From the sequence record PZ172995.1: a stretch of DNA of 64,000 nt; one strand, written 5' to 3'. Positions 1-64,000 of the stretch are shown in pieces. The DNA is from a phage. A program made the translations under genes and the position numbers. Within the stretch, counting starts at the first letter, position 1, and each line of letters opens with the position of its first letter. The notes below the pieces were generated by a model. The model saw only the letters and a list, made by a program, of their open reading frames with translations. It made no database searches and was not told the DNA's origin.

Positions 1-12
1 GCCCCCTTAACA

Positions 13-980
13 TTTTCTTAACAATTTCTTAACAATCCCTACATAGTTATGCTTTTAAGGTACTTGTTAGCAACTTGTTAGCCCCTTGTTAAATCTCTGT
101 TAAAACCACGTAAAAGCCTTGTAAGAGCCTTTGACATAGCCTATAAAGCCTCTGTAAAGCCCTATAAATAGCTTTCTGTATAGTTGGGGTGTAATTACTA
201 GGAAGAGACTAAAAAGAGCTTATAAGGAGCTATAAAGGGCTTTTAAGAGGGCTATTTAAAGGGTCACTAAGAGAGAAAGGGAACGATAAGAAAAGAGATA
301 GTGACCATGTTAATAGCTTGTTAAAAAGATTAAACACTTGTTAGAAACTTGTTAATTATCTTAACAAAATAACTCTTTAAAATTAACTTGTTAGCTCTTG
401 TTAGTCATCTGTTAAGACACTGTAAAGCCTATGTATCAACTGTTAAGAAACTGTTAAGTTCTTGTTAAAACTGTTAAGAATCTGTTAAGACCTCTGAAGA
501 GATGTTAAGAGGTTGTAAGAACTGTTAAGAGATTGTTAATGATATTTTAAAATTCTGCAAAGGGGATGTTACAGGGCTGTTAAGGGCTACCAAGCAGATA
601 TACATCTTTTACAGATATTTTTGAGTTCCTTCAAAGACCCTAAAAAATGACTTGATAGTCCTATTTTATAAAAATTTTAAAATTCTGAATAATTACCTAG
701 ACAGTCTTTTAAAAATACAGGCATAAACAGGCTTATAAGATACCTTGTTAATACCGTGTTAGACCTTGTGAGATAAGGTCTGTAAAGATATTCCTGTTAA
801 GTTTGTTAAAACAGTCTATATAGAGGCTTAGTAATACCTAGTGAACACCTATAGAGGGTAACATAGCTGACATAGAGATTAAGAGGTGTATAGGGGCTTC
901 TAAGAGGCTATAGAGAGATGGTTAAGGTGATTGTATAGGTTGTTAAGAAGGCTTGTTAGAAGGCTTGTTAGAGGGCTATT
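13..980. repeat. Dense array of about 30 degenerate short repeats (core YTGTTAR, e.g. CTTGTTAG, CTGTTAAG) in a non-coding region of about 1.2 kb
   Basis: Read directly: clusters at 13-40 (opposite orientation), 61-110, 305-545, 741-830, 931-975; no convincing ORF with RBS in 1-1190. Confidence 0.75.
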
Positions 981-1191
981 TAGAAGGTTTATACAGAGTG
1001 GCTATTAAGACCACTAGATAGATACTAAGATACTATATAGTACTATATAACTATATAGAGAGTAAGCTTAAGAAGGATGTTAAGAAGGGTAGATATTTTA
1101 TTCACATATGATGGTGACCCAGAGGTTGGAACAACCGATAAAATTTTATAAAAATTAAAAAGCCCCCAATTAAGGAGGCTCTTAAGATATT

Positions 1192-1740
1192 TTAAACCAG
1201 TGTTTCCAGAACTGTCTTCAGTGATGACTTGGTTGTCTGATAAAAATGAGTAAATCCATTGTTGTTATCAAATACCTGCATCATGATATCATCTCCCTTA
1301 ATTGGGTACACTCGGATATCATAGTGAAAACCATTAAAGACACAAGAACCACTACAGAATGCTCTAAAGTCATCTACTGAGATATACTCTTCATGACCTG
1401 TGATTTTTATACAAACACCTTTACTCGGTCTCTTAGGGTTGATATCTTCCATTACAGACATACTCTGTCCACCAAGAGATACCATAGTGACCACTTTACG
1501 GTTCTTCTGTTTAAAGTACATCTTAACTTTCTGCAAAGTGTCTTCATAGAACGGATAAGATTTCTCTACAAAGACTCCTTCAAGTGGGTCTTTACCATTT
1601 TTAACTTCTCTGTAACCCCGTACTGCAAAAACAATCTGTTTTAATCTGTCAAGACTTTCTTCAGAGAGTGCTTCTTGAGCATCACTCCAGTCAAGGACTA
1701 GATAGTTACCTTCAACATCTTTTAAGTTATCTTTTTCCAT
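1192..1740 (-). CDS. hypothetical protein
   Basis: ORF track 1192..1785 begins at a TTG; first ATG at 1740 avoids overlap with the upstream gene. Confidence 0.55.
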   Translation of the reverse strand: MEKDNLKDVEGNYLVLDWSDAQEALSEESLDRLKQIVFAVRGYREVKNGKDPLEGVFVEKSYPFYEDTLQKVKMYFKQKNRKVVTMVSLGGQSMSVMEDINPKRPSKGVCIKITGHEEYISVDDFRAFCSGSCVFNGFHYDIRVYPIKGDDIMMQVFDNNNGFTHFYQTTKSSLKTVLETLV

Positions 1741-1753
1741 ATCTATCACACCA

Positions 1754-2218
1754 TTATCGTAAAACTTGGTAATCTGGGACTGCAAACTTGTTGTCTTTGT
1801 TTTTAATGAGGTCTTCTTTTGTTACAAAGAATGTAAGCCCACACAAGTGTGTATAGTGGCTATCATACTCAAATACTTTAAGTAAGTATTCTCCATCATC
1901 ATAAACATGCTCTACTACACCTTTTGCAACAATCTTTCCAGTCTTGAAGTCTTTAAGGTGGTATACATTACCAACTTTAGGAACTGTTTTCATCTCAGGT
2001 TCTTTTAGCTTCTCACCAACTTCTACATCACCTAGTAAGTGAGAACTTTCAAAAGCTACATATTGCATATAAGCCTCTGAGCATTCCCAGATAAAACAAT
2101 GTACAAGAACCTTAGCAGCATGTCTTGAGCAATTCAACTTATCACAAATTTCTTTGTACATTTCATCTTTAGTTGAGTTATCAAGCATTGCTTTTCGAAC
2201 TGTTTCTTTAATTTTCAT
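1754..2218 (-). CDS. hypothetical protein
   Basis: ORF with ATG and GGGAG RBS. Confidence 0.6.
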   Translation of the reverse strand: MKIKETVRKAMLDNSTKDEMYKEICDKLNCSRHAAKVLVHCFIWECSEAYMQYVAFESSHLLGDVEVGEKLKEPEMKTVPKVGNVYHLKDFKTGKIVAKGVVEHVYDDGEYLLKVFEYDSHYTHLCGLTFFVTKEDLIKNKDNKFAVPDYQVLR

Positions 2219-2636
2219 AAGCTCCCCGAATAACCCTATTAAGCATCTCTAAAGTCAGCTTTCCAGATTCTAAATGTGGCACAATAAGTTTTAAAGCTTC
2301 TTCAACATCATGCACAACATCTATTATACCTTCTGCATAGGCTTCTACAAGGATATCTTTTACATTTTGTGATTTACCTTTTTGTGGTATCACTAGACGC
2401 ATATCAAACTCATTTGCTTGAGGATGGTTCTTACCTTGCCAGTAACCATCTTTGTTAAAGCTGATGTAGTCACCGTGGTAAAAGTGTACACCATTAGCTT
2501 TAAACTTCTCCAGCACAAGGCATTGAATTGGGTATTCAGTATTCCACTCCCTGACTCCTATAACCTTCACTGTTGCGATGTACTCCTGTGTTTTTGCATC
2601 TATGATGTCAAGTTCTTGACCAGCTATGATTTGCAT
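2208..2636 (-). CDS. hypothetical protein
   Basis: ORF with ATG and AAGGTAG RBS; overlaps neighbour by a few nt. Confidence 0.6.
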   Translation of the reverse strand: MQIIAGQELDIIDAKTQEYIATVKVIGVREWNTEYPIQCLVLEKFKANGVHFYHGDYISFNKDGYWQGKNHPQANEFDMRLVIPQKGKSQNVKDILVEAYAEGIIDVVHDVEEALKLIVPHLESGKLTLEMLNRVIRGAYEN

Positions 2637-2690
2637 ATTCGCTACCTTCTAAGTTCCTACAAAGGGGCTATCAAGTAACCCCTCAAGTTG

Positions 2691-2915
2691 TTACTCAGAC
2701 TTTTCAGTCTTCTTATCAGATTTCTTACTAGTCTTCTTCTCAGCTTTCTGCTCAGGTTCCTTCTCAGAAGTTGCCTTGATAACCATATCAAGAAGCTCTG
2801 ATAAGTCACTCTTCAGCAAAGTAACAGGCTGCTCATTGTAGAAGTTTTTGTCAAGATAAACTTTGAACTCTTCAATAGAAGGAAATCCAAAAATTGGTAC
2901 AGGTGTCTTAGTCAT
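2691..2915 (-). CDS. hypothetical small lysine-rich protein
   Basis: ORF with GGAGA RBS; K/E-rich C-terminus. Confidence 0.5.
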   Translation of the reverse strand: MTKTPVPIFGFPSIEEFKVYLDKNFYNEQPVTLLKSDLSELLDMVIKATSEKEPEQKAEKKTSKKSDKKTEKSE

Positions 2916-2991
2916 TACTTAGTTTCTCCATAGGCATCTTTCAAGATTGCCTTGTTAATCATTTCAGCGATTGCAAAACGAACACATACAG

Positions 2992-3495
2992 CTATAATTG
3001 TAGGTTGCATTCTTTACTTACCTCTTCAAGTTTAACCTCAGAGTCCTTAAGTCGTTTCTTATGAACTCTAAATCTCATTAGTGCGATGATGATACCAACT
3101 AAAGGAACAGCATACAAGTACCAGACATCATATACCTTTGCAGTAATCTGTGTAATGGTCAAGTCTTGAGCTATGGAACTGATTGCTGATACTGCCAGTA
3201 ATGTTGCTAAGAAAAATGCCAGTACCATTACCGTACTTAAACAACCTCTGGCATGGTGTTCATGCTTAATGCACTTATTCTTTTCGTCAACAACCCTATT
3301 GTAGTCGTTTGTAAAGTCTCTGTAGAAAGCTTTCAAGTATTCTTTATTGTAGCCTTCAAAGCAACCTGTACCGTACCAATAATCACCACCAAAATGTGCT
3401 ATGATACCAGTATCCCCATTTGGTTTAGTTACTCTCAAAGATGTGTGATGACGAGTATCTTGATAGTCTATTTTGTATCTTTCTTCGTAAATCAT
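2992..3495 (-). CDS. hypothetical membrane protein (two predicted TM helices near C-terminus)
   Basis: Track start 3525 is GTG without RBS; ATG at 3495 has GAGAGGGA RBS and ATGA overlap with upstream stop; hydrophobic segments VMVLAFFLATLLAV and AVPLVGIIIALM. Confidence 0.6.
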   Translation of the reverse strand: MIYEERYKIDYQDTRHHTSLRVTKPNGDTGIIAHFGGDYWYGTGCFEGYNKEYLKAFYRDFTNDYNRVVDEKNKCIKHEHHARGCLSTVMVLAFFLATLLAVSAISSIAQDLTITQITAKVYDVWYLYAVPLVGIIIALMRFRVHKKRLKDSEVKLEEVSKECNLQL

Positions 3496-3710
3496 TTCCC
3501 AATCCCTCTCAATCGTTTGTTCCACTCAAGGTCAACAAGTCTTTGTAGGACTTTCCCTCTAGGTGTTACACCTTTTAAATCTGCATCATAACAATGGTAA
3601 AAGTCACCTTCAGCGTGTTTACCATAGCATTTTCTGATGTTCTGACTCCTACGATACTGCTCTAACAGGGACAGTTTGTAGTAATCTTCAACTGTAGTTA
3701 GTTTTTTCAT
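3492..3710 (-). CDS. hypothetical protein
   Basis: ORF, ATG start, coupled to neighbours. Confidence 0.5.
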   Translation of the reverse strand: MKKLTTVEDYYKLSLLEQYRRSQNIRKCYGKHAEGDFYHCYDADLKGVTPRGKVLQRLVDLEWNKRLRGIGK

Positions 3711-4252
3711 TCTTTCACCATAGCATTTCTGAACTGACGTTGAGTTTCTCTTGTAATTTCGTCTGGAGTAAACCCTGCTTTCAGCATATCTCTGAAAAGA
3801 ACTTCTAAGTGATTCTTTTCAATAATGTAAATTGCATTCTGCACAGATGTTTTAAGTTCCTTCAGGTCACTGCTAATTTCTTCACACTTGTTGATAATCT
3901 CTGTATCAACTTTCTTAAAGACTGGCATAGCATATCGACAACCACTATTAGCAGCATCCATGAAAAATTTAAAAGATTCCTCAGAGTCCTTTAAAGCAAT
4001 CCCGATAAAGTTCTTGTAAGCACCTGTGAAAGCTAAAGACTCAATCTCAGCAGTTGAGTACACAGTTCCTGCGCACAGTCTTGCAGAGGTACTAAATGTG
4101 TAGCTTTGTGTTATGTCAAAGTCTAAGTTCTTCAGTGGTCGAAAATAAACTGTGCCAGTATGCGAGACATGTGTTACAACAGCCTCCACACTCTTTGAAG
4201 GGTTCTGTTTAACATACAAAATAATTTTATCGTGTTCTTTCACTTTAGGCAT
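3707..4252 (-). CDS. hypothetical protein
   Basis: ORF with GGAGA RBS. Confidence 0.6.
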   Translation of the reverse strand: MPKVKEHDKIILYVKQNPSKSVEAVVTHVSHTGTVYFRPLKNLDFDITQSYTFSTSARLCAGTVYSTAEIESLAFTGAYKNFIGIALKDSEESFKFFMDAANSGCRYAMPVFKKVDTEIINKCEEISSDLKELKTSVQNAIYIIEKNHLEVLFRDMLKAGFTPDEITRETQRQFRNAMVKE

Positions 4253-4324
4253 ATCTATTCTCCAGAAACTAAAAAGGGAACTACCTCTCGATAGCTCCCA
4301 TCATAGTTAATATTGTATATTCGG

Positions 4325-4906
4325 TCAAGAGTATTTTTTAGGCAGTAATGCGCTACGCTTGTTACTCTCTTCACTCAATAGTGCAATAAATTCATCGCCT
4401 TTCCCTTTCCACGGACTGAATGTAGGGATATGCTCTCGGATAGCCTCAATCACTGTTTTCAGGGCGTTGTTCTTTAACCACCAATCAGACACTGCCGAAG
4501 CTACAATGTAGTAAGCACCATCATCTGTGAAGATTGGCTCAGAGATACATGGTGAAATCATAGTGGTAATGATAGAACCATTATTCATGTAGTATGTTCT
4601 TTTTTCAACCTTGTCAAGAAGTTTATGAAGGTCTGCAAAGAGACTTACCACCTCTTTATGGTCAATATCTTTTTCAAGATTTGCCCTGTATTTCAATAGT
4701 GCAGCATCAACCTCTTTATCATTGAATTTGAAGTATTGGACTTCTTCATTCACACATACACTAATGTTGTTGGTGTTTATCGTCAATTTGCACAGTTTGA
4801 CTGGAGAGTTGATGTTGGTCTGGAAAAGTGCTACACAGCCTTCTACATTCCCGAAATGTTTGACTAATGTAACTTCTGGTTGAATGTGTTCATGCTCTTC
4901 TGACAT
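4325..4906 (-). CDS. hypothetical protein
   Basis: ORF with GAGGA RBS. Confidence 0.6.
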   Translation of the reverse strand: MSEEHEHIQPEVTLVKHFGNVEGCVALFQTNINSPVKLCKLTINTNNISVCVNEEVQYFKFNDKEVDAALLKYRANLEKDIDHKEVVSLFADLHKLLDKVEKRTYYMNNGSIITTMISPCISEPIFTDDGAYYIVASAVSDWWLKNNALKTVIEAIREHIPTFSPWKGKGDEFIALLSEESNKRSALLPKKYS

Positions 4907-5250
4907 TATAGTTTCCTCATTAAATACTTTTTAAGTTGTGTGTTAGGTTTCTCAAAAACTTCTATAGAAGATATCTTGACAGATTCACCACGCATACCAG
5001 TGTGTTTGAAAATATAGTACTCCAACATACCTATGTATTTTGCTGGTAAGTCATACTTGACGTACACTGTTACAGAATCTTCAAATTCAACAACCTTTGT
5101 ACCATCTTTGTAGTTAAACTCTTTAGGATGGTTGTAATTGTCGATGTCGTACATTAAAAAGAGTCTTTTCCGTTGCATGTCAAGCTTATTGGTTAAAGAC
5201 TCTTTGATATCTGAGAAGTTTTTATAGACTATGACATGGAGCTTACTCAT
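4906..5250 (-). CDS. hypothetical protein
   Basis: ORF with GAGAG RBS; start overlaps upstream stop. Confidence 0.6.
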   Translation of the reverse strand: MSKLHVIVYKNFSDIKESLTNKLDMQRKRLFLMYDIDNYNHPKEFNYKDGTKVVEFEDSVTVYVKYDLPAKYIGMLEYYIFKHTGMRGESVKISSIEVFEKPNTQLKKYLMRKL

Positions 5251-5536
5251 CGTTAAACTCTCTGACGAAGAAATAGTTGACTTTGTTATTACCTACCATA
5301 AGGTCAAAGCAGGTGTTCTCAAAAGGTTTGTTGTAGGCATCATATGAAGTGTACGTATCAGCTACTTGTTTAGTATTGAGCTTTTTACTTGATGGATTTA
5401 AGAGGCCACCATACAGTTTCTTGATAGCCTCTTCTACAACAGACCAGATGATTTCGTCAGTAATTTCTTCGTACAGGTCAAGTTCACGCTCTAGTGAGAA
5501 GTCACAAATAGGGAAAATAACCTGTACTTTACTCAT
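5243..5536 (-). CDS. hypothetical protein
   Basis: ORF; weak RBS. Confidence 0.5.
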   Translation of the reverse strand: MSKVQVIFPICDFSLERELDLYEEITDEIIWSVVEEAIKKLYGGLLNPSSKKLNTKQVADTYTSYDAYNKPFENTCFDLMVGNNKVNYFFVREFNDE

Positions 5537-5931
5537 TAGCGAATAACCTGTGTGACTTGAATTGCTTCAGTTACGGACAAATCACCTACTTTCTCTTCTT
5601 TGATAAAAGTGAAGGTGAGTTCAACAGGTTCTTGCTCTTCTTGCTCAACTGGAATACCGTTAAGCTCATCAAAGATTGATTGGGTAGTCCAGTCTTCTCC
5701 ACCATCTGGATAGTGGATGGCATAAAGAGGAAACTCTAAATTATACCAAGCAAAAACAGGACAACCGTCTGCATCATCTCGGCATCTGTGGAGGTACGTA
5801 TTTGTACCTTCAAAATGCAAATGAAGATTGCCATTCTTCTCAAATAGAAGAGCATCTCGCAGGTCTAGTTCCTCATTTTCGCTGTAACGACTGACATCAA
5901 CTTTAACGTGGATATGACTGTTATTATTCAT
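5536..5931 (-). CDS. hypothetical protein
   Basis: ORF with GAGAGAGG RBS. Confidence 0.6.
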   Translation of the reverse strand: MNNNSHIHVKVDVSRYSENEELDLRDALLFEKNGNLHLHFEGTNTYLHRCRDDADGCPVFAWYNLEFPLYAIHYPDGGEDWTTQSIFDELNGIPVEQEEQEPVELTFTFIKEEKVGDLSVTEAIQVTQVIR

Positions 5932-6322
5932 AAAAACCTCTCTCTGCTTGTTCGATTTTTGCTCTTAAAGTTTCGCAATGCTGTAAATGGTAGTTAGCTT
6001 CTTGTTCATGTGTTGCTAACTGCCTTTCAAGAACAGTTTTATAGTAACCTGCAAGTTGCTCTTTTGTCAATGGGTGCTCTGAAATAATATCAAGTCCACT
6101 TTCACCAAGAGGATTGAATTGTCCATGCTCATTGACATTGTAAGTCTCAAACTTGAACATACCATTGTTCACAGACTCAATAGGTGACAGTTCAACAAGC
6201 TCTACAGTAAACCGTGTATACACCTTGTCGCCTCTTGAAACTACATTGTTTCCAATGATGCGTACAAGCGAACCATTACGAGTGTACTTAAAAGTCCCAA
6301 AGTCACTAGCCCAAAGCTTCAT
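5924..6322 (-). CDS. hypothetical protein
   Basis: ORF with AAGGAGA RBS. Confidence 0.6.
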   Translation of the reverse strand: MKLWASDFGTFKYTRNGSLVRIIGNNVVSRGDKVYTRFTVELVELSPIESVNNGMFKFETYNVNEHGQFNPLGESGLDIISEHPLTKEQLAGYYKTVLERQLATHEQEANYHLQHCETLRAKIEQAERGFYE

Positions 6323-6327
6323 AGTTT

Positions 6328-6362
6328 TCTCCTTAGAAAATAAAAAAGGCTCCCGAAGGAGC
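6328..6362 (-). terminator. Rho-independent terminator downstream of endolysin gene
   Basis: Minus-strand hairpin GGCTCC-TTCG-GGAGCC followed by a T-run. Confidence 0.7.
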
Positions 6363-6373
6363 CTATGAAGATA

Positions 6374-6838
6374 TTACTTTGGGTATACACTGTCAAGATA
6401 AATGTCAGCTTCCATTCTACGTCTGTTTTTCAGACCGTTTGAAGTGACCTTCTTACCTTTGACTGTAACCTTGTTCCACCACTGCATAGCTTCTGCACAA
6501 CCTACCTTATTACCAGCATTGTGACGCTTGATAAATGTAGAATCCTGCATAGCTGTGATACCGATGTTGTATGTTTCACTTACAAGTGCATCAAACTCAT
6601 TCTGAGAAGTTGGAACATTGATAGCTTTGTTCACTGCTGCAACGAATTTCTCAACATCTGCGAGAAGATACTGTTCAGCTTGTTCAGCAGTAATTTTCAT
6701 ACCCATCTTAACAGGTTTTTCGTCAATACTGATTGTACCATACCCGATTGTTGGGATTCCGGCAGAGTCTTCGTAAGCCTCTAACTTCAGACCTTCAAAG
6801 AACTTAATAGCTTCTAAACCTTTTCTTGAGAGTTGCAT
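6374..6838 (-). CDS. endolysin, T4-lysozyme-like (glycoside hydrolase family 24)
   Basis: N-terminal LEAYxDxAGIPTIGYG signature and overall T4 lysozyme-like layout in the 154-aa translation. Confidence 0.85.
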   Translation of the reverse strand: MQLSRKGLEAIKFFEGLKLEAYEDSAGIPTIGYGTISIDEKPVKMGMKITAEQAEQYLLADVEKFVAAVNKAINVPTSQNEFDALVSETYNIGITAMQDSTFIKRHNAGNKVGCAEAMQWWNKVTVKGKKVTSNGLKNRRRMEADIYLDSVYPK

Positions 6839-7722
6839 TATACCTCCCCTGTTGGGTTAACTGTAACTGTTGCTGCATTAGATGTCACAGAGCCACCTGC
6901 ACCAGTAACTACACAGGTGTAGCTTCCTGCGTCAGCAGTGGTTGCACCTTCTTTGGTGTAAGTTGCAGCAGTTGCGTCTGGGATGACTTCCTCACCTTTC
7001 TTCCACTGGTAACCTGTTGCACCAGTAGCTACAACACTTAGTGTCAAGGCAGAACCTTCAGTGATTTCTTGATTGGCTGGTTGTTGAGTGATAACTGGCA
7101 AAGCATTCACGGTTACTGTTGCTGCATCTGAGGTGACACTTGTCCCGCCCTCTCCAGATACAACGCAAGTGTATGAACCAGCATCAGAAGGAGCTACCGA
7201 CTGTTTTGTGTAAGTTGCAGAAGTGGCACTGGAGATATCCTCACCATCTTTCTTCCACTGATAACCAGTGGCATTAGATGCAACAACACTCAGAGTAAGC
7301 GTTCCACCTTCATTGACTGTTTGGTTTGTTGGTTGCTGAGTGATTGATGGTGGTGTGATGGCATCTTTCAACTTAGCGTTCAGCATTGAAAAAGGTTTAA
7401 CCCTTGCCAGCCATTCACAGTAAATTGTGTCAACATCTTTACCGTTGATGATTGCATACTGTAAATCCATGAAGAAATCAGCAGTCCTCATCTGTGCACC
7501 AACACTGTAAAGGAGTTCATCACTAAAAGGAACTTTGTAGTCTGGTTTGTAGTCAAACTTCTTAACCTCTGCGATATCAGCTTCAGGCCAATATGAGCTA
7601 TAGGTGAGTGGTAAAATAGCTTCTTGATATGTTCTAAAATCATATCTCTTACCAGCCTTTACATTTGCGATGAAACCCTTCACAAATTCTTTGAAGTCTG
7701 GGTAAGTCTTTGCTTTAATCAT
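6838..7722 (-). CDS. protein with two tandem Ig-like domains and an N-terminal domain paralogous to the upstream gene
   Basis: Two repeats of about 85 aa, each with YQWKK...DAGSYTCVV; N-terminus aligns with 7719..8090 product (FFMDLQYAI vs FLMDIQYVI); start overlaps upstream stop. Confidence 0.7.
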   Translation of the reverse strand: MIKAKTYPDFKEFVKGFIANVKAGKRYDFRTYQEAILPLTYSSYWPEADIAEVKKFDYKPDYKVPFSDELLYSVGAQMRTADFFMDLQYAIINGKDVDTIYCEWLARVKPFSMLNAKLKDAITPPSITQQPTNQTVNEGGTLTLSVVASNATGYQWKKDGEDISSATSATYTKQSVAPSDAGSYTCVVSGEGGTSVTSDAATVTVNALPVITQQPANQEITEGSALTLSVVATGATGYQWKKGEEVIPDATAATYTKEGATTADAGSYTCVVTGAGGSVTSNAATVTVNPTGEV

Positions 7723-8090
7723 TTCTTTTTAGCCTCTAAACGTGCGTTTAATCTAAAATAGCCTTTATGTTGTGGAGACACGTCACCAACAACGATACCT
7801 TCAACTTTATAACCTTTACCGATTACATACTGGATATCCATAAGAAATGTACCAAGTCCTACAATGTGGAACATTGGATATAATAACTTATCTGAATCTG
7901 GGAGATTAATGTCTGGGTTGTAGGTAGGTTGTTTACTAGTAGGTGTAATATCTTCTTCAGGCCATTTACTTAGTCTCCATGTCAAAGGTGTTGGGATAAC
8001 ATCATTAAGATTATATCTCTCACCTCTCTCCACGGAATTGATATAGGATTGTAGGAAGCAATAAAAGTCTTTTGCACTCTTAGCCTTCAT
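7719..8090 (-). CDS. hypothetical protein, paralog of N-terminal domain of the Ig-like protein
   Basis: Visible similarity to residues 1-110 of the 6838..7722 product; AAGGA RBS. Confidence 0.65.
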   Translation of the reverse strand: MKAKSAKDFYCFLQSYINSVERGERYNLNDVIPTPLTWRLSKWPEEDITPTSKQPTYNPDINLPDSDKLLYPMFHIVGLGTFLMDIQYVIGKGYKVEGIVVGDVSPQHKGYFRLNARLEAKKK

Positions 8091-8100
8091 TAAATATCCT

Positions 8101-8130
8101 TATAAATAGATAAAGGGGCATTAGCCCCTA
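8101..8130 (-). terminator. putative Rho-independent terminator
   Basis: Hairpin AGGGGC-ATTA-GCCCCT with T-rich tail on the minus strand. Confidence 0.45.
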
Positions 8131-8137
8131 TTTATAC

Positions 8138-8728
8138 TTAAGCTTTGGTCTTAAGTAGGTTCTTAAGTTTTTTGAGATTCATGCTCTCGTCAAACTTAAA
8201 ACCAAATCCATTGACATAATCAATGAACTCGGATTTCTTACTAAGTGATAGCGCGTAACTCATATCAAAGTTATTACTTGTTTCTGCGTCTGGGCTAGAG
8301 TTCACATCAAATGAAATTTCTGTAGGCTCTTGCTTGCTACTTCTCATATTATCAATCAATAGGCATGTATAGTTCGCTGGATAGAAGTTTGCACTACCAT
8401 CAACATACCCATACTTATTGTTGTGAATAAGGTTTGAAAATACCTTAAGAAATGTTTCTGAGTCGTGGCATACAAGTTTGAATTGACTGCACTCTCCAAG
8501 AGCCACTAGAGAGTAAGGGCTTTCACTATCAATGTCATAGTTTGGATTTAATGCTGTAACCGTCACACGCATCAAGTTATTAGCAATAGTCTTCTGTTTA
8601 AAAGAATTTGGGACATAGTGAAGACCTCTATCACACTGATTAACTAACTCTTTAAGTAGGTCATTTGCATAGGGTGAATTAATTGATACAGAGCCGTCAC
8701 TATTGTAATTAAAACTTACTGTTAACAT
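8138..8728 (-). CDS. hypothetical protein
   Basis: ORF with AGGAGA RBS. Confidence 0.65.
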   Translation of the reverse strand: MLTVSFNYNSDGSVSINSPYANDLLKELVNQCDRGLHYVPNSFKQKTIANNLMRVTVTALNPNYDIDSESPYSLVALGECSQFKLVCHDSETFLKVFSNLIHNNKYGYVDGSANFYPANYTCLLIDNMRSSKQEPTEISFDVNSSPDAETSNNFDMSYALSLSKKSEFIDYVNGFGFKFDESMNLKKLKNLLKTKA

Positions 8729-8955
8729 TTTTCAGTTCTCCTGCGATTTATGATTTTGCTGCAATAGAGAAACGAAGTAAACTCACTGGAAGAAACCATC
8801 AAGTGCTGTTCACTAGATTGAGCCATTGCCCTGAAATACATTCCAGTCAAAGCATCGTAGTGACTATTCTTTCCAATTGAGGTTATATAGCCATGACTCT
8901 TTGCAGTTTGATATAAATCTATAATATCTGCGATTTCTAATTGGGAACTACACAT
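8722..8955 (-). CDS. hypothetical protein
   Basis: ORF with AGAGGA RBS. Confidence 0.55.
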   Translation of the reverse strand: MCSSQLEIADIIDLYQTAKSHGYITSIGKNSHYDALTGMYFRAMAQSSEQHLMVSSSEFTSFLYCSKIINRRRTEKC

Positions 8956-9098
8956 AGATAATCCTCTTGTCTTCTGTAATTTTGAAAGAACAGGTACAGA
9001 CCAATTTCAGAGGATGAATAGTAGAGTAACTCTACCCTTTTTGATTCCTTACAGTGATTGGTATTTTTACCTTTCTTCGGGTTGTTTGATTTTCTCAT
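8937..9098 (-). CDS. hypothetical small basic protein
   Basis: Track start 9119 not supported; ATG at 9098 has AAGGAG RBS. Confidence 0.5.
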   Translation of the reverse strand: MRKSNNPKKGKNTNHCKESKRVELLYYSSSEIGLYLFFQNYRRQEDYLCVVPN

Positions 9099-9192
9099 TA
9101 AGTCTCCTTTGTAGAACAAGGCAGACCTACAGCTTTAAGTAAGATGGTACAGTAATCCATACAACAAGTCAAGAACTATTGCAAGTTAAAAA

Positions 9193-9220
9193 AGTTGTTG
9201 ACAAAGTACTTGACAAGGTG
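9193..9220 (+). promoter_or_regulatory. conserved 24-nt element with tandem TTGACAA (GTTGACAAAGTACTTGACAAGGTGT) in the divergent switch region
   Basis: Near-identical copy at 51326-51353 in the other divergent switch region; contains two -35-like hexamers. Confidence 0.55.
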
Positions 9221-9347
9221 TAGGCTTATAAATACTTAGAAGATAACTTAAAAGGTTCCTCTAAAAAGGCTATTTAAACAGATATCTTTCTGGATATCTA
9301 TCTTTTATCTTAAAAGCCTTTTAAGAGGTCTTATAAGAGGCATACCA

Positions 9348-9719
9348 ATGAAAAACAGAACAAACAAAGGCCAGTTTAAAAAAGGCCAGTCTGGAAACCC
9401 ATCTGGAAGACCAAAAGGCTCTCGTAACAAAAGCTCACTCGTAAAAGCTCAACTGACCATTGACAATTCTGCTGAGTTTGCTGCAAAGTTGTTTGAAGCA
9501 ATTGTTACAAGGGACGCTGCTAAGCTTGCAGAGTTCGGGTTAAACACAGATGACGTAACCATCAAGAGCATGATTGAGGTCGGTAAAACTATCTTTACTC
9601 ACTCAGCAGGTGAGATGAAAGCACTTGCAGCAGACACTAAGAAGACTTCTGATAATGGTGGTCAGTCACAGACAGATAACAAACCAACGTTCTCTGCTGT
9701 AGCGACTCTCAAAAAATAA
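9348..9719 (+). CDS. hypothetical protein with basic Gly/Pro-rich N-terminus (KKGQSGNPSGRPKG)
   Basis: ORF with AGAGG RBS; first gene of the rightward block. Confidence 0.65.
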   Translation: MKNRTNKGQFKKGQSGNPSGRPKGSRNKSSLVKAQLTIDNSAEFAAKLFEAIVTRDAAKLAEFGLNTDDVTIKSMIEVGKTIFTHSAGEMKALAADTKKTSDNGGQSQTDNKPTFSAVATLKK

Positions 9720-9731
9720 TTTTAAAAGGTG

Positions 9732-9767
9732 TTGACAGACTCTACAAAGTTGCTCTAAAGTCTGTCA
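9732..9767 (+). promoter_or_regulatory. sigma70-like promoter (TTGACA, 18-nt spacer, TAAAGT) overlapped by a 9-bp inverted repeat
   Basis: TTGACA at 9732-9737; TGACAGACT at 9733-9741 and AGTCTGTCA at 9759-9767. Confidence 0.5.
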
Positions 9768-9800
9768 CATCAAACAACAAATGAGAGAAGAGAGTAAAAT

Positions 9801-11216
9801 ATGAGCGAATTATTTAAACATGCGCACCTTCATGCAGGTCGAACTGAAAATGGTGCTGTAAACCATACTTCATCAATGTCTGCTCTGGTGGACTTTTACA
9901 AAGCCGCTGGCTCAAGCCGTAGCAATGTAGAAATCTTACCAGACCTGTTCTACAAAGCTTTGCGTGAGGATGTTGATGTTGCAGTTCGTATTTTACTGCA
10001 TATGCGAGATGTACGAGAAGGTATGGGTGAGCGTAAAGCTTTCCGAACTGTTTTACTTCAAGCGATTGAAGATAAGGTTTTAGAACCTACACAGGTTCTT
10101 CGCATTATGGATAAGATTGCAGAACTTGGTCGTTTTGATGACTTCAAAATCTTCGTAGGCACTCGTTTTGAGACAGATGCCTTCAAACATTTAGAAGCAG
10201 CATTACTAGACCCTGCAACAGCAGGTTTAGCAGCTAAGTGGTTACCACGAGTAAAACCACGCCACAAACAGTTTGTAAAACGTTTCTGTAAGTTTGCAAA
10301 CTTAAGCGAGAAGGAGTATCGCACACTGTTATCTGCACTGTCTGATACGGTTGAGCAAAAAATCTCTGCTAATGAGTTTGGTAAGATTGACTACAGCAAG
10401 GTTCCTTCACTCGCTGCTGCACGTTACCAAAAACTCTTTAACCGTAAAGATGGGGAACGTTACAAAGCTTACGTTGAGTCACTCTCAAAGGGTGAGGCTA
10501 AGATTAACGCTGGTGCTGTTTACCCATACGATGTGATTAAATCTATCAAGTATGGTAATGCAGATGTGGCTAATGAGCAGTGGAAAGCACTACCAAACTG
10601 GATGGCAGAAGGTGAGAACATCTTGTGTATGACTGATGTTTCAAGTTCAATGTCTTGGGTGAGTCTTGGTTCAATCACTGCCCTTGATGTTGGTGTATCC
10701 CTTGCCTTGTATGTAGCAGAACGCAACACAGGTTGCTTTAAAGATGAGTTAATGGTCTATTCAACAAACCCTCATTTCATTGAACTGAGTGGTGATTTAC
10801 GAAACCGTCATCGTCAGGTAATGCGTCATGTTGAATATGGTTCAACTAACTTACAAGCAGCTTTTGACCGCATTCTTGAAATAGGTAAGAGAAACAACTT
10901 GACTCAGAAAGATATGCCAAGTAAGCTTATTATCTTCTCTGATATGGAGTTTAATCAGGTTGATGGTGCAAATGGTCGTACAAACTTTGAAGCAATTCAG
11001 AGTAAGTACAAAAAAGCTGGATACGAAATGCCACAACTAGTATTCTGGTACTTAGCAAACCGTAATGGTACTTGCGAAGTATCTGTTAAGGATAATGGTG
11101 TAGCAATGGTATCAGGGTTCTCTCCAGCCACTTTAAAAGCTCTGCTTGGTGGTGAGAAGTTTGACCCAATCAGCGTAATGCTCAAAGCAGTAATGATTGA
11201 CCGTTACATCTGGTAA
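9801..11216 (+). CDS. DUF2828-like protein with C-terminal vWA/MIDAS-like motif (possible TROVE/Ro60-like fold)
   Basis: N-terminal RTENGAVNHTSSMSAL motif and DVSSSMS (DxSxS) motif in the 471-aa translation; strong RBS; family assignment from recalled signatures, not a search. Confidence 0.6.
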   Translation: MSELFKHAHLHAGRTENGAVNHTSSMSALVDFYKAAGSSRSNVEILPDLFYKALREDVDVAVRILLHMRDVREGMGERKAFRTVLLQAIEDKVLEPTQVLRIMDKIAELGRFDDFKIFVGTRFETDAFKHLEAALLDPATAGLAAKWLPRVKPRHKQFVKRFCKFANLSEKEYRTLLSALSDTVEQKISANEFGKIDYSKVPSLAAARYQKLFNRKDGERYKAYVESLSKGEAKINAGAVYPYDVIKSIKYGNADVANEQWKALPNWMAEGENILCMTDVSSSMSWVSLGSITALDVGVSLALYVAERNTGCFKDELMVYSTNPHFIELSGDLRNRHRQVMRHVEYGSTNLQAAFDRILEIGKRNNLTQKDMPSKLIIFSDMEFNQVDGANGRTNFEAIQSKYKKAGYEMPQLVFWYLANRNGTCEVSVKDNGVAMVSGFSPATLKALLGGEKFDPISVMLKAVMIDRYIW

Positions 11217-11228
11217 AAAGTTTTAAAA

Positions 11229-11263
11229 AGGGTATTGACAATGTGTTTGATACCCTTTAATAT
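11229..11263 (+). promoter_or_regulatory. sigma70-like promoter (TTGACA, 17 nt, TAATAT) with flanking palindrome, upstream of tRNA array
   Basis: TTGACA 11235-11240, TAATAT 11258-11263; AAGGGTAT / ATACCCTT inverted repeat around the -35. Confidence 0.6.
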
Positions 11264-11324
11264 GTTCTACATAGAAACGAAATGAGAGCTTTTCTAAGAT
11301 ACTGAAAAATATTTTAAAAAGTTC

Positions 11325-11353
11325 TTGACAACCACTAAAAAATAATGTTAAAG
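11325..11353 (+). promoter_or_regulatory. second sigma70-like promoter (TTGACA, 18 nt, TAAAGT) upstream of tRNA array
   Basis: Same -35, spacer and -10 pattern as the promoter at 9732. Confidence 0.5.
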
Positions 11354-11380
11354 TGGTTACATAGAGTTTGAAAAGTTTAT

Positions 11381-11457
11381 CTCTGTTTAGCTCAGCTTGG
11401 TAGAGCGTTCCGTTTGGGGCGGTAAGGCCGGAGGTTCAAGTCCTCCAACAGAGACCA
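11381..11457 (+). tRNA. tRNA-Pro (TGG)
   Basis: Hand-folded cloverleaf: acceptor CTCTGTT/AACAGAG, anticodon loop TTTGGGG, T-arm GGAGG-TTCAAGT-CCTCC, CCA encoded. Confidence 0.75.
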
Positions 11458-11464
11458 AATTAAT

Positions 11465-11542
11465 GTTCCAGTAGACAAAACGGTAAAGTCACCACTCTTT
11501 CAAAGTGGATATTTGAGGGTTCAAATCCCTTCTGGAACGCCA
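11465..11542 (+). tRNA. tRNA-Glu (TTC)
   Basis: Acceptor GTTCCAG/CTGGAAC, anticodon stem CCACT/AGTGG with loop CTTTCAA, T-loop TTCAAAT, CCA encoded. Confidence 0.75.
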
Positions 11543-11547
11543 GTTTT

Positions 11548-11623
11548 GACAGAAGACCAATTACAGCAAACTTAATCTACTCATCTGACACGAAATCGGA
11601 CAAAGAAGATATTTGGTCTGGTC
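11548..11623 (+). ncRNA. conserved hairpin element, copy 1 (basal stem CAGAAGACC / GGTCTGG, loop with CAGCAA)
   Basis: GACAGAAGACCA pairs with TGGTCTGGTC around a loop of about 50 nt; same stem in three further copies. Confidence 0.5.
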
Positions 11624-11632
11624 ATTAAGAAT

Positions 11633-11709
11633 TGCGGGTATAGAGAAAGGGCGTCTCACATGTCTCATTAGCATGGTATCGGCAGGTTCGACTCCTGCAC
11701 CCGCCTCCA
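11633..11709 (+). tRNA. tRNA-Met (CAT), irregular acceptor stem
   Basis: D-stem GAGA/TCTC, anticodon stem CATGT/GCATG with loop CTCATTA, T-arm GCAGG-TTCGACT-CCTGC; acceptor pairing imperfect. Confidence 0.55.
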
Positions 11710-11714
11710 ATTTT

Positions 11715-11778
11715 GCAGAAGACCGTATGCAGCAACAAACTACTTTTTTTGCGGATAAAAGAAAAAACACGGTCTGGC
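11715..11778 (+). ncRNA. conserved hairpin element, copy 2
   Basis: GCAGAAGACCG ... CAGCAA ... CGGTCTGGC. Confidence 0.5.
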
Positions 11779-11788
11779 AATATATTAA

Positions 11789-11865
11789 GGTTAGGAAGCA
11801 CATAAGGTATGTGCGGTCGCCTGTTAAGCGAATGGCACAGGGTTCGAATCCCTGACTAACCGCCA
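11789..11865 (+). tRNA. tRNA-Asn (GTT)
   Basis: D-stem GCAC/GTGC, anticodon loop CTGTTAA, T-arm CAGGG-TTCGAAT-CCCTG, CCA encoded. Confidence 0.7.
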
Positions 11866-11874
11866 AATTTAAAT

Positions 11875-11962
11875 GTGTCGTTATCCCGTAGATGGTAGCG
11901 GTGGGGACTGTAAATCCCTTGTCATTGAGACTCGGTAGGTTCGACTCCTACACGGCACACCA
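11875..11962 (+). tRNA. tRNA-Tyr (GTA), long variable arm
   Basis: Acceptor GTGTCGT/ACGGCAC, anticodon loop CTGTAAA, long variable arm, T-arm GTAGG-TTCGACT-CCTAC, CCA encoded. Confidence 0.7.
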
Positions 11963-11968
11963 AATAAA

Positions 11969-12046
11969 GGTTATGTAGTTTAATCTGGTTAAAATACTCC
12001 CCTGTCACGGGAGATGATGAGGGTTCAAATCCCTTCGTAACCGCCA
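11969..12046 (+). tRNA. tRNA-Asp (GTC)
   Basis: Anticodon stem CTCCC/GGGAG with loop CTGTCAC, T-arm GAGGG-TTCAAAT-CCCTT, CCA encoded. Confidence 0.8.
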
Positions 12047-12129
12047 AATTATAATAAGTATTTCAAAATGATGTTTGAGAGGGCTATTTAGCCCCTCCCT
12101 TAAAGAGTTCTTACGAGTATTCTTTAAAG

Positions 12130-12212
12130 GAGCAGAAGACCAAATTCAGCAAGTACGTATGATATTTTCAAGCCAATTTAATTTTGAAAAAATTTAAAAC
12201 TTGGTCTGGCTC
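12130..12212 (+). ncRNA. conserved hairpin element, copy 3
   Basis: GAGCAGAAGACCAA pairs with TTGGTCTGGCTC; loop contains CAGCAA. Confidence 0.5.
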
Positions 12213-12221
12213 AACAAATTT

Positions 12222-12357
12222 ACAGAAGACCGTTTACAGCAAAACTTAAACAATCTATTTCTCCGGTAAAGAAAAGGCGAAGGTTCGATTCCTTCACTCG
12301 GCAGATGTCGAGTTGGTGTAATGGTAGCACTTAAGATGACAAACAACGGTCTGGTAA
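12222..12357 (+). ncRNA. conserved hairpin element, copy 4, enclosing a tRNA-like module (T-arm hairpin, acceptor-like hairpin, D-arm-like hairpin); candidate Y-RNA-like RNA
   Basis: Basal stem ACAGAAGACCGTT / AACGGTCTGGTA; inside: GAAGG-TTCGATT-CCTTC (12279-12295), ACTCGGC-AGAT-GTCGAGT (12296-12313), GTGT-AATGGTA-GCAC (12316-12330). Confidence 0.45.
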
Positions 12358-12503
12358 TTATCTTTGTAGGTGAGCTATTAAGCTTACTTGTGAGTATGCG
12401 ACCACAAAGGGTGAAAGGGCAAATTCTAGATTTAAACCCAACAAGGCACATCGCTACAGACCTTAAGCAAGTCTGGGTAGCTTATCTACAAAGATAATTT
12501 AAT

Positions 12504-12579
12504 GGAAGTGTAGCAGAATGGTGATGCGGCAGACTTTTAATCTGACAGGCGATGGGTTCGAATCCCTCCACTTCTACCA
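12504..12579 (+). tRNA. tRNA-Lys (TTT)
   Basis: Acceptor GGAAGTG/CACTTCT, anticodon loop CTTTTAA, T-loop TTCGAAT, CCA encoded; paralogous to the Lys(CTT) tRNA at 13820. Confidence 0.7.
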
Positions 12580-12583
12580 ATAT

Positions 12584-12660
12584 GGTTCAGTCGCAGATAA
12601 GGTAATGCAGGGGTCTCATAAGCCCTATGAATGTGGGTTCGATTCCCATCTGAACCTCCA
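12584..12660 (+). tRNA. tRNA with CAT anticodon (Met or lysidine-Ile)
   Basis: Acceptor GGTTCAG/CTGAACC, anticodon loop CTCATAA, T-arm GTGGG-TTCGATT-CCCAT, CCA encoded. Confidence 0.7.
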
Positions 12661-12661
12661 A

Positions 12662-12737
12662 GCTGGTATAGTTAAGAAGGTTATAACACTCCCCTGATAA
12701 GGGAATATCGGTGGTTCGATTCCACCTACCAGTACCA
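12662..12737 (+). tRNA. tRNA-Ile (GAT)
   Basis: D-stem GTTA/TAAC, anticodon loop CTGATAA, T-arm GGTGG-TTCGATT-CCACC, CCA encoded. Confidence 0.75.
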
Positions 12738-12752
12738 ATTTCAATAAAGTTG

Positions 12753-12781
12753 TTGACATTGATATGTGACTATTTTATAGT
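12753..12781 (+). promoter_or_regulatory. sigma70-like promoter (TTGACA, 17 nt, TATAGT) inside the tRNA array
   Basis: TTGACA 12753-12758, TATAGT 12776-12781; downstream about 300 nt has no tRNA or ORF. Confidence 0.55.
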
Positions 12782-12832
12782 AACTGAAAATGATTCAGCA
12801 TATGTATAATTCAAACACCAATACATGAGCGT

Positions 12833-12904
12833 TAGACGTAACACAATGTGGGGAAATTTGTTGTACATATTCTGAATAGTTTTCGTTGCGTAGCGTCTAT
12901 TTTG
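12833..12904 (+). terminator. putative structured element ending in a T-run (possible sRNA 3' end)
   Basis: TAGACG ... CGTCTA stem enclosing about 55 nt, followed by TTTTGC. Confidence 0.3.
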
Positions 12905-13074
12905 CAAATTTAAAATAAATGCAAACGACAATGTTTTTCTGGCAGTAGCTTGATAGGCTAAACACCAGTGAGGTCTTCCAATCCCTCATCAAAGAATTTG
13001 GCGTACTAGCCCACGGTATGATTAATAAGGTGGGCATCTTTAAGGGCTTTCTAAGAGAGTCTTTAAAGATTAAT

Positions 13075-13151
13075 GCACCCTTAGTTCAATTGGATAGAGC
13101 AACGGTCTTCTAAATCGTTAGTTACAGGTTCGAATCCTGTAGGGTGTGCCA
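13075..13151 (+). tRNA. tRNA-Arg (TCT)
   Basis: Acceptor GCACCCT/AGGGTGT, anticodon loop CTTCTAA, T-arm ACAGG-TTCGAAT-CCTGT, CCA encoded. Confidence 0.75.
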
Positions 13152-13293
13152 AATAGTTAGCAGATTGCTTAGACGACCTTATCGGGTCTCCGCGTAAGGA
13201 GGTGGTCTGTATCTCATGTTTTCCAGAACATGTAAATAATCTGAGAAGGGGCTTTACAGTGTTGCGAAAATACGGTAAGCTTCGAATTATAGT

Positions 13294-13376
13294 GTGGGAC
13301 GATGTTAAGACTCTAAGGCATGAGCAACGGCCTCCAAAACCGTTTCAAAGGGGTTCAACTCCTCCGTCCCATGCCA
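13294..13376 (+). tRNA. tRNA-Trp (CCA)-like, atypical length and D-region
   Basis: Acceptor GTGGGAC/GTCCCAT, anticodon loop CTCCAAA, T-loop TTCAACT, CCA encoded; about 7 nt longer than canonical. Confidence 0.45.
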
Positions 13377-13389
13377 AAGTCTTATTAGG

Positions 13390-13477
13390 GGTAGGTAGCG
13401 GCTAATGGCAGCCAAACAGTCTTGAAAACTGTTGCAACTGTAGAGATACGGTGAGGGTTCGACTCCTTTACTTACCA
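13390..13477 (+). tRNA. tRNA-Ser (TGA), long variable arm
   Basis: Acceptor GGTAGGT/ACTTACC, anticodon stem ACAGT/ACTGT with loop CTTGAAA, variable arm about 20 nt, T-loop TTCGACT. Confidence 0.7.
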
Positions 13478-13634
13478 CCTAATAAGATTTTACACCGTCC
13501 ATGCTTGCTCGCATTTTCGGTTTATCCCTCGTGTATTGTCGTACACACTGATAAAGCACCTAGTAGGTGTCACGGAGAAGAGATAATATCAAGCTCTCCA
13601 AAGGTTCTAGTCACCGGATTAAACAAGACTATGC

Positions 13635-13656
13635 AAAGACCAATTTAGGTCTTTTT
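13635..13656 (+). terminator. putative Rho-independent terminator
   Basis: AAAGACC-AATTTA-GGTCTTT followed by TTT. Confidence 0.45.
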
Positions 13657-13735
13657 AGAGGGCTTCTAAGGTTATTACAGCTTGTTGTGGAACCTTGTTG
13701 CTTAGGTTCTTAGAAGTTCTCTAAAAAGATTTAAT

Positions 13736-13812
13736 GCACCTATAGCCCAACTGGTAGAGGCAGCAGACTTAGAATCTGCTCAGTGTGAGTTCGAATCTCT
13801 CTAGGTGTACCA
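13736..13812 (+). tRNA. tRNA with TAG anticodon (Leu by anticodon), short variable arm
   Basis: Acceptor GCACCTA/TAGGTGT, anticodon stem GCAGA/TCTGC with loop CTTAGAA, T-loop TTCGAAT, A73, CCA encoded. Confidence 0.65.
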
Positions 13813-13819
13813 AATTAAT

Positions 13820-13895
13820 GCAGGTGTAGCAAAATGGTTATGCGGCTGACTCTTAATCAGTAAGACGATGGGTTCAATTCCCTCCACCTGTACCA
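13820..13895 (+). tRNA. tRNA-Lys (CTT)
   Basis: Acceptor GCAGGTG/CACCTGT, anticodon loop CTCTTAA, T-loop TTCAATT, CCA encoded. Confidence 0.7.
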
Positions 13896-13901
13896 AACAT
13901 T

Positions 13902-13977
13902 GGGGTCATAGTTTATATGGTTAAAATTCGAGTTTTGCAAACTTGGGAACTGAGTTCAATTCTCAGTGACTCCACCA
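13902..13977 (+). tRNA. tRNA-Ala (TGC)
   Basis: Acceptor GGGGTCA/TGACTCC, anticodon loop TTTGCAA, T-arm CTGAG-TTCAATT-CTCAG, CCA encoded. Confidence 0.7.
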
Positions 13978-13983
13978 ATTAGT

Positions 13984-14058
13984 GCATCCATAGTTTAAAC
14001 GGGAAAATTACAGTCTTCCAAACTGAGGTTGAGGGTTCGATTCCCTCTGGATGCTCCA
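13984..14058 (+). tRNA. tRNA-Gly (TCC)
   Basis: Acceptor GCATCCA/TGGATGC, anticodon loop CTTCCAA, T-loop TTCGATT, CCA encoded. Confidence 0.75.
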
Positions 14059-14065
14059 AATTAAT

Positions 14066-14141
14066 GCTCCTATCGTATAATTGGCTATTACGGTTGCCTT
14101 GTAAGTAACTTATCAGGGTTCGAATCCTTGTGGGAGCACCA
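14066..14141 (+). tRNA. tRNA-Thr (TGT)
   Basis: Acceptor GCTCCTA/TGGGAGC, anticodon loop CTTGTAA, T-arm CAGGG-TTCGAAT-CCTTG, CCA encoded. Confidence 0.7.
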
Positions 14142-14238
14142 ATTTAGAGGTCAAGTGAAAGACCGCTTTGAGTCAACTGAAGACCGTAACAAATCCCACG
14201 GAGTTGAGTTAGCGGCACAACTTCAGACCTCTTTCCAC

Positions 14239-14313
14239 ACTCGCTTAGTTTATATGGTAAAACATCACCCTTACAAGATGAAGAAAAAGGTTCAAGTCCT
14301 TTAGTGAGTACCA
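14239..14313 (+). tRNA. tRNA-Val (TAC)
   Basis: D-stem GTTT/AAAC, anticodon loop CTTACAA, T-arm AAAGG-TTCAAGT-CCTTT, CCA encoded. Confidence 0.7.
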
Positions 14314-14314
14314 T

Positions 14315-14392
14315 GTTCCAGTATCCCAATTGGCAGAGGATGCAAGCTCAAACCTTGCACTAGTGACGGTTCGAATCCGTCTTGGAACACCA
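14315..14392 (+). tRNA. tRNA with CAA anticodon (Leu by anticodon), short variable arm
   Basis: Acceptor GTTCCAG/TTGGAAC, anticodon stem GCAAG/CTTGC with loop CTCAAAC, T-arm GACGG-TTCGAAT-CCGTC, A73, CCA encoded. Confidence 0.65.
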
Positions 14393-14397
14393 ATTTT

Positions 14398-14473
14398 GCA
14401 GGATTAGTTCAAATGGATAGAGCAACAGTCTACGAAGCTGTTAATAGGGGTTCGAGTCCCTTATCCTGCGCCA
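14398..14473 (+). tRNA. tRNA-Arg (ACG)
   Basis: Acceptor GCAGGAT/ATCCTGC, anticodon loop CTACGAA, T-loop TTCGAGT, CCA encoded. Confidence 0.75.
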
Positions 14474-14491
14474 GATAAGTAAGAGTGATTT

Positions 14492-14734
14492 ATGCAAACA
14501 TTAATCGTCGTTGAACATGAAAATTCCAATAGCATTGAGTTTGTAAGGGTTCCCACTATAGATACCCACATTTTCTTGAAAGTAGGCTGGGAATGTGACC
14601 CAATAAGAGTAGAAAAATTTATTGGTCATTACTTTGGTGGAAGACAACTTAAAAGTGTTAATTTTGAGACAATGTTACCAGAAAACTCAGAAACAAATAA
14701 TAATGTTTACCTCCTTACAAGGATTAGACAATGA
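14492..14734 (+). CDS. hypothetical protein encoded inside the tRNA array
   Basis: ORF with RBS; ATGA overlap with the next gene. Confidence 0.5.
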   Translation: MQTLIVVEHENSNSIEFVRVPTIDTHIFLKVGWECDPIRVEKFIGHYFGGRQLKSVNFETMLPENSETNNNVYLLTRIRQ

Positions 14735-15288
14735 GATATTTGAAGTATGTTTCATGGATTTTCTTAGCTTTGCTAGAGCCATTTGCAGCAATCTTAGCAG
14801 TCATCTTAGCACCTTTTGTAGTTCTATTCTACAGTGAGAAGAGAGGACACTTACCTTTCGGCTTCAGATGGATGGAAACATATGATAACCCAATTGATGG
14901 TGATAAAGGTCATGTCGAACGATGGGCTAAGATTAGAAAGATTGGTAAGCTTGGTATCTATATGCAGAGAGTTGGTTGGCTCTGGAGAAACAAAGCTTAT
15001 AACTTCTCTTACCATGTGTTAGGAAGAGATGTAAAAGATGTTACTAAGTGGAAAGGTAATATCAATGTAAGTTCTAACCCTGAAGATAATCAGACAGGTT
15101 ATCTCCTAATGTGGAACAGTAATGCTTGGGGATTATTCGCTTTTATCCCATCAATTAAACTCTTTGGTAAGCAATTCTACTGGAGAATTTATGTTGGATG
15201 GAAACTTAAAAGTGTTGTTCCAAAAGAAAGAGCATTCTCAAGGGAAAGAGTTATGTTGGCATTCTTTATTCATCCACTGAGAAAGTAA
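14731..15288 (+). CDS. hypothetical Trp-rich membrane protein encoded inside the tRNA array
   Basis: N-terminal hydrophobic helix WIFLALLEPFAAILAVILAPFVVLF in the 185-aa translation. Confidence 0.6.
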   Translation: MRYLKYVSWIFLALLEPFAAILAVILAPFVVLFYSEKRGHLPFGFRWMETYDNPIDGDKGHVERWAKIRKIGKLGIYMQRVGWLWRNKAYNFSYHVLGRDVKDVTKWKGNINVSSNPEDNQTGYLLMWNSNAWGLFAFIPSIKLFGKQFYWRIYVGWKLKSVVPKERAFSRERVMLAFFIHPLRK

Positions 15289-15296
15289 AGATTTAA

Positions 15297-15372
15297 AGGG
15301 GATTAGTTTACAAGGTTAAAACCTCGGTCTTTGAAATCGAAGAAGTTGGTTCAATTCCAACATCCCCCGCCA
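15297..15372 (+). tRNA. tRNA-Gln (TTG)
   Basis: Anticodon stem TCGGT/ATCGA with loop CTTTGAA, T-arm GTTGG-TTCAATT-CCAAC, CCA encoded. Confidence 0.7.
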
Positions 15373-15374
15373 AT

Positions 15375-15453
15375 GCTCCATTACTCCAATTGGCAGAGAG
15401 GCCAGACTTAAAATCTGTGTTATGTATCGGTTCGAATCCGATATGGAGTACCA
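15375..15453 (+). tRNA. tRNA with TAA anticodon (Leu by anticodon), short variable arm
   Basis: Acceptor GCTCCAT/ATGGAGT, anticodon loop CTTAAAA, T-arm ATCGG-TTCGAAT-CCGAT, A73, CCA encoded. Confidence 0.65.
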
Positions 15454-15458
15454 AATTT

Positions 15459-15534
15459 AGCGGTATAGCATAACTGGCAATGCAGCAGTCTCTGAAGCTG
15501 TCTTATTAAGGTTCAAATCCTTATGCCGCTGCCA
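15459..15534 (+). tRNA. tRNA-Gln (CTG)
   Basis: D-stem GCAT/ATGC, anticodon loop CTCTGAA, T-arm TAAGG-TTCAAAT-CCTTA, CCA encoded. Confidence 0.7.
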
Positions 15535-15565
15535 CTTCTAAGGATTCTTACGAGAGTCCTTAAAT

Positions 15566-15641
15566 GTGGCCTTATCATAAATGGTAATGACCCATGCTGT
15601 GAACATGGTCTATACGGGTTCAAATCCCGTAGGTCACCCCA
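15566..15641 (+). tRNA. tRNA-His (GTG)
   Basis: D-stem TCAT/ATGA, anticodon stem CCATG/CATGG with loop CTGTGAA, T-arm ACGGG-TTCAAAT-CCCGT, CCA encoded. Confidence 0.75.
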
Positions 15642-15646
15642 ATTTA

Positions 15647-15723
15647 TAGTCCAAGTAGCTTATATGGTTAAAGCGCGTGTCTGAAAAACATGAGAAGAGG
15701 GTTCAAATCCCACTGGACTACCA
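15647..15723 (+). tRNA. tRNA-Phe (GAA)
   Basis: Acceptor TAGTCCA/TGGACTA, anticodon stem CGTGT/ACATG with loop CTGAAAA, T-loop TTCAAAT; linker lengths slightly irregular. Confidence 0.65.
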
Positions 15724-15739
15724 ATTTCAAAGGTGCTTA

Positions 15740-16474
15740 ATGAAAGAGATGACAGGACAAGGTAAGGAGATTTTTAATCTCTTAAAAACCGGTAGAGGGT
15801 TTTCTAATCCCCTTATTACTGGTGCAGCAGTTCTCGGTGGAACCGTAGCTGCCTCTACATCACTTGTAAGCTCTATTAGCTCTGTAACAGACCCTACAAT
15901 AAAGGATAAACTTGTTGCCGCTGGACTTACAACAGTTCTGCTTAACAGCTTTACAACGAGTCTGACAAGCACTACATCCACCACTAAGACATTGACAGAT
16001 TACGGTCAAAAATCAATTGATGAGTTTTCATCACGTATGCAGGTAGCAAAAGGATATTCCAATGTTATGGGTGCAGCAGGAGAGCAAGTTGGTTGTACAC
16101 CATTTAGTGGTATTATGGGTGTTGCTACAGAATATGGTCAAAAAGCTATTGACACGATTAACAACACGTTAGACAGTGTTAACGGCGTGTTAAGTGACTT
16201 ACAGGATGCTATTGATAAAGGTCTTGATACTGTTTCTGATTTAGCTAACCAAGCTGTTAGCAAGATTAATGAAGGTATCTCGAAGATTACAGCTTATGCA
16301 GATGAAGTTGTGCAGATGATTGAAGAAGAAGCTGCCCTTATTGCAGAGTACCTTAAAACGAATATCAATGGGTTCTTAGCAGGTATTTTACCAGACTGGT
16401 TTGATGATGCTTGTAAAACTGGTGTGATTGACACTATTGCAACACCAGAAATGAAGAACGCATTACAGAAATAA
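15740..16474 (+). CDS. hypothetical Ser/Thr-rich protein encoded inside the tRNA array
   Basis: Track start 15677 lies inside tRNA-Phe; ATG at 15740 has AAAGGTG RBS; low-complexity S/T region then a helical C-terminal half. Confidence 0.6.
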   Translation: MKEMTGQGKEIFNLLKTGRGFSNPLITGAAVLGGTVAASTSLVSSISSVTDPTIKDKLVAAGLTTVLLNSFTTSLTSTTSTTKTLTDYGQKSIDEFSSRMQVAKGYSNVMGAAGEQVGCTPFSGIMGVATEYGQKAIDTINNTLDSVNGVLSDLQDAIDKGLDTVSDLANQAVSKINEGISKITAYADEVVQMIEEEAALIAEYLKTNINGFLAGILPDWFDDACKTGVIDTIATPEMKNALQK

Positions 16475-16475
16475 T

Positions 16476-16568
16476 GGAAGATTAACCCTAAAAGGTAAGG
16501 GAGCAGTTTGCTAAACTGCCAGTAGCTGAGAAATCGGTGTACCAGTTCAAGTCTGGTATCTTCCCCCA
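16476..16568 (+). tRNA. tRNA-Ser (GCT), long variable arm
   Basis: Acceptor GGAAGAT/ATCTTCC, anticodon stem GCAGT/ACTGC with loop TTGCTAA, variable arm about 21 nt, T-arm ACCAG-TTCAAGT-CTGGT, CCA encoded. Confidence 0.75.
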
Positions 16569-16572
16569 ATTT

Positions 16573-16648
16573 GAATCCGTGACAGAAATGGCTATGTGCC
16601 TGTCTGCAAAACAGGTTTATAAGGGTTCGAGTCCCTTCGGATTCTCCA
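16573..16648 (+). tRNA. tRNA-Cys (GCA)
   Basis: Acceptor GAATCCG/CGGATTC, anticodon stem CCTGT/ACAGG with loop CTGCAAA, T-arm AAGGG-TTCGAGT-CCCTT, CCA encoded. Confidence 0.8.
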
Positions 16649-16685
16649 AGTTATTTTACTCTCTCTCAATTAAAATAATAATAAT

Positions 16686-16746
16686 GCCCTGCTATAAGTA
16701 TTCTTCCTTTCGCTACCGAAGAGTATTTTTAGACAGGGCTTTTTTA
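16686..16746 (+). terminator. putative terminator (long imperfect hairpin plus T-run) after the tRNA array
   Basis: GCCCTG ... CAGGGC followed by TTTTTT. Confidence 0.45.
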
Positions 16747-16810
16747 CAGAGTTATACTTTATAAGAAGGCTTATACAGTATGTCTCTGACGTACATTGTG
16801 GTTTCTCCTT

Positions 16811-16834
16811 GACGGTCTCTGTACCGTCTTTTTT
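16811..16834 (+). terminator. Rho-independent terminator after the tRNA array
   Basis: GACGGT-CTCTGT-ACCGTC followed by TTTTTT. Confidence 0.75.
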
Positions 16835-16870
16835 AAGGGGAAACATGGTTAATTATTTGGAGAAAACATA

Positions 16871-17071
16871 ATGAGTGAGACCGTTTATAAAGAACTTTAT
16901 GAAGCTAACAAAAAGCTAGAATTTATGCAGAACACTATCATGGCAATTGCAGATAGATTGTCTGTAGCAACAGGTATTGATATCAAAGAAGCCTCTATGG
17001 ATACACTTCTTGATGCTGTTGATGCAAAGTTCGAAGTTAAGAAAGAAGAGACTGCTACAGACTCTGAATAA
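16871..17071 (+). CDS. hypothetical small acidic protein immediately upstream of the large terminase
   Basis: ORF with GGAGAAA RBS; position would fit a small terminase partner but sequence is uninformative. Confidence 0.5.
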   Translation: MSETVYKELYEANKKLEFMQNTIMAIADRLSVATGIDIKEASMDTLLDAVDAKFEVKKEETATDSE

Positions 17072-17092
17072 TTCTATTTGCGGAGGTGCTTA

Positions 17093-18694
17093 ATGGACTT
17101 AAATGCTGTTAAGCAGAAGCGAGTGGAAGATGTTAGGAAAGTCCTAGCTGGAGAGTTGGGGCTTTCTGATGAAGTAAAAGAAATTATCAAATCATTCGGT
17201 AAAGACCCCTCTAAATTCCTTCCAACTCAAATTCTGACTTTATTAAGATACACACCAGACCAAGTTAGACTTATCTTCAAATTGATGACTGATAAGAACT
17301 ATGTAGCCCCTCAGCCGGGTTCTCAAGAGGTGTTTTTAAATACTAATGCTGACTTGGTTTTATATGGTGGTGCTGCTGGTGCTGGTAAAACTGCTGCATT
17401 GTTAATGGACTCTTTAAGGTTTATTGAAGACCCTAACTATAATGCTGTATATTTCCGTCGAAATACAACACAGTTACAAGGTGGTTTATGGCCTGCTGCA
17501 AAGAAACTATTTGGTAAGTTTGGTGGGGTTCCGCACGAGCAGAAGATGACTATCACATTCCCTTCTGGGGCAACTATCAAGTTCACCTACCTAGAACTTG
17601 AAAAGCACGCTGAAGGTCATCAGGGTATTGAATACTCAGCTATCTATTTTGACGAAGGTACACACTTCTCTGCTTCACAGATTTCATACCTACAGACCCG
17701 TCTACGTTCTGGTGCTGAAGGTGACTCATACATGAAGATTTCTATGAACCCAGATAGAGACCACTTCATTTATGATTGGGTAGAACCATTCTTAGATGAA
17801 GAAGGTTACCCAGACCCTGAGAAGTGCGGTCGTATTCGTTGGTATGTTATGAATGATGGTGTGATGGTTTCTGATTGGGAGAGAGACAAGATTCTTGAAA
17901 TGTTCCCTCTTGAGATTCCTCAGACATACACCTTCATCTCTGGTACGATTGATGATAACCCAATTCTTGACTTCTTAGAACCTAAATATCGTGGTAAGTT
18001 GGAAAACAACACACCTGTAAACGTTGCAAGACTTCGTTTCGGTAACTGGAAGGCTCGTGCAGAAGGTTCAAACTATTGGCAAAGACAATGGTGTGAGATT
18101 GTTGATTCACTCCCAGAAGATGTGTTTGATGTCAGAGCATGGGACTTAGCAGCAACTTTACCATCTGAGATTAACCCTAATCCAGACTGGACAGCAGGTG
18201 TTAAGATGGGTAAATCTAAAAAAGACGGTTGCTATTATATCATTGATGTAGTAAGATTTAGAGATAGACCCTCTGGAGTCGAAACACAAATTAATTTGAC
18301 TGCTGAAAGTGACGGTAAGCGAACTGGTATTTTTATCCCTCAAGACCCAGGCGCTGCTGGTAAATCCTATGCAACATCCCTCATCAGGAAACTTGCCGAG
18401 AAAGGTTATCGCGCAAGAGCTAAACCAACAAATAAAGATAAAGTTACCCGCTTTGCGGGATTTTCTGCTGCTTCTGAAGCTGGACTTGTAAAAGTCTTGA
18501 GAGGAAGTTGGAACGAAGCTTATTTCCAAGAACTTGAAGGTTTTTGTGGTGATGGCAAAACTAAAGATGACCAAGTGGATGCTACCAGTGATGCTTTCAA
18601 CAGTCTTAACGAAGTTAAATTATTCAAGCCACCATCAATGGGTGCTCACACAGACTTAGTGAGAGGAAACCCATACGAGGGGCTTAGACGTTGA
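17093..18694 (+). CDS. terminase large subunit
   Basis: Walker A GGAAGAGKT and Walker B IYFDEGTH in the translation; C-terminal nuclease-like domain; ATG at 17093 with GGAGGTG RBS (track start 17078 is TTG). Confidence 0.9.
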   Translation: MDLNAVKQKRVEDVRKVLAGELGLSDEVKEIIKSFGKDPSKFLPTQILTLLRYTPDQVRLIFKLMTDKNYVAPQPGSQEVFLNTNADLVLYGGAAGAGKTAALLMDSLRFIEDPNYNAVYFRRNTTQLQGGLWPAAKKLFGKFGGVPHEQKMTITFPSGATIKFTYLELEKHAEGHQGIEYSAIYFDEGTHFSASQISYLQTRLRSGAEGDSYMKISMNPDRDHFIYDWVEPFLDEEGYPDPEKCGRIRWYVMNDGVMVSDWERDKILEMFPLEIPQTYTFISGTIDDNPILDFLEPKYRGKLENNTPVNVARLRFGNWKARAEGSNYWQRQWCEIVDSLPEDVFDVRAWDLAATLPSEINPNPDWTAGVKMGKSKKDGCYYIIDVVRFRDRPSGVETQINLTAESDGKRTGIFIPQDPGAAGKSYATSLIRKLAEKGYRARAKPTNKDKVTRFAGFSAASEAGLVKVLRGSWNEAYFQELEGFCGDGKTKDDQVDATSDAFNSLNEVKLFKPPSMGAHTDLVRGNPYEGLRR

Positions 18695-18710
18695 TAGCTA
18701 GGTGAGAAGA

Positions 18711-20177
18711 ATGGCAGAAATTACAGAAACACAAGAAAGCTTACCACCATTTAGAATGGGTGAAGTAGGTTCTTTGGGTCTGAAGGTTAAGAATGGTAGA
18801 ATCTATGAAGAACCTCGTCAGGCACTAAGGTTCCCTGAAAGTATTAAAACTTTCCAATTAATGATGCGTGACCCTGCTGTAGCAGCATCTGTAAATATTA
18901 TTAAGATGTTTGTCAGAAAAGTCAACTGGAGATTCGTACCTCCAAAGGGAAAAGAGCAAGACCCTAAAATGCTTGAAAGAGCAGACTTCTTTAATTCTTT
19001 AATGGATGACATGGAGCATGATTGGGCAGATTTTATTAACTCTGTAATGTCATTCTGCACTTATGGGTTCTGTGTTAACGAAAAGGTTTATAAGAAACGT
19101 CAGGGTAAAAAAGGAAAGTATCAGTCGAAATTTGATGATGGTCTAATTGGGTGGGCTAAATTACCAATCAGAAACCAGTCAACGCTTGATAAGTGGTATT
19201 TTGACGAAGACTTTAGAAAAGTTACTGGTGTCAGACAAAATCTAAGAAATGTTTCACATATTGCTGGAGCAATTAATCTTGGAGAAAGACCACTAACAAG
19301 AAAACTTCCACGAGCTAAATTCATGCTGTTTAAGTATGATGATGAGTATGGTAACCCAGAAGGTCGTTCACCATTACTTAATGCTTATGTACCGTGGAAG
19401 TATAAAGTACAGATTGAAGAGTATGAAGCTGTTGGTGTTTCAAGAGACTTAGTAGGTATGCCAAAGATTGGTTTACCACCAGATTATCTGGATGAAAATG
19501 CAGAACCTGAAAAGAAAGCTTTCGTACAATACTGCAAAACTGTTGTTAATGATATGATTGCTAATGACAGAGCAGGTTTAATCTGGCCTAGATATATCGA
19601 CCCAGATACTAAAGAGGATATTTTTGAGTTCTCATTAGTTTCTAGACAGGGTGCTAAAGCATACGATACAGGTTCTATTATTGACAGATATTCCAAGCAA
19701 ATTATGATGGCATTTATGTCAGATGTTCTTGCTATGGGTCAGTCAAAATACGGTTCATTCTCTCTTGCAGATTCTAAGACAAGCTTATTAGCAATGTCAG
19801 TAGATATTCTGCTGAAGCAAATTAAGAACGTAATTAACCGTGACTTAGTTGCACAGACTTATGCTCTTAATATGTGGGATGATGAAGAACATGTGCAAAT
19901 CACATATGATGATATCGAAACTCCAGACCTTGAAGCAATTGGTTCTTATATTCAGAAGACTGTTGCAGTAGGTGCTTTGGAAGTTGACAAAGAGCTATCT
20001 AACAAACTTAGAGAGCATATTGGTCTTCCTCCTGCTGATGAGTCTCAGCCAGTATCTGAAAAGCTTTCTCCGAATAGTCAAAGCCGTTCAGGAGATGGTT
20101 ATAAGACCGCTGGGGAAGGTACTGCAAAGACACCTTCAGCGAAAGACCCAAGCACAGCAAATAAGGCAAATAAATAA
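18711..20177 (+). CDS. portal protein
   Basis: About 490-aa protein directly after the terminase with acidic C-terminus; ATG at 18711 with RBS (track start is GTG). Confidence 0.7.
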   Translation: MAEITETQESLPPFRMGEVGSLGLKVKNGRIYEEPRQALRFPESIKTFQLMMRDPAVAASVNIIKMFVRKVNWRFVPPKGKEQDPKMLERADFFNSLMDDMEHDWADFINSVMSFCTYGFCVNEKVYKKRQGKKGKYQSKFDDGLIGWAKLPIRNQSTLDKWYFDEDFRKVTGVRQNLRNVSHIAGAINLGERPLTRKLPRAKFMLFKYDDEYGNPEGRSPLLNAYVPWKYKVQIEEYEAVGVSRDLVGMPKIGLPPDYLDENAEPEKKAFVQYCKTVVNDMIANDRAGLIWPRYIDPDTKEDIFEFSLVSRQGAKAYDTGSIIDRYSKQIMMAFMSDVLAMGQSKYGSFSLADSKTSLLAMSVDILLKQIKNVINRDLVAQTYALNMWDDEEHVQITYDDIETPDLEAIGSYIQKTVAVGALEVDKELSNKLREHIGLPPADESQPVSEKLSPNSQSRSGDGYKTAGEGTAKTPSAKDPSTANKANK

Positions 20178-20677
20178 TGGCTGAAGTTATCTCTATTTCA
20201 AATGCTACACGAGTGCATTCGTATAGAGGTGTCCTTATCATTACTGATAAGTTATCTGTAGAGGCTGGCTCAAGGGTCAGCCTTTCAGGTTATGTTAGTG
20301 ATGGTGGAATCTCTGACGTTTTCACTATTTGTAGGTTACTTGATGCACCAATGAGTGGAAAACCGTTTATTTCAGGAAATTGTAGTGAAATTGTTAAAAT
20401 TCCATTTGACAGTTCATGCCTTTTGGGTGTAAAGTTATATAACTGCGAGAATAAACGTATCAATGTTAATAGCATTGAAGCCGCTTTCATTACCCTCGAC
20501 ACTGCATTTCAATCTCCAATGACAGTTAATAAAGAAACAAACAGACTTGAATACATTTTTTCACAAAATGATTACAAAGTACTTGTCAAAGGTAAAGTAT
20601 ATGATATGATTGTAAATGTGGTAGATGAATCTGGTAACCATTCAACAGTCCTTAAACAAAAAGTAAGGTTTAATTAA
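20177..20677 (+). CDS. hypothetical head-associated protein
   Basis: ORF coupled to portal (TAATG overlap). Confidence 0.55.
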   Translation: MAEVISISNATRVHSYRGVLIITDKLSVEAGSRVSLSGYVSDGGISDVFTICRLLDAPMSGKPFISGNCSEIVKIPFDSSCLLGVKLYNCENKRINVNSIEAAFITLDTAFQSPMTVNKETNRLEYIFSQNDYKVLVKGKVYDMIVNVVDESGNHSTVLKQKVRFN

Positions 20678-21009
20678 TGGGAACATTAACTATTGATGGT
20701 AAGAATAAAATCCTCGCCACGCTAACCCCAACGACTATTATTTTACACAATGTAGACCCAACGGCAGACCCTACAGCAAATAAGGTTACTCAGCCAGTGG
20801 CTATTTATTTTTCTGAACCGGATAATGGCTTAATTGCCTCAGAAGACACAGTTAATATTACTGTCCCAGCTTCTGCAACGGTCTCACACTATAGCTTGTG
20901 GGATGCTAACGATAAATGCGTGGCAACTGGTGCTCTTAGCAAACCTCAATTCTTTGCTGAAGAAGGTATCTATGTTATCTCTTCAGTCTCTGTAGATTTA
21001 AACAAATAG
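20677..21009 (+). CDS. hypothetical protein
   Basis: ORF with AAGGT RBS, coupled. Confidence 0.55.
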   Translation: MGTLTIDGKNKILATLTPTTIILHNVDPTADPTANKVTQPVAIYFSEPDNGLIASEDTVNITVPASATVSHYSLWDANDKCVATGALSKPQFFAEEGIYVISSVSVDLNK

Positions 21010-21020
21010 GGTGAGTAAAA

Positions 21021-22367
21021 ATGAGTTCGAATATCTTCAGACTTGCTGATAGATTATTCAACCAACCTTTACTAGCCACTGAATCATTAGCTCACTCAGC
21101 AGCAACTTATGTGAATAACAGATTGCTGGGTGATGTCCAAGCAGCAGTAAACTTTGATAAACCTAAAGGTGAAGCAAGAAGTCTTTTAAAAGTAAAAGAC
21201 GATATTGCTATTATCCCTATTATGGGTGGTTTAACTCATCGTATGACATTCATTGATGCAATGTGTACAGGTGGTTTAAGCTCTTATGAAGGTTTACGCA
21301 GAGGCTTTGACGAAGCTCTAGCAGATGAGTCAATCAAGACTATTGTTCTGCACATTGATTCTGGTGGTGGTGAAGCTTCAGGTTGCTTTGAATTAGCACG
21401 TCACATCATGGCTTCAAGAGGCCAAAAGAAAATTATTGCTTATGTAGATGAGTTCGCTTGTTCCGCTGCATATGCTCTTGCATCTTCTGCTGAAGAAATT
21501 ATTGCATCACCAGATGCAGATGTTGGTTCTATTGGTGTAATCATGGTTCATCAGGAATTAACTAAGGCATTTGAAAAGAATGGCGTAACAATTAACGTCA
21601 TCAAAGCTGGTGAGTTTAAAGGTATGGGTTCACCATTCCAAGCACTTTCAGAAGAAAGCAAAGAAAGACTTCAAAAGAGAATTAATGATACCTACGCAAC
21701 CTTTACAGGTTTTGTAGCTGAATCTCGTAATCTCTCTGAAGAAGCTGTAAAGAATACTGAGGCGAATGTTTATTCTGCTCAGGAAGCTCTTGAACTTGGT
21801 TTAATTAACTCAATCATGTCTCAAGATGATTTCTTAAATTACTTACAAGGTTCTGAAGAGGCTCCTGTAAGTTTAAACGTTAACAATTCAGGTGAAGAAA
21901 TGACTGAACAAGAAAAGCAAGAACTAGAAGCTTTGCGTCTTCAGGTTGCTCAAATGAAAGCTAAAGAACAGGAAGCTGCTTTGTCAGATTTGACTAATAA
22001 GATTTCTGCTTCTGCTGAAGCTTTTGGATTTGATGCAAAAGAAGCTGCAACGACTATTTTAGGTGCTGGTCTTGATAACCCTCTGAGTGTTCTGTTTATG
22101 AATGCTATGGAAGGTGCTAACCAGAAACTTAATGAAACTATCGCATCCCATGCTTCTGCAATGGAAGAAAAAGAATCAGAAATTACCAAGCTGAAAGAAA
22201 CTGCTGGTGCTGTTCTTGAACATTCCAACGCTATGGAAGAAGTGGGTAATGACGGCGAAGCTGATTTGGTTGAAGAAGAAAAAGAACCAGCTAAGAATGC
22301 TTCCGAAGACACCGCTGAACAACGCAAACTGGCTCTCCAGAATGCTCTAAAATCTCTTATCAAATAA
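21021..22367 (+). CDS. prohead protease (S49/ClpP-like) fused to an acidic coiled-coil scaffold-like C-terminal region
   Basis: IDSGGGEASG and FACSAAYALASSA protease-like motifs in N-terminal half; E/K/A-rich repetitive C-terminal half. Confidence 0.8.
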   Translation: MSSNIFRLADRLFNQPLLATESLAHSAATYVNNRLLGDVQAAVNFDKPKGEARSLLKVKDDIAIIPIMGGLTHRMTFIDAMCTGGLSSYEGLRRGFDEALADESIKTIVLHIDSGGGEASGCFELARHIMASRGQKKIIAYVDEFACSAAYALASSAEEIIASPDADVGSIGVIMVHQELTKAFEKNGVTINVIKAGEFKGMGSPFQALSEESKERLQKRINDTYATFTGFVAESRNLSEEAVKNTEANVYSAQEALELGLINSIMSQDDFLNYLQGSEEAPVSLNVNNSGEEMTEQEKQELEALRLQVAQMKAKEQEAALSDLTNKISASAEAFGFDAKEAATTILGAGLDNPLSVLFMNAMEGANQKLNETIASHASAMEEKESEITKLKETAGAVLEHSNAMEEVGNDGEADLVEEEKEPAKNASEDTAEQRKLALQNALKSLIK

Positions 22368-22378
22368 GGAACACAACA

Positions 22379-22756
22379 ATGGCATATCAAGGTTTTACTA
22401 AGTTAGGTAAAAGAGAACCTCTGAATGATATCATTCTTTGGGAACAGGTTACCCCAACAGGCCACTCTCGTAAAGAGTACACTCCACAGGCGTCTACAGA
22501 ATATCGTGTAGGTGAGGTTCTGAAGGCAGACGGTACTAAAGTTACAGCAGGACAAGAAGCTCAGGCTGATTCGGTATGTATCGTTAACTTCTATGCAGAC
22601 CTGCAACTGTCTTACCACGGTCAGTTGAAAGTTGTTGGCATTTACCGCGACGCAGAACTAAAAGACCTGCTTACTCTTGAGTCTGGTGTTGATGCTGCCG
22701 CAGTCAAGACAGCTCTGGCTGCTAAAGGTATTGATTTCGTACCAACTGGCCTGTAA
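22379..22756 (+). CDS. hypothetical head protein
   Basis: ORF between protease and capsid genes. Confidence 0.5.
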   Translation: MAYQGFTKLGKREPLNDIILWEQVTPTGHSRKEYTPQASTEYRVGEVLKADGTKVTAGQEAQADSVCIVNFYADLQLSYHGQLKVVGIYRDAELKDLLTLESGVDAAAVKTALAAKGIDFVPTGL

Positions 22757-22789
22757 TAACAATAATAAGACATTCTGGAGAATTTTACA

Positions 22790-23896
22790 ATGTTGACTAA
22801 TTCTGAAAAAAGCAGATTTTTCCTTGCTGACCTGACTGGTGAAGTCCAGTCTATCCCAAATACTTATGGGTATATTTCCAACTTAGGTCTGTTCCGTTCA
22901 GCACCAATCACCCAAACTACTTTCCTTATGGACTTGACTGATTGGGATGTTAGCTTGCTTGATGCGGTAGACCGTGATAGCCGTAAAGCAGAGACTAGCG
23001 CACCTGAGCGTGTTCGCCAAATCAGCTTCCCAATGATGTACTTCAAAGAAGTTGAAAGCATCACTCCTGATGAGATTCAGGGTGTACGTCAGCCAGGCAC
23101 TGCAAACGAACTGACTACTGAAGCTGTAGTACGTGCTAAGAAGCTGATGAAGATTCGTACCAAGTTCGATATTACTCGTGAGTTCCTGTTTATGCAAGCT
23201 CTGAAGGGTAAAGTTGTCGATGCTCGTGGTACTCTGTACGCTGACCTGTACAAGCAGTTCGACGTTGAGAAGAAGACTATTTACTTCGACCTTGACAATC
23301 CTAATGCTGACATTGACGCTGCTATTGAAGAACTGCGTATGCACATGGAAGACGAAGCTAAGACTGGCACTGTAATCAACGGTGAAGAAATTCACGTAGT
23401 TGTTGACCGCTTATTCTTCAGCAAACTGGTTAAACACCCTAAGATTCGTGACGCTTATCTTGCACAGCAGACTCCGCTGGCTTGGCAACAGATTACTGGT
23501 TCTCTGAGAACTGGTGGTACTGACGGCGTTCAGGCTCACATGAACACCTTCTACTACGGTGGTGTTAAGTTTGTCCAGTACAACGGTAAGTTCAAAGACA
23601 AGCGTGGCAAGGTTCACACTCTGGTGAGCATTGATAGTGTAGCAGCAACTGTTGGTGTAGGTCATGCTTTCCCTAACGTTTCTATGCTGGGTGAAGCAAA
23701 CAACATCTTCGAAGTGGCATATGGTCCATGTCCTAAGATGGGTTATGCAAATACACTTGGTCAGGAACTGTATGTATTCGAATACGAAAAAGACCGTGAC
23801 GAAGGTATTGACTTTGAAGCTCACTCTTACATGCTGCCATACTGCACACGTCCTCAGTTGCTGGTAGACGTTCGTTCTGACGCTAAACCAGACTAA
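22790..23896 (+). CDS. major capsid protein (by synteny and size)
   Basis: 368-aa ORF with GGAGA RBS directly after the protease/scaffold and small head gene. Confidence 0.65.
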   Translation: MLTNSEKSRFFLADLTGEVQSIPNTYGYISNLGLFRSAPITQTTFLMDLTDWDVSLLDAVDRDSRKAETSAPERVRQISFPMMYFKEVESITPDEIQGVRQPGTANELTTEAVVRAKKLMKIRTKFDITREFLFMQALKGKVVDARGTLYADLYKQFDVEKKTIYFDLDNPNADIDAAIEELRMHMEDEAKTGTVINGEEIHVVVDRLFFSKLVKHPKIRDAYLAQQTPLAWQQITGSLRTGGTDGVQAHMNTFYYGGVKFVQYNGKFKDKRGKVHTLVSIDSVAATVGVGHAFPNVSMLGEANNIFEVAYGPCPKMGYANTLGQELYVFEYEKDRDEGIDFEAHSYMLPYCTRPQLLVDVRSDAKPD

Positions 23897-23917
23897 TATT
23901 CTTAAGGGGGGTTATGA

Positions 23918-24367
23918 ATGTGCTATACAGGCGACCCAGCCAATAACCCTCTTGATAGAGTAAGAATCCTCTGCACAGACACCAATAATGATGAAATTCT
24001 TATTGAACAGTCTGTGCTAGAGTGGTTCTATCTAGAATCTGGAAAGGATGAAAAGAAAGCAGCCATCAAAGCTCTTAAATATTTACTCTTTCAAGTAGCC
24101 AAGATGGGAGATGAGAAGGTTGGTGGTGTTTATTTACGTAACTCTTCCAGATTCAAATCTCTGAAAGCTGTTTATGACGACCTTGTTAAAAGCTCTGTTT
24201 CAGGACTACCCTATGCAGGTGGTATTAACCAGTGTGACATTGACATGCGTCGTCAGAATCCTTGCTCTGTCAAGAAATACACAGAATATGGTGATGCTGC
24301 CAGATACGAAGGCAGAGATTACTGCAACCGTGTTAATGGCGTATTTATTATCGAGCGAGATGAATAA
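23918..24367 (+). CDS. putative head-tail connector/adaptor protein
   Basis: Synteny only. Confidence 0.4.
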   Translation: MCYTGDPANNPLDRVRILCTDTNNDEILIEQSVLEWFYLESGKDEKKAAIKALKYLLFQVAKMGDEKVGGVYLRNSSRFKSLKAVYDDLVKSSVSGLPYAGGINQCDIDMRRQNPCSVKKYTEYGDAARYEGRDYCNRVNGVFIIERDE

Positions 24368-24849
24368 TGGTTAAAAGGGTTATTCACCCCGCTAGAGCAA
24401 AATTAGTCGGGGCTATGAAGAACTTGCAAACGGCTAATGCTCAAGTTGGGTATTTTCAAGAACAAGGTCAACATAGCTCTGGTTTTTCTTATCCTGCTTT
24501 AATGTATTTACAAGAAGTTATTGGGGTTCCTTCAGCTTCTGGTAAAGTATATCGTAGGTTGTTTGAAATCACTATGATGCTAAACAGACAGACCTTGTTA
24601 GAGCAGACTAAGAAGAATCTATATAAGCAACTTAGCAGTCTCAACACAGACCCTTCAAATACCTTAGAAGCATTTGCAAAGAATGCTCAGAAGGCAATTA
24701 AAAGAGGTTTTGGTAATTCTGCTATCCTCCCTCCTAACGCACCTTCCACAGTCAAGAAAAAAGGCTTTAATGCACCTCTTGTTGAGACAGGTGACTTAAG
24801 GGATAACCTTGCTTATAAAATTTCTACTAAGAAGGGTATTAAAAAATGA
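24367..24849 (+). CDS. putative head completion or neck protein
   Basis: Synteny; overlapping start/stop. Confidence 0.4.
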   Translation: MVKRVIHPARAKLVGAMKNLQTANAQVGYFQEQGQHSSGFSYPALMYLQEVIGVPSASGKVYRRLFEITMMLNRQTLLEQTKKNLYKQLSSLNTDPSNTLEAFAKNAQKAIKRGFGNSAILPPNAPSTVKKKGFNAPLVETGDLRDNLAYKISTKKGIKK

Positions 24850-25247
24850 GACTCTTAAACAGACACAGCTTTGTAGTAAAGCGTAAAGTCTCTGAAGACG
24901 GTTATTATAATGATGATGGTGATTGGGTAGCTTCACAAGATATTGTAGAGGTTAACTGTAAAGGTAATATCCAACCATACATCAAAGGTTCTGTAAAGAA
25001 TGGTACGCAGATTGCTTTACCGGAAGGTATTAGGCTCACTGATACAAGAATCCTGTATACAACATATAAACTTAGAACTTCAGATGATGTAGAGTGGAAT
25101 GAGTCTGATATTGTTATGATTGATGGTCATGAGTATGAAGTATTTATGACTATGGATTGGTCACAGCAATTAGCCCATACGTCCCATTATGAATATATCA
25201 TTATTAGAAGGGATAAAATGAATGCAGTTAGAAACAGCAGAACTTGA
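24846..25247 (+). CDS. putative neck or tail-completion protein
   Basis: Synteny; ATGA overlap. Confidence 0.4.
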   Translation: MRLLNRHSFVVKRKVSEDGYYNDDGDWVASQDIVEVNCKGNIQPYIKGSVKNGTQIALPEGIRLTDTRILYTTYKLRTSDDVEWNESDIVMIDGHEYEVFMTMDWSQQLAHTSHYEYIIIRRDKMNAVRNSRT

Positions 25248-25821
25248 AAAAGGTCTAGTTAGAACCTTAGTGGATGTTATTGGTCACAGACTAGCTCGTG
25301 ATAAAAATAATAGACCAAATGTAATTAGAGCTTACCCTTCTGATAACTCAAATGACAAAGGTTTAAAACCTGACCAGCCATTTATTACCGTATATTGTCA
25401 AGATGCTGCAACACCTTATGGTTGGGTTCTTGATAAATTTGTTGAAGATGATGTAGTTTGTTACAGAATTGCTTTTCAGATTCCTGTACTGATTACGGTA
25501 AATGGTAAAGGTGCTCACAGCATCATGCTTGAGCTTAAACAACGATTAGAGATGAGTTCAGTCAGAGATTTAATCCTTGAAGAAACAGGGGCTACAGTAC
25601 TAGACACTGGAGCAATCCCAAATGATTATACTTATCTCAATACAGATTTCGAAAATTCTGCACCTCTTGTTGTAACTCTTGTAAAAAATTCAGTCCTGAA
25701 AGATGAACGTGGGGGTATTATTGAACGTGTCATTGTCGATGGTGAATTGGTTTACGAAGAAGGACAAGAGCCACCAGAATATACTATCCATCTAGATGTA
25801 GACTCCAAAGGGGTAAAATAA
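25222..25821 (+). CDS. putative tail terminator or completion protein
   Basis: Synteny. Confidence 0.4.
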   Translation: MQLETAELEKGLVRTLVDVIGHRLARDKNNRPNVIRAYPSDNSNDKGLKPDQPFITVYCQDAATPYGWVLDKFVEDDVVCYRIAFQIPVLITVNGKGAHSIMLELKQRLEMSSVRDLILEETGATVLDTGAIPNDYTYLNTDFENSAPLVVTLVKNSVLKDERGGIIERVIVDGELVYEEGQEPPEYTIHLDVDSKGVK

Positions 25822-27174
25822 ATGTGGAATCCAATTGTTAATGTAGATATTACATTGAACACCGCAGGAACTACAAGAGAAGGTTTTGGGCTACCACTAT
25901 TTTTAGCTTCAACAGATAACTTTGAAGAAAGAGTCCGTGGTTACACTTCCTTAACTGAAGTTGCTGAAGATTTCGATGAAAATTCTGCTGCATATAAGGC
26001 TGCTAAACAACTTTGGAGTCAGACTCCTAAAGTAACTCAGCTTTATATTGGTAGACGTGCTATGCAGTACACTGTGTCAATTCCTGACTCTGTTACTGAA
26101 AGTACCGATTATTCTTTAACTGTAGCTGTTAGAGGTGGAGTTTCTCAACCATTCCAGTACACTTCACAGTCAGAAGATACTGCTGAGAAGGTGTTACAGC
26201 AGCTTAAAACACAGATTGAAGCAGAACCTTCTGTAAAAGACCTTGTTACTGTCAATGTAACTGGTACTGGTGGTTCAGCAACAATGGTAATCACCAAAGC
26301 TGGTGACAACGACTTCGTGAAGGTTACTACTACAGCACAAACAGTGTCAATTGCAAGTACAACTGCTGACACGGCATCGACTGCTCTGGCAGCTATTGAA
26401 GCTTATTCAACTGACTGGTATTTCATTGCAGCAGAAGACAGAACTCAACAGTTTGTCTTAGCAATGGCTTCTGAGATTCAAGCTCGCAAGAAGATTTTCT
26501 TTACAGCTAACTCCGATGTAGCAGCACTGCAAGGTACAGAATTAGCTAGTGCAAATGATGTTCCAGCACAACTTGCTAAGAATAAATACACTCGTACAGT
26601 TTGCTTGTGGCATCACACAGCAGCAGAAGACTATCCAGAAATGGCATACATTGCTTATGGTGCTCCATATGATGCAGGTTCAATTGCTTGGGGTAACGCA
26701 CAGTTAACTGGCGTAGCTGCTTCTCTACAGCCATCTAATCAGAGACCTCTGACAAGTATTCAGAAGTCAGCTTTAGATGCACGTCACTGTAACTTCATTG
26801 ACCTTGATGGTGGTGTTCCAGTGGTTCGTAGAGGGATTACTTCTGGTGGGGAATGGATTGATATCATTCGTGGTGTTGACTGGTTAGAATCAGACCTGAA
26901 AACTTCTCTGAGAGACTTGCTAATTAACCAGAAGGGTGGTAAGATTACTTATGATGATACTGGTATTACCCGTATTCGTCAAGTCATTGAAACCTCTCTA
27001 CAAAGAGCAGTCAACAGAAACTTCCTGTCATCTTACACAGTTAATGTTCCTAAAGCCTCTCAAGTTGCTTTAGCAGACAAGAAAGCTCGTATCCTGAAAG
27101 ATGTTACCTTCGCAGGTATCTTAGCAGGGGCTATCTTGGATGTTGACTTGAAAGGTACAGTGGCTTACGAATAA
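25822..27174 (+). CDS. tail sheath protein (putative)
   Basis: 450-aa protein directly followed by a 148-aa tube-like protein, a terminator, a chaperone pair and tape measure: canonical contractile-tail gene order. Confidence 0.6.
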   Translation: MWNPIVNVDITLNTAGTTREGFGLPLFLASTDNFEERVRGYTSLTEVAEDFDENSAAYKAAKQLWSQTPKVTQLYIGRRAMQYTVSIPDSVTESTDYSLTVAVRGGVSQPFQYTSQSEDTAEKVLQQLKTQIEAEPSVKDLVTVNVTGTGGSATMVITKAGDNDFVKVTTTAQTVSIASTTADTASTALAAIEAYSTDWYFIAAEDRTQQFVLAMASEIQARKKIFFTANSDVAALQGTELASANDVPAQLAKNKYTRTVCLWHHTAAEDYPEMAYIAYGAPYDAGSIAWGNAQLTGVAASLQPSNQRPLTSIQKSALDARHCNFIDLDGGVPVVRRGITSGGEWIDIIRGVDWLESDLKTSLRDLLINQKGGKITYDDTGITRIRQVIETSLQRAVNRNFLSSYTVNVPKASQVALADKKARILKDVTFAGILAGAILDVDLKGTVAYE

Positions 27175-27189
27175 TAGAGGTAAATTGGA

Positions 27190-27636
27190 ATGGCTATGTA
27201 TCAGCAATATTCCCCTAAAGACGTTGTGTGTAGCTGGAATGGTATTGCCATTGAAGGCTTTGCCCCAGACTCATTTTTACGTCTACAGAGAACATCACCA
27301 CTTGTGACACCAGTTGTAGGTGCAGGTGGTCAAGTTGCTCTGACAAGAAATGCAGACAAGACAGGTACTATTGAGATTGAGCTAATGCAGACTTCTCTCT
27401 CTAATCAGATGCTTTCTGCAATTCAAGCTAAACAAGACAATATGGAACTTGAAGAAGATATCTCTTCTAACTTCGTAATCTACGACCCATCAGGCTCTGT
27501 TCTGGCAACTGGTATTAATGCTTGGTTGCAGGAACTACCACAGATTGAACTTGGTCGTGACCAGAACTCTAAAACTTGGATTTTTGGTTGTGAGAAGCTA
27601 GACTACACTTCTACAATTCCAGCGTCAAGTGTTTAA
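27190..27636 (+). CDS. tail tube protein (putative)
   Basis: 148-aa protein after sheath; synteny. Confidence 0.6.
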   Translation: MAMYQQYSPKDVVCSWNGIAIEGFAPDSFLRLQRTSPLVTPVVGAGGQVALTRNADKTGTIEIELMQTSLSNQMLSAIQAKQDNMELEEDISSNFVIYDPSGSVLATGINAWLQELPQIELGRDQNSKTWIFGCEKLDYTSTIPASSV

Positions 27637-27648
27637 TAAATCCTATAA

Positions 27649-27680
27649 GGGGGAGACTTTAAAAGGTCTTCCCCTTTTTT
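27649..27680 (+). terminator. Rho-independent terminator after sheath/tube genes
   Basis: GGGGGAGAC-loop-GTCTTCCCC followed by TTTTTT. Confidence 0.75.
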
Positions 27681-27709
27681 GTTTCTTTTAAAAGTATTAA
27701 GGAATCACA

Positions 27710-28108
27710 ATGAAAACAGAAGCTAGAGTAATTAATGGTAAGAAAGTAAATATCGTTCTGCTTGGGGCAAGAGATGGTATTAAGATGTCTATGAAGCTGG
27801 GTAAAATTGTTGTTCCAACCTTTGCACAGATGCTGTCAAGCCTGACTGATAAAGATAAGAAAGAAGCTCCAATGGTTCCATTTAAAGAACTTGTTGAAGC
27901 TTGTTTTGACAGAATTGAAGAAATTAACCTTGAAGAAATGGCTACCCTGTTATTTCAAGGGGCAACTGTTGATGACTTCCCACTTAATATTGATACATAC
28001 TTCCAAGCAAACTATGGTGAATTTATTGATTACTTAGCATTTGCGCTGGAGGCAAACTTCGGAAGTTTTTTCGAAGCAAGCATTTTCAAAAGCCTAACTT
28101 CTCAGTAA
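27710..28108 (+). CDS. tail assembly chaperone (G-like)
   Basis: Position between tube and tape measure; slippery TTTTTTC near 3' end. Confidence 0.6.
   Translation: MKTEARVINGKKVNIVLLGARDGIKMSMKLGKIVVPTFAQMLSSLTDKDKKEAPMVPFKELVEACFDRIEEINLEEMATLLFQGATVDDFPLNIDTYFQANYGEFIDYLAFALEANFGSFFEASIFKSLTSQ
28066..28072 (+). other. candidate -1 programmed ribosomal frameshift site (T_TTT_TTC)
   Basis: Heptamer in the zero frame of 27710..28108; the -1 frame runs open from here into 28111..28350. Confidence 0.55.
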
Positions 28109-28110
28109 AC

Positions 28111-28349
28111 ATGGGTAACACTCTACAGACACCACTAACTGATGCTGCTGTAGAGGCAACCTATGAAGAAGCAGACGAGATGAAATTTGTGCTTGCTATT
28201 TATGGTATGGAAGGGTGTAAAGAAACACTTGACCAACTCTTTGCTATGACATTCTCTGATTTATTATCATTGAGACAATTTCTTGAAATTCAGAGGTCGT
28301 ATAAAGAGGAAATTGCTTACAACGAACTTAGAAGAGCAGGAAAAATGTA

Positions 28350-28350
<1 letters not shown>
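28111..28350 (+). CDS. tail assembly chaperone extension (T-like; probably expressed as G-T fusion by -1 frameshift)
   Basis: -1 frame relative to upstream gene; no stop between slippery site and this ORF. Confidence 0.55.
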
Positions 28351-33737
<5,387 letters not shown>

Positions 33738-33738
<1 letters not shown>

Positions 33739-35207
33739 TGGCAGGACTAACTACAACAGGATTACAAACTCTAAGATATCAGGAGATTTTTGATAATATC
33801 AAATCAAGACTTCTTAGAGATATTTCACCAAACCTTGACGTTTCTGAAGATAGTCAATTAGGACTCTTCCTAGCTTCAATTGCAAGGTCTTTAGCAGATA
33901 CCCATGAGATTCTATCAGAAGTCTATGACGGTGGAACAATTGACAAGGCCGAAGGCTTTAACCTTGATGATATTACAGCTTTAAATGCTGTATATAGATA
34001 TGTTGCTCAGGCAACAAGAGGTCAGGTAGAGTTTACTGGAACGACTGGTGCTACCATTCCTTCAACAACAAGATTAAGAAGTACTGCCGGAAATATCTTT
34101 TATCCAGTTAACAACATTACCCTAACCCCATCATATTGTGTTGAAGCTGTCCTTGAAGTTAACTCTTTACGAACTGATGCAGATTATGTTATTATTATTG
34201 ATAACGTCATTTTCTCATATAAACCAACCTCATCAGACACAATCACCACACTTCTAACAAAATTAGCAGAAGCTATTAATGGTGGTATTGTAGCAAAGGC
34301 AGAAGTCATTAATGATGGAGCATCATTGAGAGTCTATAAAGATGAGGGTGATATCATTGCCAGAACAAACCCTATGGTTGTCACTGCGACAACATTTCTG
34401 ACCTTTACAAAAATTACAACTATTTCAGATGTAGTAGCTGAAGAGGTGGGTGCTACCCCTGCTTTGGCTGGTACGCTTATTGAGATTGAGACAACTGTTG
34501 ATGGTCTTGACAGTATTTATAACAGATATGACTTAACAACTGGTAGAAACGAAGAAACTGACACAGAACTGAGACAGAGATATTTAGAATCCTTAGCAGT
34601 TACTGGTGTGGGGACTTTAGATGCAATTGTAGCTGCTGTTAAAAGAGTTCAAGGTGTCTCAGATGCTTCAGGTGTTGAAAATGATACTGAAGAGACAAAC
34701 TCAGAAGGTCTTCCACCAAAATCTTTTAAGATTGTCGTAGTTGGTGGTCAAAATGATAATGTAGCTCAGGCAATCTGGGATACAAAACCTGCTGGTATTA
34801 GAGCTTATGGTTCAATTTTTGGTACAGCCTATGATTTAGGTGGTTTAGCACATAATATCTATTTTAGCAGACCAACACCAAAATACGCATTTGTTAAAGT
34901 CTCTTACTCTTTATATGATGAAGAAAGCTTGACAATCCCTGAAGAAGATATCAGAGACAGTATTGTACAAGGTATTAATGCCTACGGAAGAACTCTTAAG
35001 GTTGGTAATGACGTTATCCCTAACAGAATCTATGGATATATCTATGACGTAATTAAAGGTATTGAGATTAATGAAGTTAAAGTAGCATTATCAAACAGTC
35101 AATCAGTTCCACCTAGTGACGGACAGTATACTACAGCAAGAATTACTGTTGACGGTGACCAATATACTGTTTGGGAAAGCAGCCAGTATACCATCACTAA
35201 GGAGTAA
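33738..35207 (+). CDS. putative baseplate protein (gpJ-like, by position)
   Basis: 489 aa; synteny. Confidence 0.4.
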
Positions 35208-35209
35208 TA

Positions 35210-36064
35210 ATGTTTGAAAAGATTGATAGTGTTTATTACAAAACACTTGATGAACGAACTGTAACACAGTTTAAAGATAAGTTTATCTACACAAGCATCT
35301 TGAAAGCAATCACTGATGAGTTACAAACACTAGAGGATGTTTGCTGGCAGATGCACACAGAGAGAAATATCAGGACATCAGTAGGTCAACAACTTGATAA
35401 TATTGGCTCACTGATTAAAGTTCCTAGACCTTTAGGTGCTGATGATGAAACATATAGAGCTATGCTTTATATCCAAATCTTCCTAAGACGCTCTGACACT
35501 ACTCCAACATTCTTGCAAAAAGCAATTATGACACTGTATGGTGCAACTTTCTCTCAGATTTTTGAGCATATTACTCCTAAGACTGGTGGTATCGTTATCC
35601 GTATCAACACTAGGAAAAGCGTTCTAGATGCTGCATATACACTGTCAAAGATTTCTGCAACAACTACTGGTTCTGCTGTTATCTTAAGAGATGTTACTTT
35701 AAAAGGAACTGCTTGGACACCTGTAGAGGTTGCTGATTCAGCACTTGCCATTGTTGATGATAAAGAGAACTGGTTTGTAACTGATGCTAACAGAGGTCTT
35801 GTCACAAATAACACTGGTGGCTCTCTGGAGTCCAACCTAGTAGGAAGTCTTGCAGATGCTGGTGTTATTGATGGTTACTTTAAGGTTGACAGAACAGCAA
35901 ACTCACAGAGTGATGATTACATGACTGTAGATAGGTCTAATAATAGTGGATATTTCATCGTTGGTAAAGAAGCTGTTGCAGGTGGTGCATACGGAATCAT
36001 GGCTGAGGTTGCACAAATTGTCAAAGGCAGAAAAGATAAATCACAACAAGAAGGAAATTCTTAA
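35210..36064 (+). CDS. putative baseplate or tail-fibre attachment protein
   Basis: 284 aa; synteny. Confidence 0.4.
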
Positions 36065-36366
36065 TGGCAGTTTTAAATTGGTCTACAAATGAAGTGGATA
36101 CTGATGGTAATCAGTTAAAAGTTTTACCACCACCGGAAATTCAAGAGACAGGTCTTTTAAAGGGTGAGCCTATGGGTAGACAGTGGTTCAACTATATTAT
36201 CAACTACCTGCTGAATAAAGTAAACGGCACTGTTGGTGAAGTTCGCTCATATGCAACTGAGCAACCAGATTTAGTGGCTAATGGCTGGAATCTAATTAAG
36301 TCTGAGACAGGGACTGCATCAACAAGCACAAGAAACCTTTACACATATGAATATGTAGGAGCTTAA
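36064..36366 (+). CDS. hypothetical tail protein
   Basis: ORF, overlapping start/stop. Confidence 0.45.
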
Positions 36367-36368
36367 TA

Positions 36369-37544
36369 ATGGCAGTAGGTGAAATTCAAATTAGTGCCTT
36401 GCCACAAGCGGCCTTACCAATTGATTTGAGTGATATCTTCCATCTTAAGCAAGGTGTTGAGGATAAAAGATGTACGCTTGAACAGTTGTTAGCACCTCAC
36501 GCATCTTTGAGGAATAATCCTCATGGTGTAACTAAATCACAAGTAGGTCTTGATAATGTTATTAACTCTCTTCAATTAGTTGCAGCTAATAACTTGTCAG
36601 ATATTGTAAATGTTGCTGAGGCAAGAGCAAATCTACAAATTATGTCGTCAGAGGAAGTGAATAACTTAATTCAGCAACATATTGACGACAAAAGTAACCC
36701 ACACAACACAACGAAAGCACAGGTTGGTTTAAGTAATGTTCAGAACTGGACAACATCCAACCTGTACAATGAAGATGCTGATAAATATGCTACCGCGAGA
36801 GCAGTGAATAATCTATACAAAGCTATCCAAGCATCATATCCAGTGGGGACTATTCATCTGTCTGTTAACTCTGCTAACCCATCCACTTACTTGCTTTGTG
36901 GAGGTACTTGGGAGTTGGTTTCTAAAGGTAGGGCGCTTGTTGGTTATGATACAGAAGCTAGACCTGTTGGTTCAACGTTCGGTTCTCAGACTGTAGCATT
37001 AACAAATAATAATTTACCAGCACACACCCACTCTATCTATTTAACAGGTGGTGGTCACACACACTCTGCAAGCGTATCTATCTCTAGTTTTGATTATGGT
37101 TCAAAAAGTACATCAACTTTTGATTACGGTACAAAAACGACTAATAGTGCTGGTGCTCACACTCACACGTTTAGCGGCACGACAAGTAATGATGGTAACC
37201 ATAACCATAGAGTACCACTGAGAGGTAATGATAGAAGTGGGGGGGATGCTATTACTGCATCTGCTTATGCTGGGGTTAATAATAATACGTATACTGATTT
37301 AGCAGGTGCTCACACCCATAGCTTCTCAGGCACAACTGCATCATCTGGTGCTCATAACCATACTGTTGCAATTGGTGCTCATAGCCACACTGTTAATATT
37401 GGTTCACACAGTCATACGGGCACTGTTACTGTCTCTAGCTCTGAACATACACACTCAGGAACATCTGGTTCTGTTGGTGGTGGTCAAGCTTTCAGTGTTG
37501 AGCAGCCATCTTTTGTCGTGTATGTATGGCAGAGAACAGCTTAA
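36369..37544 (+). CDS. tail fibre protein with His-rich HxH repeat tip
   Basis: C-terminal AHTHS, GHTHS, AHTHTF, NHNH, AHSHTV, SHSHTG repeats; terminal motif shared with the next gene. Confidence 0.7.
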   Translation: MAVGEIQISALPQAALPIDLSDIFHLKQGVEDKRCTLEQLLAPHASLRNNPHGVTKSQVGLDNVINSLQLVAANNLSDIVNVAEARANLQIMSSEEVNNLIQQHIDDKSNPHNTTKAQVGLSNVQNWTTSNLYNEDADKYATARAVNNLYKAIQASYPVGTIHLSVNSANPSTYLLCGGTWELVSKGRALVGYDTEARPVGSTFGSQTVALTNNNLPAHTHSIYLTGGGHTHSASVSISSFDYGSKSTSTFDYGTKTTNSAGAHTHTFSGTTSNDGNHNHRVPLRGNDRSGGDAITASAYAGVNNNTYTDLAGAHTHSFSGTTASSGAHNHTVAIGAHSHTVNIGSHSHTGTVTVSSSEHTHSGTSGSVGGGQAFSVEQPSFVVYVWQRTA

Positions 37545-37590
37545 TTTCTTTACAGGGGCTTTGTAGCCCCTTTTAAGAGGAAAATTCATA

Positions 37591-39957
37591 ATGGCAGATT
37601 ACAAATTGAGTCAGTTAAACTCAATCGACACAATTCGTTCAGAAGACCTATTGCATATCAGAGTTAAGAAAAGACCTGAAATGTTGGGTGACGAAGACCG
37701 TAGAATGACCTATCAAGACTTCTTAGCTTCCTTCAAACTAGAAAGGTTTGTTCAGATTGCTGGGAGTAATATGACTGGGGATTTAGGTATTGTCAAGCTA
37801 CTTTACGGTGGAAAGATTGTATTTGACCCTACAGGCTCTTCTGAGATTACTATTGGGGATGTTTTAAAGACTTTTAAACTTAATGCAAGTGGCCTTAAAC
37901 TCACTATTGCAGACTCTTCAAGGTCAGCAACTGTTTATCACACTCTGAATAAGCCAAGCCCTAATGAGCTTGGTATGAGAACTAATGAAGAGAATGATGC
38001 AAGATATGCAAGGCTTGCTGCAAATAACATCTTTACATCCCAACAGACTATCCAAGCAAATGGTGAAGGTATTAGGTTAAAAAACTCTTCTGAGAACTCA
38101 CCGTTGTATATCAGAGGTCAGGATAGTGCTGGTGAGAATAGATGGTATATCGGTAATGGTTCAGGGGGTGATAATGTTACTATCCGCAACCACAAGACAG
38201 ACTGTGAAGTTATTCTATCTAGTGTCGTGGCTATCAATAAAACATTAAGCATCACTGGTCAAGTCAAACCTTCAGATTTCTCTAACTTAGATGCTAGATA
38301 CTTCACTCAGACAGTTGCTAATCAGAGATTTGCACAGTTAGCTGGTAATAACACTTTTACAGGTGCTAATACATTTAGGACTATGAGTATTATCTCAAAT
38401 GCTGCTGCTATCACACTACAATGTGCATCAGCAAATGAATCCCTGTATCTACTTGCAAAAGATTATCAAGGTGGTAACTTATGGTATGTTGGTAAAGGTA
38501 GCTCAGGTGATGGTGTAACTATCTACAACTATACCACTAACACCTCTTTGGTCTTAGATGCTGCTGGAGTATCAGCAAATAAAAATGTCAGAATCACTGG
38601 TCAAGTTCAACCTTCTGATTGGGCTAATATTGACTCTAGATACATTCCAGCAGGAACTTTGAGTAACCTTGCTAAACTGAGTGATGTGAATACTTTTAGG
38701 TCTGCGCAAGTTATTAAACAGAATGGTCCAGTGTTGCAGCTAAGGAATACTATTCAGGACAGGGAGCTATATATCTCTGCTCATAATGCTGATGATGTTA
38801 GAAAGTGGTACATCGGTAACGGGGATGCTAACCCAGCAAGGCTTATTATCCACAACGACAGAACTGCAACTACGATTTATATGCAAGACGATTTCTTGCT
38901 GAATAAAACAGTTAGAATCACTGGTCAAGTCCAACCTTCAGATTTCTCTAACTTAGATGCTAGATATTATACGCAATCTGTAGCAAACTCTAGGTACATG
39001 CTTGCTGTCTCTACTGGTTCTGGTACAGAGGCTGGTGATGGTGATGGTATTGCTTGGAATGCTAGGACTGGTCTGTATAATGTTACAGGGAAATCTGGTT
39101 GTTCAACACAGCTAGTTTATCAAATGTTTATCGGTGGTGGCTCAACACCAACTGCACAGTTGAAGTTTAGCTACAGGAATGGTGGTGTCTGGTATAGGAC
39201 AGCAAGAGATGGCTATGGATTTGAGAATAGCTGGGCTAAAATCTATACAGACCAAGATAAGCCAACCCCTTCAGATATCGGTGCATACACTAAAGCTGAA
39301 ACTGACCAGAAGATTGCAGAAGCAATTAGTGACTCTACAGACCTGAATAAAATCTATCCAGTAGGTATTGTAACGTGGTTTAACAGTAATGTTAACCCTA
39401 ATACAGCACTTCCTGGTCTAACTTGGACGTACCTGAATAATGGTGTTGGCAGAACTATTAGGATTGCAGCAGCAAATGGTTCAGATGTTGCTACAACTGG
39501 TGGTTCAGACTCTGTAACGTTATCTGTTGGTAACTTACCTTCACACACACATAGTTTCTCTGCTACCACTTCATCATTTGATTATGGTACTAAGACTTCT
39601 AGCACAACTGGTAACCATAACCACAACAGAGGTAACATGGAAATTTCTGGTGTGGTTGGTTGGTTCAGAAGTGATAACAGTGCATTCTACACTGCGAGCG
39701 GTGCGTTTCAGATGGGTAGTTCTCAGGCTTCACATGGCTTCACAGGCTCTAACTTCACTTACGGTGCTGCTGCTGATTTCCACGCGTCAAGAACTTGGAC
39801 AGGTGTAACCAACACAACTGGCAACCACGCGCACACTGTTGGTATTGGTGCTCACAGCCACACAGTTAGCGGTAACACAGGTGGTACTGGTTCTGGTTCA
39901 GCATTTAGCGTCACTAACCAGTTCTACAAGTTAATGGCTTGGGTAAGGACTGCTTAA
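37591..39957 (+). CDS. long tail fibre protein with internal repeats and His-rich HxH repeat tip
   Basis: 788 aa; repeated ITGQVxPSD(F/W)SNLD(A/S)RY modules; C-terminal SHTHSF, NHNHN, NHAHTV, AHSHTV motifs. Confidence 0.75.
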   Translation: MADYKLSQLNSIDTIRSEDLLHIRVKKRPEMLGDEDRRMTYQDFLASFKLERFVQIAGSNMTGDLGIVKLLYGGKIVFDPTGSSEITIGDVLKTFKLNASGLKLTIADSSRSATVYHTLNKPSPNELGMRTNEENDARYARLAANNIFTSQQTIQANGEGIRLKNSSENSPLYIRGQDSAGENRWYIGNGSGGDNVTIRNHKTDCEVILSSVVAINKTLSITGQVKPSDFSNLDARYFTQTVANQRFAQLAGNNTFTGANTFRTMSIISNAAAITLQCASANESLYLLAKDYQGGNLWYVGKGSSGDGVTIYNYTTNTSLVLDAAGVSANKNVRITGQVQPSDWANIDSRYIPAGTLSNLAKLSDVNTFRSAQVIKQNGPVLQLRNTIQDRELYISAHNADDVRKWYIGNGDANPARLIIHNDRTATTIYMQDDFLLNKTVRITGQVQPSDFSNLDARYYTQSVANSRYMLAVSTGSGTEAGDGDGIAWNARTGLYNVTGKSGCSTQLVYQMFIGGGSTPTAQLKFSYRNGGVWYRTARDGYGFENSWAKIYTDQDKPTPSDIGAYTKAETDQKIAEAISDSTDLNKIYPVGIVTWFNSNVNPNTALPGLTWTYLNNGVGRTIRIAAANGSDVATTGGSDSVTLSVGNLPSHTHSFSATTSSFDYGTKTSSTTGNHNHNRGNMEISGVVGWFRSDNSAFYTASGAFQMGSSQASHGFTGSNFTYGAAADFHASRTWTGVTNTTGNHAHTVGIGAHSHTVSGNTGGTGSGSAFSVTNQFYKLMAWVRTA

Positions 39958-40036
39958 TCCCTTGTTGACTGATTGTTAAGATGGTGTTAATATTCTTTAT
40001 GGGTATTCTCACCATCTTGGCTGATGAGGTGATTAA

Positions 40037-40234
40037 ATGCCTACAATCCTAGCAATTCTTCTAAAAAATCTAGGTAGCTTCTTCTGGAAACTCATTTTAT
40101 CCCTTCTAAGTGAATACATGATTGAGAAAGTGTTCTTTAAGCTTGCAAGATATCTTGCTAGTAAGACAGACACACCTATTGATGATGAGTTCGTAGATAA
40201 CTTAGAAAAAGCTTTTAAGGGGGAGAATAAATGA
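40037..40234 (+). CDS. hypothetical small protein with hydrophobic N-terminus
   Basis: 65 aa, ILAILLKNLGSFFWKLILSLL segment. Confidence 0.45.
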   Translation: MPTILAILLKNLGSFFWKLILSLLSEYMIEKVFFKLARYLASKTDTPIDDEFVDNLEKAFKGENK

Positions 40235-40602
40235 AGTGGCTAGAGGAAGCTTTTAAAAATAATATTGGTGCAATTGTAGTTGGTATTTTTAGTGTTATTG
40301 GGATGTATACCACGATGCAAGTTTCAAGTGGTAAACAAGAAGTGTCTATCACAACAAAATTACAGCAGCTAGATAATTATTCCAAAAGTAATTATTCAGC
40401 TATTCGTGATTTACAGTCTGATATGAGGCTGCTTCAGCTAGGGATGGAGAACCAGAAAGTCCAGTTAGAGAATGTTAAGGGTGAGAACGCAAAACTTACT
40501 AAGACTCTTGATAAATTCTCTGATAGTGTGAACAATCTGGCTCAATCAGTATCAGCCCTCCAAGCTATTACTGAAAAGAACACAAAGAATACTGAAAAGT
40601 AA
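40231..40602 (+). CDS. hypothetical membrane-anchored coiled-coil protein
   Basis: N-terminal TM IGAIVVGIFSVIGMY then heptad-like region. Confidence 0.5.
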   Translation: MKWLEEAFKNNIGAIVVGIFSVIGMYTTMQVSSGKQEVSITTKLQQLDNYSKSNYSAIRDLQSDMRLLQLGMENQKVQLENVKGENAKLTKTLDKFSDSVNNLAQSVSALQAITEKNTKNTEK

Positions 40603-40607
40603 AGTTT

Positions 40608-40637
40608 AAGGCTCCTTTTTACGGGAGCCTTTTTTGT
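40608..40637. terminator. bidirectional Rho-independent terminator between convergent late and replication blocks
   Basis: AGGCTCC-loop-GGAGCCT with T-runs on both strands. Confidence 0.75.
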
Positions 40638-40638
40638 T

Positions 40639-41538
40639 TTATTTACCTACTGATAAAGGTGCTTCAATCTTTCCTGCATGTTGGTAGTTGTTAATTCCAC
40701 CGATAAAGTCACTTGCAGTGAGATGTTTTAGGTCACTTAAAGTATTAAGTTGTAAACCAATCTCAAAAGTAGGTGCATGAAACTCTTCATTGTTCATCAG
40801 TTCATAAACCTGCTTCATATGATTCTGATAAATCTGAGTATCTCCAAAGACACCTATCAAGTACCGTGGAGTGTATCCAGTCATCTTACAAAGAACTTCC
40901 AGAATAAAACCGTAAGATGCAATATTGAATGGAAGTCCTAAAAAGGTGTCTACTGAACGCTGATACCATTGTAAGTCAACTTCACCCTCGTTAGTAATAT
41001 AAATCTGAAACAGAACATGACAAGGTGCTAGAGCCATTGAGTTTGCTGCAATATCTGCTGCATTCCAAGCATTAACAAGCATGTAACGGTCTGTGATATC
41101 ACCCTTCATCTTTGTTACTAAGGTCTCTAACTGGTCTACAACACAACCGTTATGACCTTCAAAGTTTCTCCACTGAACTCCGTAGATTCTTCCACCTGCA
41201 TCCTCTAACCAATCTTGTTCAGAAGAATAATTAGAGCTTAACCAGCGTTTAAAATCATCTGACCAGATAGTCCAACGTTCCCCATCATTTTCACCCCAAG
41301 TGCGGTAACGGAGTTCACCAAGCTTATTCTCACCGTTCAGGAACCATAAAGCTTCCCCAATAACTTGCCGTGTAAACACCTGTTTAGATGTTAAGAGCGG
41401 GAAACCAGTTCGCATATCAAAACGAAACTGAGGTGGAGCAAATGCAGAGATAACATCTCCAGTTCGTGTAGTACGCAGTTCGCCAACTGATAAAACATGG
41501 TTCAGGATATTTTTGTAACTTGAATCTGCTTGTGACAT
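40639..41538 (-). CDS. thyA: thymidylate synthase
   Basis: LAPCHVLFQ active-site region and QRSVD motif in the 299-aa translation; adjacent DHFR. Confidence 0.85.
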   Translation of the reverse strand: MSQADSSYKNILNHVLSVGELRTTRTGDVISAFAPPQFRFDMRTGFPLLTSKQVFTRQVIGEALWFLNGENKLGELRYRTWGENDGERWTIWSDDFKRWLSSNYSSEQDWLEDAGGRIYGVQWRNFEGHNGCVVDQLETLVTKMKGDITDRYMLVNAWNAADIAANSMALAPCHVLFQIYITNEGEVDLQWYQRSVDTFLGLPFNIASYGFILEVLCKMTGYTPRYLIGVFGDTQIYQNHMKQVYELMNNEEFHAPTFEIGLQLNTLSDLKHLTASDFIGGINNYQHAGKIEAPLSVGK

Positions 41539-41539
41539 A

Positions 41540-42085
41540 TCAAAAGTGTCCTTTTACTTGTGGAACATAAATTTCAAAGGTTGCTTTACCATCATCTGAT
41601 GGTTTTGACTGTACCTTTGTAAATACACGACCATCATACAACTTCTCGAAGAAGTTTTCAAAAGGTAAATGCACAGTGACCTCTTCAGTAACCTTATGGA
41701 AAACTGTATGGAACACTACATCAGCATACGGTAAAGCATTGATAAGGACACCTGCACCACCAATTACAAAGACATCTTCATCAATAGAGCTATCAAGATA
41801 CTTCAAAAATGCTCCAAACGACTCTTTACTGGCTTTAGCATACATTACCTCATCTTTGCCAAAGTCTATGCCTAAGTATGGTACAGAGTTTGTTAAGATG
41901 AGGTTTGCACGTTCTGGTAAAGGTTTACTACCCAGAGTCTTAAAAGTCTCATTCCCCATCACTACTAAGTTATTTTTAGTGAGTCTCTTAAACTCTTGCA
42001 TGTCCTGTTTATGTCGAGGCCACGGCATACCAGTTGGAGTACCAAACTCACCATTTTCACCACTTGCAAAGATTAGTTTAATCAT
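41540..42085 (-). CDS. folA: dihydrofolate reductase
   Basis: GMPWP and VVMGNETF motifs; 181 aa. Confidence 0.85.
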   Translation of the reverse strand: MIKLIFASGENGEFGTPTGMPWPRHKQDMQEFKRLTKNNLVVMGNETFKTLGSKPLPERANLILTNSVPYLGIDFGKDEVMYAKASKESFGAFLKYLDSSIDEDVFVIGGAGVLINALPYADVVFHTVFHKVTEEVTVHLPFENFFEKLYDGRVFTKVQSKPSDDGKATFEIYVPQVKGHF

Positions 42086-42342
42086 TTTATAAATCCTTTC
42101 TTAATGAACCAGTTGATAACATTCTTCACAGCTTTATTGCTATGGTAGATTAAGTGTGGTGTAGGCTGGTATGAACCATAGGCCCAGAATGATAGATGCT
42201 CACCACAACCAACACATGTAGTACTTTCTTCAGCTATATGACCATTAACAATCACATGAACTTCACCTTGCAAGTCTGTACACCCACAATGTGGGCAACG
42301 GATAGGTGTTCCATCAGACTCATAGCAGTGTTCAATTTTCAT
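42082..42342 (-). CDS. hypothetical zinc-ribbon protein
   Basis: CPHCGC ... CVGCGEH cysteine pairs. Confidence 0.5.
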   Translation of the reverse strand: MKIEHCYESDGTPIRCPHCGCTDLQGEVHVIVNGHIAEESTTCVGCGEHLSFWAYGSYQPTPHLIYHSNKAVKNVINWFIKKGFIK

Positions 42343-42858
42343 TTATTTAACCTCAAAAACTGGTTCAAGAACCAATATAAAGTCTACACAGTCATCTTCT
42401 TCATCCAGAATACCATCAAAGTTCTTAGGAACGAAGTCGAATAGACTCATAACAAAACAGTCAGAAGTAACCCTAATAGTGCCTCCCATATTCTCTACAG
42501 TCAACACTGTACGACTTTCTTTTACCTCTCGCAGAAGATTGCTCACAAAGTCATCTAAGAAGTACTTCATCAGTGACTTAAAACCTTTAGGGTAATCTGT
42601 ACCAGAGTATGTTTCAATCTGGGGCGCAAGCTTAACATTTATACTAGTCTTTGCTAAGAACGTGCTAGAGAACATACTATCAGGTAACTTACAAACAGTC
42701 TTTCCAGTACCTTCATGTTCAATCTCAACAAAACCAGCTTCGTCGCCACATGTGACTATTTTAAAAGATGCTTCATTATCATGCTGTGAAGCCATAAACT
42801 TTTTAAGCATCACTTTAAGGAAGTCTGCATGAGCATCTTGTAAGTAGATATCAATCAT
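42343..42858 (-). CDS. hypothetical protein
   Basis: ORF in operon. Confidence 0.55.
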   Translation of the reverse strand: MIDIYLQDAHADFLKVMLKKFMASQHDNEASFKIVTCGDEAGFVEIEHEGTGKTVCKLPDSMFSSTFLAKTSINVKLAPQIETYSGTDYPKGFKSLMKYFLDDFVSNLLREVKESRTVLTVENMGGTIRVTSDCFVMSLFDFVPKNFDGILDEEDDCVDFILVLEPVFEVK

Positions 42859-42871
42859 AGTTAATCACCTA

Positions 42872-43231
42872 TTATGGGAACAGACACTTGATGTCATCAT
42901 TTTTGAAAACGAAACTTGTGTAGTTGTGACCATCAACATCCAGCCAAACAGCCTGAACATCGACACCATCAAGATTGTGGTAAAGCTCTTTGATGAAGTG
43001 GTCTTTCACAATCTGGCTGCTAGTGGTTTCCAGCTTAATGTTTGAGATTGCTGAACCTACAGCCATATAACCCATTACACGTTTCTTCTCAGTATGCTTA
43101 ATCTTACCATCTTTGTAAGCCATAATGAGATTGGAAAGAATCTTCACACCATAATACTTTTCAAGGTGAGTAGGTACACCATAAAAGCCTAATGCGAAGT
43201 TTTCAGAGTGGATAATGTTTTCACGTTTCAT
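42872..43231 (-). CDS. hypothetical protein
   Basis: ORF in operon. Confidence 0.55.
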   Translation of the reverse strand: MKRENIIHSENFALGFYGVPTHLEKYYGVKILSNLIMAYKDGKIKHTEKKRVMGYMAVGSAISNIKLETTSSQIVKDHFIKELYHNLDGVDVQAVWLDVDGHNYTSFVFKNDDIKCLFP

Positions 43232-43232
43232 A

Positions 43233-43562
43233 TTAATCTGCCAACCTTAAGTTAAAATTAACACCAAATTTTTCGCATACTTCCAACATAAACTCAAGCG
43301 AGACATTACCAGTGAGATTGATTATGTTGGATACACGAGCCTGAGAGATACCACAAATTTTAGCAACTTGCTCTTGAGAAAGACCTCTGGATTTAATCTC
43401 TCTCTTAAAACGATGTGCAACGAAATCTCTCATTTCGTCTACATCCATTGGACAAATATAACTCTCCATTTCAGCTTCTCTGTCAGCCTCCCAATCATCT
43501 TGTGGAGCATAAGGGTCAAAAACCTCATTCATCTTTCTTCTTCCGTTTGCGTGAAGTGTCAA
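43233..43562 (-). CDS. helix-turn-helix DNA-binding protein
   Basis: LSQEQVAKICGISQARVSNIINL HTH-like segment; start may lie at a downstream ATG. Confidence 0.6.
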   Translation of the reverse strand: MTLHANGRRKMNEVFDPYAPQDDWEADREAEMESYICPMDVDEMRDFVAHRFKREIKSRGLSQEQVAKICGISQARVSNIINLTGNVSLEFMLEVCEKFGVNFNLRLAD

Positions 43563-43737
43563 TCAATGAATCTATGCTTGTAGCCCTAACCTTTTCACGT
43601 TCATCGTTAAGATAATCATCAAGAGCCTTTTCAATCTGTGAATCATCTTGACAGATAACTGTAAAGACTGTAAAGCCATCTGTATCATCAATTATCTTAC
43701 CATAACCGCTTCTTGGATGTAACTTTTTAAGAGCCAT
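43525..43737 (-). CDS. hypothetical protein
   Basis: ORF; overlaps downstream gene by about 38 nt. Confidence 0.45.
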   Translation of the reverse strand: MALKKLHPRSGYGKIIDDTDGFTVFTVICQDDSQIEKALDDYLNDEREKVRATSIDSLIDTSRKRKKKDE

Positions 43738-43738
43738 A

Positions 43739-44122
43739 TCAAATACCTGTGCAGCTTCTGTTTTCTAAGAAATACTCAACACCATACATAGCTTTTTGCA
43801 TCAAATCTTCTTTAAACTGAATACGATGATTGAGCATAGCCTGTACATCAATATCATCATGGTGCTTCTCTTTAATATTTGCAGATTGCAGGAAATACTC
43901 TGCAAGAACACGATACTGATAGTCAGTTACCTTGTCAGTCATCTCTGTTAAAGACTCTTCAGAGATTGGTTTAAGTAACTCACCATTAGCCAGAGCAACA
44001 CCTTTAACAATCTGGCAAGTGTCTTCTGGAACACCTGATAAGTCCACGTTTGGGAGTTCTGTTGCATTGACTGGTAAATTCATTGCCATAACCATTGCAG
44101 CAGCTAATAAAATCTTTTTCAT
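43739..44122 (-). CDS. secreted or periplasmic protein (signal peptide)
   Basis: MKKILLAAAMVMAMNLPVNA N-terminus in translation. Confidence 0.6.
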   Translation of the reverse strand: MKKILLAAAMVMAMNLPVNATELPNVDLSGVPEDTCQIVKGVALANGELLKPISEESLTEMTDKVTDYQYRVLAEYFLQSANIKEKHHDDIDVQAMLNHRIQFKEDLMQKAMYGVEYFLENRSCTGI

Positions 44123-44301
44123 AATGACCTCAAAGTTATATTAAATTTTGTATTACATTGAGTATAAAAATAAGCTATAACACCTGACTTGTCAACAGAT
44201 TTTATAGCTTATTTGGCAGATTTTTTATAAGGCTACTGCCATCCTTCCATACATTACCTAACCAAGCCGAACATCACACAACCAGACCGAGCCGCACCCC
44301 G

Positions 44302-44385
44302 CCTTATTAAAAGACCCTGTTTAAAGACCTTTTAAAAAGGTAAGTCTCATTTTAATGTAGCTGAGACTAACTACCCATACCTCAC
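44302..44385. repeat. about 83-bp intergenic repeat, copy A, with internal hairpin AGTCTCA ... TGAGACT
   Basis: Near-identical to 45696-45779; partial third copy at 44440-44477; flanked by C/A-rich tracts. Confidence 0.7.
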
Positions 44386-44476
44386 CTTACCACGCCGAAC
44401 AGTACCGGACTATACCAGACCATGCCGAACATTGCCGAGCCTTATTAAAAGACCCTCTTAAAGACCTTTTAAAAAG

Positions 44477-44494
44477 GAGCCTCCGAAGAGGCTA
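44477..44494 (-). terminator. putative terminator hairpin downstream of 44505..44945
   Basis: AGCCTC-TTCG-GAGGCT followed by CCTTTTT on the minus strand. Confidence 0.5.
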
Positions 44495-44504
44495 CCTAGT
44501 CAAC

Positions 44505-44945
44505 TTAGAAAGGTTTTCTACGTTGCTTGTTAATGTTAGCTTTCATAGCAGCTAAATGGTTTTGCTGTTCAATCAGTCGTGAACGTTCTTGATGACTAAG
44601 TGCCATAGTGTTCACATTCTCAATTGCTTGAGTGGCTTGCTTTAAAGCACGACCAATCTTACCAGACATTTTACGTTTTGCAATAGTTGCTTGATGTTTA
44701 GGTTCAACCACACGATAACCAACACCCATTGAAGCAACCAGATAAATCTTCTCTTCTTTAAGAAGCTTCTCAATAAACTTCTCAAGTCGGTTTAGACGTG
44801 TAAGTGCATAAGCCTTCATTTCATCTTCGTACTTAACAATGTCACCTTGATAAGTTGGCTTCGCAATACCTAAGAAGGTATCCATCTCAGAATGTGATAC
44901 AGTGTCACCGTAACTAAACTTTGCTGCTAATGCTTTTGTATTCAT
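44505..44945 (-). CDS. hypothetical protein
   Basis: ORF with ATG. Confidence 0.55.
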   Translation of the reverse strand: MNTKALAAKFSYGDTVSHSEMDTFLGIAKPTYQGDIVKYEDEMKAYALTRLNRLEKFIEKLLKEEKIYLVASMGVGYRVVEPKHQATIAKRKMSGKIGRALKQATQAIENVNTMALSHQERSRLIEQQNHLAAMKANINKQRRKPF

Positions 44946-44947
44946 AA

Positions 44948-45553
<606 letters not shown>

Positions 45554-45695
45554 TTAGTTGATTGTTAAGTTGTTTGTAAAGAACCCTCAACAGAAGACTC
45601 TTTAGAAACTTGGTAGATTTTTAACGTGGCTACTACCATCCACCCTTACCGCGACACACCGAACCAGACCTTACACCACCTTACACCACCCCACC

Positions 45696-45779
45696 TCATT
45701 AAAAGACCCTCTTAAAAGGCCTTTTAAAAAGGTAAGTCTCATTTTAATGTAGCTGAGACTAACTACCCATACCTCACAT
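45696..45779. repeat. about 83-bp intergenic repeat, copy B
   Basis: See copy A; flanked by C/A-rich tracts with repeated TTACACCACC. Confidence 0.7.
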
Positions 45780-45945
45780 CACCGCACCATACTACACCTG
45801 ACACCACCTTACACCACCGCACCATACCTGACCGAGCTACACATCACTTAAAAACCCTCTTAGAAAGACTCTTAAGTGATGCTGGTGAGTACCTGTTGGT
45901 TTATGCTGCTCAGTATACTCACCAAATTTTCTATGTCAACAACTT

Positions 45946-47046
45946 TTATTCATAATCTCGTATAACGAGACCAACAGGGAACTGTAAAGACCCCTTACGA
46001 GTCATCTTCTGGAACTGAACAGTTAAAGGTTTCCCGATAAACTCTTCAGGATGTTCAGCAAGATACTGTTTCTTCTCGTGTGTAGTTTTCCATGAGACAT
46101 CTACAAAGACGTTAGGAAGAGTCTCTACAACGAACTTGCCATGACCACGCTTATCAGTCTTTACACCAGTCACTTTAAACTCTTCAGTGTGCATCTTCTT
46201 GTGCTTAATCAAGAAGTATGAACGGTGACAACACTCATAGAAGGAGTCTTCAGAGATTGAACGGTACATTGCACCTTCAAACTTAGCTTCAACCCACTTA
46301 TCATGAGCTTCATCAAACTCTTCCCAAGAATTTACACGACGAGACTTAACAGGAACAACTTTACAGCCATCTCTAAAGTCATTCAATGGTGAAGTCTCAA
46401 TAATATCTCTACGCTCAGGCCACGTCTTAGTGCTGTCACAGATATCGTACCAGTAGAACTGGAGTAGATGTCGGTCTGGATTGTCAGCATTCTTAATCAT
46501 AGACACAATATCTTCTAAGTCCCAACCGTGAGCATAAATCTCACCATCAAAGTCTTCTACTTGTGGATGCAATTTAAGCAACAAAAGCAAATCTGGGATT
46601 AGTTCTTCTGGGACGTTGTAAATAGTATTCTCACGAGAATAAGCCGTGAAGCTAACTAAATCAGCATCTCTTGAAATCCTACAACGGACACCATCAAGTT
46701 TCGGTTGAGCATCAGCAGGGAACTTCAGATACTTTGCATGGCTAACCTTTGCAGCATCATGAGCAAGCTGTACACCTACCTTCTCAGTATTCTGTGCAGA
46801 CTCTTTTGTGTAAGCATAACCTTTGCGGTCAACCTGCTTTTTATACTTTGCAGCAACTTCAAAGAGAGCTTGCTGTTCAGCGTTACGCTCATTCTTTTTA
46901 CCGATGTTTTTAGGTTCTGCTGTATACTCTTCAAACATCATCTTGCCATTTTCTTTACCGTAGGTTGTAATAACTTTGTCACCTACAGCAACGCATGACC
47001 AGACGTTGAAAGAGCCATCTTTATTTTGTTTGTACAGTATTGTCAT
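45946..47046 (-). CDS. ATP-dependent DNA ligase
   Basis: KLDGVRC adenylation motif I; ATG at 47046 with AGAGG RBS (track start is upstream non-ATG). Confidence 0.8.
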   Translation of the reverse strand: MTILYKQNKDGSFNVWSCVAVGDKVITTYGKENGKMMFEEYTAEPKNIGKKNERNAEQQALFEVAAKYKKQVDRKGYAYTKESAQNTEKVGVQLAHDAAKVSHAKYLKFPADAQPKLDGVRCRISRDADLVSFTAYSRENTIYNVPEELIPDLLLLLKLHPQVEDFDGEIYAHGWDLEDIVSMIKNADNPDRHLLQFYWYDICDSTKTWPERRDIIETSPLNDFRDGCKVVPVKSRRVNSWEEFDEAHDKWVEAKFEGAMYRSISEDSFYECCHRSYFLIKHKKMHTEEFKVTGVKTDKRGHGKFVVETLPNVFVDVSWKTTHEKKQYLAEHPEEFIGKPLTVQFQKMTRKGSLQFPVGLVIRDYE

Positions 47047-47239
47047 TTTTAACCTCTGAGTGATACCAAGTGTAACAAGCATTACATGCGTAAAGCTCTA
47101 AGTCATTTTTATCTGGTTTATGGAAACAGTTTGACCCACAACGACACCGAAATAGTTTACCATCAACACGAAGAATGAATGTTTCAAGCTCACCATCTTC
47201 TGTAAGAACTGCGTTCTTAAATTTATCTGCTACAGTCAT
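47021..47239 (-). CDS. hypothetical zinc-ribbon protein
   Basis: CRCGSNC ... CNACYTW motifs. Confidence 0.5.
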   Translation of the reverse strand: MTVADKFKNAVLTEDGELETFILRVDGKLFRCRCGSNCFHKPDKNDLELYACNACYTWYHSEVKNDNTVQTK

Positions 47240-47442
47240 TTTCTCTTACCGCCAATCTCTACGTCGATAACTTGAACATCACCAGCAACATCAAACTTAT
47301 GGATGATGCTTTCCACAGTGTAAGTCCAACCCCCAATGCGAACCAACTCACCTTCTCGTGGGACGATTGGATTACGTTGAGCTACGGTTGTAGTGGAGTG
47401 AACAACATCATAACAGTAGATATAGTTTACTAGGACTTCCAT
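47236..47442 (-). CDS. hypothetical protein
   Basis: ATG at 47442 with GAGTGAGG RBS; track start 47541 would overlap the upstream gene. Confidence 0.45.
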   Translation of the reverse strand: MEVLVNYIYCYDVVHSTTTVAQRNPIVPREGELVRIGGWTYTVESIIHKFDVAGDVQVIDVEIGGKRK

Positions 47443-47452
47443 CGTAAAAACC

Positions 47453-47689
47453 TCACTCAATAACCGTGGTATGTGATTGACTATTTTTACCATATCTATA
47501 AGATGTTGTTGTTTGAGAGTTTGGACATCTGACAACAACAATATCTGTGCTTATTGCATCACCATTTAACTTATAGACTTTGCAATCTTGCATCTCTGGC
47601 GGGAGACTATAAGAAGCATTCTTGTCCTCGTAAGAGGGGTTACAGCCAGATAGAAAGATAATACTAAGCACAATTACTGCTTTCCACAT
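47453..47689 (-). CDS. lipoprotein (signal peptide with lipobox LSGC)
   Basis: MWKAVIVLSIIFLSGC N-terminus; ATG at 47689 with AGGAGA RBS. Confidence 0.65.
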   Translation of the reverse strand: MWKAVIVLSIIFLSGCNPSYEDKNASYSLPPEMQDCKVYKLNGDAISTDIVVVRCPNSQTTTSYRYGKNSQSHTTVIE

Positions 47690-47702
47690 AATACTTCTCC
47701 TA

Positions 47703-47858
47703 TTACTGTTCACGATGTTCTACTTCTCTGTACGTTCGTCGATAGTTTATAATAAGCTGTGCTAATTCGTTGCTTTTAACATCTGAACGTAGCAGTTGCC
47801 AATCAAAACCTTTACCGACCCTTCCATATAAACTAAAGAGTTTTACTTTGCGTTTCAT
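47703..47858 (-). CDS. hypothetical small basic protein (51 aa; not in ORF track)
   Basis: Hand translation MKRKVKLFSLYGRVGKGF...; GGAGA RBS. Confidence 0.4.
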   Translation of the reverse strand: MKRKVKLFSLYGRVGKGFDWQLLRSDVKSNELAQLIINYRRTYREVEHREQ

Positions 47859-47875
47859 TTTGGTATCTCCAATAC

Positions 47876-48088
47876 TCAGATGTCAATGCTAATACGTTCA
47901 CCCTTAAGGACTCCTGTACGGTCCCTTGCAATCTTACCGTCAACAATAAGGATATGCGCAGACTTTAAAGATTCACTATTAAAACCTTTTACGAACTTAC
48001 TAGGCATCACTACAATAAGCATCTCCTGAATCAACTCTGGAGTATAGCAATTGTCGTGAAGTTGCTGAATAACGTCTGAAAGTGTCAT
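47876..48088 (-). CDS. small protein, paralog A of a duplicated pair
   Basis: DGKIARDRTGVLKGERISID aligns with GGKIAKDKTGYLKGERVNIE of 48291..48509; ATGA coupling to the gene between. Confidence 0.6.
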   Translation of the reverse strand: MTLSDVIQQLHDNCYTPELIQEMLIVVMPSKFVKGFNSESLKSAHILIVDGKIARDRTGVLKGERISIDI

Positions 48089-48294
48089 TTTTGATGTCTC
48101 CAATACTCAATATCAATAAGTTCTTGTGCAATGCTTTTCAGATTACCTTTCAAGAAAACCTTCTCAGAACCTGAAAGAGATGAATTGTCAATTAACCTGT
48201 TCATTCTCTCAAACAACTTCTGCTTACGGTTCTTGATAGTTTCCTTTGAAGCATCTTTCATCATTGCTGCATGGGTTCTTCCACGGTGGCTCAT
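48085..48294 (-). CDS. small basic helical protein between the paralog pair
   Basis: ORF with ATG; ATGA overlaps at both ends. Confidence 0.55.
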   Translation of the reverse strand: MSHRGRTHAAMMKDASKETIKNRKQKLFERMNRLIDNSSLSGSEKVFLKGNLKSIAQELIDIEYWRHQK

Positions 48295-48509
48295 AGTAAA
48301 CTCTCAATATTTACACGCTCACCTTTTAAGTAGCCTGTCTTATCTTTTGCGATTTTACCTCCAGCAATAAAGATATCTACTCTACGTAGAACTTCAGGGT
48401 TTACCTTCAAATTCCTACAGCTACTGCAAAGAACAATAAACATCCCTTCAATCTCTTTTTGAGAATAACCTGCACATTGCAACTGAACTTCAATCTCTGA
48501 AAGTGTCAT
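48291..48509 (-). CDS. small protein, paralog B of a duplicated pair
   Basis: See paralog A. Confidence 0.6.
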   Translation of the reverse strand: MTLSEIEVQLQCAGYSQKEIEGMFIVLCSSCRNLKVNPEVLRRVDIFIAGGKIAKDKTGYLKGERVNIESLL

Positions 48510-48570
48510 GTGACCTCCTATACAAGATATAGTATAAGGTACTCTTCCATGAGCACCTTGTCAATACTAA

Positions 48571-51270
48571 TTAGTGTACTTCAAGCCAGCTTTTACCAAC
48601 CTTACCAGTACCTGTAACAAGTGTTTCTTTCTTAAGACCTAAGTTTTTAGAAGCTTGTCCATAATACCAGTCAGTAACTGCTTTCACATCTGCCGTCATA
48701 CTTTCTGGACATTCCCAGCTTGTTTCATCGTGATATGCGCAGAGCAAACGAGCACCAATAGCTGGTTGACGACCATTCAACTTCATCAAGCCTTCGTCAA
48801 TCATACGGCGACAAGCAAGGTTAATTGCCTCATTTTGAATCTGAGCCTCCGAACCCATTAGCAAATAATTCAATAACTTATGTGGAGATTTACACCACAA
48901 CCAAGCTCCAGCAACCTTTACAAAACCTCCTTTAGAGATTGCAGCAGTCTTACCAAACACCTCTTCAAGTGCCTTTTTAGTCGCTTTGTAGTCAGCTTCC
49001 AAGTCATCTAGCAGCTTCTTAATTTTAGGCAAACGAATAAAGTAAGTCTGTTTAGTCAGTGCACCTTCCTGAGTAGTTGCAGCTTTAATCGTCTTAGCAA
49101 ACTTCTCATCACCTGCACCGAACAGCAGTGCATAGATACCATTCTTAGCTTTCTTACGACCCTTACTAATCTCATGAAGGAGATTCTCATCTTGAGTAGC
49201 TCGGCAAGTCAAGATATCCTGCTCATCATTCAAGCTAAAGTAAATACTGTTCAGTGTGTGTGCATCAGTCCCTGAATAGACAACGTAAAGGTCATTCTCA
49301 GAGTCATAGCGAAGGTACTTATCAATCTCTGGATTGAGGTACTCATCAAAATGTTTGCAGTAATAGCGTCCATCTTCTTGACGAATAAACTCAATTTCTT
49401 CTTTACCTTGCGTTACCGCTTTGGTGAAGTCTTTGTCACCCATAAAGTTACAAAGAAGAACTAGCTGGGCTGAGTTCATGTCTACAGAGACAACGTTAGT
49501 ACCTTCTTCACAAATCCACACTGCCCTCATTGGTTCCCCATAGACAGCAGCACCAGACGGTACGTTTACAATACCATACTGTGTCATACGTCCAGTTGAA
49601 GTACCAAATACCATTGCACCAGCACTAAGGCGACCATCTGGACGAATCTGGTTCAACCAACCTTTTTCATCATCCTTTGAGTTCTCAATAGTTCTGCGTC
49701 GGTGCATCAAAGTATAGTACTTAGCAATCTTCTGTCCAAGCTCACCTTCAATCGTATCATAAGATGATTCAGTAAGTTTTGGTGAAGTACGGATTAAGCA
49801 AGGCTCAAGCAAATCTGTGTACTTCTTCACAGACCAGTTATGCTCAATGTATTGGACACCTTCATGTTCAACATAACTCAAACCACACCGTTCAACCATC
49901 TCCTGCCACTTAGGATGCTTGGTAATCATCTTTTTGTTGTCTTTGAAACGACAAACCTTAACAGGACGACCATCTGAGTCTTTCTTGTAGTTCCAGTCAT
50001 CTGGAATCCAACCAACTGATTTCAAGTAGTCTTTAACAACTGCTACCTGAGTCATACGAGAAACTTCGAACTCAATTGGTGTATATGGTGCATCAATCAA
50101 ACCTGTGTAGCGACTTGACTCAAGTTCAAAGTGGTTAACAACATGACTGTTATAGTACTTCACAGTCTTAACTGTTTTTACTGGCTTCCAGTCTTTGCAC
50201 TTCTTACCAATCTTTGCATTCAACTCATTGCAAATTGCACGAGCATCCTTCATTGCTACAAAACCTTCCTTGTACTCTTCACCAGTTACAGAGTTGGTTG
50301 GGGTATAGCAATTCCGCTTTTCAATGTTAAAAATCTTGGTAGTTGGTTTACCAAATGGCTTGATTTCATATGTCTGCATCTCACCGTTACGTACCTGTTG
50401 ACGATACTTTGTCTTAGGGTACTTGGTAATTCTTTTCAGTCCATCTGCATGACCAAACGCTTCAACATACTCATTCCAAGCTTTTGCAAACTCTTCTCCA
50501 GTAACTTTACCTTTGGTTTTAATAGTTGGAGGAAGATGTGGTTCAACTTCTGAAGCAAGCTCATTAGTCAACTTATCAAGTTCCTTTACATGGAACTCCA
50601 TAAGCTCTTTATCAGCTTTCCAACCATTGATAGCCTGTTGACTCATCCAGAAAGATGTTTCTTTAGCTCGCATGTAGGTTTCATAAGTATCTACGCCACA
50701 CTTCTTCAGCTTGAGATATTCATTATCCAGTGCACGTTTAGTTTTGGCGTTAATACGGATATCCTCTACGACACGAGTGAAGATTTCTGCATTCCACACA
50801 CCCCAATGTTCAATCTCTGGTTTACGTACACCAACACGAGCACCCCATGCTGCCAAGCCATGAGCACCTTTATAGCCCTTTGGAGTTGGTCTATCCATCC
50901 ACTGAACACGAGACTGGATAAGAGAATCCTGAAAGAAATTACTCCACGGCTTACACTTTGGATTATCAAAGTTCCATAAATCAGGTGCAATGTGATTGAA
51001 AACCCACCAGTCATAACCCAAACCATTATGGATGCAAAGTCGTTTTGCCTTTAACGCAAACTCAATACCTTCACGCAAACCACCCTTGATGTACTTGGTG
51101 TATTTGTGACCGAGGATAGGCTCATCTGTAAAGACCCATACAGGTGGCTCTTCATCGTCAGATTTATAGTCTGCGAAAGCCATTACGTGCACTTTAGTGA
51201 ACTCAAGGAGTAAACCATCAGTTTCTGTATCACCAACTAAATGTAAGTTTTTAAAATCTACGTTTTCCAT
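48571..51270 (-). CDS. DNA polymerase, family A, with 3'-5' exonuclease domain
   Basis: N-terminal DTETDG exo motif; pol motifs DMNSAQLVLL, KNGIYALLFGAG and YHDE; ATG at 51270 with GAGGGAG RBS. Confidence 0.9.
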   Translation of the reverse strand: MENVDFKNLHLVGDTETDGLLLEFTKVHVMAFADYKSDDEEPPVWVFTDEPILGHKYTKYIKGGLREGIEFALKAKRLCIHNGLGYDWWVFNHIAPDLWNFDNPKCKPWSNFFQDSLIQSRVQWMDRPTPKGYKGAHGLAAWGARVGVRKPEIEHWGVWNAEIFTRVVEDIRINAKTKRALDNEYLKLKKCGVDTYETYMRAKETSFWMSQQAINGWKADKELMEFHVKELDKLTNELASEVEPHLPPTIKTKGKVTGEEFAKAWNEYVEAFGHADGLKRITKYPKTKYRQQVRNGEMQTYEIKPFGKPTTKIFNIEKRNCYTPTNSVTGEEYKEGFVAMKDARAICNELNAKIGKKCKDWKPVKTVKTVKYYNSHVVNHFELESSRYTGLIDAPYTPIEFEVSRMTQVAVVKDYLKSVGWIPDDWNYKKDSDGRPVKVCRFKDNKKMITKHPKWQEMVERCGLSYVEHEGVQYIEHNWSVKKYTDLLEPCLIRTSPKLTESSYDTIEGELGQKIAKYYTLMHRRRTIENSKDDEKGWLNQIRPDGRLSAGAMVFGTSTGRMTQYGIVNVPSGAAVYGEPMRAVWICEEGTNVVSVDMNSAQLVLLCNFMGDKDFTKAVTQGKEEIEFIRQEDGRYYCKHFDEYLNPEIDKYLRYDSENDLYVVYSGTDAHTLNSIYFSLNDEQDILTCRATQDENLLHEISKGRKKAKNGIYALLFGAGDEKFAKTIKAATTQEGALTKQTYFIRLPKIKKLLDDLEADYKATKKALEEVFGKTAAISKGGFVKVAGAWLWCKSPHKLLNYLLMGSEAQIQNEAINLACRRMIDEGLMKLNGRQPAIGARLLCAYHDETSWECPESMTADVKAVTDWYYGQASKNLGLKKETLVTGTGKVGKSWLEVH

Positions 51271-51325
51271 TTTTACTCCCTCTAAAATCATTAACCTCAT
51301 ACATTACTGCAAAAAATTATAAAAA

Positions 51326-51353
51326 GCAAGTTGACAATGTACTTGACAAGGTG
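51326..51353 (+). promoter_or_regulatory. second copy of the conserved tandem-TTGACAA 24-nt element
   Basis: GTTGACAATGTACTTGACAAGGTGT; one mismatch to the copy at 9193-9220. Confidence 0.55.
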
Positions 51354-51527
51354 TTAATCTTTGCGAAGTGGGTTTTTACTTAAAAGGTTACTTAACAGTT
51401 TAACTATACAGATACTTTAAAACTCTTAAAAGATTATTTAATAGCTTTTAAAAAGCTTTAAAGTATAACGTATAGAATACGTTAAGATAAAAGATTAAAA
51501 CTTAATAGTTACTTAAAAGAGGCTTAC

Positions 51528-51950
51528 ATGCAGAAAATGTTTGTTCACCCAGACATAGCTGACTTTGTTAGAGCTTTGCAGAAGTTGGAAGAACTTGACA
51601 TTGCTGCTCAACGGGAATATGCTCACCATCACAGGAGAATGGTTGATATACAACATGAAATAGAGTTGTCTGAAAACTATGAAGATGACTTAAAATGCTC
51701 TGTGTTTGAGCATATGAAAGATGTTGCTACAGCGAGACGTAAAGCTAAAGACACAGTTGCTTTACTAGATTCTCTTAAAAAGAGGTTGCAAAGTGGTACA
51801 GACCTGTGTAATCTAGCGTCACTGATTAATGATGTTGAAACTTCTTGGGATAGACATTACTATCCACGTTCTGAAAAGACACTTGACTTTTCTTCATCAG
51901 AAAACTTAAAATGTTCTAGAAAGAAACTTAACCAACTGAGAGAGAAATAA
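51528..51950 (+). CDS. hypothetical protein
   Basis: ORF with AAGAGG RBS; first gene of rightward replication block. Confidence 0.6.
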   Translation: MQKMFVHPDIADFVRALQKLEELDIAAQREYAHHHRRMVDIQHEIELSENYEDDLKCSVFEHMKDVATARRKAKDTVALLDSLKKRLQSGTDLCNLASLINDVETSWDRHYYPRSEKTLDFSSSENLKCSRKKLNQLREK

Positions 51951-51951
51951 T

Positions 51952-52764
51952 ATGAATACTACTGTAGACCAGATGCTTGAAGAAAAAGGTATTGACGAAG
52001 CATTCTTAATCAATGCCGTAGAAAGCATGGCTATGATTCTTCGTGGAAACAACTACACAGAACAGTTTATGCCTGCAAGCTATAACTTGCCTAAAGACAA
52101 GTCTGATAACGGTGCTTTTGCAGAACAGGTTAATATGATGCTGTGCGACAAAAAACTTGCCTTAGCATCTATCGTTGTAGGTGTTGATGCTCTTGCAGAG
52201 TTCATTTTTTATGAGATGCAGAAAAATGACTATATTGCCATGACCTCTGAAGAAAAAGACTCGCTACTGCTCTTAGATAATAATGAGCTAGTTGACCTGT
52301 TAATTTCGTCAACGAGTGCTGTTATGGCTGCTCTTGAGAAGCGCATGGAAGAGAAGCTGTCACGATATGAAAAACTTGATTGGGGTGTAGAAGAGTTAAA
52401 CCCACGAATCAAAGAGATTATCCAGCAAACTAAAGACTCTTTAGCAGAAGCTGTGAAAGATGATTCTGTAGCTGATGTAGAACCACTACAGGTGAAGGTT
52501 GCTCTGATGATTCCAGCTATTTCTACAATGATGAATATCGTTGCACTAATCCAACTTTCTCAGATGTTGGGTGTGACCATTGAGTTCGTTGAGGAGATGA
52601 CTGGTGGTGTCAGTATGCAAGCAATCAATGATGTTTTGGTAAACATTGGTGCTTCAATCATTGAAGAGAAGCTACGTATCAACTTCGGTGATGATTTTGT
52701 GAAGCAAATCTCAGCTATGGCTGAAAAAGAGCACTCACAAATTACTAGTGACCAACTGCACTAA
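51952..52764 (+). CDS. hypothetical protein
   Basis: ORF with RBS. Confidence 0.6.
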   Translation: MNTTVDQMLEEKGIDEAFLINAVESMAMILRGNNYTEQFMPASYNLPKDKSDNGAFAEQVNMMLCDKKLALASIVVGVDALAEFIFYEMQKNDYIAMTSEEKDSLLLLDNNELVDLLISSTSAVMAALEKRMEEKLSRYEKLDWGVEELNPRIKEIIQQTKDSLAEAVKDDSVADVEPLQVKVALMIPAISTMMNIVALIQLSQMLGVTIEFVEEMTGGVSMQAINDVLVNIGASIIEEKLRINFGDDFVKQISAMAEKEHSQITSDQLH

Positions 52765-52782
52765 GTCTTTATGAATCTTATA

Positions 52783-52806
52783 AGCCTCCTTAGTTGGGGG
52801 CTTTTT
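52783..52806 (+). terminator. Rho-independent terminator
   Basis: AGCCTCC-loop-GGGGGCT followed by TTTTT. Confidence 0.6.
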
Positions 52807-52825
52807 AGTAATTAAGGGAGATAAA

Positions 52826-53569
52826 ATGAGTAGTATTATTGCATTTACTGGAAAAGCACGTTCTGGAAAGGACACCTCATGTTCTATTGTCAAGAATATC
52901 TTAGAAGATGAGTATGGCTACAATGTTGCAGTAATGGCCTATGCAGACAATCTTAAGCTATCTGCATCAAAGATATTTGACTTGACGTGGAATGACCTGT
53001 ACGGTGAAACTAAAGAGACTCCACAGGTCTTTGATTTATCATACTCTGAACTTATGAGTAAAGTTACAGAAGCTATGGAGTTCACCTTCAGAGATGAACG
53101 TTACCATATGGACTTTAAGCTTATGTCAGAGTTAACCGGACGATTAATCATGGAACTTAAGAAGGTTGCTAAGCCAACTCTATTGACACGTCTGGGATTT
53201 AGCAAGAAGTATAAATTCTCATCAAGACAAATTCAACAGATTTGGGGTACTGAAGTTATCCGTAAAGTTATGGGTGACAAGTTCTGGGCTAAAGACCTTG
53301 AAAAAAGAATGGTAAACTTCTTTGACGTTTGCTCACTTAGAAATCAAGAAGGTGTTGTTTTAATCAGTGACTTAAGGTTTGACTCTGAAGCTGAGTGGCT
53401 GAGCAGATTTGCACACCAAATTATTGAAGTAAAAAGAGACAATGTGGACAAGGTTTCATCACATGTTTCAGAAAATGGAATTTCTACCAAATATGCGCGT
53501 GACATTATTCATAATAATGGTACTCTTGAAGACCTTGAAAGCAAGCTAAGAGCTATCCTGAAAATTTAA
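52826..53569 (+). CDS. deoxynucleoside monophosphate kinase
   Basis: N-terminal P-loop FTGKARSGKDT in the 247-aa translation. Confidence 0.75.
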   Translation: MSSIIAFTGKARSGKDTSCSIVKNILEDEYGYNVAVMAYADNLKLSASKIFDLTWNDLYGETKETPQVFDLSYSELMSKVTEAMEFTFRDERYHMDFKLMSELTGRLIMELKKVAKPTLLTRLGFSKKYKFSSRQIQQIWGTEVIRKVMGDKFWAKDLEKRMVNFFDVCSLRNQEGVVLISDLRFDSEAEWLSRFAHQIIEVKRDNVDKVSSHVSENGISTKYARDIIHNNGTLEDLESKLRAILKI

Positions 53570-53577
53570 AAGAGAGA

Positions 53578-53778
53578 ATGAAGATGAGAGTAAAAGATAA
53601 TTTTAAAGTTATTGACCATCGTTTAGTGGAACTCTCATCTCTTTCCAATGAGGTAATGATTGAACGTCTTAAGAGAGTTGAATCACGAAGGAAAGAGATT
53701 GCAGATGAAATTCATGAACTGGACAAGATTGAAAATGGATTGAAGGCAGAACTACAACGAAGAGGTGCTAATGTCTAA
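53578..53778 (+). CDS. hypothetical small coiled-coil protein
   Basis: ORF; start 53578 or 53584. Confidence 0.45.
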   Translation: MKMRVKDNFKVIDHRLVELSSLSNEVMIERLKRVESRRKEIADEIHELDKIENGLKAELQRRGANV

Positions 53779-55756
53779 AGGTCGTAAATTGAAAGAGGCT
53801 GGTCAGTTTATTGGTCATTGTGCATGTCCACGTTGTGGTTCATCAGATGCTGGTTCAATCTACCATCATGACGATGATTCTTATTCGATGACTTGCTTTA
53901 GCTGTAACAAAGGTTTCCCAGAGTGGGATTTTGATAAAGGACAAATCGTGAGCACTTATTCTACTGGTTCAGATAATAAAAACCGTACTTTCCGTGGAAT
54001 GGATTTAGACGATGTAAAAGAAAACCTAGAAGCAATGGACTTGAAAGACAGGAAGATTCCTGCAAAAGTCCTCGAACGCTTAGGTATCAAGGTTGACATT
54101 GATAGTGACGGTGAAATTGATGCACATTTCTATCCAACTTACAAACGTAATGAAGATGGCAAGCTAGAACATGTTGGTTATCGTGTTCGTCACCGTTACC
54201 CAGAAGACCATCCAAAAGAACACCTACGTGGTAAGTTAAAAGACTTTTCAGGTGGTGTTGGAGATATTAAAGGTGAACTGGCAATGTTCGGTTCATGGAT
54301 TGCTCCAGAAGGTGGGAACCGACTGTTCATCTGGGAAGGTGAGATGGAATGTGCGACAGCTATCTACATGACTTCTTTGGCGATTAAAGATAAGTCTCGT
54401 CGTAAGAATTACTGTCACGTATCTGTTCCATCAGGTGCAAACATTAAGTCTATCAAAGACAACTATCAGTACATCACATCATTTGATGAGATTTACTTGT
54501 GCTTTGATAACGATGAAGCAGGTGCTAAAGCTACCAAAGAGGCTGCTGGTATCCTACCTATTGAGAAGGTTCGTTTGTTCCAGTATCCAGAGGGTGTAAA
54601 AGACCTTAATGAATGGTGGACAAAGTTCTACAAAGAGAAAGACACAGTTCTGGAAGGATTTAAACAGCGTATCTACAACGCACCTCGTTACTGTCCTGCT
54701 GGTATCAAGAACTTCGCAGATGGTTTTGAGGCAATGAAGAATCGTGGTCAGATTCCATTGATTCCTTTCCCAGAATCTTTCGGGGATTTGAACAGGTTGA
54801 CTTATGGTGGTTACGGTTTAGGTGAGATTACAACTCTGGCAGCACCATCTTCAGTAGGTAAATCAGCATACACCCGTGAAATGATTTACACTGCTTGGAA
54901 GGAAACCGATTACAATATTGGTGTAATTCCAGTTGAAGATACCTATGAAGAGTTGATGGAGATGCTCTGTGCAATCCACTTAAGCAAGCAGATTTCTGAG
55001 ATTCCTTATGACGAACGTGATTGGGATGAATTAAAGGAAGCACACGCAGAACTATCTAAAGGTCGTCGTATCCACATCGTAGACCATCAAGGGGCAATTG
55101 ACCAAGATAACCTGCTGGAATTTGTTGACTATCTTGTTAACAGTTTAGACTGTAAGATTATTATTCTTGACCCTATTACGTTGGCTCTGTCACGTTCAGA
55201 TACGGATGAAGAGGAAGTTTTGTCTGAACTATTGCGTCGTTGCAAACGCTACCAGTATGCACAGGTTAACGTCTGCCACGTTCGTAAGAGTGCAGGTGGT
55301 CAGAAAGCTAACTCTGAAGGTGGAGATATCTCTGAAGAGGATATTAAGGGTTCTGGTGCATACTTCCAGATTTCCATGAACAACATTCTGTTAATGCGTA
55401 ACAAGGTTGACCCAGACCCTGTTAAGAAAAACTTGACAAAAATCAAGTTAACTAAGTGTCGTCGTCATGGTAAGTCAACAGGTATTGCTGGTCACACTTG
55501 GTACAATCCAGATACAGGACGGCTTATCAAAGCTTCTGGGTGTGGTGTTGATATTGATGGTGCAGCAGAAAATATTCGTCAACAGTTTGGTATTGGTGAA
55601 GCTGAAGACCATTACGATGACTCTTTACCTCATTATGAGGATGAAGTGTTTGACCGTGAGACTGGTGAAGTCTATACTGAAGAACAGCGCCAAAGCTCAA
55701 CGATTCCACCTGTATTAAGTGAGGATGCAGATGACTGCCCGTTTGAAACTGAGTGA
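53771..55756 (+). CDS. DNA primase-helicase (zinc ribbon, TOPRIM, DnaB-like helicase fusion)
   Basis: CPRCGS...CFSCNKG zinc ribbon; TOPRIM-like EGEMECATAI and DNDEAG; Walker A APSSVGKSAYT, Walker B IIILDP; ATG at 53771. Confidence 0.9.
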   Translation: MSKGRKLKEAGQFIGHCACPRCGSSDAGSIYHHDDDSYSMTCFSCNKGFPEWDFDKGQIVSTYSTGSDNKNRTFRGMDLDDVKENLEAMDLKDRKIPAKVLERLGIKVDIDSDGEIDAHFYPTYKRNEDGKLEHVGYRVRHRYPEDHPKEHLRGKLKDFSGGVGDIKGELAMFGSWIAPEGGNRLFIWEGEMECATAIYMTSLAIKDKSRRKNYCHVSVPSGANIKSIKDNYQYITSFDEIYLCFDNDEAGAKATKEAAGILPIEKVRLFQYPEGVKDLNEWWTKFYKEKDTVLEGFKQRIYNAPRYCPAGIKNFADGFEAMKNRGQIPLIPFPESFGDLNRLTYGGYGLGEITTLAAPSSVGKSAYTREMIYTAWKETDYNIGVIPVEDTYEELMEMLCAIHLSKQISEIPYDERDWDELKEAHAELSKGRRIHIVDHQGAIDQDNLLEFVDYLVNSLDCKIIILDPITLALSRSDTDEEEVLSELLRRCKRYQYAQVNVCHVRKSAGGQKANSEGGDISEEDIKGSGAYFQISMNNILLMRNKVDPDPVKKNLTKIKLTKCRRHGKSTGIAGHTWYNPDTGRLIKASGCGVDIDGAAENIRQQFGIGEAEDHYDDSLPHYEDEVFDRETGEVYTEEQRQSSTIPPVLSEDADDCPFETE

Positions 55757-56012
55757 TAGTTATAAAAGAGAGGGGTTCATACCCTTCTTTGAAGAAAAAA
55801 GTTTAAACGAATTTCAGGAAGAGTGTTTGACAAAGGTTGATAGGTTCTATAGAATGCTCTACATGAAATGTGATGGAGGCGTTGAGGTAGAAGAAAAGTT
55901 CCATCACAGTATGATAACAGTCACTATTACTATACCTCGACATAATATTGGTTGGCTGTTTATAATTAAAGAAAATGTGTTTGAATATCAAGTATATCGG
56001 AGAATATCATGA
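55731..56012 (+). CDS. hypothetical protein
   Basis: ATG at 55731 has GAGGAT RBS; track start is GTG inside the primase gene. Confidence 0.45.
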   Translation: MTARLKLSDSYKREGFIPFFEEKSLNEFQEECLTKVDRFYRMLYMKCDGGVEVEEKFHHSMITVTITIPRHNIGWLFIIKENVFEYQVYRRIS

Positions 56013-56158
56013 AACACTCTAAAGCATTTGAACAAGTTTTTGGGGATTCCTTAAAAGCCACTGCTGGTAAACCAGCAAAATACTACGAAGAGAAGCGTGT
56101 AAGAACTGGAAAAACTGCACGTAAAGCAGCTTCTAAAGATAAGCACAACTTCCAGTAA
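56009..56158 (+). CDS. hypothetical small basic protein (49 aa; not in ORF track)
   Basis: Hand translation MKHSKAFEQVFGDSLKATAGKPAKYYEEKRVRTGKTARKAASKDKHNFQ; GGAGA RBS; ATGA overlap. Confidence 0.45.
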   Translation: MKHSKAFEQVFGDSLKATAGKPAKYYEEKRVRTGKTARKAASKDKHNFQ

Positions 56159-56165
56159 TTAATGT

Positions 56166-56194
56166 TTGACAATAGAGTATCAACAAATTAGAAT
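56166..56194 (+). promoter_or_regulatory. sigma70-like promoter (TTGACA, 17 nt, TAGAAT)
   Basis: Read directly upstream of 56231. Confidence 0.5.
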
Positions 56195-56230
56195 TGGTAC
56201 TCTTCATAAATTGAGATAGAGGTTTAAATA

Positions 56231-57088
56231 ATGTCTAAAGTTGTTAAAATGAAAGCTCCGGTAGAGAAGTACAATGGTACTGAACGTCAAACTCTGCGTT
56301 ACCTTCTGAAAGATGTCTGGTTTTATTACCTGAACACTTCACCACGTCCGGGAAAAGGTAAATCCATTGATAAGAAGTTCCCAGGAAAAGACTGCAACTA
56401 CAGTGTTTCAATTCTGGCAGAAGATGGTAACAAGCTGTTTAAAGAGTTCACTAAGTCTAAGAAAAACCCAGAAGGTTGGGATAAAGTTACTACTGAAGCT
56501 GTTGATGCAGATGACTTCGAAGAGAAGTTTGGTTGCAAACCACCATTTGAAGCAGACACTTACTACATCTTGAAAGTAAGTCGTGCAGCAGCTTATAAAG
56601 ATGGTGCTGTGTGGACAGCTAAACAGTCATTCCCTGTAATGCTGATTGAAGAAGTAAACGGTAAGCGTGTAGCTGTTAAGCAGCCGATGAAGAAAATCAA
56701 AGCTCAAGCATCTGACAAACATGAAGATGACAAGAACTATGATGTAATTCATCCAGATATTGCAGTTGGTAACGGTTCTTTTGGTAGCGTGATTCTTTCT
56801 ACTCACTTCTACACTTTTGAGAACAATGTTCTGACAAAACCTATTCAGGAACAGTTTATCATTGATACTCTTGTACCTTACACTGGTGGTAACGGTGGTA
56901 ACGGTGAACCTGAACTGGATGAAGACGAACTGGCTATGCTTGGTCTTGATGGTGTTGAAGATAACGGTGAAATCACTGAAGAAGACGCAAAAGACCACAA
57001 ACCTTCGAATCACTCTGATGATGGTGATGATGAAGACTTGCCAGACCCAGATGACGAAGAAGATGAAGACTTCGATACAGAAGACTAA
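56231..57088 (+). CDS. single-stranded DNA-binding protein (putative; acidic C-terminal tail)
   Basis: 285 aa with very acidic C-terminus ...DDEEDEDFDTED; position inside replication module. Confidence 0.5.
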   Translation: MSKVVKMKAPVEKYNGTERQTLRYLLKDVWFYYLNTSPRPGKGKSIDKKFPGKDCNYSVSILAEDGNKLFKEFTKSKKNPEGWDKVTTEAVDADDFEEKFGCKPPFEADTYYILKVSRAAAYKDGAVWTAKQSFPVMLIEEVNGKRVAVKQPMKKIKAQASDKHEDDKNYDVIHPDIAVGNGSFGSVILSTHFYTFENNVLTKPIQEQFIIDTLVPYTGGNGGNGEPELDEDELAMLGLDGVEDNGEITEEDAKDHKPSNHSDDGDDEDLPDPDDEEDEDFDTED

Positions 57089-57106
57089 TCTCTAAAAGTT
57101 ACTTTA

Positions 57107-57134
57107 AAGCCCTGTACTTAGTATGGGGCTTTTT
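57107..57134 (+). terminator. Rho-independent terminator
   Basis: AAGCCC-loop-GGGCTT followed by TTTT. Confidence 0.55.
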
Positions 57135-57150
57135 CATATGGAGAGTCACA

Positions 57151-58191
57151 ATGGAGAAGTATACGCTAACAAAACTTCCCGATTCAGTTACACATGTCTT
57201 TATTGACTCTGACAGTATTGCCTATAAAGGTGCTTGTGTAGTTGAGAAAGCAAAATATAAATACGTCAATAAACTCACAGCAGAAGAATCTGAATCATTT
57301 GATAATGCAAAAGATGCTGCAAGATGGTTAGCAGACCAGAGAATCCTTGTAGAAGAGCTTGGCCTAGCATTTGATGAAGATGAATGGGAAAGACAGACTT
57401 GGAAAGAAGCTAAGAGTGAAAAAGAAGCTATCATGGCTACTCAGCAGGTTCTTCAGGAATGGCTTAAGGTTGTTGGTAAAGAAAGAACTTGGGTAGGTTA
57501 CTTAACAGAGAAAGGTGTGCATAAGCATAAAGACGTTAAAGGTCTTGAGCACCAATATCAAGGTAACCGTAAAGATGCTGTCACACCAACACACTTAGTT
57601 GCTTGTCGTGAATATCTCCTGTCAAGACCAGAGTTCAAACTCTTAAAGGGTGGCTTCGAAGCCGACTCAATCGTTATTGCTAAAGCTGAAAAGATGGGTA
57701 AGAAAGCTGCTCTTATGAGTATTGACAAAGACCTTCGACAAGCTGAAGGGACTTATTGTATTGATATGACTTATGAAAAGTCACCACTAATTTTTATTGC
57801 TGACAATAATGTTGGTGATATCTGGGATTGCCCTATCAAATCAAAACCAAAAGCTGCAAAAACAGTTGGTGTAGGTTTTAAATTCTTGTGTTATCAGGCT
57901 GTTGCTGGAGATAATGCAGACAACTACTTCGGCCTTAAAGGTGCTGGTAAAGTAGCTGTGATGAATGCTTTAGAGGGTAAAGAGACCTACAAAGAGTGTC
58001 TTGATGCTATCTATGAACTTTATGCTAAAAAAGATTCTTATACCTATGTATCATGGGATGGACAGACTGTTACCAAAACACCATTAGAGTTAATGGAACA
58101 GCATTTCTGGATAGCATATCAAGAGAGAAATCCAAAAGATAATTTCTCTTTTAAGAAATATAATTGGGAGCCGTGTATGAATGAAGATTAA
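57151..58191 (+). CDS. 5'-3' exonuclease / flap endonuclease (FEN-like)
   Basis: N-terminal VFIDSDSIAYKG and later AGDNADNYFGLKGAGKVA (GDxSDN...G.G.KTA-like) in the translation. Confidence 0.6.
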   Translation: MEKYTLTKLPDSVTHVFIDSDSIAYKGACVVEKAKYKYVNKLTAEESESFDNAKDAARWLADQRILVEELGLAFDEDEWERQTWKEAKSEKEAIMATQQVLQEWLKVVGKERTWVGYLTEKGVHKHKDVKGLEHQYQGNRKDAVTPTHLVACREYLLSRPEFKLLKGGFEADSIVIAKAEKMGKKAALMSIDKDLRQAEGTYCIDMTYEKSPLIFIADNNVGDIWDCPIKSKPKAAKTVGVGFKFLCYQAVAGDNADNYFGLKGAGKVAVMNALEGKETYKECLDAIYELYAKKDSYTYVSWDGQTVTKTPLELMEQHFWIAYQERNPKDNFSFKKYNWEPCMNED

Positions 58192-58678
58192 AGGATTTGG
58201 CAATTGTCCTACCTATGGTCATTGGGTATCTTTATGTGGGGAAGTTGACCCCACTAAACATTTTGGTTTTGTCTATTTAGTACACTGTAAGAAGACCGGA
58301 CAATATTATATCGGAAAGAAACAGCTTAATAGTGTGACCAAAAGAAAAGTTGCTGGCAAGACTCGGAAGAAGGTAGTCACTAAGGAGAGTGATTGGATGA
58401 CTTATGAGACTTCTTCTGAGTATATTAAAAAAGATATTGAGAGCTTTGGGAAAGAATTTTTTGACTTTTACATTATCCAAACCTACTACACGAAAGGTGG
58501 TCTAGTTTATGGTGAAGCAAACCTCCAACATAAATTCGATGTAATGACAAAAAGGATTGACTCTAAGCTCAGACTCTTCTACAATGCCAATATTGCAGCA
58601 ATTAAGTTTATCACTAAAGAAACTTATGAAGATGCTGAAAAAAGAATCCATAAGGTAATGAAAGCAAATTGTGCTTGA
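58181..58678 (+). CDS. GIY-YIG family nuclease (putative)
   Basis: FVYLVHCKKTGQYYIGKK resembles the GIY-(9-11)-YIG motif; 165 aa. Confidence 0.5.
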   Translation: MKIKGFGNCPTYGHWVSLCGEVDPTKHFGFVYLVHCKKTGQYYIGKKQLNSVTKRKVAGKTRKKVVTKESDWMTYETSSEYIKKDIESFGKEFFDFYIIQTYYTKGGLVYGEANLQHKFDVMTKRIDSKLRLFYNANIAAIKFITKETYEDAEKRIHKVMKANCA

Positions 58679-58699
58679 TAACTATTGAGAGAGAATAAA

Positions 58700-58930
58700 A
58701 TGTTTAACAAAAGTAAAGCTGTGAGTCATGTAGCAAAGGTTGACAGCAAGATTGAAGAACTTGAGCGCATTCTTGCAAATGCCAGAGAGTCAATAATTAA
58801 AGAGGTTGAAGCTGTTGAATCTCAAATGCAGCACCTAATGCTTAAACGTCAAGAGTTACGTGAGCATCTGGAATATATTGAAACACGAGAGCTAAAAGTT
58901 AACAGATTTTTAAGGAGTCCGAATGTTTAA
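58700..58930 (+). CDS. hypothetical small coiled-coil protein
   Basis: ATG at 58700 with GAGAGAG RBS (track start is TTG). Confidence 0.5.
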   Translation: MFNKSKAVSHVAKVDSKIEELERILANARESIIKEVEAVESQMQHLMLKRQELREHLEYIETRELKVNRFLRSPNV

Positions 58931-59678
58931 CTCAAGAGAATCAGTAAAAAACTGGAATCTTCGTTGCGGAAACACCCAAAAGCAACCTTACAGTGATGAG
59001 TATTGGGAATCTTTGAAATCCCAGTCTCTGTGTATGCTTGAAGAAGCAAAAGAGCTTGTAAAAGCAATTGAAGAGAAAGACCCCATTGAGACATTGGATG
59101 CTCAGGCAGATTTGCAATATGTTCTTGACGGTCTAATTTATCTGTCACAACATGACCACAATGGCGCTATGGAAGCTGTTTGCCATAATAATGACCTGAA
59201 GTACACAGACGACTATGAAGAAGCTTTAAAACGTCTTGCAGATATTGAGAAGCGTACTGGTCAAGAGTGTATTATCAGAATGTCAGTGGTTGATGGTAAA
59301 GAGTGGTATGCGATTGTCCGTGCAGCCGATGGGAAGATTATGAAGCAATCAAATCTCCCTAAAGTACAACTTGGTGAATACATTGTAGAACTTGAAAGCC
59401 AAGAACTTTTTGTGGTAGTATCTGAGACATGCGTTATCTGCAAAGGTATTGTATGTAGCTTAAAGGATTTGGGTGTAGATGGTTTTGTAGAAGTTAATCC
59501 AATTACCTCTAAAGCAGATAAAGATTTCTGTAAAGAGAATGGATTATGGATTGCAGATATTGTCTACTACGATGGTGAGCAGTTCCATGTAACCTCATAC
59601 CCGAAACTGAATTATGATGCTAATAACCTAAAGTGCTGGTTAAAAGGGGTTGGTTATAATGGATTCACAGAACATTAA
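58923..59678 (+). CDS. hypothetical protein
   Basis: ORF with AGGAG RBS. Confidence 0.6.
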   Translation: MFNSRESVKNWNLRCGNTQKQPYSDEYWESLKSQSLCMLEEAKELVKAIEEKDPIETLDAQADLQYVLDGLIYLSQHDHNGAMEAVCHNNDLKYTDDYEEALKRLADIEKRTGQECIIRMSVVDGKEWYAIVRAADGKIMKQSNLPKVQLGEYIVELESQELFVVVSETCVICKGIVCSLKDLGVDGFVEVNPITSKADKDFCKENGLWIADIVYYDGEQFHVTSYPKLNYDANNLKCWLKGVGYNGFTEH

Positions 59679-59982
59679 TAAAGAAGGTGTGGCTCAGAAG
59701 AGCCACTTCTCAAACTACAATATTTCTATGACGGTGTTTATGAATGACCCGTTACTTGAGAAGTATGGTGAGACTCCAGATACACTTCTGGATAATGAAC
59801 AAGTTTTAAAAGCAGTCCTGTACAAATATGGGATTGATATTGAGAAAGAGTATTCCTTTGAAATCTGCCAACACAGAAATACTTTTGGTAAAGTTGTGAT
59901 GGCTCCGCTCTTTATGGGTGTAGAAAGGACTGACTACGGTTGGTTATATCTAAAAAGAAACTTGGAGAAATACCGTGTCTAA
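59659..59982 (+). CDS. hypothetical protein
   Basis: ATG at 59659 (track start is TTG). Confidence 0.5.
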   Translation: MDSQNINKEGVAQKSHFSNYNISMTVFMNDPLLEKYGETPDTLLDNEQVLKAVLYKYGIDIEKEYSFEICQHRNTFGKVVMAPLFMGVERTDYGWLYLKRNLEKYRV

Positions 59983-60316
59983 AGCAAAAAAGTTATCTTA
60001 TGATGACATTATCTCAGGTGCTAAGTTAGGTGTTGACAGTATCGGACAAGATGTTAAGCACGGAGACACAGTTATGTACTGTGATGACCGAAGAGGGAGA
60101 AGTGCAATCTTGTTTGGAAGAATTGTTTGCAAGATGCGAGGTAATTACGTTGTTGCAGACATGGATGTGAACGTTACACAAAAACTTGAAACACTTATGG
60201 ATGATAATACATCATCATCATGGTTCTTCCTGAATTGTATGCACACTTCTTCAGTCACAAAAGTAAGTGATAAGTTTTACGATATGTGGCAGAATGAGCA
60301 AATTTTCAAGATTTAA
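59975..60316 (+). CDS. hypothetical protein
   Basis: GTG start with GGAGAAA RBS. Confidence 0.5.
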   Translation: MSKAKKLSYDDIISGAKLGVDSIGQDVKHGDTVMYCDDRRGRSAILFGRIVCKMRGNYVVADMDVNVTQKLETLMDDNTSSSWFFLNCMHTSSVTKVSDKFYDMWQNEQIFKI

Positions 60317-60320
60317 ACTA

Positions 60321-60344
60321 GGGAGCCTCTTCGGAGGCTCTTTT
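60321..60344 (+). terminator. Rho-independent terminator upstream of nrdA
   Basis: GAGCCTC-TTCG-GAGGCTC followed by TTTT. Confidence 0.8.
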
Positions 60345-60362
60345 CACCTGTAGGATTCAAAA

Positions 60363-62597
60363 ATGATTAAGACAATTAAAAAATCAAACGGTACAGTAGT
60401 AAACTTTGACCCAGAAAGACTGAATAAGTGGGCATCATGGGCAGATAAGCGTGGTATTATCTGGTCAGAAGTCACTATGGAAGCTATGAAACGTGTCTAT
60501 GAAGGTTGCACCACAAAAGAGATGCACCAAGCCATGATTGATGTTTGTGTTGATAAACAAACTCAAGAGTACTCAGATATGGCTGGACGGCTACTTCTGG
60601 GAATTATCTACAAAGAAGCCTTTGGAGGCTTTACTAAGGTTCCTACGCTGGTTACCTTCGTTAAAAATATGGAGAGAGCAGGACTTTGGGAGAAGATGGA
60701 TTATTCTCAGGAAGAGCTTGAATATCTGCAAGGGTACATTGTGCACTCAAAAGATATCTCTTACGGTTATGCAGTCCTGAAACAGTTCAGAGACAAGTAT
60801 GGTATCCGTGATATTAAAACGGGAAGACTTTTTGAGTCACCACAATTTATGTTTATGGGTATGGCTATGAAAGCCTTTGAGAAGCAACCAAAGCACCGTA
60901 GACTGCAAGATGTTATCAAGCTGTACACTTACCTATCTGACCTGAAGATTAACGCTCCTACGCCTTATCTGAATGGTTTAAGAGCTACTAAATCAGGTTA
61001 TGCGTCATGCTGTTTGATTAAGGCGAATGATACTGCTGAGTCTCTAGGTATTGCTGCAAAGGTTGCCTATGACATGACCACAAAGCAAGCTGGTATTGGT
61101 ATGCTGATGGAGACTCGCACTATTGGTGATGGTATCCGTCAAAATACTATTGAGCATATGGGTAAGCTGCCTTATTACAAGCTTGTACGTTCATCTGTAG
61201 AGGCAAACAAACAAAAGAGCCGTGGTGGTTCAGCTAACAACTTCTACACTGCTCTAGACCCGCAGATTGAAGATTTACTGCGTTTGAAGCACCCTACAAC
61301 GGTTCCTTCGAAACGTATTAATGAGATGGACTACTCATTCGGCACAAATGATTATTTCTGGCAGTGTGTTCAATATGATACCGATTGGTTGCTATTCTCT
61401 TACAAGGATGCACCAAAACTCTATGACATGTTCTACACAGCATCTGCTGATGAGTTTGCTATGGCAGTTGGTCACGCAGTACATTCAGGTGTTAAGCACA
61501 GACGGGTGAAGGCTCGTGAAATTGCTAAACTGTTTATCCAGCAGCGTTATGCAACAGGCCGTGTGTACCCATTCTTCACGAATAATGCAAACACACATAC
61601 ACCATTTAAAGAACCTTTGAAGATGTCAAATCTTTGTATGGAAATTGTGTTGCCAGTGTATGGGTTTGAGAAAGAGACAGACCTTTACAGAGATGATGCT
61701 GTGAAAGAGGATGGTGAGGTAGCTCTTTGCTTCCTAGCTAGTTTGGTTGCAGGGAGAATTTCAGAAGATGAATACGCTGACGTTGCTTATTATGCTCTTG
61801 CAATGGTTGACTCCGTTATTGACCTTATGGATTATCCGTATCCGTCGATGCGCAACCATGTTCAGAAGCGTCGTTCTGTTGGTATTGGCCTTACAAATGT
61901 GGCTCATTACCTTGCGAAAAACTACGTGAACTACTCTTCAAGAGCAGGTAAGACGAAGCTTCATGAGCTTGCTGAAATGCACTCTTACTACTTACACGAA
62001 GCTTCTTTAAGACTTGCTAAAGAACGTGGTGTACCTGAGTATATGCAGTTCACTAAGTATCCTGAAGGTTGGGTTCCTCCGAAGACAGCTAACAGGAAGA
62101 TTGATGAGAAGCATGATGCAAAACTTCGTTATGATTGGGATGACTTAGCACAACGTATTAAAGAAAATGGTGGAATCCGCAACTCTGTATTAGAAGCTTA
62201 CATGCCTAATGAAAGTTCTTCACTGGCAACTAATACGACAAATGGCTTGTATCCAATTCGTGACTTTATTTTAACTAAAAAGTCTGCAACTGGTAACGTA
62301 CTGTTTATTGTTCCAGATTACGAAGAGTTGAAGTATGTCTATGAAATTGCTTGGGATATTGACACCTTTGACCTGATTGATTGTTATGCAATTGTTCAAA
62401 AGTTCACTGGTCAAGCTATCTCTTCAGATTTCTATGTTGACTATGCAAAGTCTAAGAAGGTATCATTGGCTCAAGCTTTGAAGTACATGATTTATGCCAA
62501 CTCAGTAGGTATGAAAACCATGTACTACCTTAACAGTCGCATTGGTGTAGGTAAATCTGCACTGCAAGATGCTTATTGCGAGGGTTGTGGTGTTTAG
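60363..62597 (+). CDS. nrdA: ribonucleoside-diphosphate reductase large subunit (class I)
   Basis: NLCMEIVLP active-site motif and C-terminal CEGCGV in the 744-aa translation; followed by nrdB. Confidence 0.9.
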   Translation: MIKTIKKSNGTVVNFDPERLNKWASWADKRGIIWSEVTMEAMKRVYEGCTTKEMHQAMIDVCVDKQTQEYSDMAGRLLLGIIYKEAFGGFTKVPTLVTFVKNMERAGLWEKMDYSQEELEYLQGYIVHSKDISYGYAVLKQFRDKYGIRDIKTGRLFESPQFMFMGMAMKAFEKQPKHRRLQDVIKLYTYLSDLKINAPTPYLNGLRATKSGYASCCLIKANDTAESLGIAAKVAYDMTTKQAGIGMLMETRTIGDGIRQNTIEHMGKLPYYKLVRSSVEANKQKSRGGSANNFYTALDPQIEDLLRLKHPTTVPSKRINEMDYSFGTNDYFWQCVQYDTDWLLFSYKDAPKLYDMFYTASADEFAMAVGHAVHSGVKHRRVKAREIAKLFIQQRYATGRVYPFFTNNANTHTPFKEPLKMSNLCMEIVLPVYGFEKETDLYRDDAVKEDGEVALCFLASLVAGRISEDEYADVAYYALAMVDSVIDLMDYPYPSMRNHVQKRRSVGIGLTNVAHYLAKNYVNYSSRAGKTKLHELAEMHSYYLHEASLRLAKERGVPEYMQFTKYPEGWVPPKTANRKIDEKHDAKLRYDWDDLAQRIKENGGIRNSVLEAYMPNESSSLATNTTNGLYPIRDFILTKKSATGNVLFIVPDYEELKYVYEIAWDIDTFDLIDCYAIVQKFTGQAISSDFYVDYAKSKKVSLAQALKYMIYANSVGMKTMYYLNSRIGVGKSALQDAYCEGCGV

Positions 62598-62610
62598 TTT
62601 TAATAACTAT

Positions 62611-62630
62611 GAGGGTCGTAAAAGACCCTC
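62611..62630 (+). terminator. hairpin between nrdA and the downstream small ORF (possible attenuator)
   Basis: GAGGGTC-GTAAAA-GACCCTC with weak T-tail. Confidence 0.35.
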
Positions 62631-62652
62631 TAAAATTAACTTTGGAGAAACT

Positions 62653-62910
62653 ATGAAAGACTTAATAGCAAATCACGAGTGGCCCATATACTTGCTCCAC
62701 AAACCTCGGAAAACGATGTACTATGTGAGTAGCACAGACATGATGATAAAACAAAATGATGACTCATGGGTCGCTGGTGTCTCTTACATCTCTACAGCAG
62801 ATGGTAAAATCTATGCAAGACCTTATGACATGTTTAACAAAGAAAATTGGGAAGTTTTAGACAGAAAACAAGCCTTAGAGATGATAAAGAAAGGAGAAAT
62901 CACACTATGA
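62653..62910 (+). CDS. hypothetical small protein between nrdA and nrdB
   Basis: ATG at 62653 with GGAGAAA RBS; stop overlaps nrdB start (ATGA). Confidence 0.5.
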   Translation: MKDLIANHEWPIYLLHKPRKTMYYVSSTDMMIKQNDDSWVAGVSYISTADGKIYARPYDMFNKENWEVLDRKQALEMIKKGEITL

Positions 62911-63980
62911 TTAACCAACACCCAATCTTTTTAGGTGGTGAGAGAAAAACTTTTGACTCACTTAATAAACACTACCCAAAAATCTTTGAACTTTATAAAC
63001 AACAAAAAGCACAAGACTGGTCAGAAGATGAGTTCCCTTTTGAACAATCACGTCTTGATTTTGAGAGTGTTCCAGCATCTATGTCAGGTGTAATGCTTGA
63101 GATTCTTAAGTGGCAATGGGAAGCAGATACCCAAGTTGCTAAGAGCTTGGCATTTGCCTTTGCACCATTTATCTCTGATGACATCTATGCAACTGCAATT
63201 ATGAAGCAGTCGGAGATTGAAAACCTACATGCTCTTACTTACTCGGAGATTGTAAGGCAATGTATTAAAAATCCTGAAACAATCTTAGATGAGATTAACC
63301 AGAATGTTGCTGTACAAGACCGATTAAAAACTGTGAATCGTGTTCTTGAAGAATTACTAGATGAAGGCATAAACTATCGTCTGAGTTATGTCCGTGACTC
63401 GCTTCTGGACAAAGACCCTTTACACTTTCATAAAGTGATTCTAAAAGGTCTATTTGCAGTGACTGCACTTGAAGGTATCTCTTTTATGGCATCCTTTGCA
63501 TGTACTTTTGCACTTGATGCTCAAGATAAATTTCAAGGTATTGCTCAAGCTGTCCAGAAAATTATGCTTGACGAAATCCTTCACACTAAAATTGATATTG
63601 AAGTTTTAAAAGAAACTTTAAGAGATGATGAGTGGCAAAAAGCTTTCCAACAAATTCTCCCAGAGATTAAAGTAATCTTAGATGAAGTAGTTGAAAGCGA
63701 AGAGAAATGGTCGTATTATATCTTCTCCGAAGGACGCGCTGTAGTTGGGTTAAATACAAAACTTCTTCATGAGTGGGTTTACTATAATGCTGCCCCACTG
63801 TATGATATGTTTGGCATTCCCAGAGATTTTGTAGCTCCTAAAGAACCACCTTTGAAGTATATGATTAAGAAGATGGAAATTGATAAAGAGCAGAATGCTA
63901 ATCAGGAGCAACAGAACGGTGCGTATTTATTGAATACTGTTGTAGATGATTTGAATAGTGGATTTTTAGAGGTTCCTTAA
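62907..63980 (+). CDS. nrdB: ribonucleoside-diphosphate reductase small subunit
   Basis: Diiron-ligand regions EIENLHALTYSEIV and MLDEILHTK; ATG at 62907 with AAGGAG RBS (track start 62847 is upstream non-ATG). Confidence 0.85.
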   Translation: MINQHPIFLGGERKTFDSLNKHYPKIFELYKQQKAQDWSEDEFPFEQSRLDFESVPASMSGVMLEILKWQWEADTQVAKSLAFAFAPFISDDIYATAIMKQSEIENLHALTYSEIVRQCIKNPETILDEINQNVAVQDRLKTVNRVLEELLDEGINYRLSYVRDSLLDKDPLHFHKVILKGLFAVTALEGISFMASFACTFALDAQDKFQGIAQAVQKIMLDEILHTKIDIEVLKETLRDDEWQKAFQQILPEIKVILDEVVESEEKWSYYIFSEGRAVVGLNTKLLHEWVYYNAAPLYDMFGIPRDFVAPKEPPLKYMIKKMEIDKEQNANQEQQNGAYLLNTVVDDLNSGFLEVP

Positions 63981-64000
63981 TGACTTATGTAATTTACTCC

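Follow-up and report, generated by a model that had tools for sequence, protein, structure and literature searches.

At its left end, the genome of a Felix O1-like phage carries a dense array of a short motif, YTGTTAR, whose copies keep to multiples of the helical repeat, point almost all in the same direction, and are organised around the two boundaries of the direct terminal repeat (DTR). We speculate, at roughly even odds, that the array is a set of phased binding sites for the DNA-recognition component of genome packaging and end generation. The window, that is, the whole 64,000-nt stretch of DNA analysed here (record PZ172995.1), is a Felixounavirus (Felix O1-like) genome. The DTR of this genus is already known. 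Published accounts of the DTRs of relatives report the length of the repeat and leave out its internal motif architecture, and we found no description of a motif array in the DTR of the genus in the accessible literature.

The terminal repeat and the non-coding junction

Position 1 of the window is the same base as the left end of D4 (PP886228) and ZX4221 (OR498728), two records that were oriented by PhageTerm. The first and last 581 bp of D4 are 100% identical, as are the first and last 591 bp of ZX4221, and positions 1 and 591 of the window carry the strings that bound these repeats (GCCCCCTTAACA... on the left, and ...GGGCTACC followed by AAGCAGATATACA on the right). Because the terminus-mapped relatives start at the same base and repeat 581-591 bp exactly at their right ends, we infer that positions 1-591 of the window are the DTR. 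With the terminus positions taken from relatives, this comparison places the beginning of the window at the left physical end of the genome. In UAB_Phi87, Bal31 digestion and run-off sequencing gave a DTR of 608 bp with unique, non-permuted ends (PMC4837284), compared with 614 bp between the boundary strings. The DTRs of D4 (PMC11737134) and Ro111lw (613 bp; PMC6454146) were called by PhageTerm, and the reported genome ends of relatives vary by 2-6 nt from method to method. The DTRs of relatives measure 569, 570, 579, 581, 591, 611 and 614 bp, and most differences from 591 bp amount to about one or two units of the array (10, 12, 20-23 bp), so that the spread of 569-614 bp is probably the result of unit-sized insertions and deletions. 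The large terminase is reported to cluster with terminases of DTR phages (PMC4837284), and the TerL of the window (17078-18694) shares at least 99% identity with the TerLs of Felixounavirus relatives. Felixounaviruses are strictly virulent according to published papers.

The original prediction took positions 1-1190 to be without coding capacity, which is borne out by a longest ORF of no more than 35 aa. Beyond the repeat, 592-1157 forms the remainder of the non-coding concatemer junction, namely its left-unique half, which is closed by an intrinsic terminator (Table 1). By comparison with the terminus-mapped relatives, the junction is ~1.7 kb long in the replicating concatemer and lies between two convergent gene blocks that end in terminators. 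The leftward operon comprises the genes from 1192 to about 9000 on the - strand, and in Moogle and other relatives a terminator is annotated at the counterpart of its own. An Rfam search of 1-1400 at E <= 1 returned no family and one sub-threshold chance match, which falls on the terminator.

Table 1. Coordinates of features in the non-coding left end of the window
Feature	Position	Strand	Evidence
Direct terminal repeat (DTR), left copy	1..591	.	Homology to relatives; right genome end outside window
Three inverted motif copies (CTTAACA), 11-bp spacing, adjoining left terminus	6..36	-	TRF, core positions, alignment
Degenerate array of 10-11-bp units	52..262	+	Lag-11 self-identity 0.47-0.52 in 1-300 and 100-300
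Strongly conserved block GTGACCATGTTAATAGCTTGTTAAAAAG, two further copies, then perfect palindrome	301..367	+	Cross-genus alignment
Main array: 12 same-strand YTGTTAR, spacing 9-11, 20 and 31 bp	387..539	+	Motif count, TRF
Right DTR boundary block	541..604	+	Invariance in three genera, blastn to Erwinia phages
Conserved AT-rich near-palindrome CTATTTTATAAAAATTTTAAAATT	661..684	.	Alignment, motif count
Extra same-strand copies beyond repeat, in conserved context	744..810	+	Motif positions, alignment
Second motif families	815..1060	+	Motif count, tandem-repeat listing, alignment
Conserved block GATATTTTATTCACATATGATGGTGACCC	1085..1120	+	Alignment; holds one DnaA-box-like 9-mer TTATTCACA (1098-1106)
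Intrinsic terminator of leftward operon	1158..1183	-	10-pair stem, then T-run

The motif array and its conservation

A dense run of YTGTTAR in this region was the core of the original prediction, which also proposed a comparison with shuffled sequence. The motif occurs 27 times in 1-1190 (24 on the + strand and 3 on the - strand), compared with 1.5 ± 1.2 copies, and 7 at most, in 2000 dinucleotide-preserving shuffles of 1-1190; all 27 lie within 1-971, out of 103 copies in the 64-kb window. The TGTTA core is ~15-fold denser than in the rest of the window, and CTTGTTAG has 7 copies in the region and 1 in the other 63 kb. Copies had been expected in both orientations. Both strands are indeed occupied, but far from evenly, as the + strand has 29 of the 34 TGTTA cores; the 5 minus-strand cores are at 8, 19 and 30 (the set at 8-34), at 362 (in the palindrome) and at 859. 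The other motifs named beforehand were all recovered (TTTTAAAA three times, GGCTATTTA twice and ACTATATA three times, with the three ACTATATA copies at 1032-1057).

The distances between copies peak at 11, 20-22, 31-33, 42, 51-53 and 62-64 bp, and the period that fits them best is 10.25-10.5 bp. Because the spacing follows multiples of ~10.5 bp, the copies lie on one face of the helix. Self-identity at lag 11 is 0.42-0.52 in the region, compared with 0.276 ± 0.026 in background 300-nt windows, and the periodicity of ~11-bp units runs through almost the entire junction, also where the exact motif is missing; ~30 units retain the core (aac)YTGTTAAG(a). No other 600-nt stretch of the 64 kb has a 10-11-bp periodicity of AA/TT as strong as the one found here (2.19 against a median of 0.48), which suggests curved DNA. 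About 20 copies lie inside the repeat, and further YTGTTAR are found at 745-971. Almost all copies point rightward, and the leftward set of three adjoins the left end.

Within this frame the parts differ. The inverted set is opened by CCCTTAACA at positions 4-12 (TRF on 6..36: period 11, 2.8 copies, 95% match). The degenerate array contains four exact CTTGTTAG/CTGTTAA copies at 63-103, followed by variants of which CACGTAAAAG, CTTGTAAGAG, CTGTAAAG and GCTATAAAGG are examples, and the perfect palindrome TTGTTAA-TTATC-TTAACAA occupies 349-367. The main array, for which TRF gives a period of 11, 9.8 copies and the consensus AACTGTTAAGA, also holds a TGTTA core at 503 that is not part of a full YTGTTAR. 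In the right boundary block an AT-rich tract (GATATTTTAAAATTC) precedes GATGTTACAGGGCTGTTAAGGGCTACC, which closes the repeat at 591, and the conserved AAGCAGATATACA stands outside. Farther on, the AT-rich 13-mer TTTTATAAAAATT has a second copy at 1144-1156 and none at a third place in the 64 kb. The extra copies beyond the repeat comprise three YTGTTAR at 745, 794 and 803 and a fourth TGTTA core at 757, and the second motif families include TATAGAG at 819, 850, 909 and 1054 and a 12-bp array, TTGTTAGAAGGC, of 3.9 copies at 940-987. CTCTATA, the reverse complement of TATAGAG, occurs in the right-unique flank of relatives.

The two ends of the repeat are built as mirror images. Both carry CCCTTAACA in mirror orientation, at a distance of 3-5 nt from the respective inferred 5' end, and the arrays lie internal to both; the left boundary reads 5'-G-CCCCCTTAACA on the top strand and the right boundary 5'-GGTAGCCCTTAACA on the bottom strand, and TGCTW precedes both. 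The string TGTTAAGGG occurs four times on both strands of the 64 kb, two of them at the two boundaries, and this boundary pair is conserved in Felix O1, SUSP2, Moogle, Sf17 and KMM4. Among the functions listed in the original prediction, a genome terminus or packaging site is the one that these data favor, given that 1-591 matches the DTRs of relatives (experimental or by PhageTerm) and that the array is organised around both boundaries. In Felix-type junctions a palindrome, GCTAGC, lies across the left cut; we regard it as a coincidence because it is not conserved in Sf17, KMM4 or M7.

Conservation across genera hints that the cores themselves are under constraint. Junction DNA is 82-84% identical to that of Suspvirus and Mooglevirus, compared with 69-77% for the flanking ORFs; at the protein level the flanking protein reaches only 48-57% identity. 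TGTTA cores are kept in 65-74% of cases, whereas random 5-mers taken from this region reach 37-44%. The best-conserved segments of the region are the two repeat boundaries (in three genera, positions 1-40 are 88% and 541-604 are 82-88% invariant), and the 301-367 block, with an invariance of 0.80-0.82, is near-invariant in Felixounavirus, Suspvirus and Mooglevirus. In blastn searches against Erwinia phages only 478-604 of the region is still detectable (72.7%, E = 3e-8). The Erwinia phage M7 belongs to a different genus (its TerL-encoding relative phiEa21-4 stands at ~69%) and has a 444-bp DTR filled with an array of the TGTTAAGA core in the same layout; its left end bears inverted copies, and its right end falls at the homologous GGCCACTAA/GTAGATATACA boundary. 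The core TGTTAAG(A) is present in four genera, including Kolesnikvirus, whose DNA otherwise does not align.

The array is not general to this terminase clade, because the more distant phage PaP1, whose Pakpunavirus relatives have a TerL ~41% identical to that of the window, lacks a comparable array at the start of its record; its DTR we take to be 1.19 kb. The pattern TGTTAA-N4-6-TGTTAA-N4-6-TGTTAA matched at least 120 loci in IMG/VR, and no further lineage with such an array was seen among the matches listed, the densest of which, M7 aside, came from unrelated contigs, many of them of giant viruses, and consisted of repeats in coding sequence or of perfect microsatellites.

Possible roles of the array in packaging

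The original prediction regarded the repeats as binding sites for a protein, and indirect support for such a putative array comes from the helical phasing, from the strand bias and from the fact that motif cores are preferentially conserved from genus to genus. In the packaging model, to which we give about the same weight as to all else together, the units would be bound by a sequence-specific protein that assembles head-to-tail along the DNA and would be the part of the machinery for packaging and end generation that recognises the DNA, in a group without a recognisable small terminase subunit. Once assembled, this protein would direct the large terminase to make one nick per boundary, in the top strand on the left and in the bottom strand on the right, and strand-displacement synthesis after the nicks would duplicate the 591 bp. 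As in the T7 model, every packaged genome would then receive a complete repeat. The repeated elements flank the inferred terminase cut site, as they do at sites of the cosB or pac type.

No small terminase (TerS) was found in this phage group (Whichard 2010), and PHROGs and Pfam searches with ten ORFs (seven that flank the region and three upstream of TerL) returned only families of unknown function. A DNA-binding or TerS domain is recognisable neither in the genes that flank the region nor in the 66-aa ORF directly upstream of TerL. This ORF has no sequence match in the PDB, and its homologues are all near-identical, too shallow a set for useful structure prediction. What speaks against the packaging model is that about one copy in four lies outside the repeat, as far as 500 bp away, where a pure cutting signal needs none. 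The junction carries more than one function, as is shown by its extra conserved blocks (the AT-rich palindromes and the sets of TATAGAG and ACTATATA).

The closest parallel is found in phage T7, which likewise has a short exact DTR, a non-permuted linear genome and a non-coding junction. In its junction CCTAAAG occurs 13 times exactly, together with variants, on the same strand, within and on both sides of a 160-bp repeat. Dunn and Studier reportedly named the flanking arrays SRL and SRR in 1983, and we know of no firmly established function for the T7 short repeats. The junction described here has the same kind of one-strand heptamer array inside the repeat and in its flanks, with YTGTTAR present well over 10 times (27 copies, 24 of them on the + strand). 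The T7 repeat has to be duplicated in packaging (PMC10438801). The two systems also differ: T7 copies are 13 bp apart or irregular rather than at the helical repeat, only 3 of them are inside its repeat compared with ~20 here, its left end has no inverted set, and its motif bears no sequence similarity to YTGTTAR. Moreover, the small terminase of T7 is known (gp18), and the T7 junction contains the promoters phiOL, phiOR and A0-A3, whereas here there is no recognisable TerS and no convincing promoter.

Reiterated terminase recognition elements are also found in lambda cosB (R1-R3), in P1 pac (TGATCA/G hexamers to either side of the cut) and in SPP1 pacL/pacR. By analogy, short repeats for a recognition subunit would flank the cleavage site, and their phasing or bending may aid assembly of the complex. 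However, those sites comprise 3-7 elements in 100-200 bp, compared with ~30 or more putative elements over 1 kb here; they have a known TerS or PacA, and their ends are cohesive or headful and not exact terminal repeats. Head-to-tail binding to 10-11-bp direct repeats is known for ParR at parC of plasmid R1 and for the winged-helix protein PhoB at pho boxes (CTGTCAT-N4-CTGTCAT). The likeness to our array is one of geometry only: a 7-bp core, a register of 10-11 bp and the possibility of cooperative binding on one face. CTGTTAAG-AAA-CTGTTAAG has a pho-box-like layout, but no exact pho half-site occurs in the region. The DTRs of other Ounavirinae (UAB_Phi87, Ro111lw, D4, ZX4221 and, with 444 bp, M7) share homologous sequence, boundaries and motif array; nothing essential differs, and their lengths vary by unit-sized indels.

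It would be tempting to go one step further and propose that, in the Ounavirinae, a sequence-specific protein stands in for a recognisable small terminase and polymerises head-to-tail on 30-100 phased 11-bp units into a filament on one face of the DNA, and that the mirror-image TGTTAAGGG at the ends sets the staggered nicks; we hold this tentatively, as a possibility that is rather doubtful. The units would cover the whole terminal repeat and its flank, the two ends of the filament would point outward, and the repeat would act as a protein-DNA ruler that measures its own length, possibly coupled to initiation of replication at the AT-rich tracts. If true, DTR generation in these phages would be different in kind from the T7 paradigm.

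Alternative readings

The original prediction also considered a replication origin, with iteron-like sites for a phage initiator or a host factor, AT-rich tracts that unwind, and the boundary blocks serving as the packaging signals. We think such an origin unlikely, although several points are suggestive: the direct repeats adjoin conserved AT-rich tracts (541-556, 661-684 and 1144-1156), the GC content is 33.5% compared with ~39% for the window, the region is strongly conserved in several genera, and no transcription enters it from either side. There is also one DnaA-box match (TTATTCACA at 1098) where 0.11 are expected, but in SUSP2 and Moogle the loss of 1 nt destroys this 9-mer. Furthermore, classical iterons are 17-22 bp long and come in sets of 3-6 by a single unwinding element, whereas the units here are 11 bp with a 7-8-bp core, in at least ~30 copies over 1 kb. 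No recognisable initiator gene adjoins the region, the flanking ORFs being without known domains, and the GC skew turns at ~9, 41 and 51 kb, following gene orientation, with no independent signal at position 1. Another candidate for the origin is the non-coding region at 45551-45945, which is also rich in repeats. Nor would an origin predict that the repeat boundaries are the places where the orientation switches and the mirror elements stand. An origin role could coexist with a packaging role. For a partition site, which had been named as well, we see no support; no partition gene is annotated in positions 1-26000 and the right end of the D4 record.

An architectural or protective array unrelated to cutting, in which a phage or host DNA-binding protein coats the genome ends, seems to us quite improbable. 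Such a coat could possibly shield against exonucleases, organise or condense the ejected DNA, pair repeats for concatemers, or silence read-through. It would fit the helical phasing and one-face arrangement, the outstanding AA/TT periodicity, the continuation of copies past the repeat and their presence at both ends of virion DNA, but it leaves unexplained why conservation peaks at the boundaries and why mirror elements stand at a fixed distance from them; a consensus scan gave no IHF or pho-box match and one Fis-like match, and no candidate protein was found. It is very improbable that the array is a neutral satellite, whose ~11-bp units were spread by replication slippage or unequal recombination and lack sequence-specific function. 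Indels of unit size among relatives and the degenerate tandem structure along the region are what slippage might leave behind; however, the core TGTTAAG(A) is kept in four genera, cores are retained far better than adjacent bases, the junction is better conserved than the flanking genes, and constant cores with varying spacers are the reverse of the outcome of recent slippage.

Equally remote is a transcription-control hub of clustered promoters or operators for early genes, a suggestion of the original prediction that finds no support here. TTGTTA is similar to a -35 hexamer, and the 9 sigma70-like matches exceed the 5.0 ± 2.3 expected, but this count is within ~2 sd of the shuffles, there is no conserved -35/-10 pair, and not even Felix O1 shares the sole good TTGACA (133-138). 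The genes on either side are transcribed toward the region and end in terminators, nothing is encoded inside, and no Rfam family matched. One TGTTAA pair does lie within a real-looking promoter at 39965-39995. This is one of two distant sites where related motifs had been said to recur, and neither is significant: at 39965-39990 there is that single pair, 11 bp apart, inside the sigma70-like promoter, and at 13680-13720 there is CTTGTTG, which lacks the TGTTA core, in the spacer before a tRNA gene. Outside the region, two TGTTAA pairs at 11 bp were found against ~0.8 expected, which is at chance level.

To our knowledge, how short exact terminal repeats are recognised and duplicated is understood only for T7, and there incompletely. 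Felix O1-like phages are widely used in typing, biocontrol and therapy of Salmonella and E. coli, and their engineering is under way; we know of neither an identified small terminase nor a defined packaging signal for them. The phased TGTTAAG array and the mirror-image boundary elements offer concrete targets for packaging assays, could help to find the missing DNA-recognition protein, and can guide what should be kept in rebooted or minimised genomes or in transducing vectors. Because of the repeat-unit array, assemblies break or collapse at this locus, and the length of the repeat shifts by ~11-bp steps.

Terminal repeat and concatemer junction

More than 250 phage records match the first 1200 bases of the window, nearly all of them Felixounavirus (Felix O1-like myoviruses of Escherichia, Salmonella and Shigella) at 85-96% identity, while Mooglevirus is a more distant match (~76%) and the Erwinia Kolesnikvirus phages match over one short segment. 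The window therefore derives from an Ounavirinae genome of ~88 kb. Its first base is also the first base of records re-oriented to the terminus, such as vB_EcoM_D4 and ZX4221. The D4 record begins and ends with an identical 581-bp sequence; the ZX4221 record, which another laboratory produced independently, does so with 591 bp, and its boundaries are those of D4. Direct terminal repeats were found by PhageTerm in D4 (PMC11737134) and, at 613 bp, in the felixounavirus Ro111lw (PMC6454146), and the ends of a 608-bp repeat in UAB_Phi87 were mapped experimentally by Bal31 digestion and run-off sequencing (PMC4837284); 614 bp separate the two boundary strings in the UAB_Phi87 genome. Both strings occur in the window: GCCCCCTTAACA, the left one, stands at position 1, and GGGCTACC, the right one, ends at 591 and is followed by AAGCAGATATACA. 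On this basis we assign 1-591 as the probable terminal repeat, homologous to the mapped repeats of D4, ZX4221 and UAB_Phi87, in line with the genome-terminus repeat proposed among other roles in the original prediction; the right genome end lies beyond the window.

In assembly-permuted records (nataliec, Felix O1, the suspvirus SUSP2 and the mooglevirus Moogle), a single repeat copy occupies the centre of a ~1.6-1.7-kb stretch without genes. Upstream of this stretch, + strand genes end in a terminator, and the - strand genes on the other side have a terminator of their own; this makes the region the concatemer junction, at which two convergent transcription units meet.

A phased and polar motif array

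The region is non-coding, as had been predicted (longest ORF at most 35 aa), and no Rfam family matches it. Between 18 and 971 lie 27 of the 103 YTGTTAR copies of the 64-kb window, compared with 1.5 ± 1.2 (maximum 7) in 2000 dinucleotide-preserving shuffles of 1-1190, so the motif is clearly enriched over shuffled sequence. CTTGTTAG occurs seven times in the region and once in the remaining 63 kb, and the further short motifs originally listed are also present. The copies had been described as lying in both orientations, but strand use is strongly biased, with 29 TGTTA cores on the + strand and 5 on the - strand of 1-1190.

The + strand cores are preferentially 11, 20-22, 31-33, 42, 51-53 and 62-64 bp apart, and the best period is 10.25-10.5 bp, which places the copies on one face of the helix. 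The ~11-bp periodicity extends beyond exact motif copies: lag-11 self-identity is 0.47 for 100-300 and 0.40-0.43 for the stretches 600-745 and 810-940, against 0.276 ± 0.026 in ordinary 300-nt windows, whereas the same measure shows no such periodicity for 970-1190. A mosaic of degenerate ~11-bp units, with the consensus aacyTGTTAAga, thus makes up most of the region. Repeat lengths among relatives (569, 570, 579, 581, 591, 611 and 614 bp) mostly differ from 591 by about one or two such units (10, 12, 20-23 bp). Within the repeat, most alignment gaps measure 11 or 22 bp, with a single gap of 17 bp; those of the left-unique flank measure 12, 23, 25 and 32 bp. Most changes inside the repeat thus preserve helical register.

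Features of the terminal region
Feature	Position	Strand	Remarks
Terminal repeat (assigned)	1-591		
Left-unique part of junction	592-1157		
11-/12-bp tandem arrays	6-36, 438-539, 940-987		Tandem Repeats Finder
AT-rich near-palindrome TTTTATAAAAATT	outside repeat		2 copies, no other in window
TATAGAG	outside repeat		4 copies
ACTATATA	outside repeat		3 copies
DnaA-box-consensus 9-mer TTATTCACA	1098-1106		single match, inside conserved block
Terminator of downstream - strand genes	1158-1183	-	

Three leftward-pointing copies (cores at 8, 19 and 30) stand beside the left terminus; from 63 onward virtually every copy points rightward, through the pair GATGTTACAGGGCTGTTAAGGGCTACC that closes the repeat, and about eight more + strand copies follow at 745-971 and 1078. 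When the boundaries are read inward, each on the strand whose 5' end arises there, the right one (bottom strand, ...TGCTT/GGTAGCCCTTAACAgcccCTTAACA, the slash marking the boundary) resembles the left one (top strand, ...TGCTA/GCCCCCTTAACAttttCTTAACA). Two of the four copies of TGTTAAGGG on both strands of the 64 kb are the boundary copies, and the mirror arrangement is kept in Felix O1, SUSP2, Moogle, Sf17 and KMM4. In the right-unique flank of D4 (comparison sequence L004, 3360-3419), two copies of AAAGTTACGTAAA, which includes the palindrome TTACGTAA, lie 22 bp apart directly left of the left repeat boundary. The pair is conserved in several genera, also in Felix O1, Moogle and Sf17, with one copy in SUSP2, and may be a further recognition element of the junction.

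Two distant sites that had been considered related, 13680-13720 and 39965-39990, are at chance level (2 pairs, ~0.8 expected); the former carries CTTGTTG in the spacer preceding a tRNA gene. At 39965-39995, between the end of the tail-fibre gene (37591-39957) and two small proteins encoded downstream (40037-40602), lies a sigma70-like promoter, TTGACT-17-TAATAT, whose spacer contains two TGTTAA 11 bp apart; this pair could be an operator for the putative binder of the array, or chance.

Conservation across genera

In a six-genome alignment of Felixounavirus, Suspvirus and Mooglevirus, the region is 76-80% identical by MAFFT and 82-84% by pairwise alignment, values that the alignment of repetitive DNA can raise somewhat, and the flanking ORFs are 69-77% identical in DNA and 48-57% in protein. 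The window's exact TGTTA cores persist at the aligned position in other genera in 65-74% of cases, against 37-44% for random 5-mers of the same region. Conservation peaks at the two repeat boundaries (0.88 and 0.82-0.88 invariant) and in the block 301-367. The SUSP2 junction (L013, 1341-3010), with 80-84% alignment identity to the window, has 34.6% GC, compared with 47.2% for another suspvirus, mistaenkt (Olsen et al.), and thus appears either to have resisted genome-wide compositional drift or to stem from an exchange between genera.

The large terminase subunit (TerL) of the Kolesnikvirus phiEa21-4 is ~69% identical to that of the window. The DNA of M7, an Erwinia phage of this genus, can be aligned to the junction query solely over query 478-604, and its exact 444-bp terminal repeat is filled with TGTTAAGA. 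There are 27 cores in the first 900 bp of M7, with inverted copies at the extreme left, then same-strand copies and more just past the repeat; its right boundary, GGCCACTAA/GTAGATATACA, is homologous to GGCTACC/AAGCAGATATACA of the window. Among the sequence comparisons, the M7 array is the strongest single result for function. Constant cores with divergent spacers in four genera are the signature of a conserved sequence-specific binder, not of neutral slippage.

Other motifs are reiterated in the M7 flanks: (T)CTTCTAAG occurs more than 10 times on one strand of the right-unique flank (L010, 1100-1450), within the ~400 bp before the left repeat boundary, and CTTCTCAG has three copies at 665-700 of the comparison sequence L006. 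Genus-specific second motif families are therefore present in the junction flanks.

The felixounavirus terminal repeat is established knowledge. For the motif architecture inside it, its Ounavirinae-wide conservation and the mirror boundary elements, we found no description in the accessible literature. The Felix O1 genome paper (Whichard 2010), too, catalogues other repeats but on these points says only that there are 'short terminal repeats' and that a small terminase subunit (TerS) is lacking. In a few GenBank records, uncommented 'repeat_region' features of 30-46 bp are marked inside the region.

Packaging and alternative roles

The region comprises the terminal repeat and junction, and its motif enrichment, phasing, polarity and conservation are observed, as are its mirror-image boundary elements. 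Short reiterated motifs at such a junction have a precedent, and the concept is not new. In the T7 junction, rebuilt from both genome ends, CCTAAAG has 13 exact copies in a single orientation; the 160-bp repeat contains three, and the others form arrays on both sides, which we take to correspond to SRL and SRR (Dunn & Studier 1983). Although the reiterated motif is of the same kind, the Felix-type array has more copies, mostly within the repeat, is helically phased (T7 spacing is 13 bp) and switches orientation at its left end, and its junction has neither convincing promoters nor a known small terminase. By analogy, its geometry also resembles the reiterated terminase-binding elements of lambda cosB, P1 pac and SPP1 pac, and the head-to-tail arrays bound by small proteins in ParR/parC and PhoB boxes; a scan for pho-box and IHF consensus sequences found neither in the region.

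We suggest, with middling confidence, that the array serves packaging and end generation. Cooperative binding of a putative DNA-recognition protein to the phased units would position TerL (17078-18694) for two staggered nicks beside the mirror CCCTTAACA elements, and strand displacement would then duplicate the repeat. We infer protein binding to the array, the identity of the binder and the link to nicking. In the T7-type scheme, each strand is nicked once, at opposite borders of a single junction copy, and the outside 3' ends are extended through the repeat (PMC10438801). The boundary polarity is what this scheme requires, and the scheme may apply to this phage. Against the packaging reading, no candidate binder was recognisable among the flanking ORFs and those upstream of TerL, motif copies reach 500 bp past the repeat, other conserved blocks show additional functions in the junction, and the record of PaP1, a more distant phage of this terminase clade, does not begin with an array of this kind. 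The array offers a concrete handle on how a practically important phage group lacking TerS packages its DNA.

A replication origin, perhaps in addition to packaging, is rather unlikely: the repeats adjoin conserved AT-rich tracts, but the sole DnaA-like box is lost by a 1-nt deletion in SUSP2 and mooglevirus genomes, no adjacent initiator gene is recognisable, GC skew is uninformative, and an origin does not predict symmetry centred on the boundaries. An architectural or end-protection role fits the data less well than packaging and seems improbable. Poorer fits, too, are a neutral satellite, which we consider very unlikely since cores stay constant while spacers diverge across the four genera, and the transcription-control hub of the original prediction, which is equally hard to credit because a position between convergent, terminator-ended units by itself argues against a promoter hub.

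Elsewhere in the window, a cluster of 24 + strand tRNA genes (11381-16645) stops shortly before the large terminase gene. A second gene-free, repeat-rich region (45551-45945), flanked by two - strand ORFs, holds CA-rich repeats (CACCTTACACCACC) in two ~140-bp units, each closing with a TTAAAAGACCCTCTTAAAAGG-like sequence; its lag-10/11 self-identity of 0.42 is the highest outside the terminal region, and it may serve in regulation, encode an RNA or be a candidate origin. Restriction and Dam sites are avoided to an extreme degree in the window: GATC is absent from 1-64000 (188 ± 12 in dinucleotide shuffles, Markov expectation 213), as are 23 six-base palindromes, including the EcoRI, PstI, BamHI, XhoI, NcoI and NheI sites, each expected at least 8.6 times from base composition.

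Follow-up and report, generated by a model that had tools for sequence, protein, structure and literature searches.

A predicted free-standing copy of the Hex-Dec capsid-binding domain in the endolysin locus of a Felix O1-like phage

Introduction

Phages of the Felix O1 type are used in Salmonella typing, biocontrol and therapy. Their capsids carry a decoration protein that has been seen by cryo-EM in phages Bas63 (Escherichia phage JohannRWettstein; Hex-Dec, PDB 9NCF chain S) and Sf14 (gp20; PDB 9C2D and 9C3A chain S). In both structures the N-terminal domain sits as a plug in each pentamer-proximal hexamer of the T=9 capsid (60 in all), and the Ig domains point outwards. This capsid-binding domain (CapBD) is made of two similar lobes (Bas63 paper). 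The hexamer centres of the capsid are open pores, and Asp221 of the major capsid protein (MCP) contacts Arg79 and Arg107 of the Hex-Dec-type protein (Sf14 paper). Mass spectrometry of Felix O1 virions detected gp36 (14 peptides; PMC3185647), which has the same length as its orthologue described here, and gp20 was detected in Sf14 virions.

Like Hoc of phage T4, Hex-Dec occupies the hexamer centre as a monomer, carries an outward-pointing string of Ig-like domains, and is non-essential and adhesin-like. Unlike the C-terminal capsid-binding domain of Hoc, the CapBD of Hex-Dec lies at the N-terminus; it is also larger and differs in topology (Bas63 paper), and Hex-Dec fills only 60 of the 80 hexamers.

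Results

The three-gene unit

The DNA analysed is a stretch of 64,000 nt (PZ172995.1; the window). It comes from a Felixounavirus: Escherichia phage HMD-P10 shares 98.6% identity with it, and a nucleotide search matched 253 Felix O1-like records. Three adjoining ORFs lie on the minus strand, encoding proteins of 123 aa (7719–8090), 294 aa (6838–7722) and 154 aa (6374–6838). These are a paralogue of the CapBD, Hex-Dec and the lysin, the same gene order as in Bas63 and Sf14. Many of the genes around that of the paralogue are small and of unknown function.

The unit is enclosed by two terminator-like hairpins on the same strand. The GC hairpin AGGGGC-TAAT-GCCCCT (8114–8129) lies between the gene of a phrog_4034 protein and that of the paralogue, with flanks TATAAATA and TATTTATA (8101–8136). 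A rho-independent terminator is annotated at the same place in wV8, and the Felix O1 counterpart is given in Table 2 of PMC3185647. An intrinsic terminator, AGGCTCC-TTCG-GGAGCCT followed by a T-run (6347–6364), closes the unit. We considered whether the phrog_4034 protein might be a relative of T4 Inh, mirroring the inh-hoc adjacency of T4, and rejected this; hmmscan at E≤10 failed to recover a 'faint' PF26097 match, hhalign gave 9.7% probability over 25 residues, and no PDB relative was found.

The paralogue is preceded by a ribosome-binding site AAGGA (8097–8101, minus strand), 6 nt 5′ of its ATG. Its stop codon overlaps the start of Hex-Dec by four bases (ATGA, 7719–7722). Ten nucleotides before the Hex-Dec ATG, within Leu-Glu-Ala codons of the paralogue, is a GAGG (7733–7736, minus strand) that is kept at this junction in all lineages; this is likely to be the Shine-Dalgarno site for translation of Hex-Dec coupled to that of the paralogue. 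The stop of Hex-Dec overlaps the lysin start by a single base (TAATG; 6838–6840 and 6836–6838), as had been described in the initial annotation, with the Shine-Dalgarno GGAGG of the lysin (6843–6847, minus strand) lying within the last codons of Hex-Dec. A –1 frameshift fusing the paralogue to Hex-Dec at GCT-AAA-AAG-AAA-TGA was rejected because neither the slippery run nor the frame relation is conserved. The AAA-AAG present in the window is absent from wV8, Sf14, Moogle, SUSP1 and L021, the last of which also has another frame relation.

The 154-aa protein is a T4-lysozyme-like endolysin (GH24 by Pfam, PHROG and reading of the sequence) that lacks an N-terminal hydrophobic segment. It matches PF00959 over residues 13–143 (E=2e-40), and the catalytic spacing E15-8 residues-D24-5 residues-T30 is present in the translation.

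The 294-aa protein

The second protein of the unit is almost certainly Hex-Dec, i.e. the equivalent of Sf14 gp20 and Felix O1 gp36. It aligns over its full length, from residue 1, with 9ncf_S (E=1e-243) and 9c2d_S (E=1e-166) using phmmer, and phrog_3995 covers it end to end. The architecture read earlier from the sequence, an N-terminal domain followed by two Ig-like domains, is borne out. The CapBD (residues 1–122; 7357–7722) is followed by Ig-like domain 1 (residues 123–206; 7105–7356) and Ig-like domain 2 with a short C-terminal tail (residues 207–294; 6841–7104), all on the minus strand; Pfam places two Ig_3/I-set stretches at residues about 124–290 (E=2e-22), and the two domains are 70% identical. 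The number of Ig domains is two in the window and in Felix O1, four in Bas63 and three in Sf14, a variation that has been described (Bas63 paper). The CapBD differs from that of Bas63 at five of 122 residues. The MCP-contacting Arg79 and Arg107 are both kept, as in Bas63, and Asp221 is kept in the MCP of the window (22790–23896, plus strand), the binding partner of Hex-Dec.

The Hoc-like PHROGs 2973 and 4069 match the Ig region only (residues 121–291). No Hoc-type C-terminal CapBD is found, and Hex-Dec is thus not a member of the T4 Hoc family through its anchoring domain. The Ig region also matches T5 pb10 (5lxk_A, E=1e-12), with no detectable similarity in the CapBD.

Entries in GenBank and UniRef carry the name 'tail protein', phrog_3995 is labelled tail, and gp36 was called 'major tail protein' by Whichard 2010 (PMC3185647). 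However, that name goes back to a mass spectrometry assignment of 2010 made without localization, and two cryo-EM models place residues 1–120 in the centres of capsid hexamers. We therefore reject the annotation, and the widespread label should be corrected to 'capsid hexamer decoration protein'. That Hex-Dec and the paralogue are tail proteins, or that the Ig protein is a non-structural product of a lysis or early cluster, is highly improbable; the latter is also at odds with the late expression of the Felix O1 orthologues (below). The question of whether the Ig protein is structural, raised in the initial annotation, is answered by the Felix O1 and Sf14 virions and the two cryo-EM capsid maps. 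Its expectation that the Ig domains act in surface binding is correct. The capsid decoration role is already solved in Felix O1-like phages, and Hex-Dec itself adds nothing new.

The free-standing paralogue

What is new in the locus is the upstream gene, whose sequence and predicted fold mark its product as a second, free-standing capsid-binding domain. Its product corresponds to Felix O1 ORF37, Sf14 gp21, bas63_0125, VpaE1_040 and phrog_4463. Pairwise alignment with the first ~120 residues of Hex-Dec gives 36% identity over 121 residues (E=8e-17), with the previously noted motifs FLMDIQYVI and FFMDLQYAI inside the alignment, and the match to 9ncf_S has E=4e-12. The AlphaFold2 model of the paralogue is of moderate confidence (pLDDT 68). 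In a Foldseek search of the PDB it matches 9c2d_S and 9ncf_S (TM 0.64, probability 1.0); these are the only matches at E≤0.001, the next having E=0.41. The significant alignment and the fold match thus dispose of the objection that the initial annotation had raised against itself, i.e. that the two N-terminal domains might lack similarity.

A PHROG search returned phrog_4463, of unknown function, as the sole match. The protein is neither discussed nor modelled in the two cryo-EM studies, and gp21 is not mentioned in the Sf14 supplement. We found no characterised counterpart of a free-standing domain that has no display domain, lacks Arg79 and coexists with a full-length Hex-Dec. The MCP-anchoring Arg79 is replaced by Gly in every paralogue. 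In place of Arg107 they have Gln, His or Asn; only P0055 of the L021 lineage and cluster P0046 keep Arg. In the L018 lineage an Ig-less capsid-binding domain (P0061) is the sole copy and occupies the Hex-Dec position. The gene contexts of the divergent P0055 and P0061 were taken from the contigs encoding them; IMG/VR scans gave no matches to either.

The paralogues are monophyletic in 200 of 200 bootstraps, which points to one old duplication; the group takes in a metagenomic lineage of about 46% identity in which the gene trio is retained. The paralogue and Hex-Dec are kept as neighbours across at least four lineages. The dN/dS of the paralogue is 0.12 overall, 0.24 in residues 17–68 and 0.065 in residues 69–121, indicating purifying selection; the value for the same C-terminal lobe of Hex-Dec is 0.036. 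Overall the paralogue evolves four times faster than the CapBD of Hex-Dec.

The paralogue is missing from 20 of the 253 Felix O1-like records (about 8%). All five of these that were examined carry a pseudogene with the same internal deletion of roughly 220 nt and loss of the ATG. Hex-Dec is intact in four of them (REP6, fBSPA4, SP116 and CECAV_041), the exception being Z31. Kolesnikviruses have Hex-Dec and the lysin without the paralogue. The comparison across genomes thus indicates that the paralogue is conserved but dispensable. The order of a capsid-binding gene and then a lysozyme gene is kept in five Ounavirinae-like lineages; the adjacency is a trait of the lineage and no peculiarity of this genome. 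The initial annotation called it unusual that the Ig gene lies outside the structural operon; the distance of Hex-Dec from the structural module had already been remarked (Whichard 2010; Bas63 paper 2025, 'more than 10 kb outside').

Expression of the unit

Felix O1 ORF36 and ORF37 are syntenic orthologues of Hex-Dec and the paralogue with the same lengths, and ORF35 is the lysin; the ORF numbering has been verified. By RT-PCR, the timing of which is coarse, ORF36 and ORF37 transcripts are at their maximum at 60 min, as are those of the structural ORFs 51, 53, 63, 64, 72, 73, 76 and 77; those of ORF35 reach theirs at 25 min (PMC3185647, Table 3). The late transcription of ORF36 and ORF37 means that the locus is not an early cluster, and the earlier description of a lysis or early cluster is not upheld. 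We consider it probable that the three genes form one middle-to-late operon. Since the lysin peaks before both of its upstream neighbours, a single transcript may not cover all three genes.

A sigma-70-like site was not found in the 47-nt spacer before the paralogue, and no promoter was identified for the unit. A T4-type late promoter octamer in TATAAATA, just upstream of the hairpin, was tried and rejected; it occurs six times in the window against 3.8 expected, which is no enrichment, and it does not precede the structural genes. Searches of the literature gave nothing usable on transcriptomics, late promoters or further proteomics of Felixounavirus.

Discussion

The locus is probably best explained as a middle-to-late unit of a Felix O1-like myophage in which a CapBD-only paralogue, Hex-Dec and the endolysin are encoded together, with Hex-Dec decorating the capsid. 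Coupling would occur through the overlapping stop and start codons and the Shine-Dalgarno sites inside the upstream coding sequences, and the endolysin would be included in the unit because both it and Hex-Dec are needed late. By analogy with the homologues, the CapBD of Hex-Dec would be monomeric and occupy the open, Asp-lined centre of each pentamer-proximal hexamer (60 in the T=9 capsid), its Arg79 and Arg107 forming salt bridges with MCP Asp221. The two Ig domains would point outward and presumably serve in adhesion or aggregation, like those of T4 Hoc. We apply this placement to the phage of the window because the homologues show it and all the contact residues are present. The 123-aa gene would then be an old Ig-less duplicate of the CapBD in which the fold is retained and the C-terminal lobe is under strong constraint, with the Arg79 anchor changed to Gly. 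Our tentative preference, at somewhat less than even chances, is that its product still recognises MCP capsomers as a non-structural, or transient and low-occupancy, factor in head assembly or maturation, and is not a stable component of the virion. The loss of Arg79, and of Arg107 in most paralogues, could mean that the protein has ceased to bind the capsid altogether.

The paralogue might instead be stably bound. It would then be a third capsid decoration protein, filling those capsomers from which Hex-Dec is barred: either the 20 true-three-fold hexamers or the 11 pentons. It would have gone unnoticed because icosahedral averaging blurs a 14-kDa monomer that lies on a symmetry axis, and because such a protein is close to the limit of what the published proteomes could detect. 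The Sf14 authors attribute the exclusion of Hex-Dec from the true three-fold hexamers to an altered geometry of Asp221 that defeats Arg79 and Arg107, and these are the very residues changed in most paralogues. The fold is that of the domain that plugs hexamers, the hexamer centres of the Sf14 capsid are open, the C-terminal lobe is under about the same constraint as in Hex-Dec, and the paralogue is expressed late alongside Hex-Dec, with which it is coupled in translation. Yet the Bas63 authors found the remaining hexamers free of density, and those of Sf14 report gp20-type density only on the quasi-three-fold ones, though both phages encode the paralogue. The ORF37 product is absent from the list of Felix O1 virion proteins (PMC3185647), and VpaE1_040 is not among the 22 proteins of the VpaE1 virion, although these lists do include proteins of 9.7–13 kDa. 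The natural pseudogene lineages and the Kolesnikviruses also manage without it. We regard a third decoration protein as rather unlikely. Non-detection by mass spectrometry and icosahedral averaging are compatible with 11–20 copies per virion. A missed third head protein taken more broadly, i.e. either such a plug of true-three-fold hexamers or pentons, or a placeholder in procapsid hexamers that is replaced or lost on expansion, is unlikely.

Two further roles were weighed. A function unrelated to the capsid, e.g. in host interaction or counter-defence, with the fold merely recalling the origin of the protein, would be consistent with the loss of the Arg79 anchor from all paralogues, the fourfold faster evolution and dN/dS of 0.24 in residues 17–68, the absence from Felix O1 and VpaE1 virions, and the many small genes of unknown function around it. 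Against this, expression is late alongside structural genes, coupling to Hex-Dec is tight, the only PHROG match is phrog_4463, and constraint is strongest in the lobe that in Hex-Dec contacts the MCP. We likewise judge this unlikely. Co-production with Hex-Dec, suggested by the ATGA overlap and the conserved Shine-Dalgarno, and the adjoining of the two genes in at least four lineages would suit a protein that acts on Hex-Dec itself, as a chaperone, an anti-aggregation partner or a regulator of occupancy until expanded heads are available; as the CapBD is made of two similar lobes, homotypic lobe contacts are plausible. But the Hex-Dec ORF and its CapBD are intact and highly conserved in REP6, fBSPA4, SP116 and CECAV_041, where the paralogue is a pseudogene, and the Kolesnikviruses and L018 lineage have a CapBD protein without any paralogue. 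Such a partner role is therefore improbable.

Although the capsid hexamers are chemically identical, Hex-Dec already distinguishes those in one quasi-equivalent position from those in another. The evolution of such selectivity could be traced in a conserved sister domain with altered anchor residues, or that domain could point to a transient factor of head assembly. If the paralogue were a third head protein, one duplicated CapBD would have specialised to tell apart the quasi-equivalent capsomers of a single MCP. The paralogue is a small lead that is cheap to test. Anchors of the Hoc type are used for capsid display, and a smaller second anchor domain could therefore be practical if the paralogue binds capsids.

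Identity of the Ig-like protein

The three genes lie on the minus strand and encode a 123-aa protein (7719-8090), a 294-aa Ig protein (6838-7722) and a 154-aa endolysin (the lysin, 6374-6838). The initial annotation had described the first as a free-standing paralog of the N-terminal domain of the second, which would carry two Ig-like domains and be coupled to a T4-lysozyme-like endolysin downstream, and this is confirmed in full. Pairwise alignment with the paralog gives 36% identity (E=8e-17) over residues 2-119 of the 294-aa protein; two Ig-like domains (Ig_3/I-set), 70% identical to one another, occupy residues ~124-290; and the lysin is a PF00959 lysozyme (E=2e-40) whose gene shares one base with that of the Ig protein, in TAATG.

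A sequence search of the PDB returned 9ncf_S (E=1e-243) and 9c2d_S/9c3a (E=1e-166), with alignments that start at residue 1. 9NCF is the Bas63 capsid, in which the decoration protein Hex-Dec is limited to facet-edge hexamers and has disordered Ig domains (PMC12609058). 9C2D is the capsid of Sf14, where gp20 is a monomer attached via its first 118 residues and confined to pentamer-proximal hexamers, 60 per T=9 capsid, with Arg79 and Arg107 making salt bridges to Asp221 of the major capsid protein (MCP) (PMC11821841). Both arginines are present in the window Hex-Dec, and Asp221 in the window MCP. Virion proteomics likewise indicates that the Ig protein is structural: mass spectrometry detected homologues in the virions of Sf14 (gp20; PMC11821841) and of Felix O1, where 14 peptides came from the product of ORF36, the Hex-Dec orthologue of equal length (294 aa), which was given the name 'tail protein' (PMC3185647). 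The same label in GenBank, UniRef and phrog_3995 evidently derives from that naming. We are highly confident of the Hex-Dec identity and mechanism of the 294-aa protein.

Hex-Dec works in the manner of T4 Hoc, but it is not a member of that family through its anchor domain. Hoc-like PHROG matches are restricted to the Ig part, and the Bas63 authors describe the domain at the N-terminus that binds the capsid (CapBD) as larger than that of Hoc, different in topology and located at the other end of the protein (PMC12609058). The main element of the finding is thus already explained in the literature, and the residual novelty is the Ig-less paralog.

Organization, location and timing of the unit

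The paralog and Hex-Dec genes overlap by ATGA. A GAGG (7733-7736) inside the paralog coding sequence lies at Shine-Dalgarno distance before the Hex-Dec start codon and is conserved in all lineages examined; a GGAGG (6843-6847) inside the Hex-Dec coding sequence is similarly placed for the lysin. A GC hairpin (8114-8129) separates the preceding gene from the paralog and a clear intrinsic terminator (6347-6364) follows the lysin; the annotation of phage wV8 has both as terminators. The 3′ end of the paralog gene (7719-7731, minus strand) reads GCT AAA AAG AAA TGA, a dnaX-like slippery run. A −1 frameshift here would fuse the paralog in frame to Hex-Dec, but other genera do not share the run and we treat it as coincidental.

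The Ig gene is ~15 kb from the MCP gene (22790-23896), on the opposite strand and beyond a cluster of 26 tRNA genes (11381-16648, plus strand), with terminase at 17078, portal at 18702, prohead protease at 21021 and tail sheath at 25822. The location had been called unusual. It is indeed far from the morphogenesis module, but this was already remarked by Whichard et al. 2010 (PMC3185647) and in the Bas63 paper (PMC12609058), and the order recurs across lineages. A CapBD gene is followed directly by a lysozyme gene in Felixounavirus, Mooglevirus (Sf14, Moogle), Suspvirus (SUSP1), Kolesnikvirus (SPARTY, ST-3) and two metagenomic lineages, L021 and L018, while in a distant lineage, L023, the CapBD-Ig gene is placed instead among baseplate, head and tail genes. 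The distant L018 (Logan SRR33913825 contig) encodes at 5001-5462, still directly before lysozyme, a CapBD without Ig domains, with a Lys/Ser/Glu-rich tail that is probably disordered.

The suggestion of an early cluster does not hold. RT-PCR in Felix O1 places the peak of ORF36 and ORF37 (the paralog) at 60 min, as for structural ORFs 51, 53, 63, 64, 72, 73, 76 and 77, and that of lysin ORF35 and upstream ORF38 at 25 min (PMC3185647), so that this is a middle-to-late unit; we are fairly confident of a late operon. The shift from 25 min (ORF38) to 60 min (ORF37/36) falls at the place of a palindromic spacer (8101-8136) between the phrog_4034 gene and the paralog, consisting of TATAAATA, the GC hairpin and TATTTATA. 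The spacer contains a T4 late-promoter octamer, a motif not enriched across the window (6 observed, 3.8 expected).

The phrog_4034 gene (8138-8728, minus strand; 196 aa) is syntenic directly upstream of the CapBD gene in every Ounavirinae-like lineage examined, for example at 4444-5001 in L018, 4368-4955 in L021 and 2215-2832 in L007, another relative's locus. Its product has no Pfam or PDB match; its last 25 residues show a weak resemblance to the N-terminus of T4 Inh (hhalign probability only 9.7%). In T4 the inh gene adjoins hoc.

The Ig-less paralog

Very few proteins belong to the paralog/CapBD family: when 1.84 billion representative proteins were searched with a profile, only 12 clusters came up. 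Free-standing CapBDs form P0036, P0051 and P0055; P0061 has a Lys/Ser/Glu-rich tail and is the single copy in its lineage; the rest bear Ig or Big_2 domains, except P0059, a repetitive 632-aa protein that looks spurious. P0053 (209 aa) has the appearance of a frameshifted Hex-Dec, as in Z31 (below). The paralog is 67-97% identical over Felixounavirus, Mooglevirus and Suspvirus, and only ~46% in L021, an 87-kb metagenomic scaffold that keeps the order phrog_4034, paralog, Hex-Dec, lysozyme. A neighbour-joining tree recovers the paralogs as a monophyletic group in 200/200 bootstraps, and likewise the Ig-fused proteins of these phages (200/200), so that there was one old duplication.

The paralog has dN/dS of 0.12, compared with 0.03 for the Hex-Dec CapBD and 0.09 for both Ig domain 1 and the lysin. 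The excess lies mainly in residues 17-68 (0.24). Constraint on residues 69-121 (0.065, mean identity 92%) is about equal to that on the corresponding lobe of Hex-Dec (0.036, 94%), which bears Arg79 and Arg107. Where Hex-Dec has Arg79, every paralog has Gly; where it has Arg107, most carry Gln, His or Asn, Arg being kept in P0055 (L021) and P0046. Lys109 is retained. Structure prediction of the N-terminal domain, run on the paralog (AlphaFold2, pLDDT 68), gave a model whose PDB matches are the two solved CapBDs only. Purifying selection and deep conservation show that the paralog is functional.

The paralog is missing in 20 of the 253 Felix O1-like records that match the window region. Five of these were examined (REP6, Z31, fBSPA4, SP116 and CECAV_041), and all have the same remnant, with the ATG lost, frameshifts and an internal deletion of ~220 nt; this common remnant points to a single ancestral loss. 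Hex-Dec is intact in four of the five. In Shigella phage Z31 (L006, 2998-3570) it is split into a 134-aa CapBD fragment and a 55-aa Ig fragment, so that Z31, lacking the paralog too, would from its sequence come close to a natural null of the entire decoration system. Kolesnikviruses have no paralog whatever. Together with the paralog-less records and the intact Hex-Dec there, this shows that the paralog is dispensable and not required for maintenance of Hex-Dec.

Possible role of the paralog

The paralog gene is transcribed late in Felix O1 (PMC3185647). Both structurally solved phages carry it (bas63_0125 and FDI99_gp021), and neither 'paralog' nor 'gp21' appears in the Bas63 and Sf14 cryo-EM papers or the Sf14 supplement. 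An attractive reading is that it is a minor decoration protein, overlooked so far, that sits on three-fold hexamers or pentons, since the residues changed in it are those by which the Sf14 authors explain discrimination between sites (PMC11821841). Proteomics, cryo-EM maps and natural deletions all count against this. The Felix O1 virion list lacks the product yet includes proteins of 9.7-13 kDa (PMC3185647). VpaE1 has 22 virion proteins, adding only gp54, gp58 and gp68 to the Felix O1 set, and by the wording of the VpaE1 paper VpaE1_040, the paralog, is outside them. No density on the remaining hexamers is reported for Bas63 or Sf14 (PMC12609058, PMC11821841).

A role as chaperone or regulator of Hex-Dec is weakened by the pseudogene lineages, and a new role unconnected with the capsid is a further alternative. 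We favour a capsomer-recognising accessory protein that would not be stably incorporated; procapsids may be its target, or it may work at low occupancy. The grounds are that the paralog is expressed together with a capsid binder to which it is coupled, retains the fold and is under strong constraint in its MCP-facing lobe, yet is absent from virion data.

Other features of the region

The window region shares 98.6% identity with Escherichia phage HMD-P10. The HMD-P10 homologue of 5536-5931 (minus strand) is annotated 'D-alanyl-D-alanine carboxypeptidase', a label that looks unsupported; the window protein has no Pfam family and matches solely phrog_4348, of unknown function. Directly upstream of the tRNA cluster is a 471-aa RNA-binding protein (phrog_850; 9801-11216, plus strand), whose homologues in L018 and Sf14 carry DUF2828 (pfam11443). 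The 147-kb record GU169904.1, 'Staphylococcus phage SA1', contains the Felix O1-like locus described here at 143196-143558 and is probably chimeric or contaminated.

Follow-up and report, generated by a model that had tools for sequence, protein, structure and literature searches.

Predicted host-type promoters with a second TTGACA hexamer in the spacer at both divergent strand switches of a Felix O1-like phage

In a 64,000-nt stretch of phage DNA (sequence record PZ172995.1; hereafter the window), nearly the same short sequence containing two TTGACA hexamers stands at both points where leftward and rightward gene blocks diverge, which raises the question of what reads this sequence and why the hexamer is doubled. 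The element, GTTGACAAWGTACTTGACAAGGTGT, is 25 nt long, and its exact matches in the window are confined to positions 9197-9221 (site 1) and 51330-51354 (site 2), both on the + strand; no further match appeared in the window even at three mismatches, and 100 dinucleotide shuffles of the window gave none. The two copies differ solely at position 9 (A/T) and are thus identical at 24 of 25 nt. Both are located in the strand-switch intergenic regions of this Felixounavirus, which bears out the sequence-only reading as to the tandem element and its placement, although the length had been given there as 24 nt and the coordinates lay approximately 4 nt too far to the left. In essentially all of the approximately 250 Felixounavirus records the element occurs at two places per genome, and in the window both copies are intergenic, which is not the pattern of a motif scattered over many non-regulatory positions. 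The likeness of the two regions exceeds the 25-mer: both have an upstream A-tract, and both share ACTTAAAAGGTT, 48-49 nt downstream of the element, as well as ACAGATA. A search of 185,579 bacterial and archaeal genomes gave exact matches neither for the extended core nor for the shared upstream core. The possibility that the element copies a promoter or regulatory site of the host was rejected, as complete E. coli genomes gave no match. A hairpin or RNA element was also rejected, since the DNA folds of both strands at both sites were no more stable than those of shuffled sequences (z at least -0.3); an Rfam scan of the window recovered tRNAs only, with no family at either site.

The intergenic region of site 1 is bounded by the leftward block, whose ORF call extends to position 9119 and whose real first ATG (9098) is preceded by AAGGAG, and by the rightward block, which begins at 9348 with a gene encoding a DUF5681 domain (Pfam). 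Its + strand has the order A6-GTTG-TTGACA-17 nt-TAGGCT. The UP-element-like A-tract AAAAAA (9188-9193; approximately -45 to -40), present at this place in all relatives, is followed by the predicted -35 hexamer of a rightward promoter designated P_R1 (TTGACA; 9198-9203; 6/6 consensus), which is invariant in all distinct site-1 sequences and lines up with the one TTGACA found in the Erwinia and Yersinia relatives. The second, -35-like TTGACA (9210-9215; approximately -23 to -18) lies within the spacer and is conserved, with no -10 in register. The predicted -10 hexamer, TAGGCT (9221-9226), stands 17 nt after the first TTGACA and would give a start at about 9232-9234; its orthologues read TAGGCT, TAGCCT, TAAGTT or TACTCT, so that T-12, A-11 and T-7 are kept. 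A leader of 115 nt (9233-9347; GC 0.30), containing a 12-nt-phased TTAAnAG array, runs to the ATG at 9348. On the - strand, a promoter scan predicted a leftward promoter (9144-9172) composed of TTGACT (9172-9167), 17 nt and TACCAT (9149-9144), and this block is identical in Mooglevirus and Suspvirus.

Site 2 is flanked by the leftward DNA polymerase gene (ORF call to 51300, likely true start at 51270) and by a rightward gene starting at 51528. The order here is A5-GCAAG-TTGACA-18 nt-TAATCT, with a TGn before the -10. The UP-like A-tract AAAAA (51321-51325), followed by GCAAG, precedes the first TTGACA (51331-51336; 6/6 consensus, invariant), the predicted -35 hexamer of the rightward promoter P_R2, placed 18 nt before TAATCT. 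The second TTGACA (51343-51348) lies in the spacer and is invariant while the linker changes, and AAAAAGCAAG is invariant in 17 distinct site-2 sequences. The TGn and -10 hexamer (TG-T-TAATCT; 51352-51360) predict a start at about 51366-51368; orthologous -10 hexamers read TAATCT or TAGTCT, with TGT or TGG before them, and the TGn context matches the '-15 element' tgTGnT (as defined in PMC2613000). The leader is 161 nt long (51367-51527; GC 0.23), carries an 11-12-nt-phased TTAAnAG array and runs to the ATG at 51528. A putative leftward promoter of the DNA polymerase gene (51301-51329, - strand), consisting of TTGCTT (51329-51324), 17 nt and TAATGT (51306-51301), abuts the first TTGACA, and its orthologues keep TTGCTT, 17 nt, and then TAATGT or TAGGGT. 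Since each predicted rightward promoter stands back-to-back with a leftward one, both intergenic regions would be divergent promoter pairs.

Judged from the directly observed sequence anatomy, conservation pattern and position, each 25-mer probably (probability about 0.75) represents the -35 box and spacer of a promoter of the host RNA polymerase (sigma-70), with the second TTGACA as a separately selected spacer hexamer; the starts, the dependence on sigma-70 and the role of the second hexamer are predicted from these features. The first TTGACA would be a perfect -35 box, followed after a 17- or 18-nt spacer by a weak, correctly placed TAnnnT -10. The -10 elements had been called poor, which was half right: TAGGCT, 17 nt after the first TTGACA, and TAATCT (with TGn), 18 nt after it, have 3/6 matches each, but the three matching positions include T-12, A-11 and T-7. 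The preference of the sequence-only reading for a regulator-binding site or a promoter of a phage-specific factor over sigma-70 runs against the evidence for the whole element, given the TAnnnT at 17/18 nt, the A-tract and the conserved layout, whereas its point that a simple promoter leaves the tandem unexplained stands, as the second TTGACA, which has no -10 to itself, is kept in the spacer. The -35 TTGACA (6/6 at both sites) is invariant in 27 distinct orthologous sequences. Exact non-coding TTGACA hexamers of the window are followed by TAnnnT at 16-18 nt in 10 of 14 cases; for coding DNA the figure is 8 of 60 (Fisher p = 4e-5). Eight TTGACA/TAnnnT sites of the window also possess an A-tract; seven of them, including both sites described here, are non-coding and all point at downstream genes, while the eighth (20406) is located in coding DNA. 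At both sites the position of the A-tract matches the proximal UP subsite (-45 to -37; PMC2613000). The tract may be contacted by the alpha subunits at both rightward promoters, and strong upstream contacts may offset the weak -10 box of P_R1 and P_R2. Neither rightward site was called in the promoter scan of the window, their weak -10 hexamers (3/6) falling below the scan threshold.

P_R1 and P_R2 would start two rightward transcription units of the Felix O1-like phage, with P_R1 serving the DUF5681 gene, an RNA-binding-protein gene, the tRNA array and then the structural genes, and P_R2 serving the replication and nucleotide-metabolism genes. The promoter reading agrees with independent annotations: the Felix O1 paper used the first TTGACA of site 1 as the -35 of a promoter named 'P41', exactly the site-2 30-mer is annotated as a promoter in GenBank entry NC_028825, and MZ726792 also carries 'promoter' features here. 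By RT-PCR, Felix O1 ORFs 41, 42 and 97-99, the first genes past both sites, were placed in one class with a maximum at 25 min; this is not the earliest class, contrary to what would be expected for host-type promoters of the greatest strength, so that some regulation may be involved. The Felix O1 genome paper describes the temporal control of transcription as unknown, and its authors found no phage polymerase or polymerase-modifying genes. The annotation of NC_028825 lists no sigma-like, MotA or AsiA product, and a literature search retrieved no mapped transcription starts for any Felixounavirus.

The promoter layout is kept at both intergenic sites in every Ounavirinae genus examined, its carriers being Mooglevirus, Suspvirus, Hafnia phage Zyzzx, Kolesnikvirus, Pectobacterium phage Arno162 and Yersinia phage P778. 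In the Erwinia, Pectobacterium and Yersinia relatives a single TTGACA occupies the position of the first hexamer; in Kolesnikvirus, Arno162 and P778 this one TTGACA is followed at 16-18 nt by TAGAAT, TACATT, TAGGCT, a TAAGT-type sequence or TAATGT. At site 2 of these single-TTGACA relatives, 17 nt separate it from TAATGT in P778 and from TAGGCT in Arno162, and 18 nt from TACATT in Erwinia phage phiEa104. The -10 hexamers of the distant genera are often better than those of the window (TAGAAT, TAATGT, TACATT), and the region 3' of the -10 can be aligned between P778 and the window. When the 27 distinct Ounavirinae sequences whose hexamers are offset by 12 nt are compared (Felixouna-, Moogle- and Suspvirus, including the window), neither hexamer varies, nor do T-12, A-11 and T-7, and the linker is free.

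The whole element is best read, as far as its sequence goes, as an ordinary promoter with a modestly interesting twist: the TTGACA in the promoter spacer is the new part of the design, and the rest is an ordinary promoter. In Felixouna-, Moogle- and Suspvirus the site-1 linker reads aagtac, aaggac, aagcac, aatgac, ttcctc or agcctc, and the site-2 linker atgtac, atgcac, atacac, atgcgc, attcac, aagcac, aaccac, aatcac, aactgc or aataac; despite these changes, the second TTGACA is invariant at both sites. Hafnia phage Zyzzx keeps it in a different surrounding sequence, with an offset of 11 nt at site 1 and 10 nt at site 2, the hexamer-to-hexamer offset spanning 10-12 nt across the phages that carry both. 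Site 1 has no conserved TAnnnT 16-18 nt downstream of the second TTGACA, and the hexamer 17 nt past it at site 2, AAGTGG, is no -10. The use of the second hexamer, or of its reverse complement TTGTCA, as the -35 of another promoter was rejected, because no in-register -10 is kept at both sites. Lying one helical turn downstream of the first, the second TTGACA appears to be selected in its own right, presumably not as the -35 of a second productive promoter. Binding of a protein to it is conceivable, and our preferred inference is that sigma region 4 uses it for auxiliary docking. Docking there would raise the capture of the host polymerase or hold the polymerase in a poised register; however, a polymerase at the second hexamer meets no -10 and could equally compete with productive binding. 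No description of a conserved second TTGACA inside a promoter spacer, and no paper containing the motif strings, was found in the literature search.

Two further elements of the window are related to these promoters. A third, imperfect copy of the layout (11235-11263, + strand), in which TTGACA, atgtgt, TTGATA, ccctt and TAATAT follow one another, lies ahead of the tRNA array; the hairpin that encloses it was described in the Felix O1 paper as terminators t42/t43. A predicted single promoter sharing TTGACAAGGTG (48536-48564, - strand) is composed of TTGACA (48564-48559), 17 nt and TACCTT (48541-48536). Outside the window, uncultured phages also contain doubled -35 boxes with a good -10 located 17-18 nt from the first hexamer. 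After 80% dereplication these fell into 32 groups, 28 of them non-Ounavirinae, compared with 8 groups each for controls with linkers of 1-3 and of 7-9 nt, 13 for a reversed hexamer and 17 for a reverse-complemented one. Outside Ounavirinae the enrichment amounts to a modest 2- to 3.5-fold, and the 28 groups are in many cases homologous loci from T4-like phages related to one another. One uncultured T4-like contig holds a 35/35-nt identical copy of the doubled layout, and in an unrelated T4-like family the hexamers are likewise fixed and the linker variable. The IMG/VR matches of one group (L007/L039/L062/L110) were rejected as chance occurrences arising through coding, since the motif lies in a coding region (VDKALDKVY), and most TTGACAAnnnnnTTGACAAGG matches were likewise coding (IDKAIDKA-type repeats) and set aside as chance. 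The doubled -35 promoters showed no association with tRNA genes in 23 loci. It is conceivable, although we consider it doubtful, that the doubled -35 (A-tract, TTGACA, 4-6 nt, TTGACA, 5-7 nt, -10) represents a promoter type of its own, as yet undescribed, in virulent phages; its second hexamer would be read by sigma region 4, and the design would be spread as a small cassette. If true, the cassette would have passed between unrelated phages, with the polymerase captured or parked at the second hexamer; such spread would explain both the 35/35 copy in a T4-like myovirus and the absence from the 185,579 genomes.

Other accounts of the second hexamer were weighed against selection within a sigma-70 promoter. 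Possible, though in our view improbable, is an operator formed by the second hexamer and its flank, CTTGACAAGGTG, through which a phage DNA-binding protein would switch both rightward promoters by shut-off or activation, sigma-70 still reading the promoter. The candidate protein is of the XRE/Cro-type HTH class, encoded by the phage itself at 43233-43562 on the - strand (HTH_3; Pfam E = 5e-11). Sharing of 24/25 nt by the two promoters would suit such an operator, as would the third occurrence of CTTGACAAGGTG as the -35 box of the leftward promoter at 48564, the 4+1+4 palindrome CTTGACAAG and the peak of the downstream genes at 25 min instead of 5 min. The homologues of the HTH protein, found in 261 records of Felixouna-, Moogle- or Suspvirus type (with the exception of two weak, <60% identity, Zymomonas-labelled matches), coincide with the clade having the 12-nt-offset tandem and are absent from the Erwinia, Pectobacterium, Hafnia and Yersinia relatives. 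These three genera form one clade, however, and the phyletic match therefore counts as a single event. It fails for Hafnia phage Zyzzx, which has the tandem at both sites, yet a collection-wide tblastn (E<=1e-3) gave no Hafnia-labelled record, and no HTH homologue emerged when Zyzzx bases 1-30000, within which the syntenic leftward block lies, were searched by local tblastn; for this reason the operator is kept only as a rival. The 10-12-nt range of offsets is awkward for a dimer of fixed geometry, the flank AAGGTG is lost at site 1 of Moogle- and Suspvirus (aacgtg, aagctg), and the doubled TTGACA in unrelated phages suggests a reader shared by the hosts and not a lineage-specific protein. The occurrence of fixed hexamers with a variable linker in the unrelated T4-like family also speaks against a functionless relic, in which the identity of the 25-mers would result from duplication or gene conversion between the promoter regions. 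This unlikely origin agrees with the genus-specific near-identity of the copies (24/25 in Felixounavirus, 22/25 in Suspvirus and 19/25 in Mooglevirus) and with the fact that, within the clade, nearly the whole promoter region is conserved and not the second hexamer alone; across genera, though, the linker changes at up to 5/6 positions with the second hexamer unchanged at both sites, and Zyzzx keeps the hexamer with another offset and other flanks.

Both regions could in principle be transcription-primed or activated replication origins, as at T4 oriF/oriG, with the hexamers and arrays acting in an iteron-like manner. We regard this as very unlikely: the sites do coincide with divergent strand-switch points and minima of cumulative GC skew, each promoter is followed by a leader of 115-161 nt with GC 0.23-0.30 and 11-12-nt phased repeats, and site 2 adjoins replication genes, but the skew merely tracks the direction of transcription and lends no independent support, the same phased arrays are also found between other genes and in region 1-1190, and the hexamer copies number only two. 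A literature search found no replication-origin data for these phages. Slightly less credible still is a pair of overlapping promoters in which the second hexamer would be the -35 of a second productive promoter. Such a promoter is annotated in MZ726792 (second TTGACA, 15 nt, AATACT), and at site 1 the AT-rich block TATAAATACT follows the second hexamer; nevertheless, any -10-like hexamer there lies 11-15 nt away, the hexamers 15-18 nt past it at site 2 read CGAAGT, GAAGTG, AAGTGG and AGTGGG, and no in-register -10 for it exists in Suspvirus, Mooglevirus, Zyzzx or the non-Ounavirinae examples. The least probable reading, to which we give almost no weight, is a promoter for a phage-specific factor, either a middle promoter of the T4 MotA/AsiA type or a late promoter of the gp55 type. 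It could draw on TATAAATA at 9227-9234 of site 1 and on the leftward -35 of site 2, which reads CTTGCTTTT and is Mot-box-like; the rightward -35, though, is a perfect TTGACA and not TGCTT, and the + strand has no MotA-type box. A T4-type late promoter was rejected, since TATAAATA is not enriched in the window (6 copies vs 3.8 expected), site 2 lacks it, and neither Moogle- nor Suspvirus conserves it.

In the preferred reading as sigma-70 promoters, P_R1 and P_R2 resemble the 'mix and match' early phage promoters such as those of T4 (PMC2613000) in the A-tract at about -45 to -38, the consensus -35, the 17/18-nt spacer, the TGn (site 2), the position at the head of an operon and the upstream contacts that would offset a weak -10. 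They depart from classical early promoters in the second perfect TTGACA kept in the spacer and in their weaker -10s. PeSL cassettes of T4-type phages carry near-identical TTGACA-N17-TATAAT sequences with AT-rich upstream DNA, which recur inside one phage genome and are common to different phages (PMC2839356, PMC4122927). The element at 11223-11263 is similar as a hairpin-plus-promoter composite, and the 35/35 T4-like identity would fit a mobile cassette. Unlike PeSL, neither site has a terminator-like stem-loop beside it, the copies here are two, at fixed conserved core positions, and not many in hyperplastic regions, and the doubled -35 box is absent from the PeSL description. T4 middle promoters, with the MotA box centred at -30 (Mot-box core TGCTT; PMC4122927) and a -10 box, at which AsiA and MotA appropriate sigma, provide another case of an extra conserved motif upstream of a TAnnnT -10 in a virulent myovirus. 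The motif here, by contrast, is TTGACA at -23 to -18, beside a normal -35, and motA/asiA are unreported for Felix O1. At lambda PR', a -35-like TTGACT re-binds sigma region 4 during Q loading. This is a further second -35-like hexamer near a phage promoter, with a regulatory role in lambda and not one in initiation; the lambda element, however, lies downstream of the -10 by a pause-inducing -10-like sequence, whereas the one described here falls within the spacer, and neither a Q-like gene nor a pause element was identified. The activator sites of lambda cII and P22 C1 are direct repeats, TTGC-N6-TTGC, straddling the -35 region, and the -35s of cII-dependent promoters are poor. Both systems have short direct repeats within a promoter, spaced by about one helical turn; here, in contrast, the repeat is TTGACA with a 10-12-nt offset, the -35 is consensus, and the second repeat lies downstream of it. 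The form TTGN6TTGC is quoted in PMC4837284.

Felix O1-type phages find wide use in the typing and biocontrol of Salmonella and E. coli, and the two predicted master rightward promoters, together with their leftward partners, offer concrete starting points for transcript mapping and engineering. The promoters predicted at site 2 would correct the published claim that no promoter can be recognised in the intergenic region on the polymerase side. The conserved second -35 box raises the question of how sigma-70 polymerase handles two docking sites one helical turn apart and, if functional, the second hexamer would add a principle of promoter design seemingly common to phages of very different hosts.

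The window represents a Felix O1-like myovirus of the genus Felixounavirus: two 3-kb samples share 97-98% identity with phages of E. coli and Salmonella (e.g. Shy, KEP2 and JN01), and some 250 records are related to it. The phage-collection record MG065668.1 (Campylobacter phage A126) and one Staphylococcus-labelled record also carry Felixounavirus sequence (~99% protein identity), for which mislabelling or contamination is the probable cause. The genes are arranged in four blocks, in agreement with the four "transcriptons" reported for Felix O1: (i) leftward, 1192-9119; (ii) rightward, 9348-40602, including 26 tRNA genes (11381-16648); (iii) leftward, 40639-51300, with the DNA polymerase gene at its end; and (iv) rightward, 51528-63980.

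The 25-nt sequence GTTGACAAWGTACTTGACAAGGTGT matches the window exactly twice, on the + strand at 9197-9221 (site 1) and 51330-51354 (site 2). This confirms the tandem-TTGACAA element that the sequence-only reading had claimed for both divergent intergenic regions; the positions it gave were in the right places but ~4 nt off. No further match with up to three mismatches occurs in the window, and none in shuffled sequence. Both copies point into a rightward block, and in a genome-wide search a 75-nt query around site 1 hit nearly every Felixounavirus record at two places. The likeness of the two sites exceeds the 25-mer: an A-tract lies just upstream of both, and they have in common ACTTAAAAGGTT 48-49 nt downstream, with ACAGATA beyond.

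Each site has the layout of a rightward promoter, in which the first TTGACA (hexamer #1) is the -35 box and the second (hexamer #2) lies inside the spacer. Site 1 (+) reads AAAAAA-GTTG-TTGACA-AAGTAC-TTGACA-AGGTG-TAGGCT, the TAnnnT hexamer being 17 nt from the first TTGACA, and site 2 (+) reads AAAAA-GCAAG-TTGACA-ATGTAC-TTGACA-AGGTGT-TAATCT, with an 18-nt spacer and TG at -15/-14. The A-tracts of both coincide with the position of the proximal UP subsite, and TGnT is the "-15 element" in the mix-and-match view of sigma-70 promoters (PMC2613000). Leftward promoter candidates (- strand) are TTGACT-17-TACCAT (9172-9144) at site 1 and TTGCTT-17-TAATGT (51329-51301) at site 2. The latter abuts the first TTGACA of site 2 and lies 24 nt ahead of the likely DNA polymerase start, the ATG at 51270, which is preceded by a GGGAG ribosome site and annotated as the start in Shigella phage Sf19; the mechanical ORF call begins at 51300 (-), and the predicted leftward transcription start (~51294) falls between the two. 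Folding of both strands of both sites was no better than that of shuffled sequence, and an Rfam scan of the window returned tRNAs only.

The window contains 74 exact TTGACA hexamers, 14 in non-coding DNA (12% of the window) and 60 in coding DNA. A TAnnnT at 16-18 nt accompanies 10/14 of the non-coding hexamers vs 8/60 of the coding ones (Fisher p = 4e-5), and both copies of hexamer #2 are among the few non-coding TTGACA without an in-register -10 box. TTGACA, TAnnnT and an A-tract combine at eight sites, seven of them non-coding and pointing at the next gene, site 1 and site 2 included. At 48564, TTGACAAGGTG recurs as the -35 box of a promoter directed leftward. Before the tRNA array, at 11235-11263 (+), the layout is present a third time in imperfect form, as TTGACA-atgtgt-TTGATA-ccctt-TAATAT. 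The surrounding stretch (11223-11263, +) has a hairpin GGGTAT..ATACCC around the TTGACA-N6-TTGATA pair, then TAATAT, and is a composite of terminator and promoter that separates the RNA-binding-protein gene from the tRNA array; in the Felix O1 paper its equivalent figures solely as terminators t42/t43. That gene (9801-11216, +), called RNA-binding, DUF2828 or vWFA protein in relatives, stands directly 5' of the 26-tRNA array (11381-16648, +), in the operon under the site-1 promoter.

Both intergenic regions were also taken from other Ounavirinae. In the more distant of these relatives the rightward promoter has a single TTGACA, at site 1 of Erwinia phage phiEa21-4 (TTGACA-16-TAGAAT), at site 2 of Erwinia phage phiEa104 and Hafnia phage SPARTY (TTGACA-18-TACATT), at site 2 of Pectobacterium phage Arno162 (TTGACA-17-TAGGCT), and at site 1 (TTGACA-17-TAAAGT) and site 2 (TTGACA-17-TAATGT) of Yersinia phage P778. 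Past the -10 box, site 2 of P778 aligns with the window (GAAGT..GTT..ACTTAACAG), which makes the first TTGACA the ancestral -35 box. A second TTGACA follows 12 nt downstream at both sites in Felixouna-, Moogle- and Suspvirus alike. Both hexamers are invariant in 27 distinct sequences from these genera, and the linker varies (aagtac, aaggac, aagcac, aatgac, ttcctc, agcctc, atgtac, atgcac, atacac, atgcgc, attcac, aaccac, aatcac, aactgc, aataac). The two copies are identical at 24/25 positions in the window, 22/25 in Suspvirus and 19/25 in Mooglevirus. It is the hexamer pair and not the 25-mer that is conserved in depth, the near-identity of the copies being genus-specific. In the more distant Hafnia phage Zyzzx the hexamer is likewise doubled at both sites, but the offsets are 11 and 10 nt and the flanks unrelated; the -10 boxes of this phage (TACTCT, TATTGT) are still 17 nt from the first hexamer.

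The element reads as a promoter of host type, already annotated so in places. P41 of the Felix O1 paper (TTGACA-N15-TATAGG, 21515-21541) corresponds to hexamer #1 at site 1 of that phage, whose sequence there is GGTATAGGCT. That paper found no comparable sequence in the 96-97 region, which, contrary to this, does contain the same tandem element. In GenBank, NC_028825 has a "promoter" at site 2 (first TTGACA-18-TAATCT) and another at site 1, and MZ726792 annotates site 1 as second TTGACA-15-AATACT. A literature search found no transcription-start mapping and no paper containing the motif strings.

What the sequences show is a pair of sigma-70-type promoter cores with UP-like tracts, conserved between orthologous regions and each back-to-back with a leftward promoter; hexamer #2 is a further -35-like hexamer, with a constraint of its own. 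An in-register -10-like hexamer for hexamer #2 at both sites is lacking in all of the Ounavirinae genomes compared, so hexamer #2 does not serve as the -35 box to a second productive promoter. The sequence-only reading had preferred a regulator-binding site or a promoter for a phage-specific factor to a simple sigma-70 promoter. This is partly supported: the host-type core speaks against it for the element as a whole, but the second hexamer of the conserved doubled -35 box may be a regulator site. A candidate trans factor is the XRE/Cro-type HTH protein of this virulent phage, encoded in the leftward block at 43233-43562 (-) (Pfam HTH_3, E = 5e-11). Its homologues (261 records, of Felixouna-, Moogle- and Suspvirus types, plus two weak Zymomonas-labelled matches; none in Erwinia, Pectobacterium, Hafnia or Yersinia relatives) coincide in distribution with the clade having the 12-nt offset, but the match fails for Zyzzx and amounts to one phylogenetic event.

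Under the host-type promoter reading, host polymerase would start at ~9233 and ~51367 and transcribe through AT-rich leaders of 115 and 161 nt into the two rightward units, the weak -10 boxes being offset by strong UP and -35 contacts. Since hexamer #2 is one helical turn from hexamer #1, it would lie on the same face, and it may be an additional docking point for sigma region 4 or else a regulator site. The Felix O1 authors described a phage without its own polymerase or known polymerase modifiers, its temporal control being unknown, and RT-PCR in Felix O1 placed ORFs 41, 42, 96 and 97-99 in one class with peak expression at 25 min. Both this 25-min class and the many internal terminators would allow for regulation.

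Arrays of CTTAAnAG / CTTAACAG with an 11-12-nt phase on the transcribed strand fill the AT-rich leader behind each promoter (9246-9340 and 51378-51520, +). Such arrays also occur at 1-1190, 44320-44470 and 45580-45730 (-), the first spanning >1 kb without an ORF of at least 60 aa (TRF period 11, 9.8 copies at 438-539; autocorrelation z = 17). Similar leader arrays are found in Moogle-, Suspvirus and Hafnia phage relatives, and weaker ones in Yersinia, Pectobacterium and Erwinia phages; protein- or RNA-binding arrays, curved DNA and unwinding elements are candidate explanations. Two near-duplicate non-coding modules in leftward intergenic DNA (44230-44500 and 45600-45870, -) contain G/T-rich 8-10-nt repeats (GGTGTAAGGTGGTG type) and a common hairpin-like block gggtagttagtctcagctacattaaaatgagacttacc, then ttttaaaagg..ttaagaggg.

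Exact matches to the extended core are absent from 185,579 bacterial and archaeal genomes and from complete E. coli genomes. An IMG/VR search with TTGACAA-N4-CTTGACAAGGTGTA returned Felix-like contigs and three other kinds: (i) a group of gut phages with the motif in coding sequence (VDKALDKVY), dismissed as a chance match; (ii) one short 4.5-kb contig (L085) with GGTGTATCGT; and (iii) an uncultured T4-like myovirus family, whose nearest cultured relatives are cyanophages (gp47 47-49% identity). The last carries AAAAAAGTTGTTGACAAAGnnCTTGACAAGGTGTA then CATT, completing a TACATT -10 box, in the intergenic region upstream of a gene 55 homologue; the promoter is directed away from gene 55, with no ORF behind it. 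Positions 1163-1197 of locus L147 (IMGVR_UViG_3300010334_001352) are 35/35 identical to site 1, its relatives differ in the linker alone (AAGAGC, AAATGC, AAGTGC), and a nearly identical 35-nt stretch occurs in L058, L095, L096, L121 and L136. This identity could reflect a promoter cassette passed on horizontally, or else strong convergence.

A broader scan with AAAAAG-N3-4-TTGACA-N4-6-TTGACA-N6-TA gave 86 stretches; dereplication at 80% reduced these to 32 groups, of which 28 are non-Ounavirinae. The matches are mostly intergenic, with TATAnT 17-18 nt from hexamer #1, and in several an ORF begins 23-50 nt past the predicted start. Matched controls gave 13 (reversed hexamer), 17 (reverse complement), 8 (second hexamer at linker 1-3) and 8 (linker 7-9) dereplicated groups. 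The 2- to 3.5-fold excess is only suggestive of enrichment in phages outside Ounavirinae, because the 28 groups include many instances of one and the same locus from related phages. What is new is the conserved doubled -35 box, to our knowledge undescribed, which recurs in unrelated phages.
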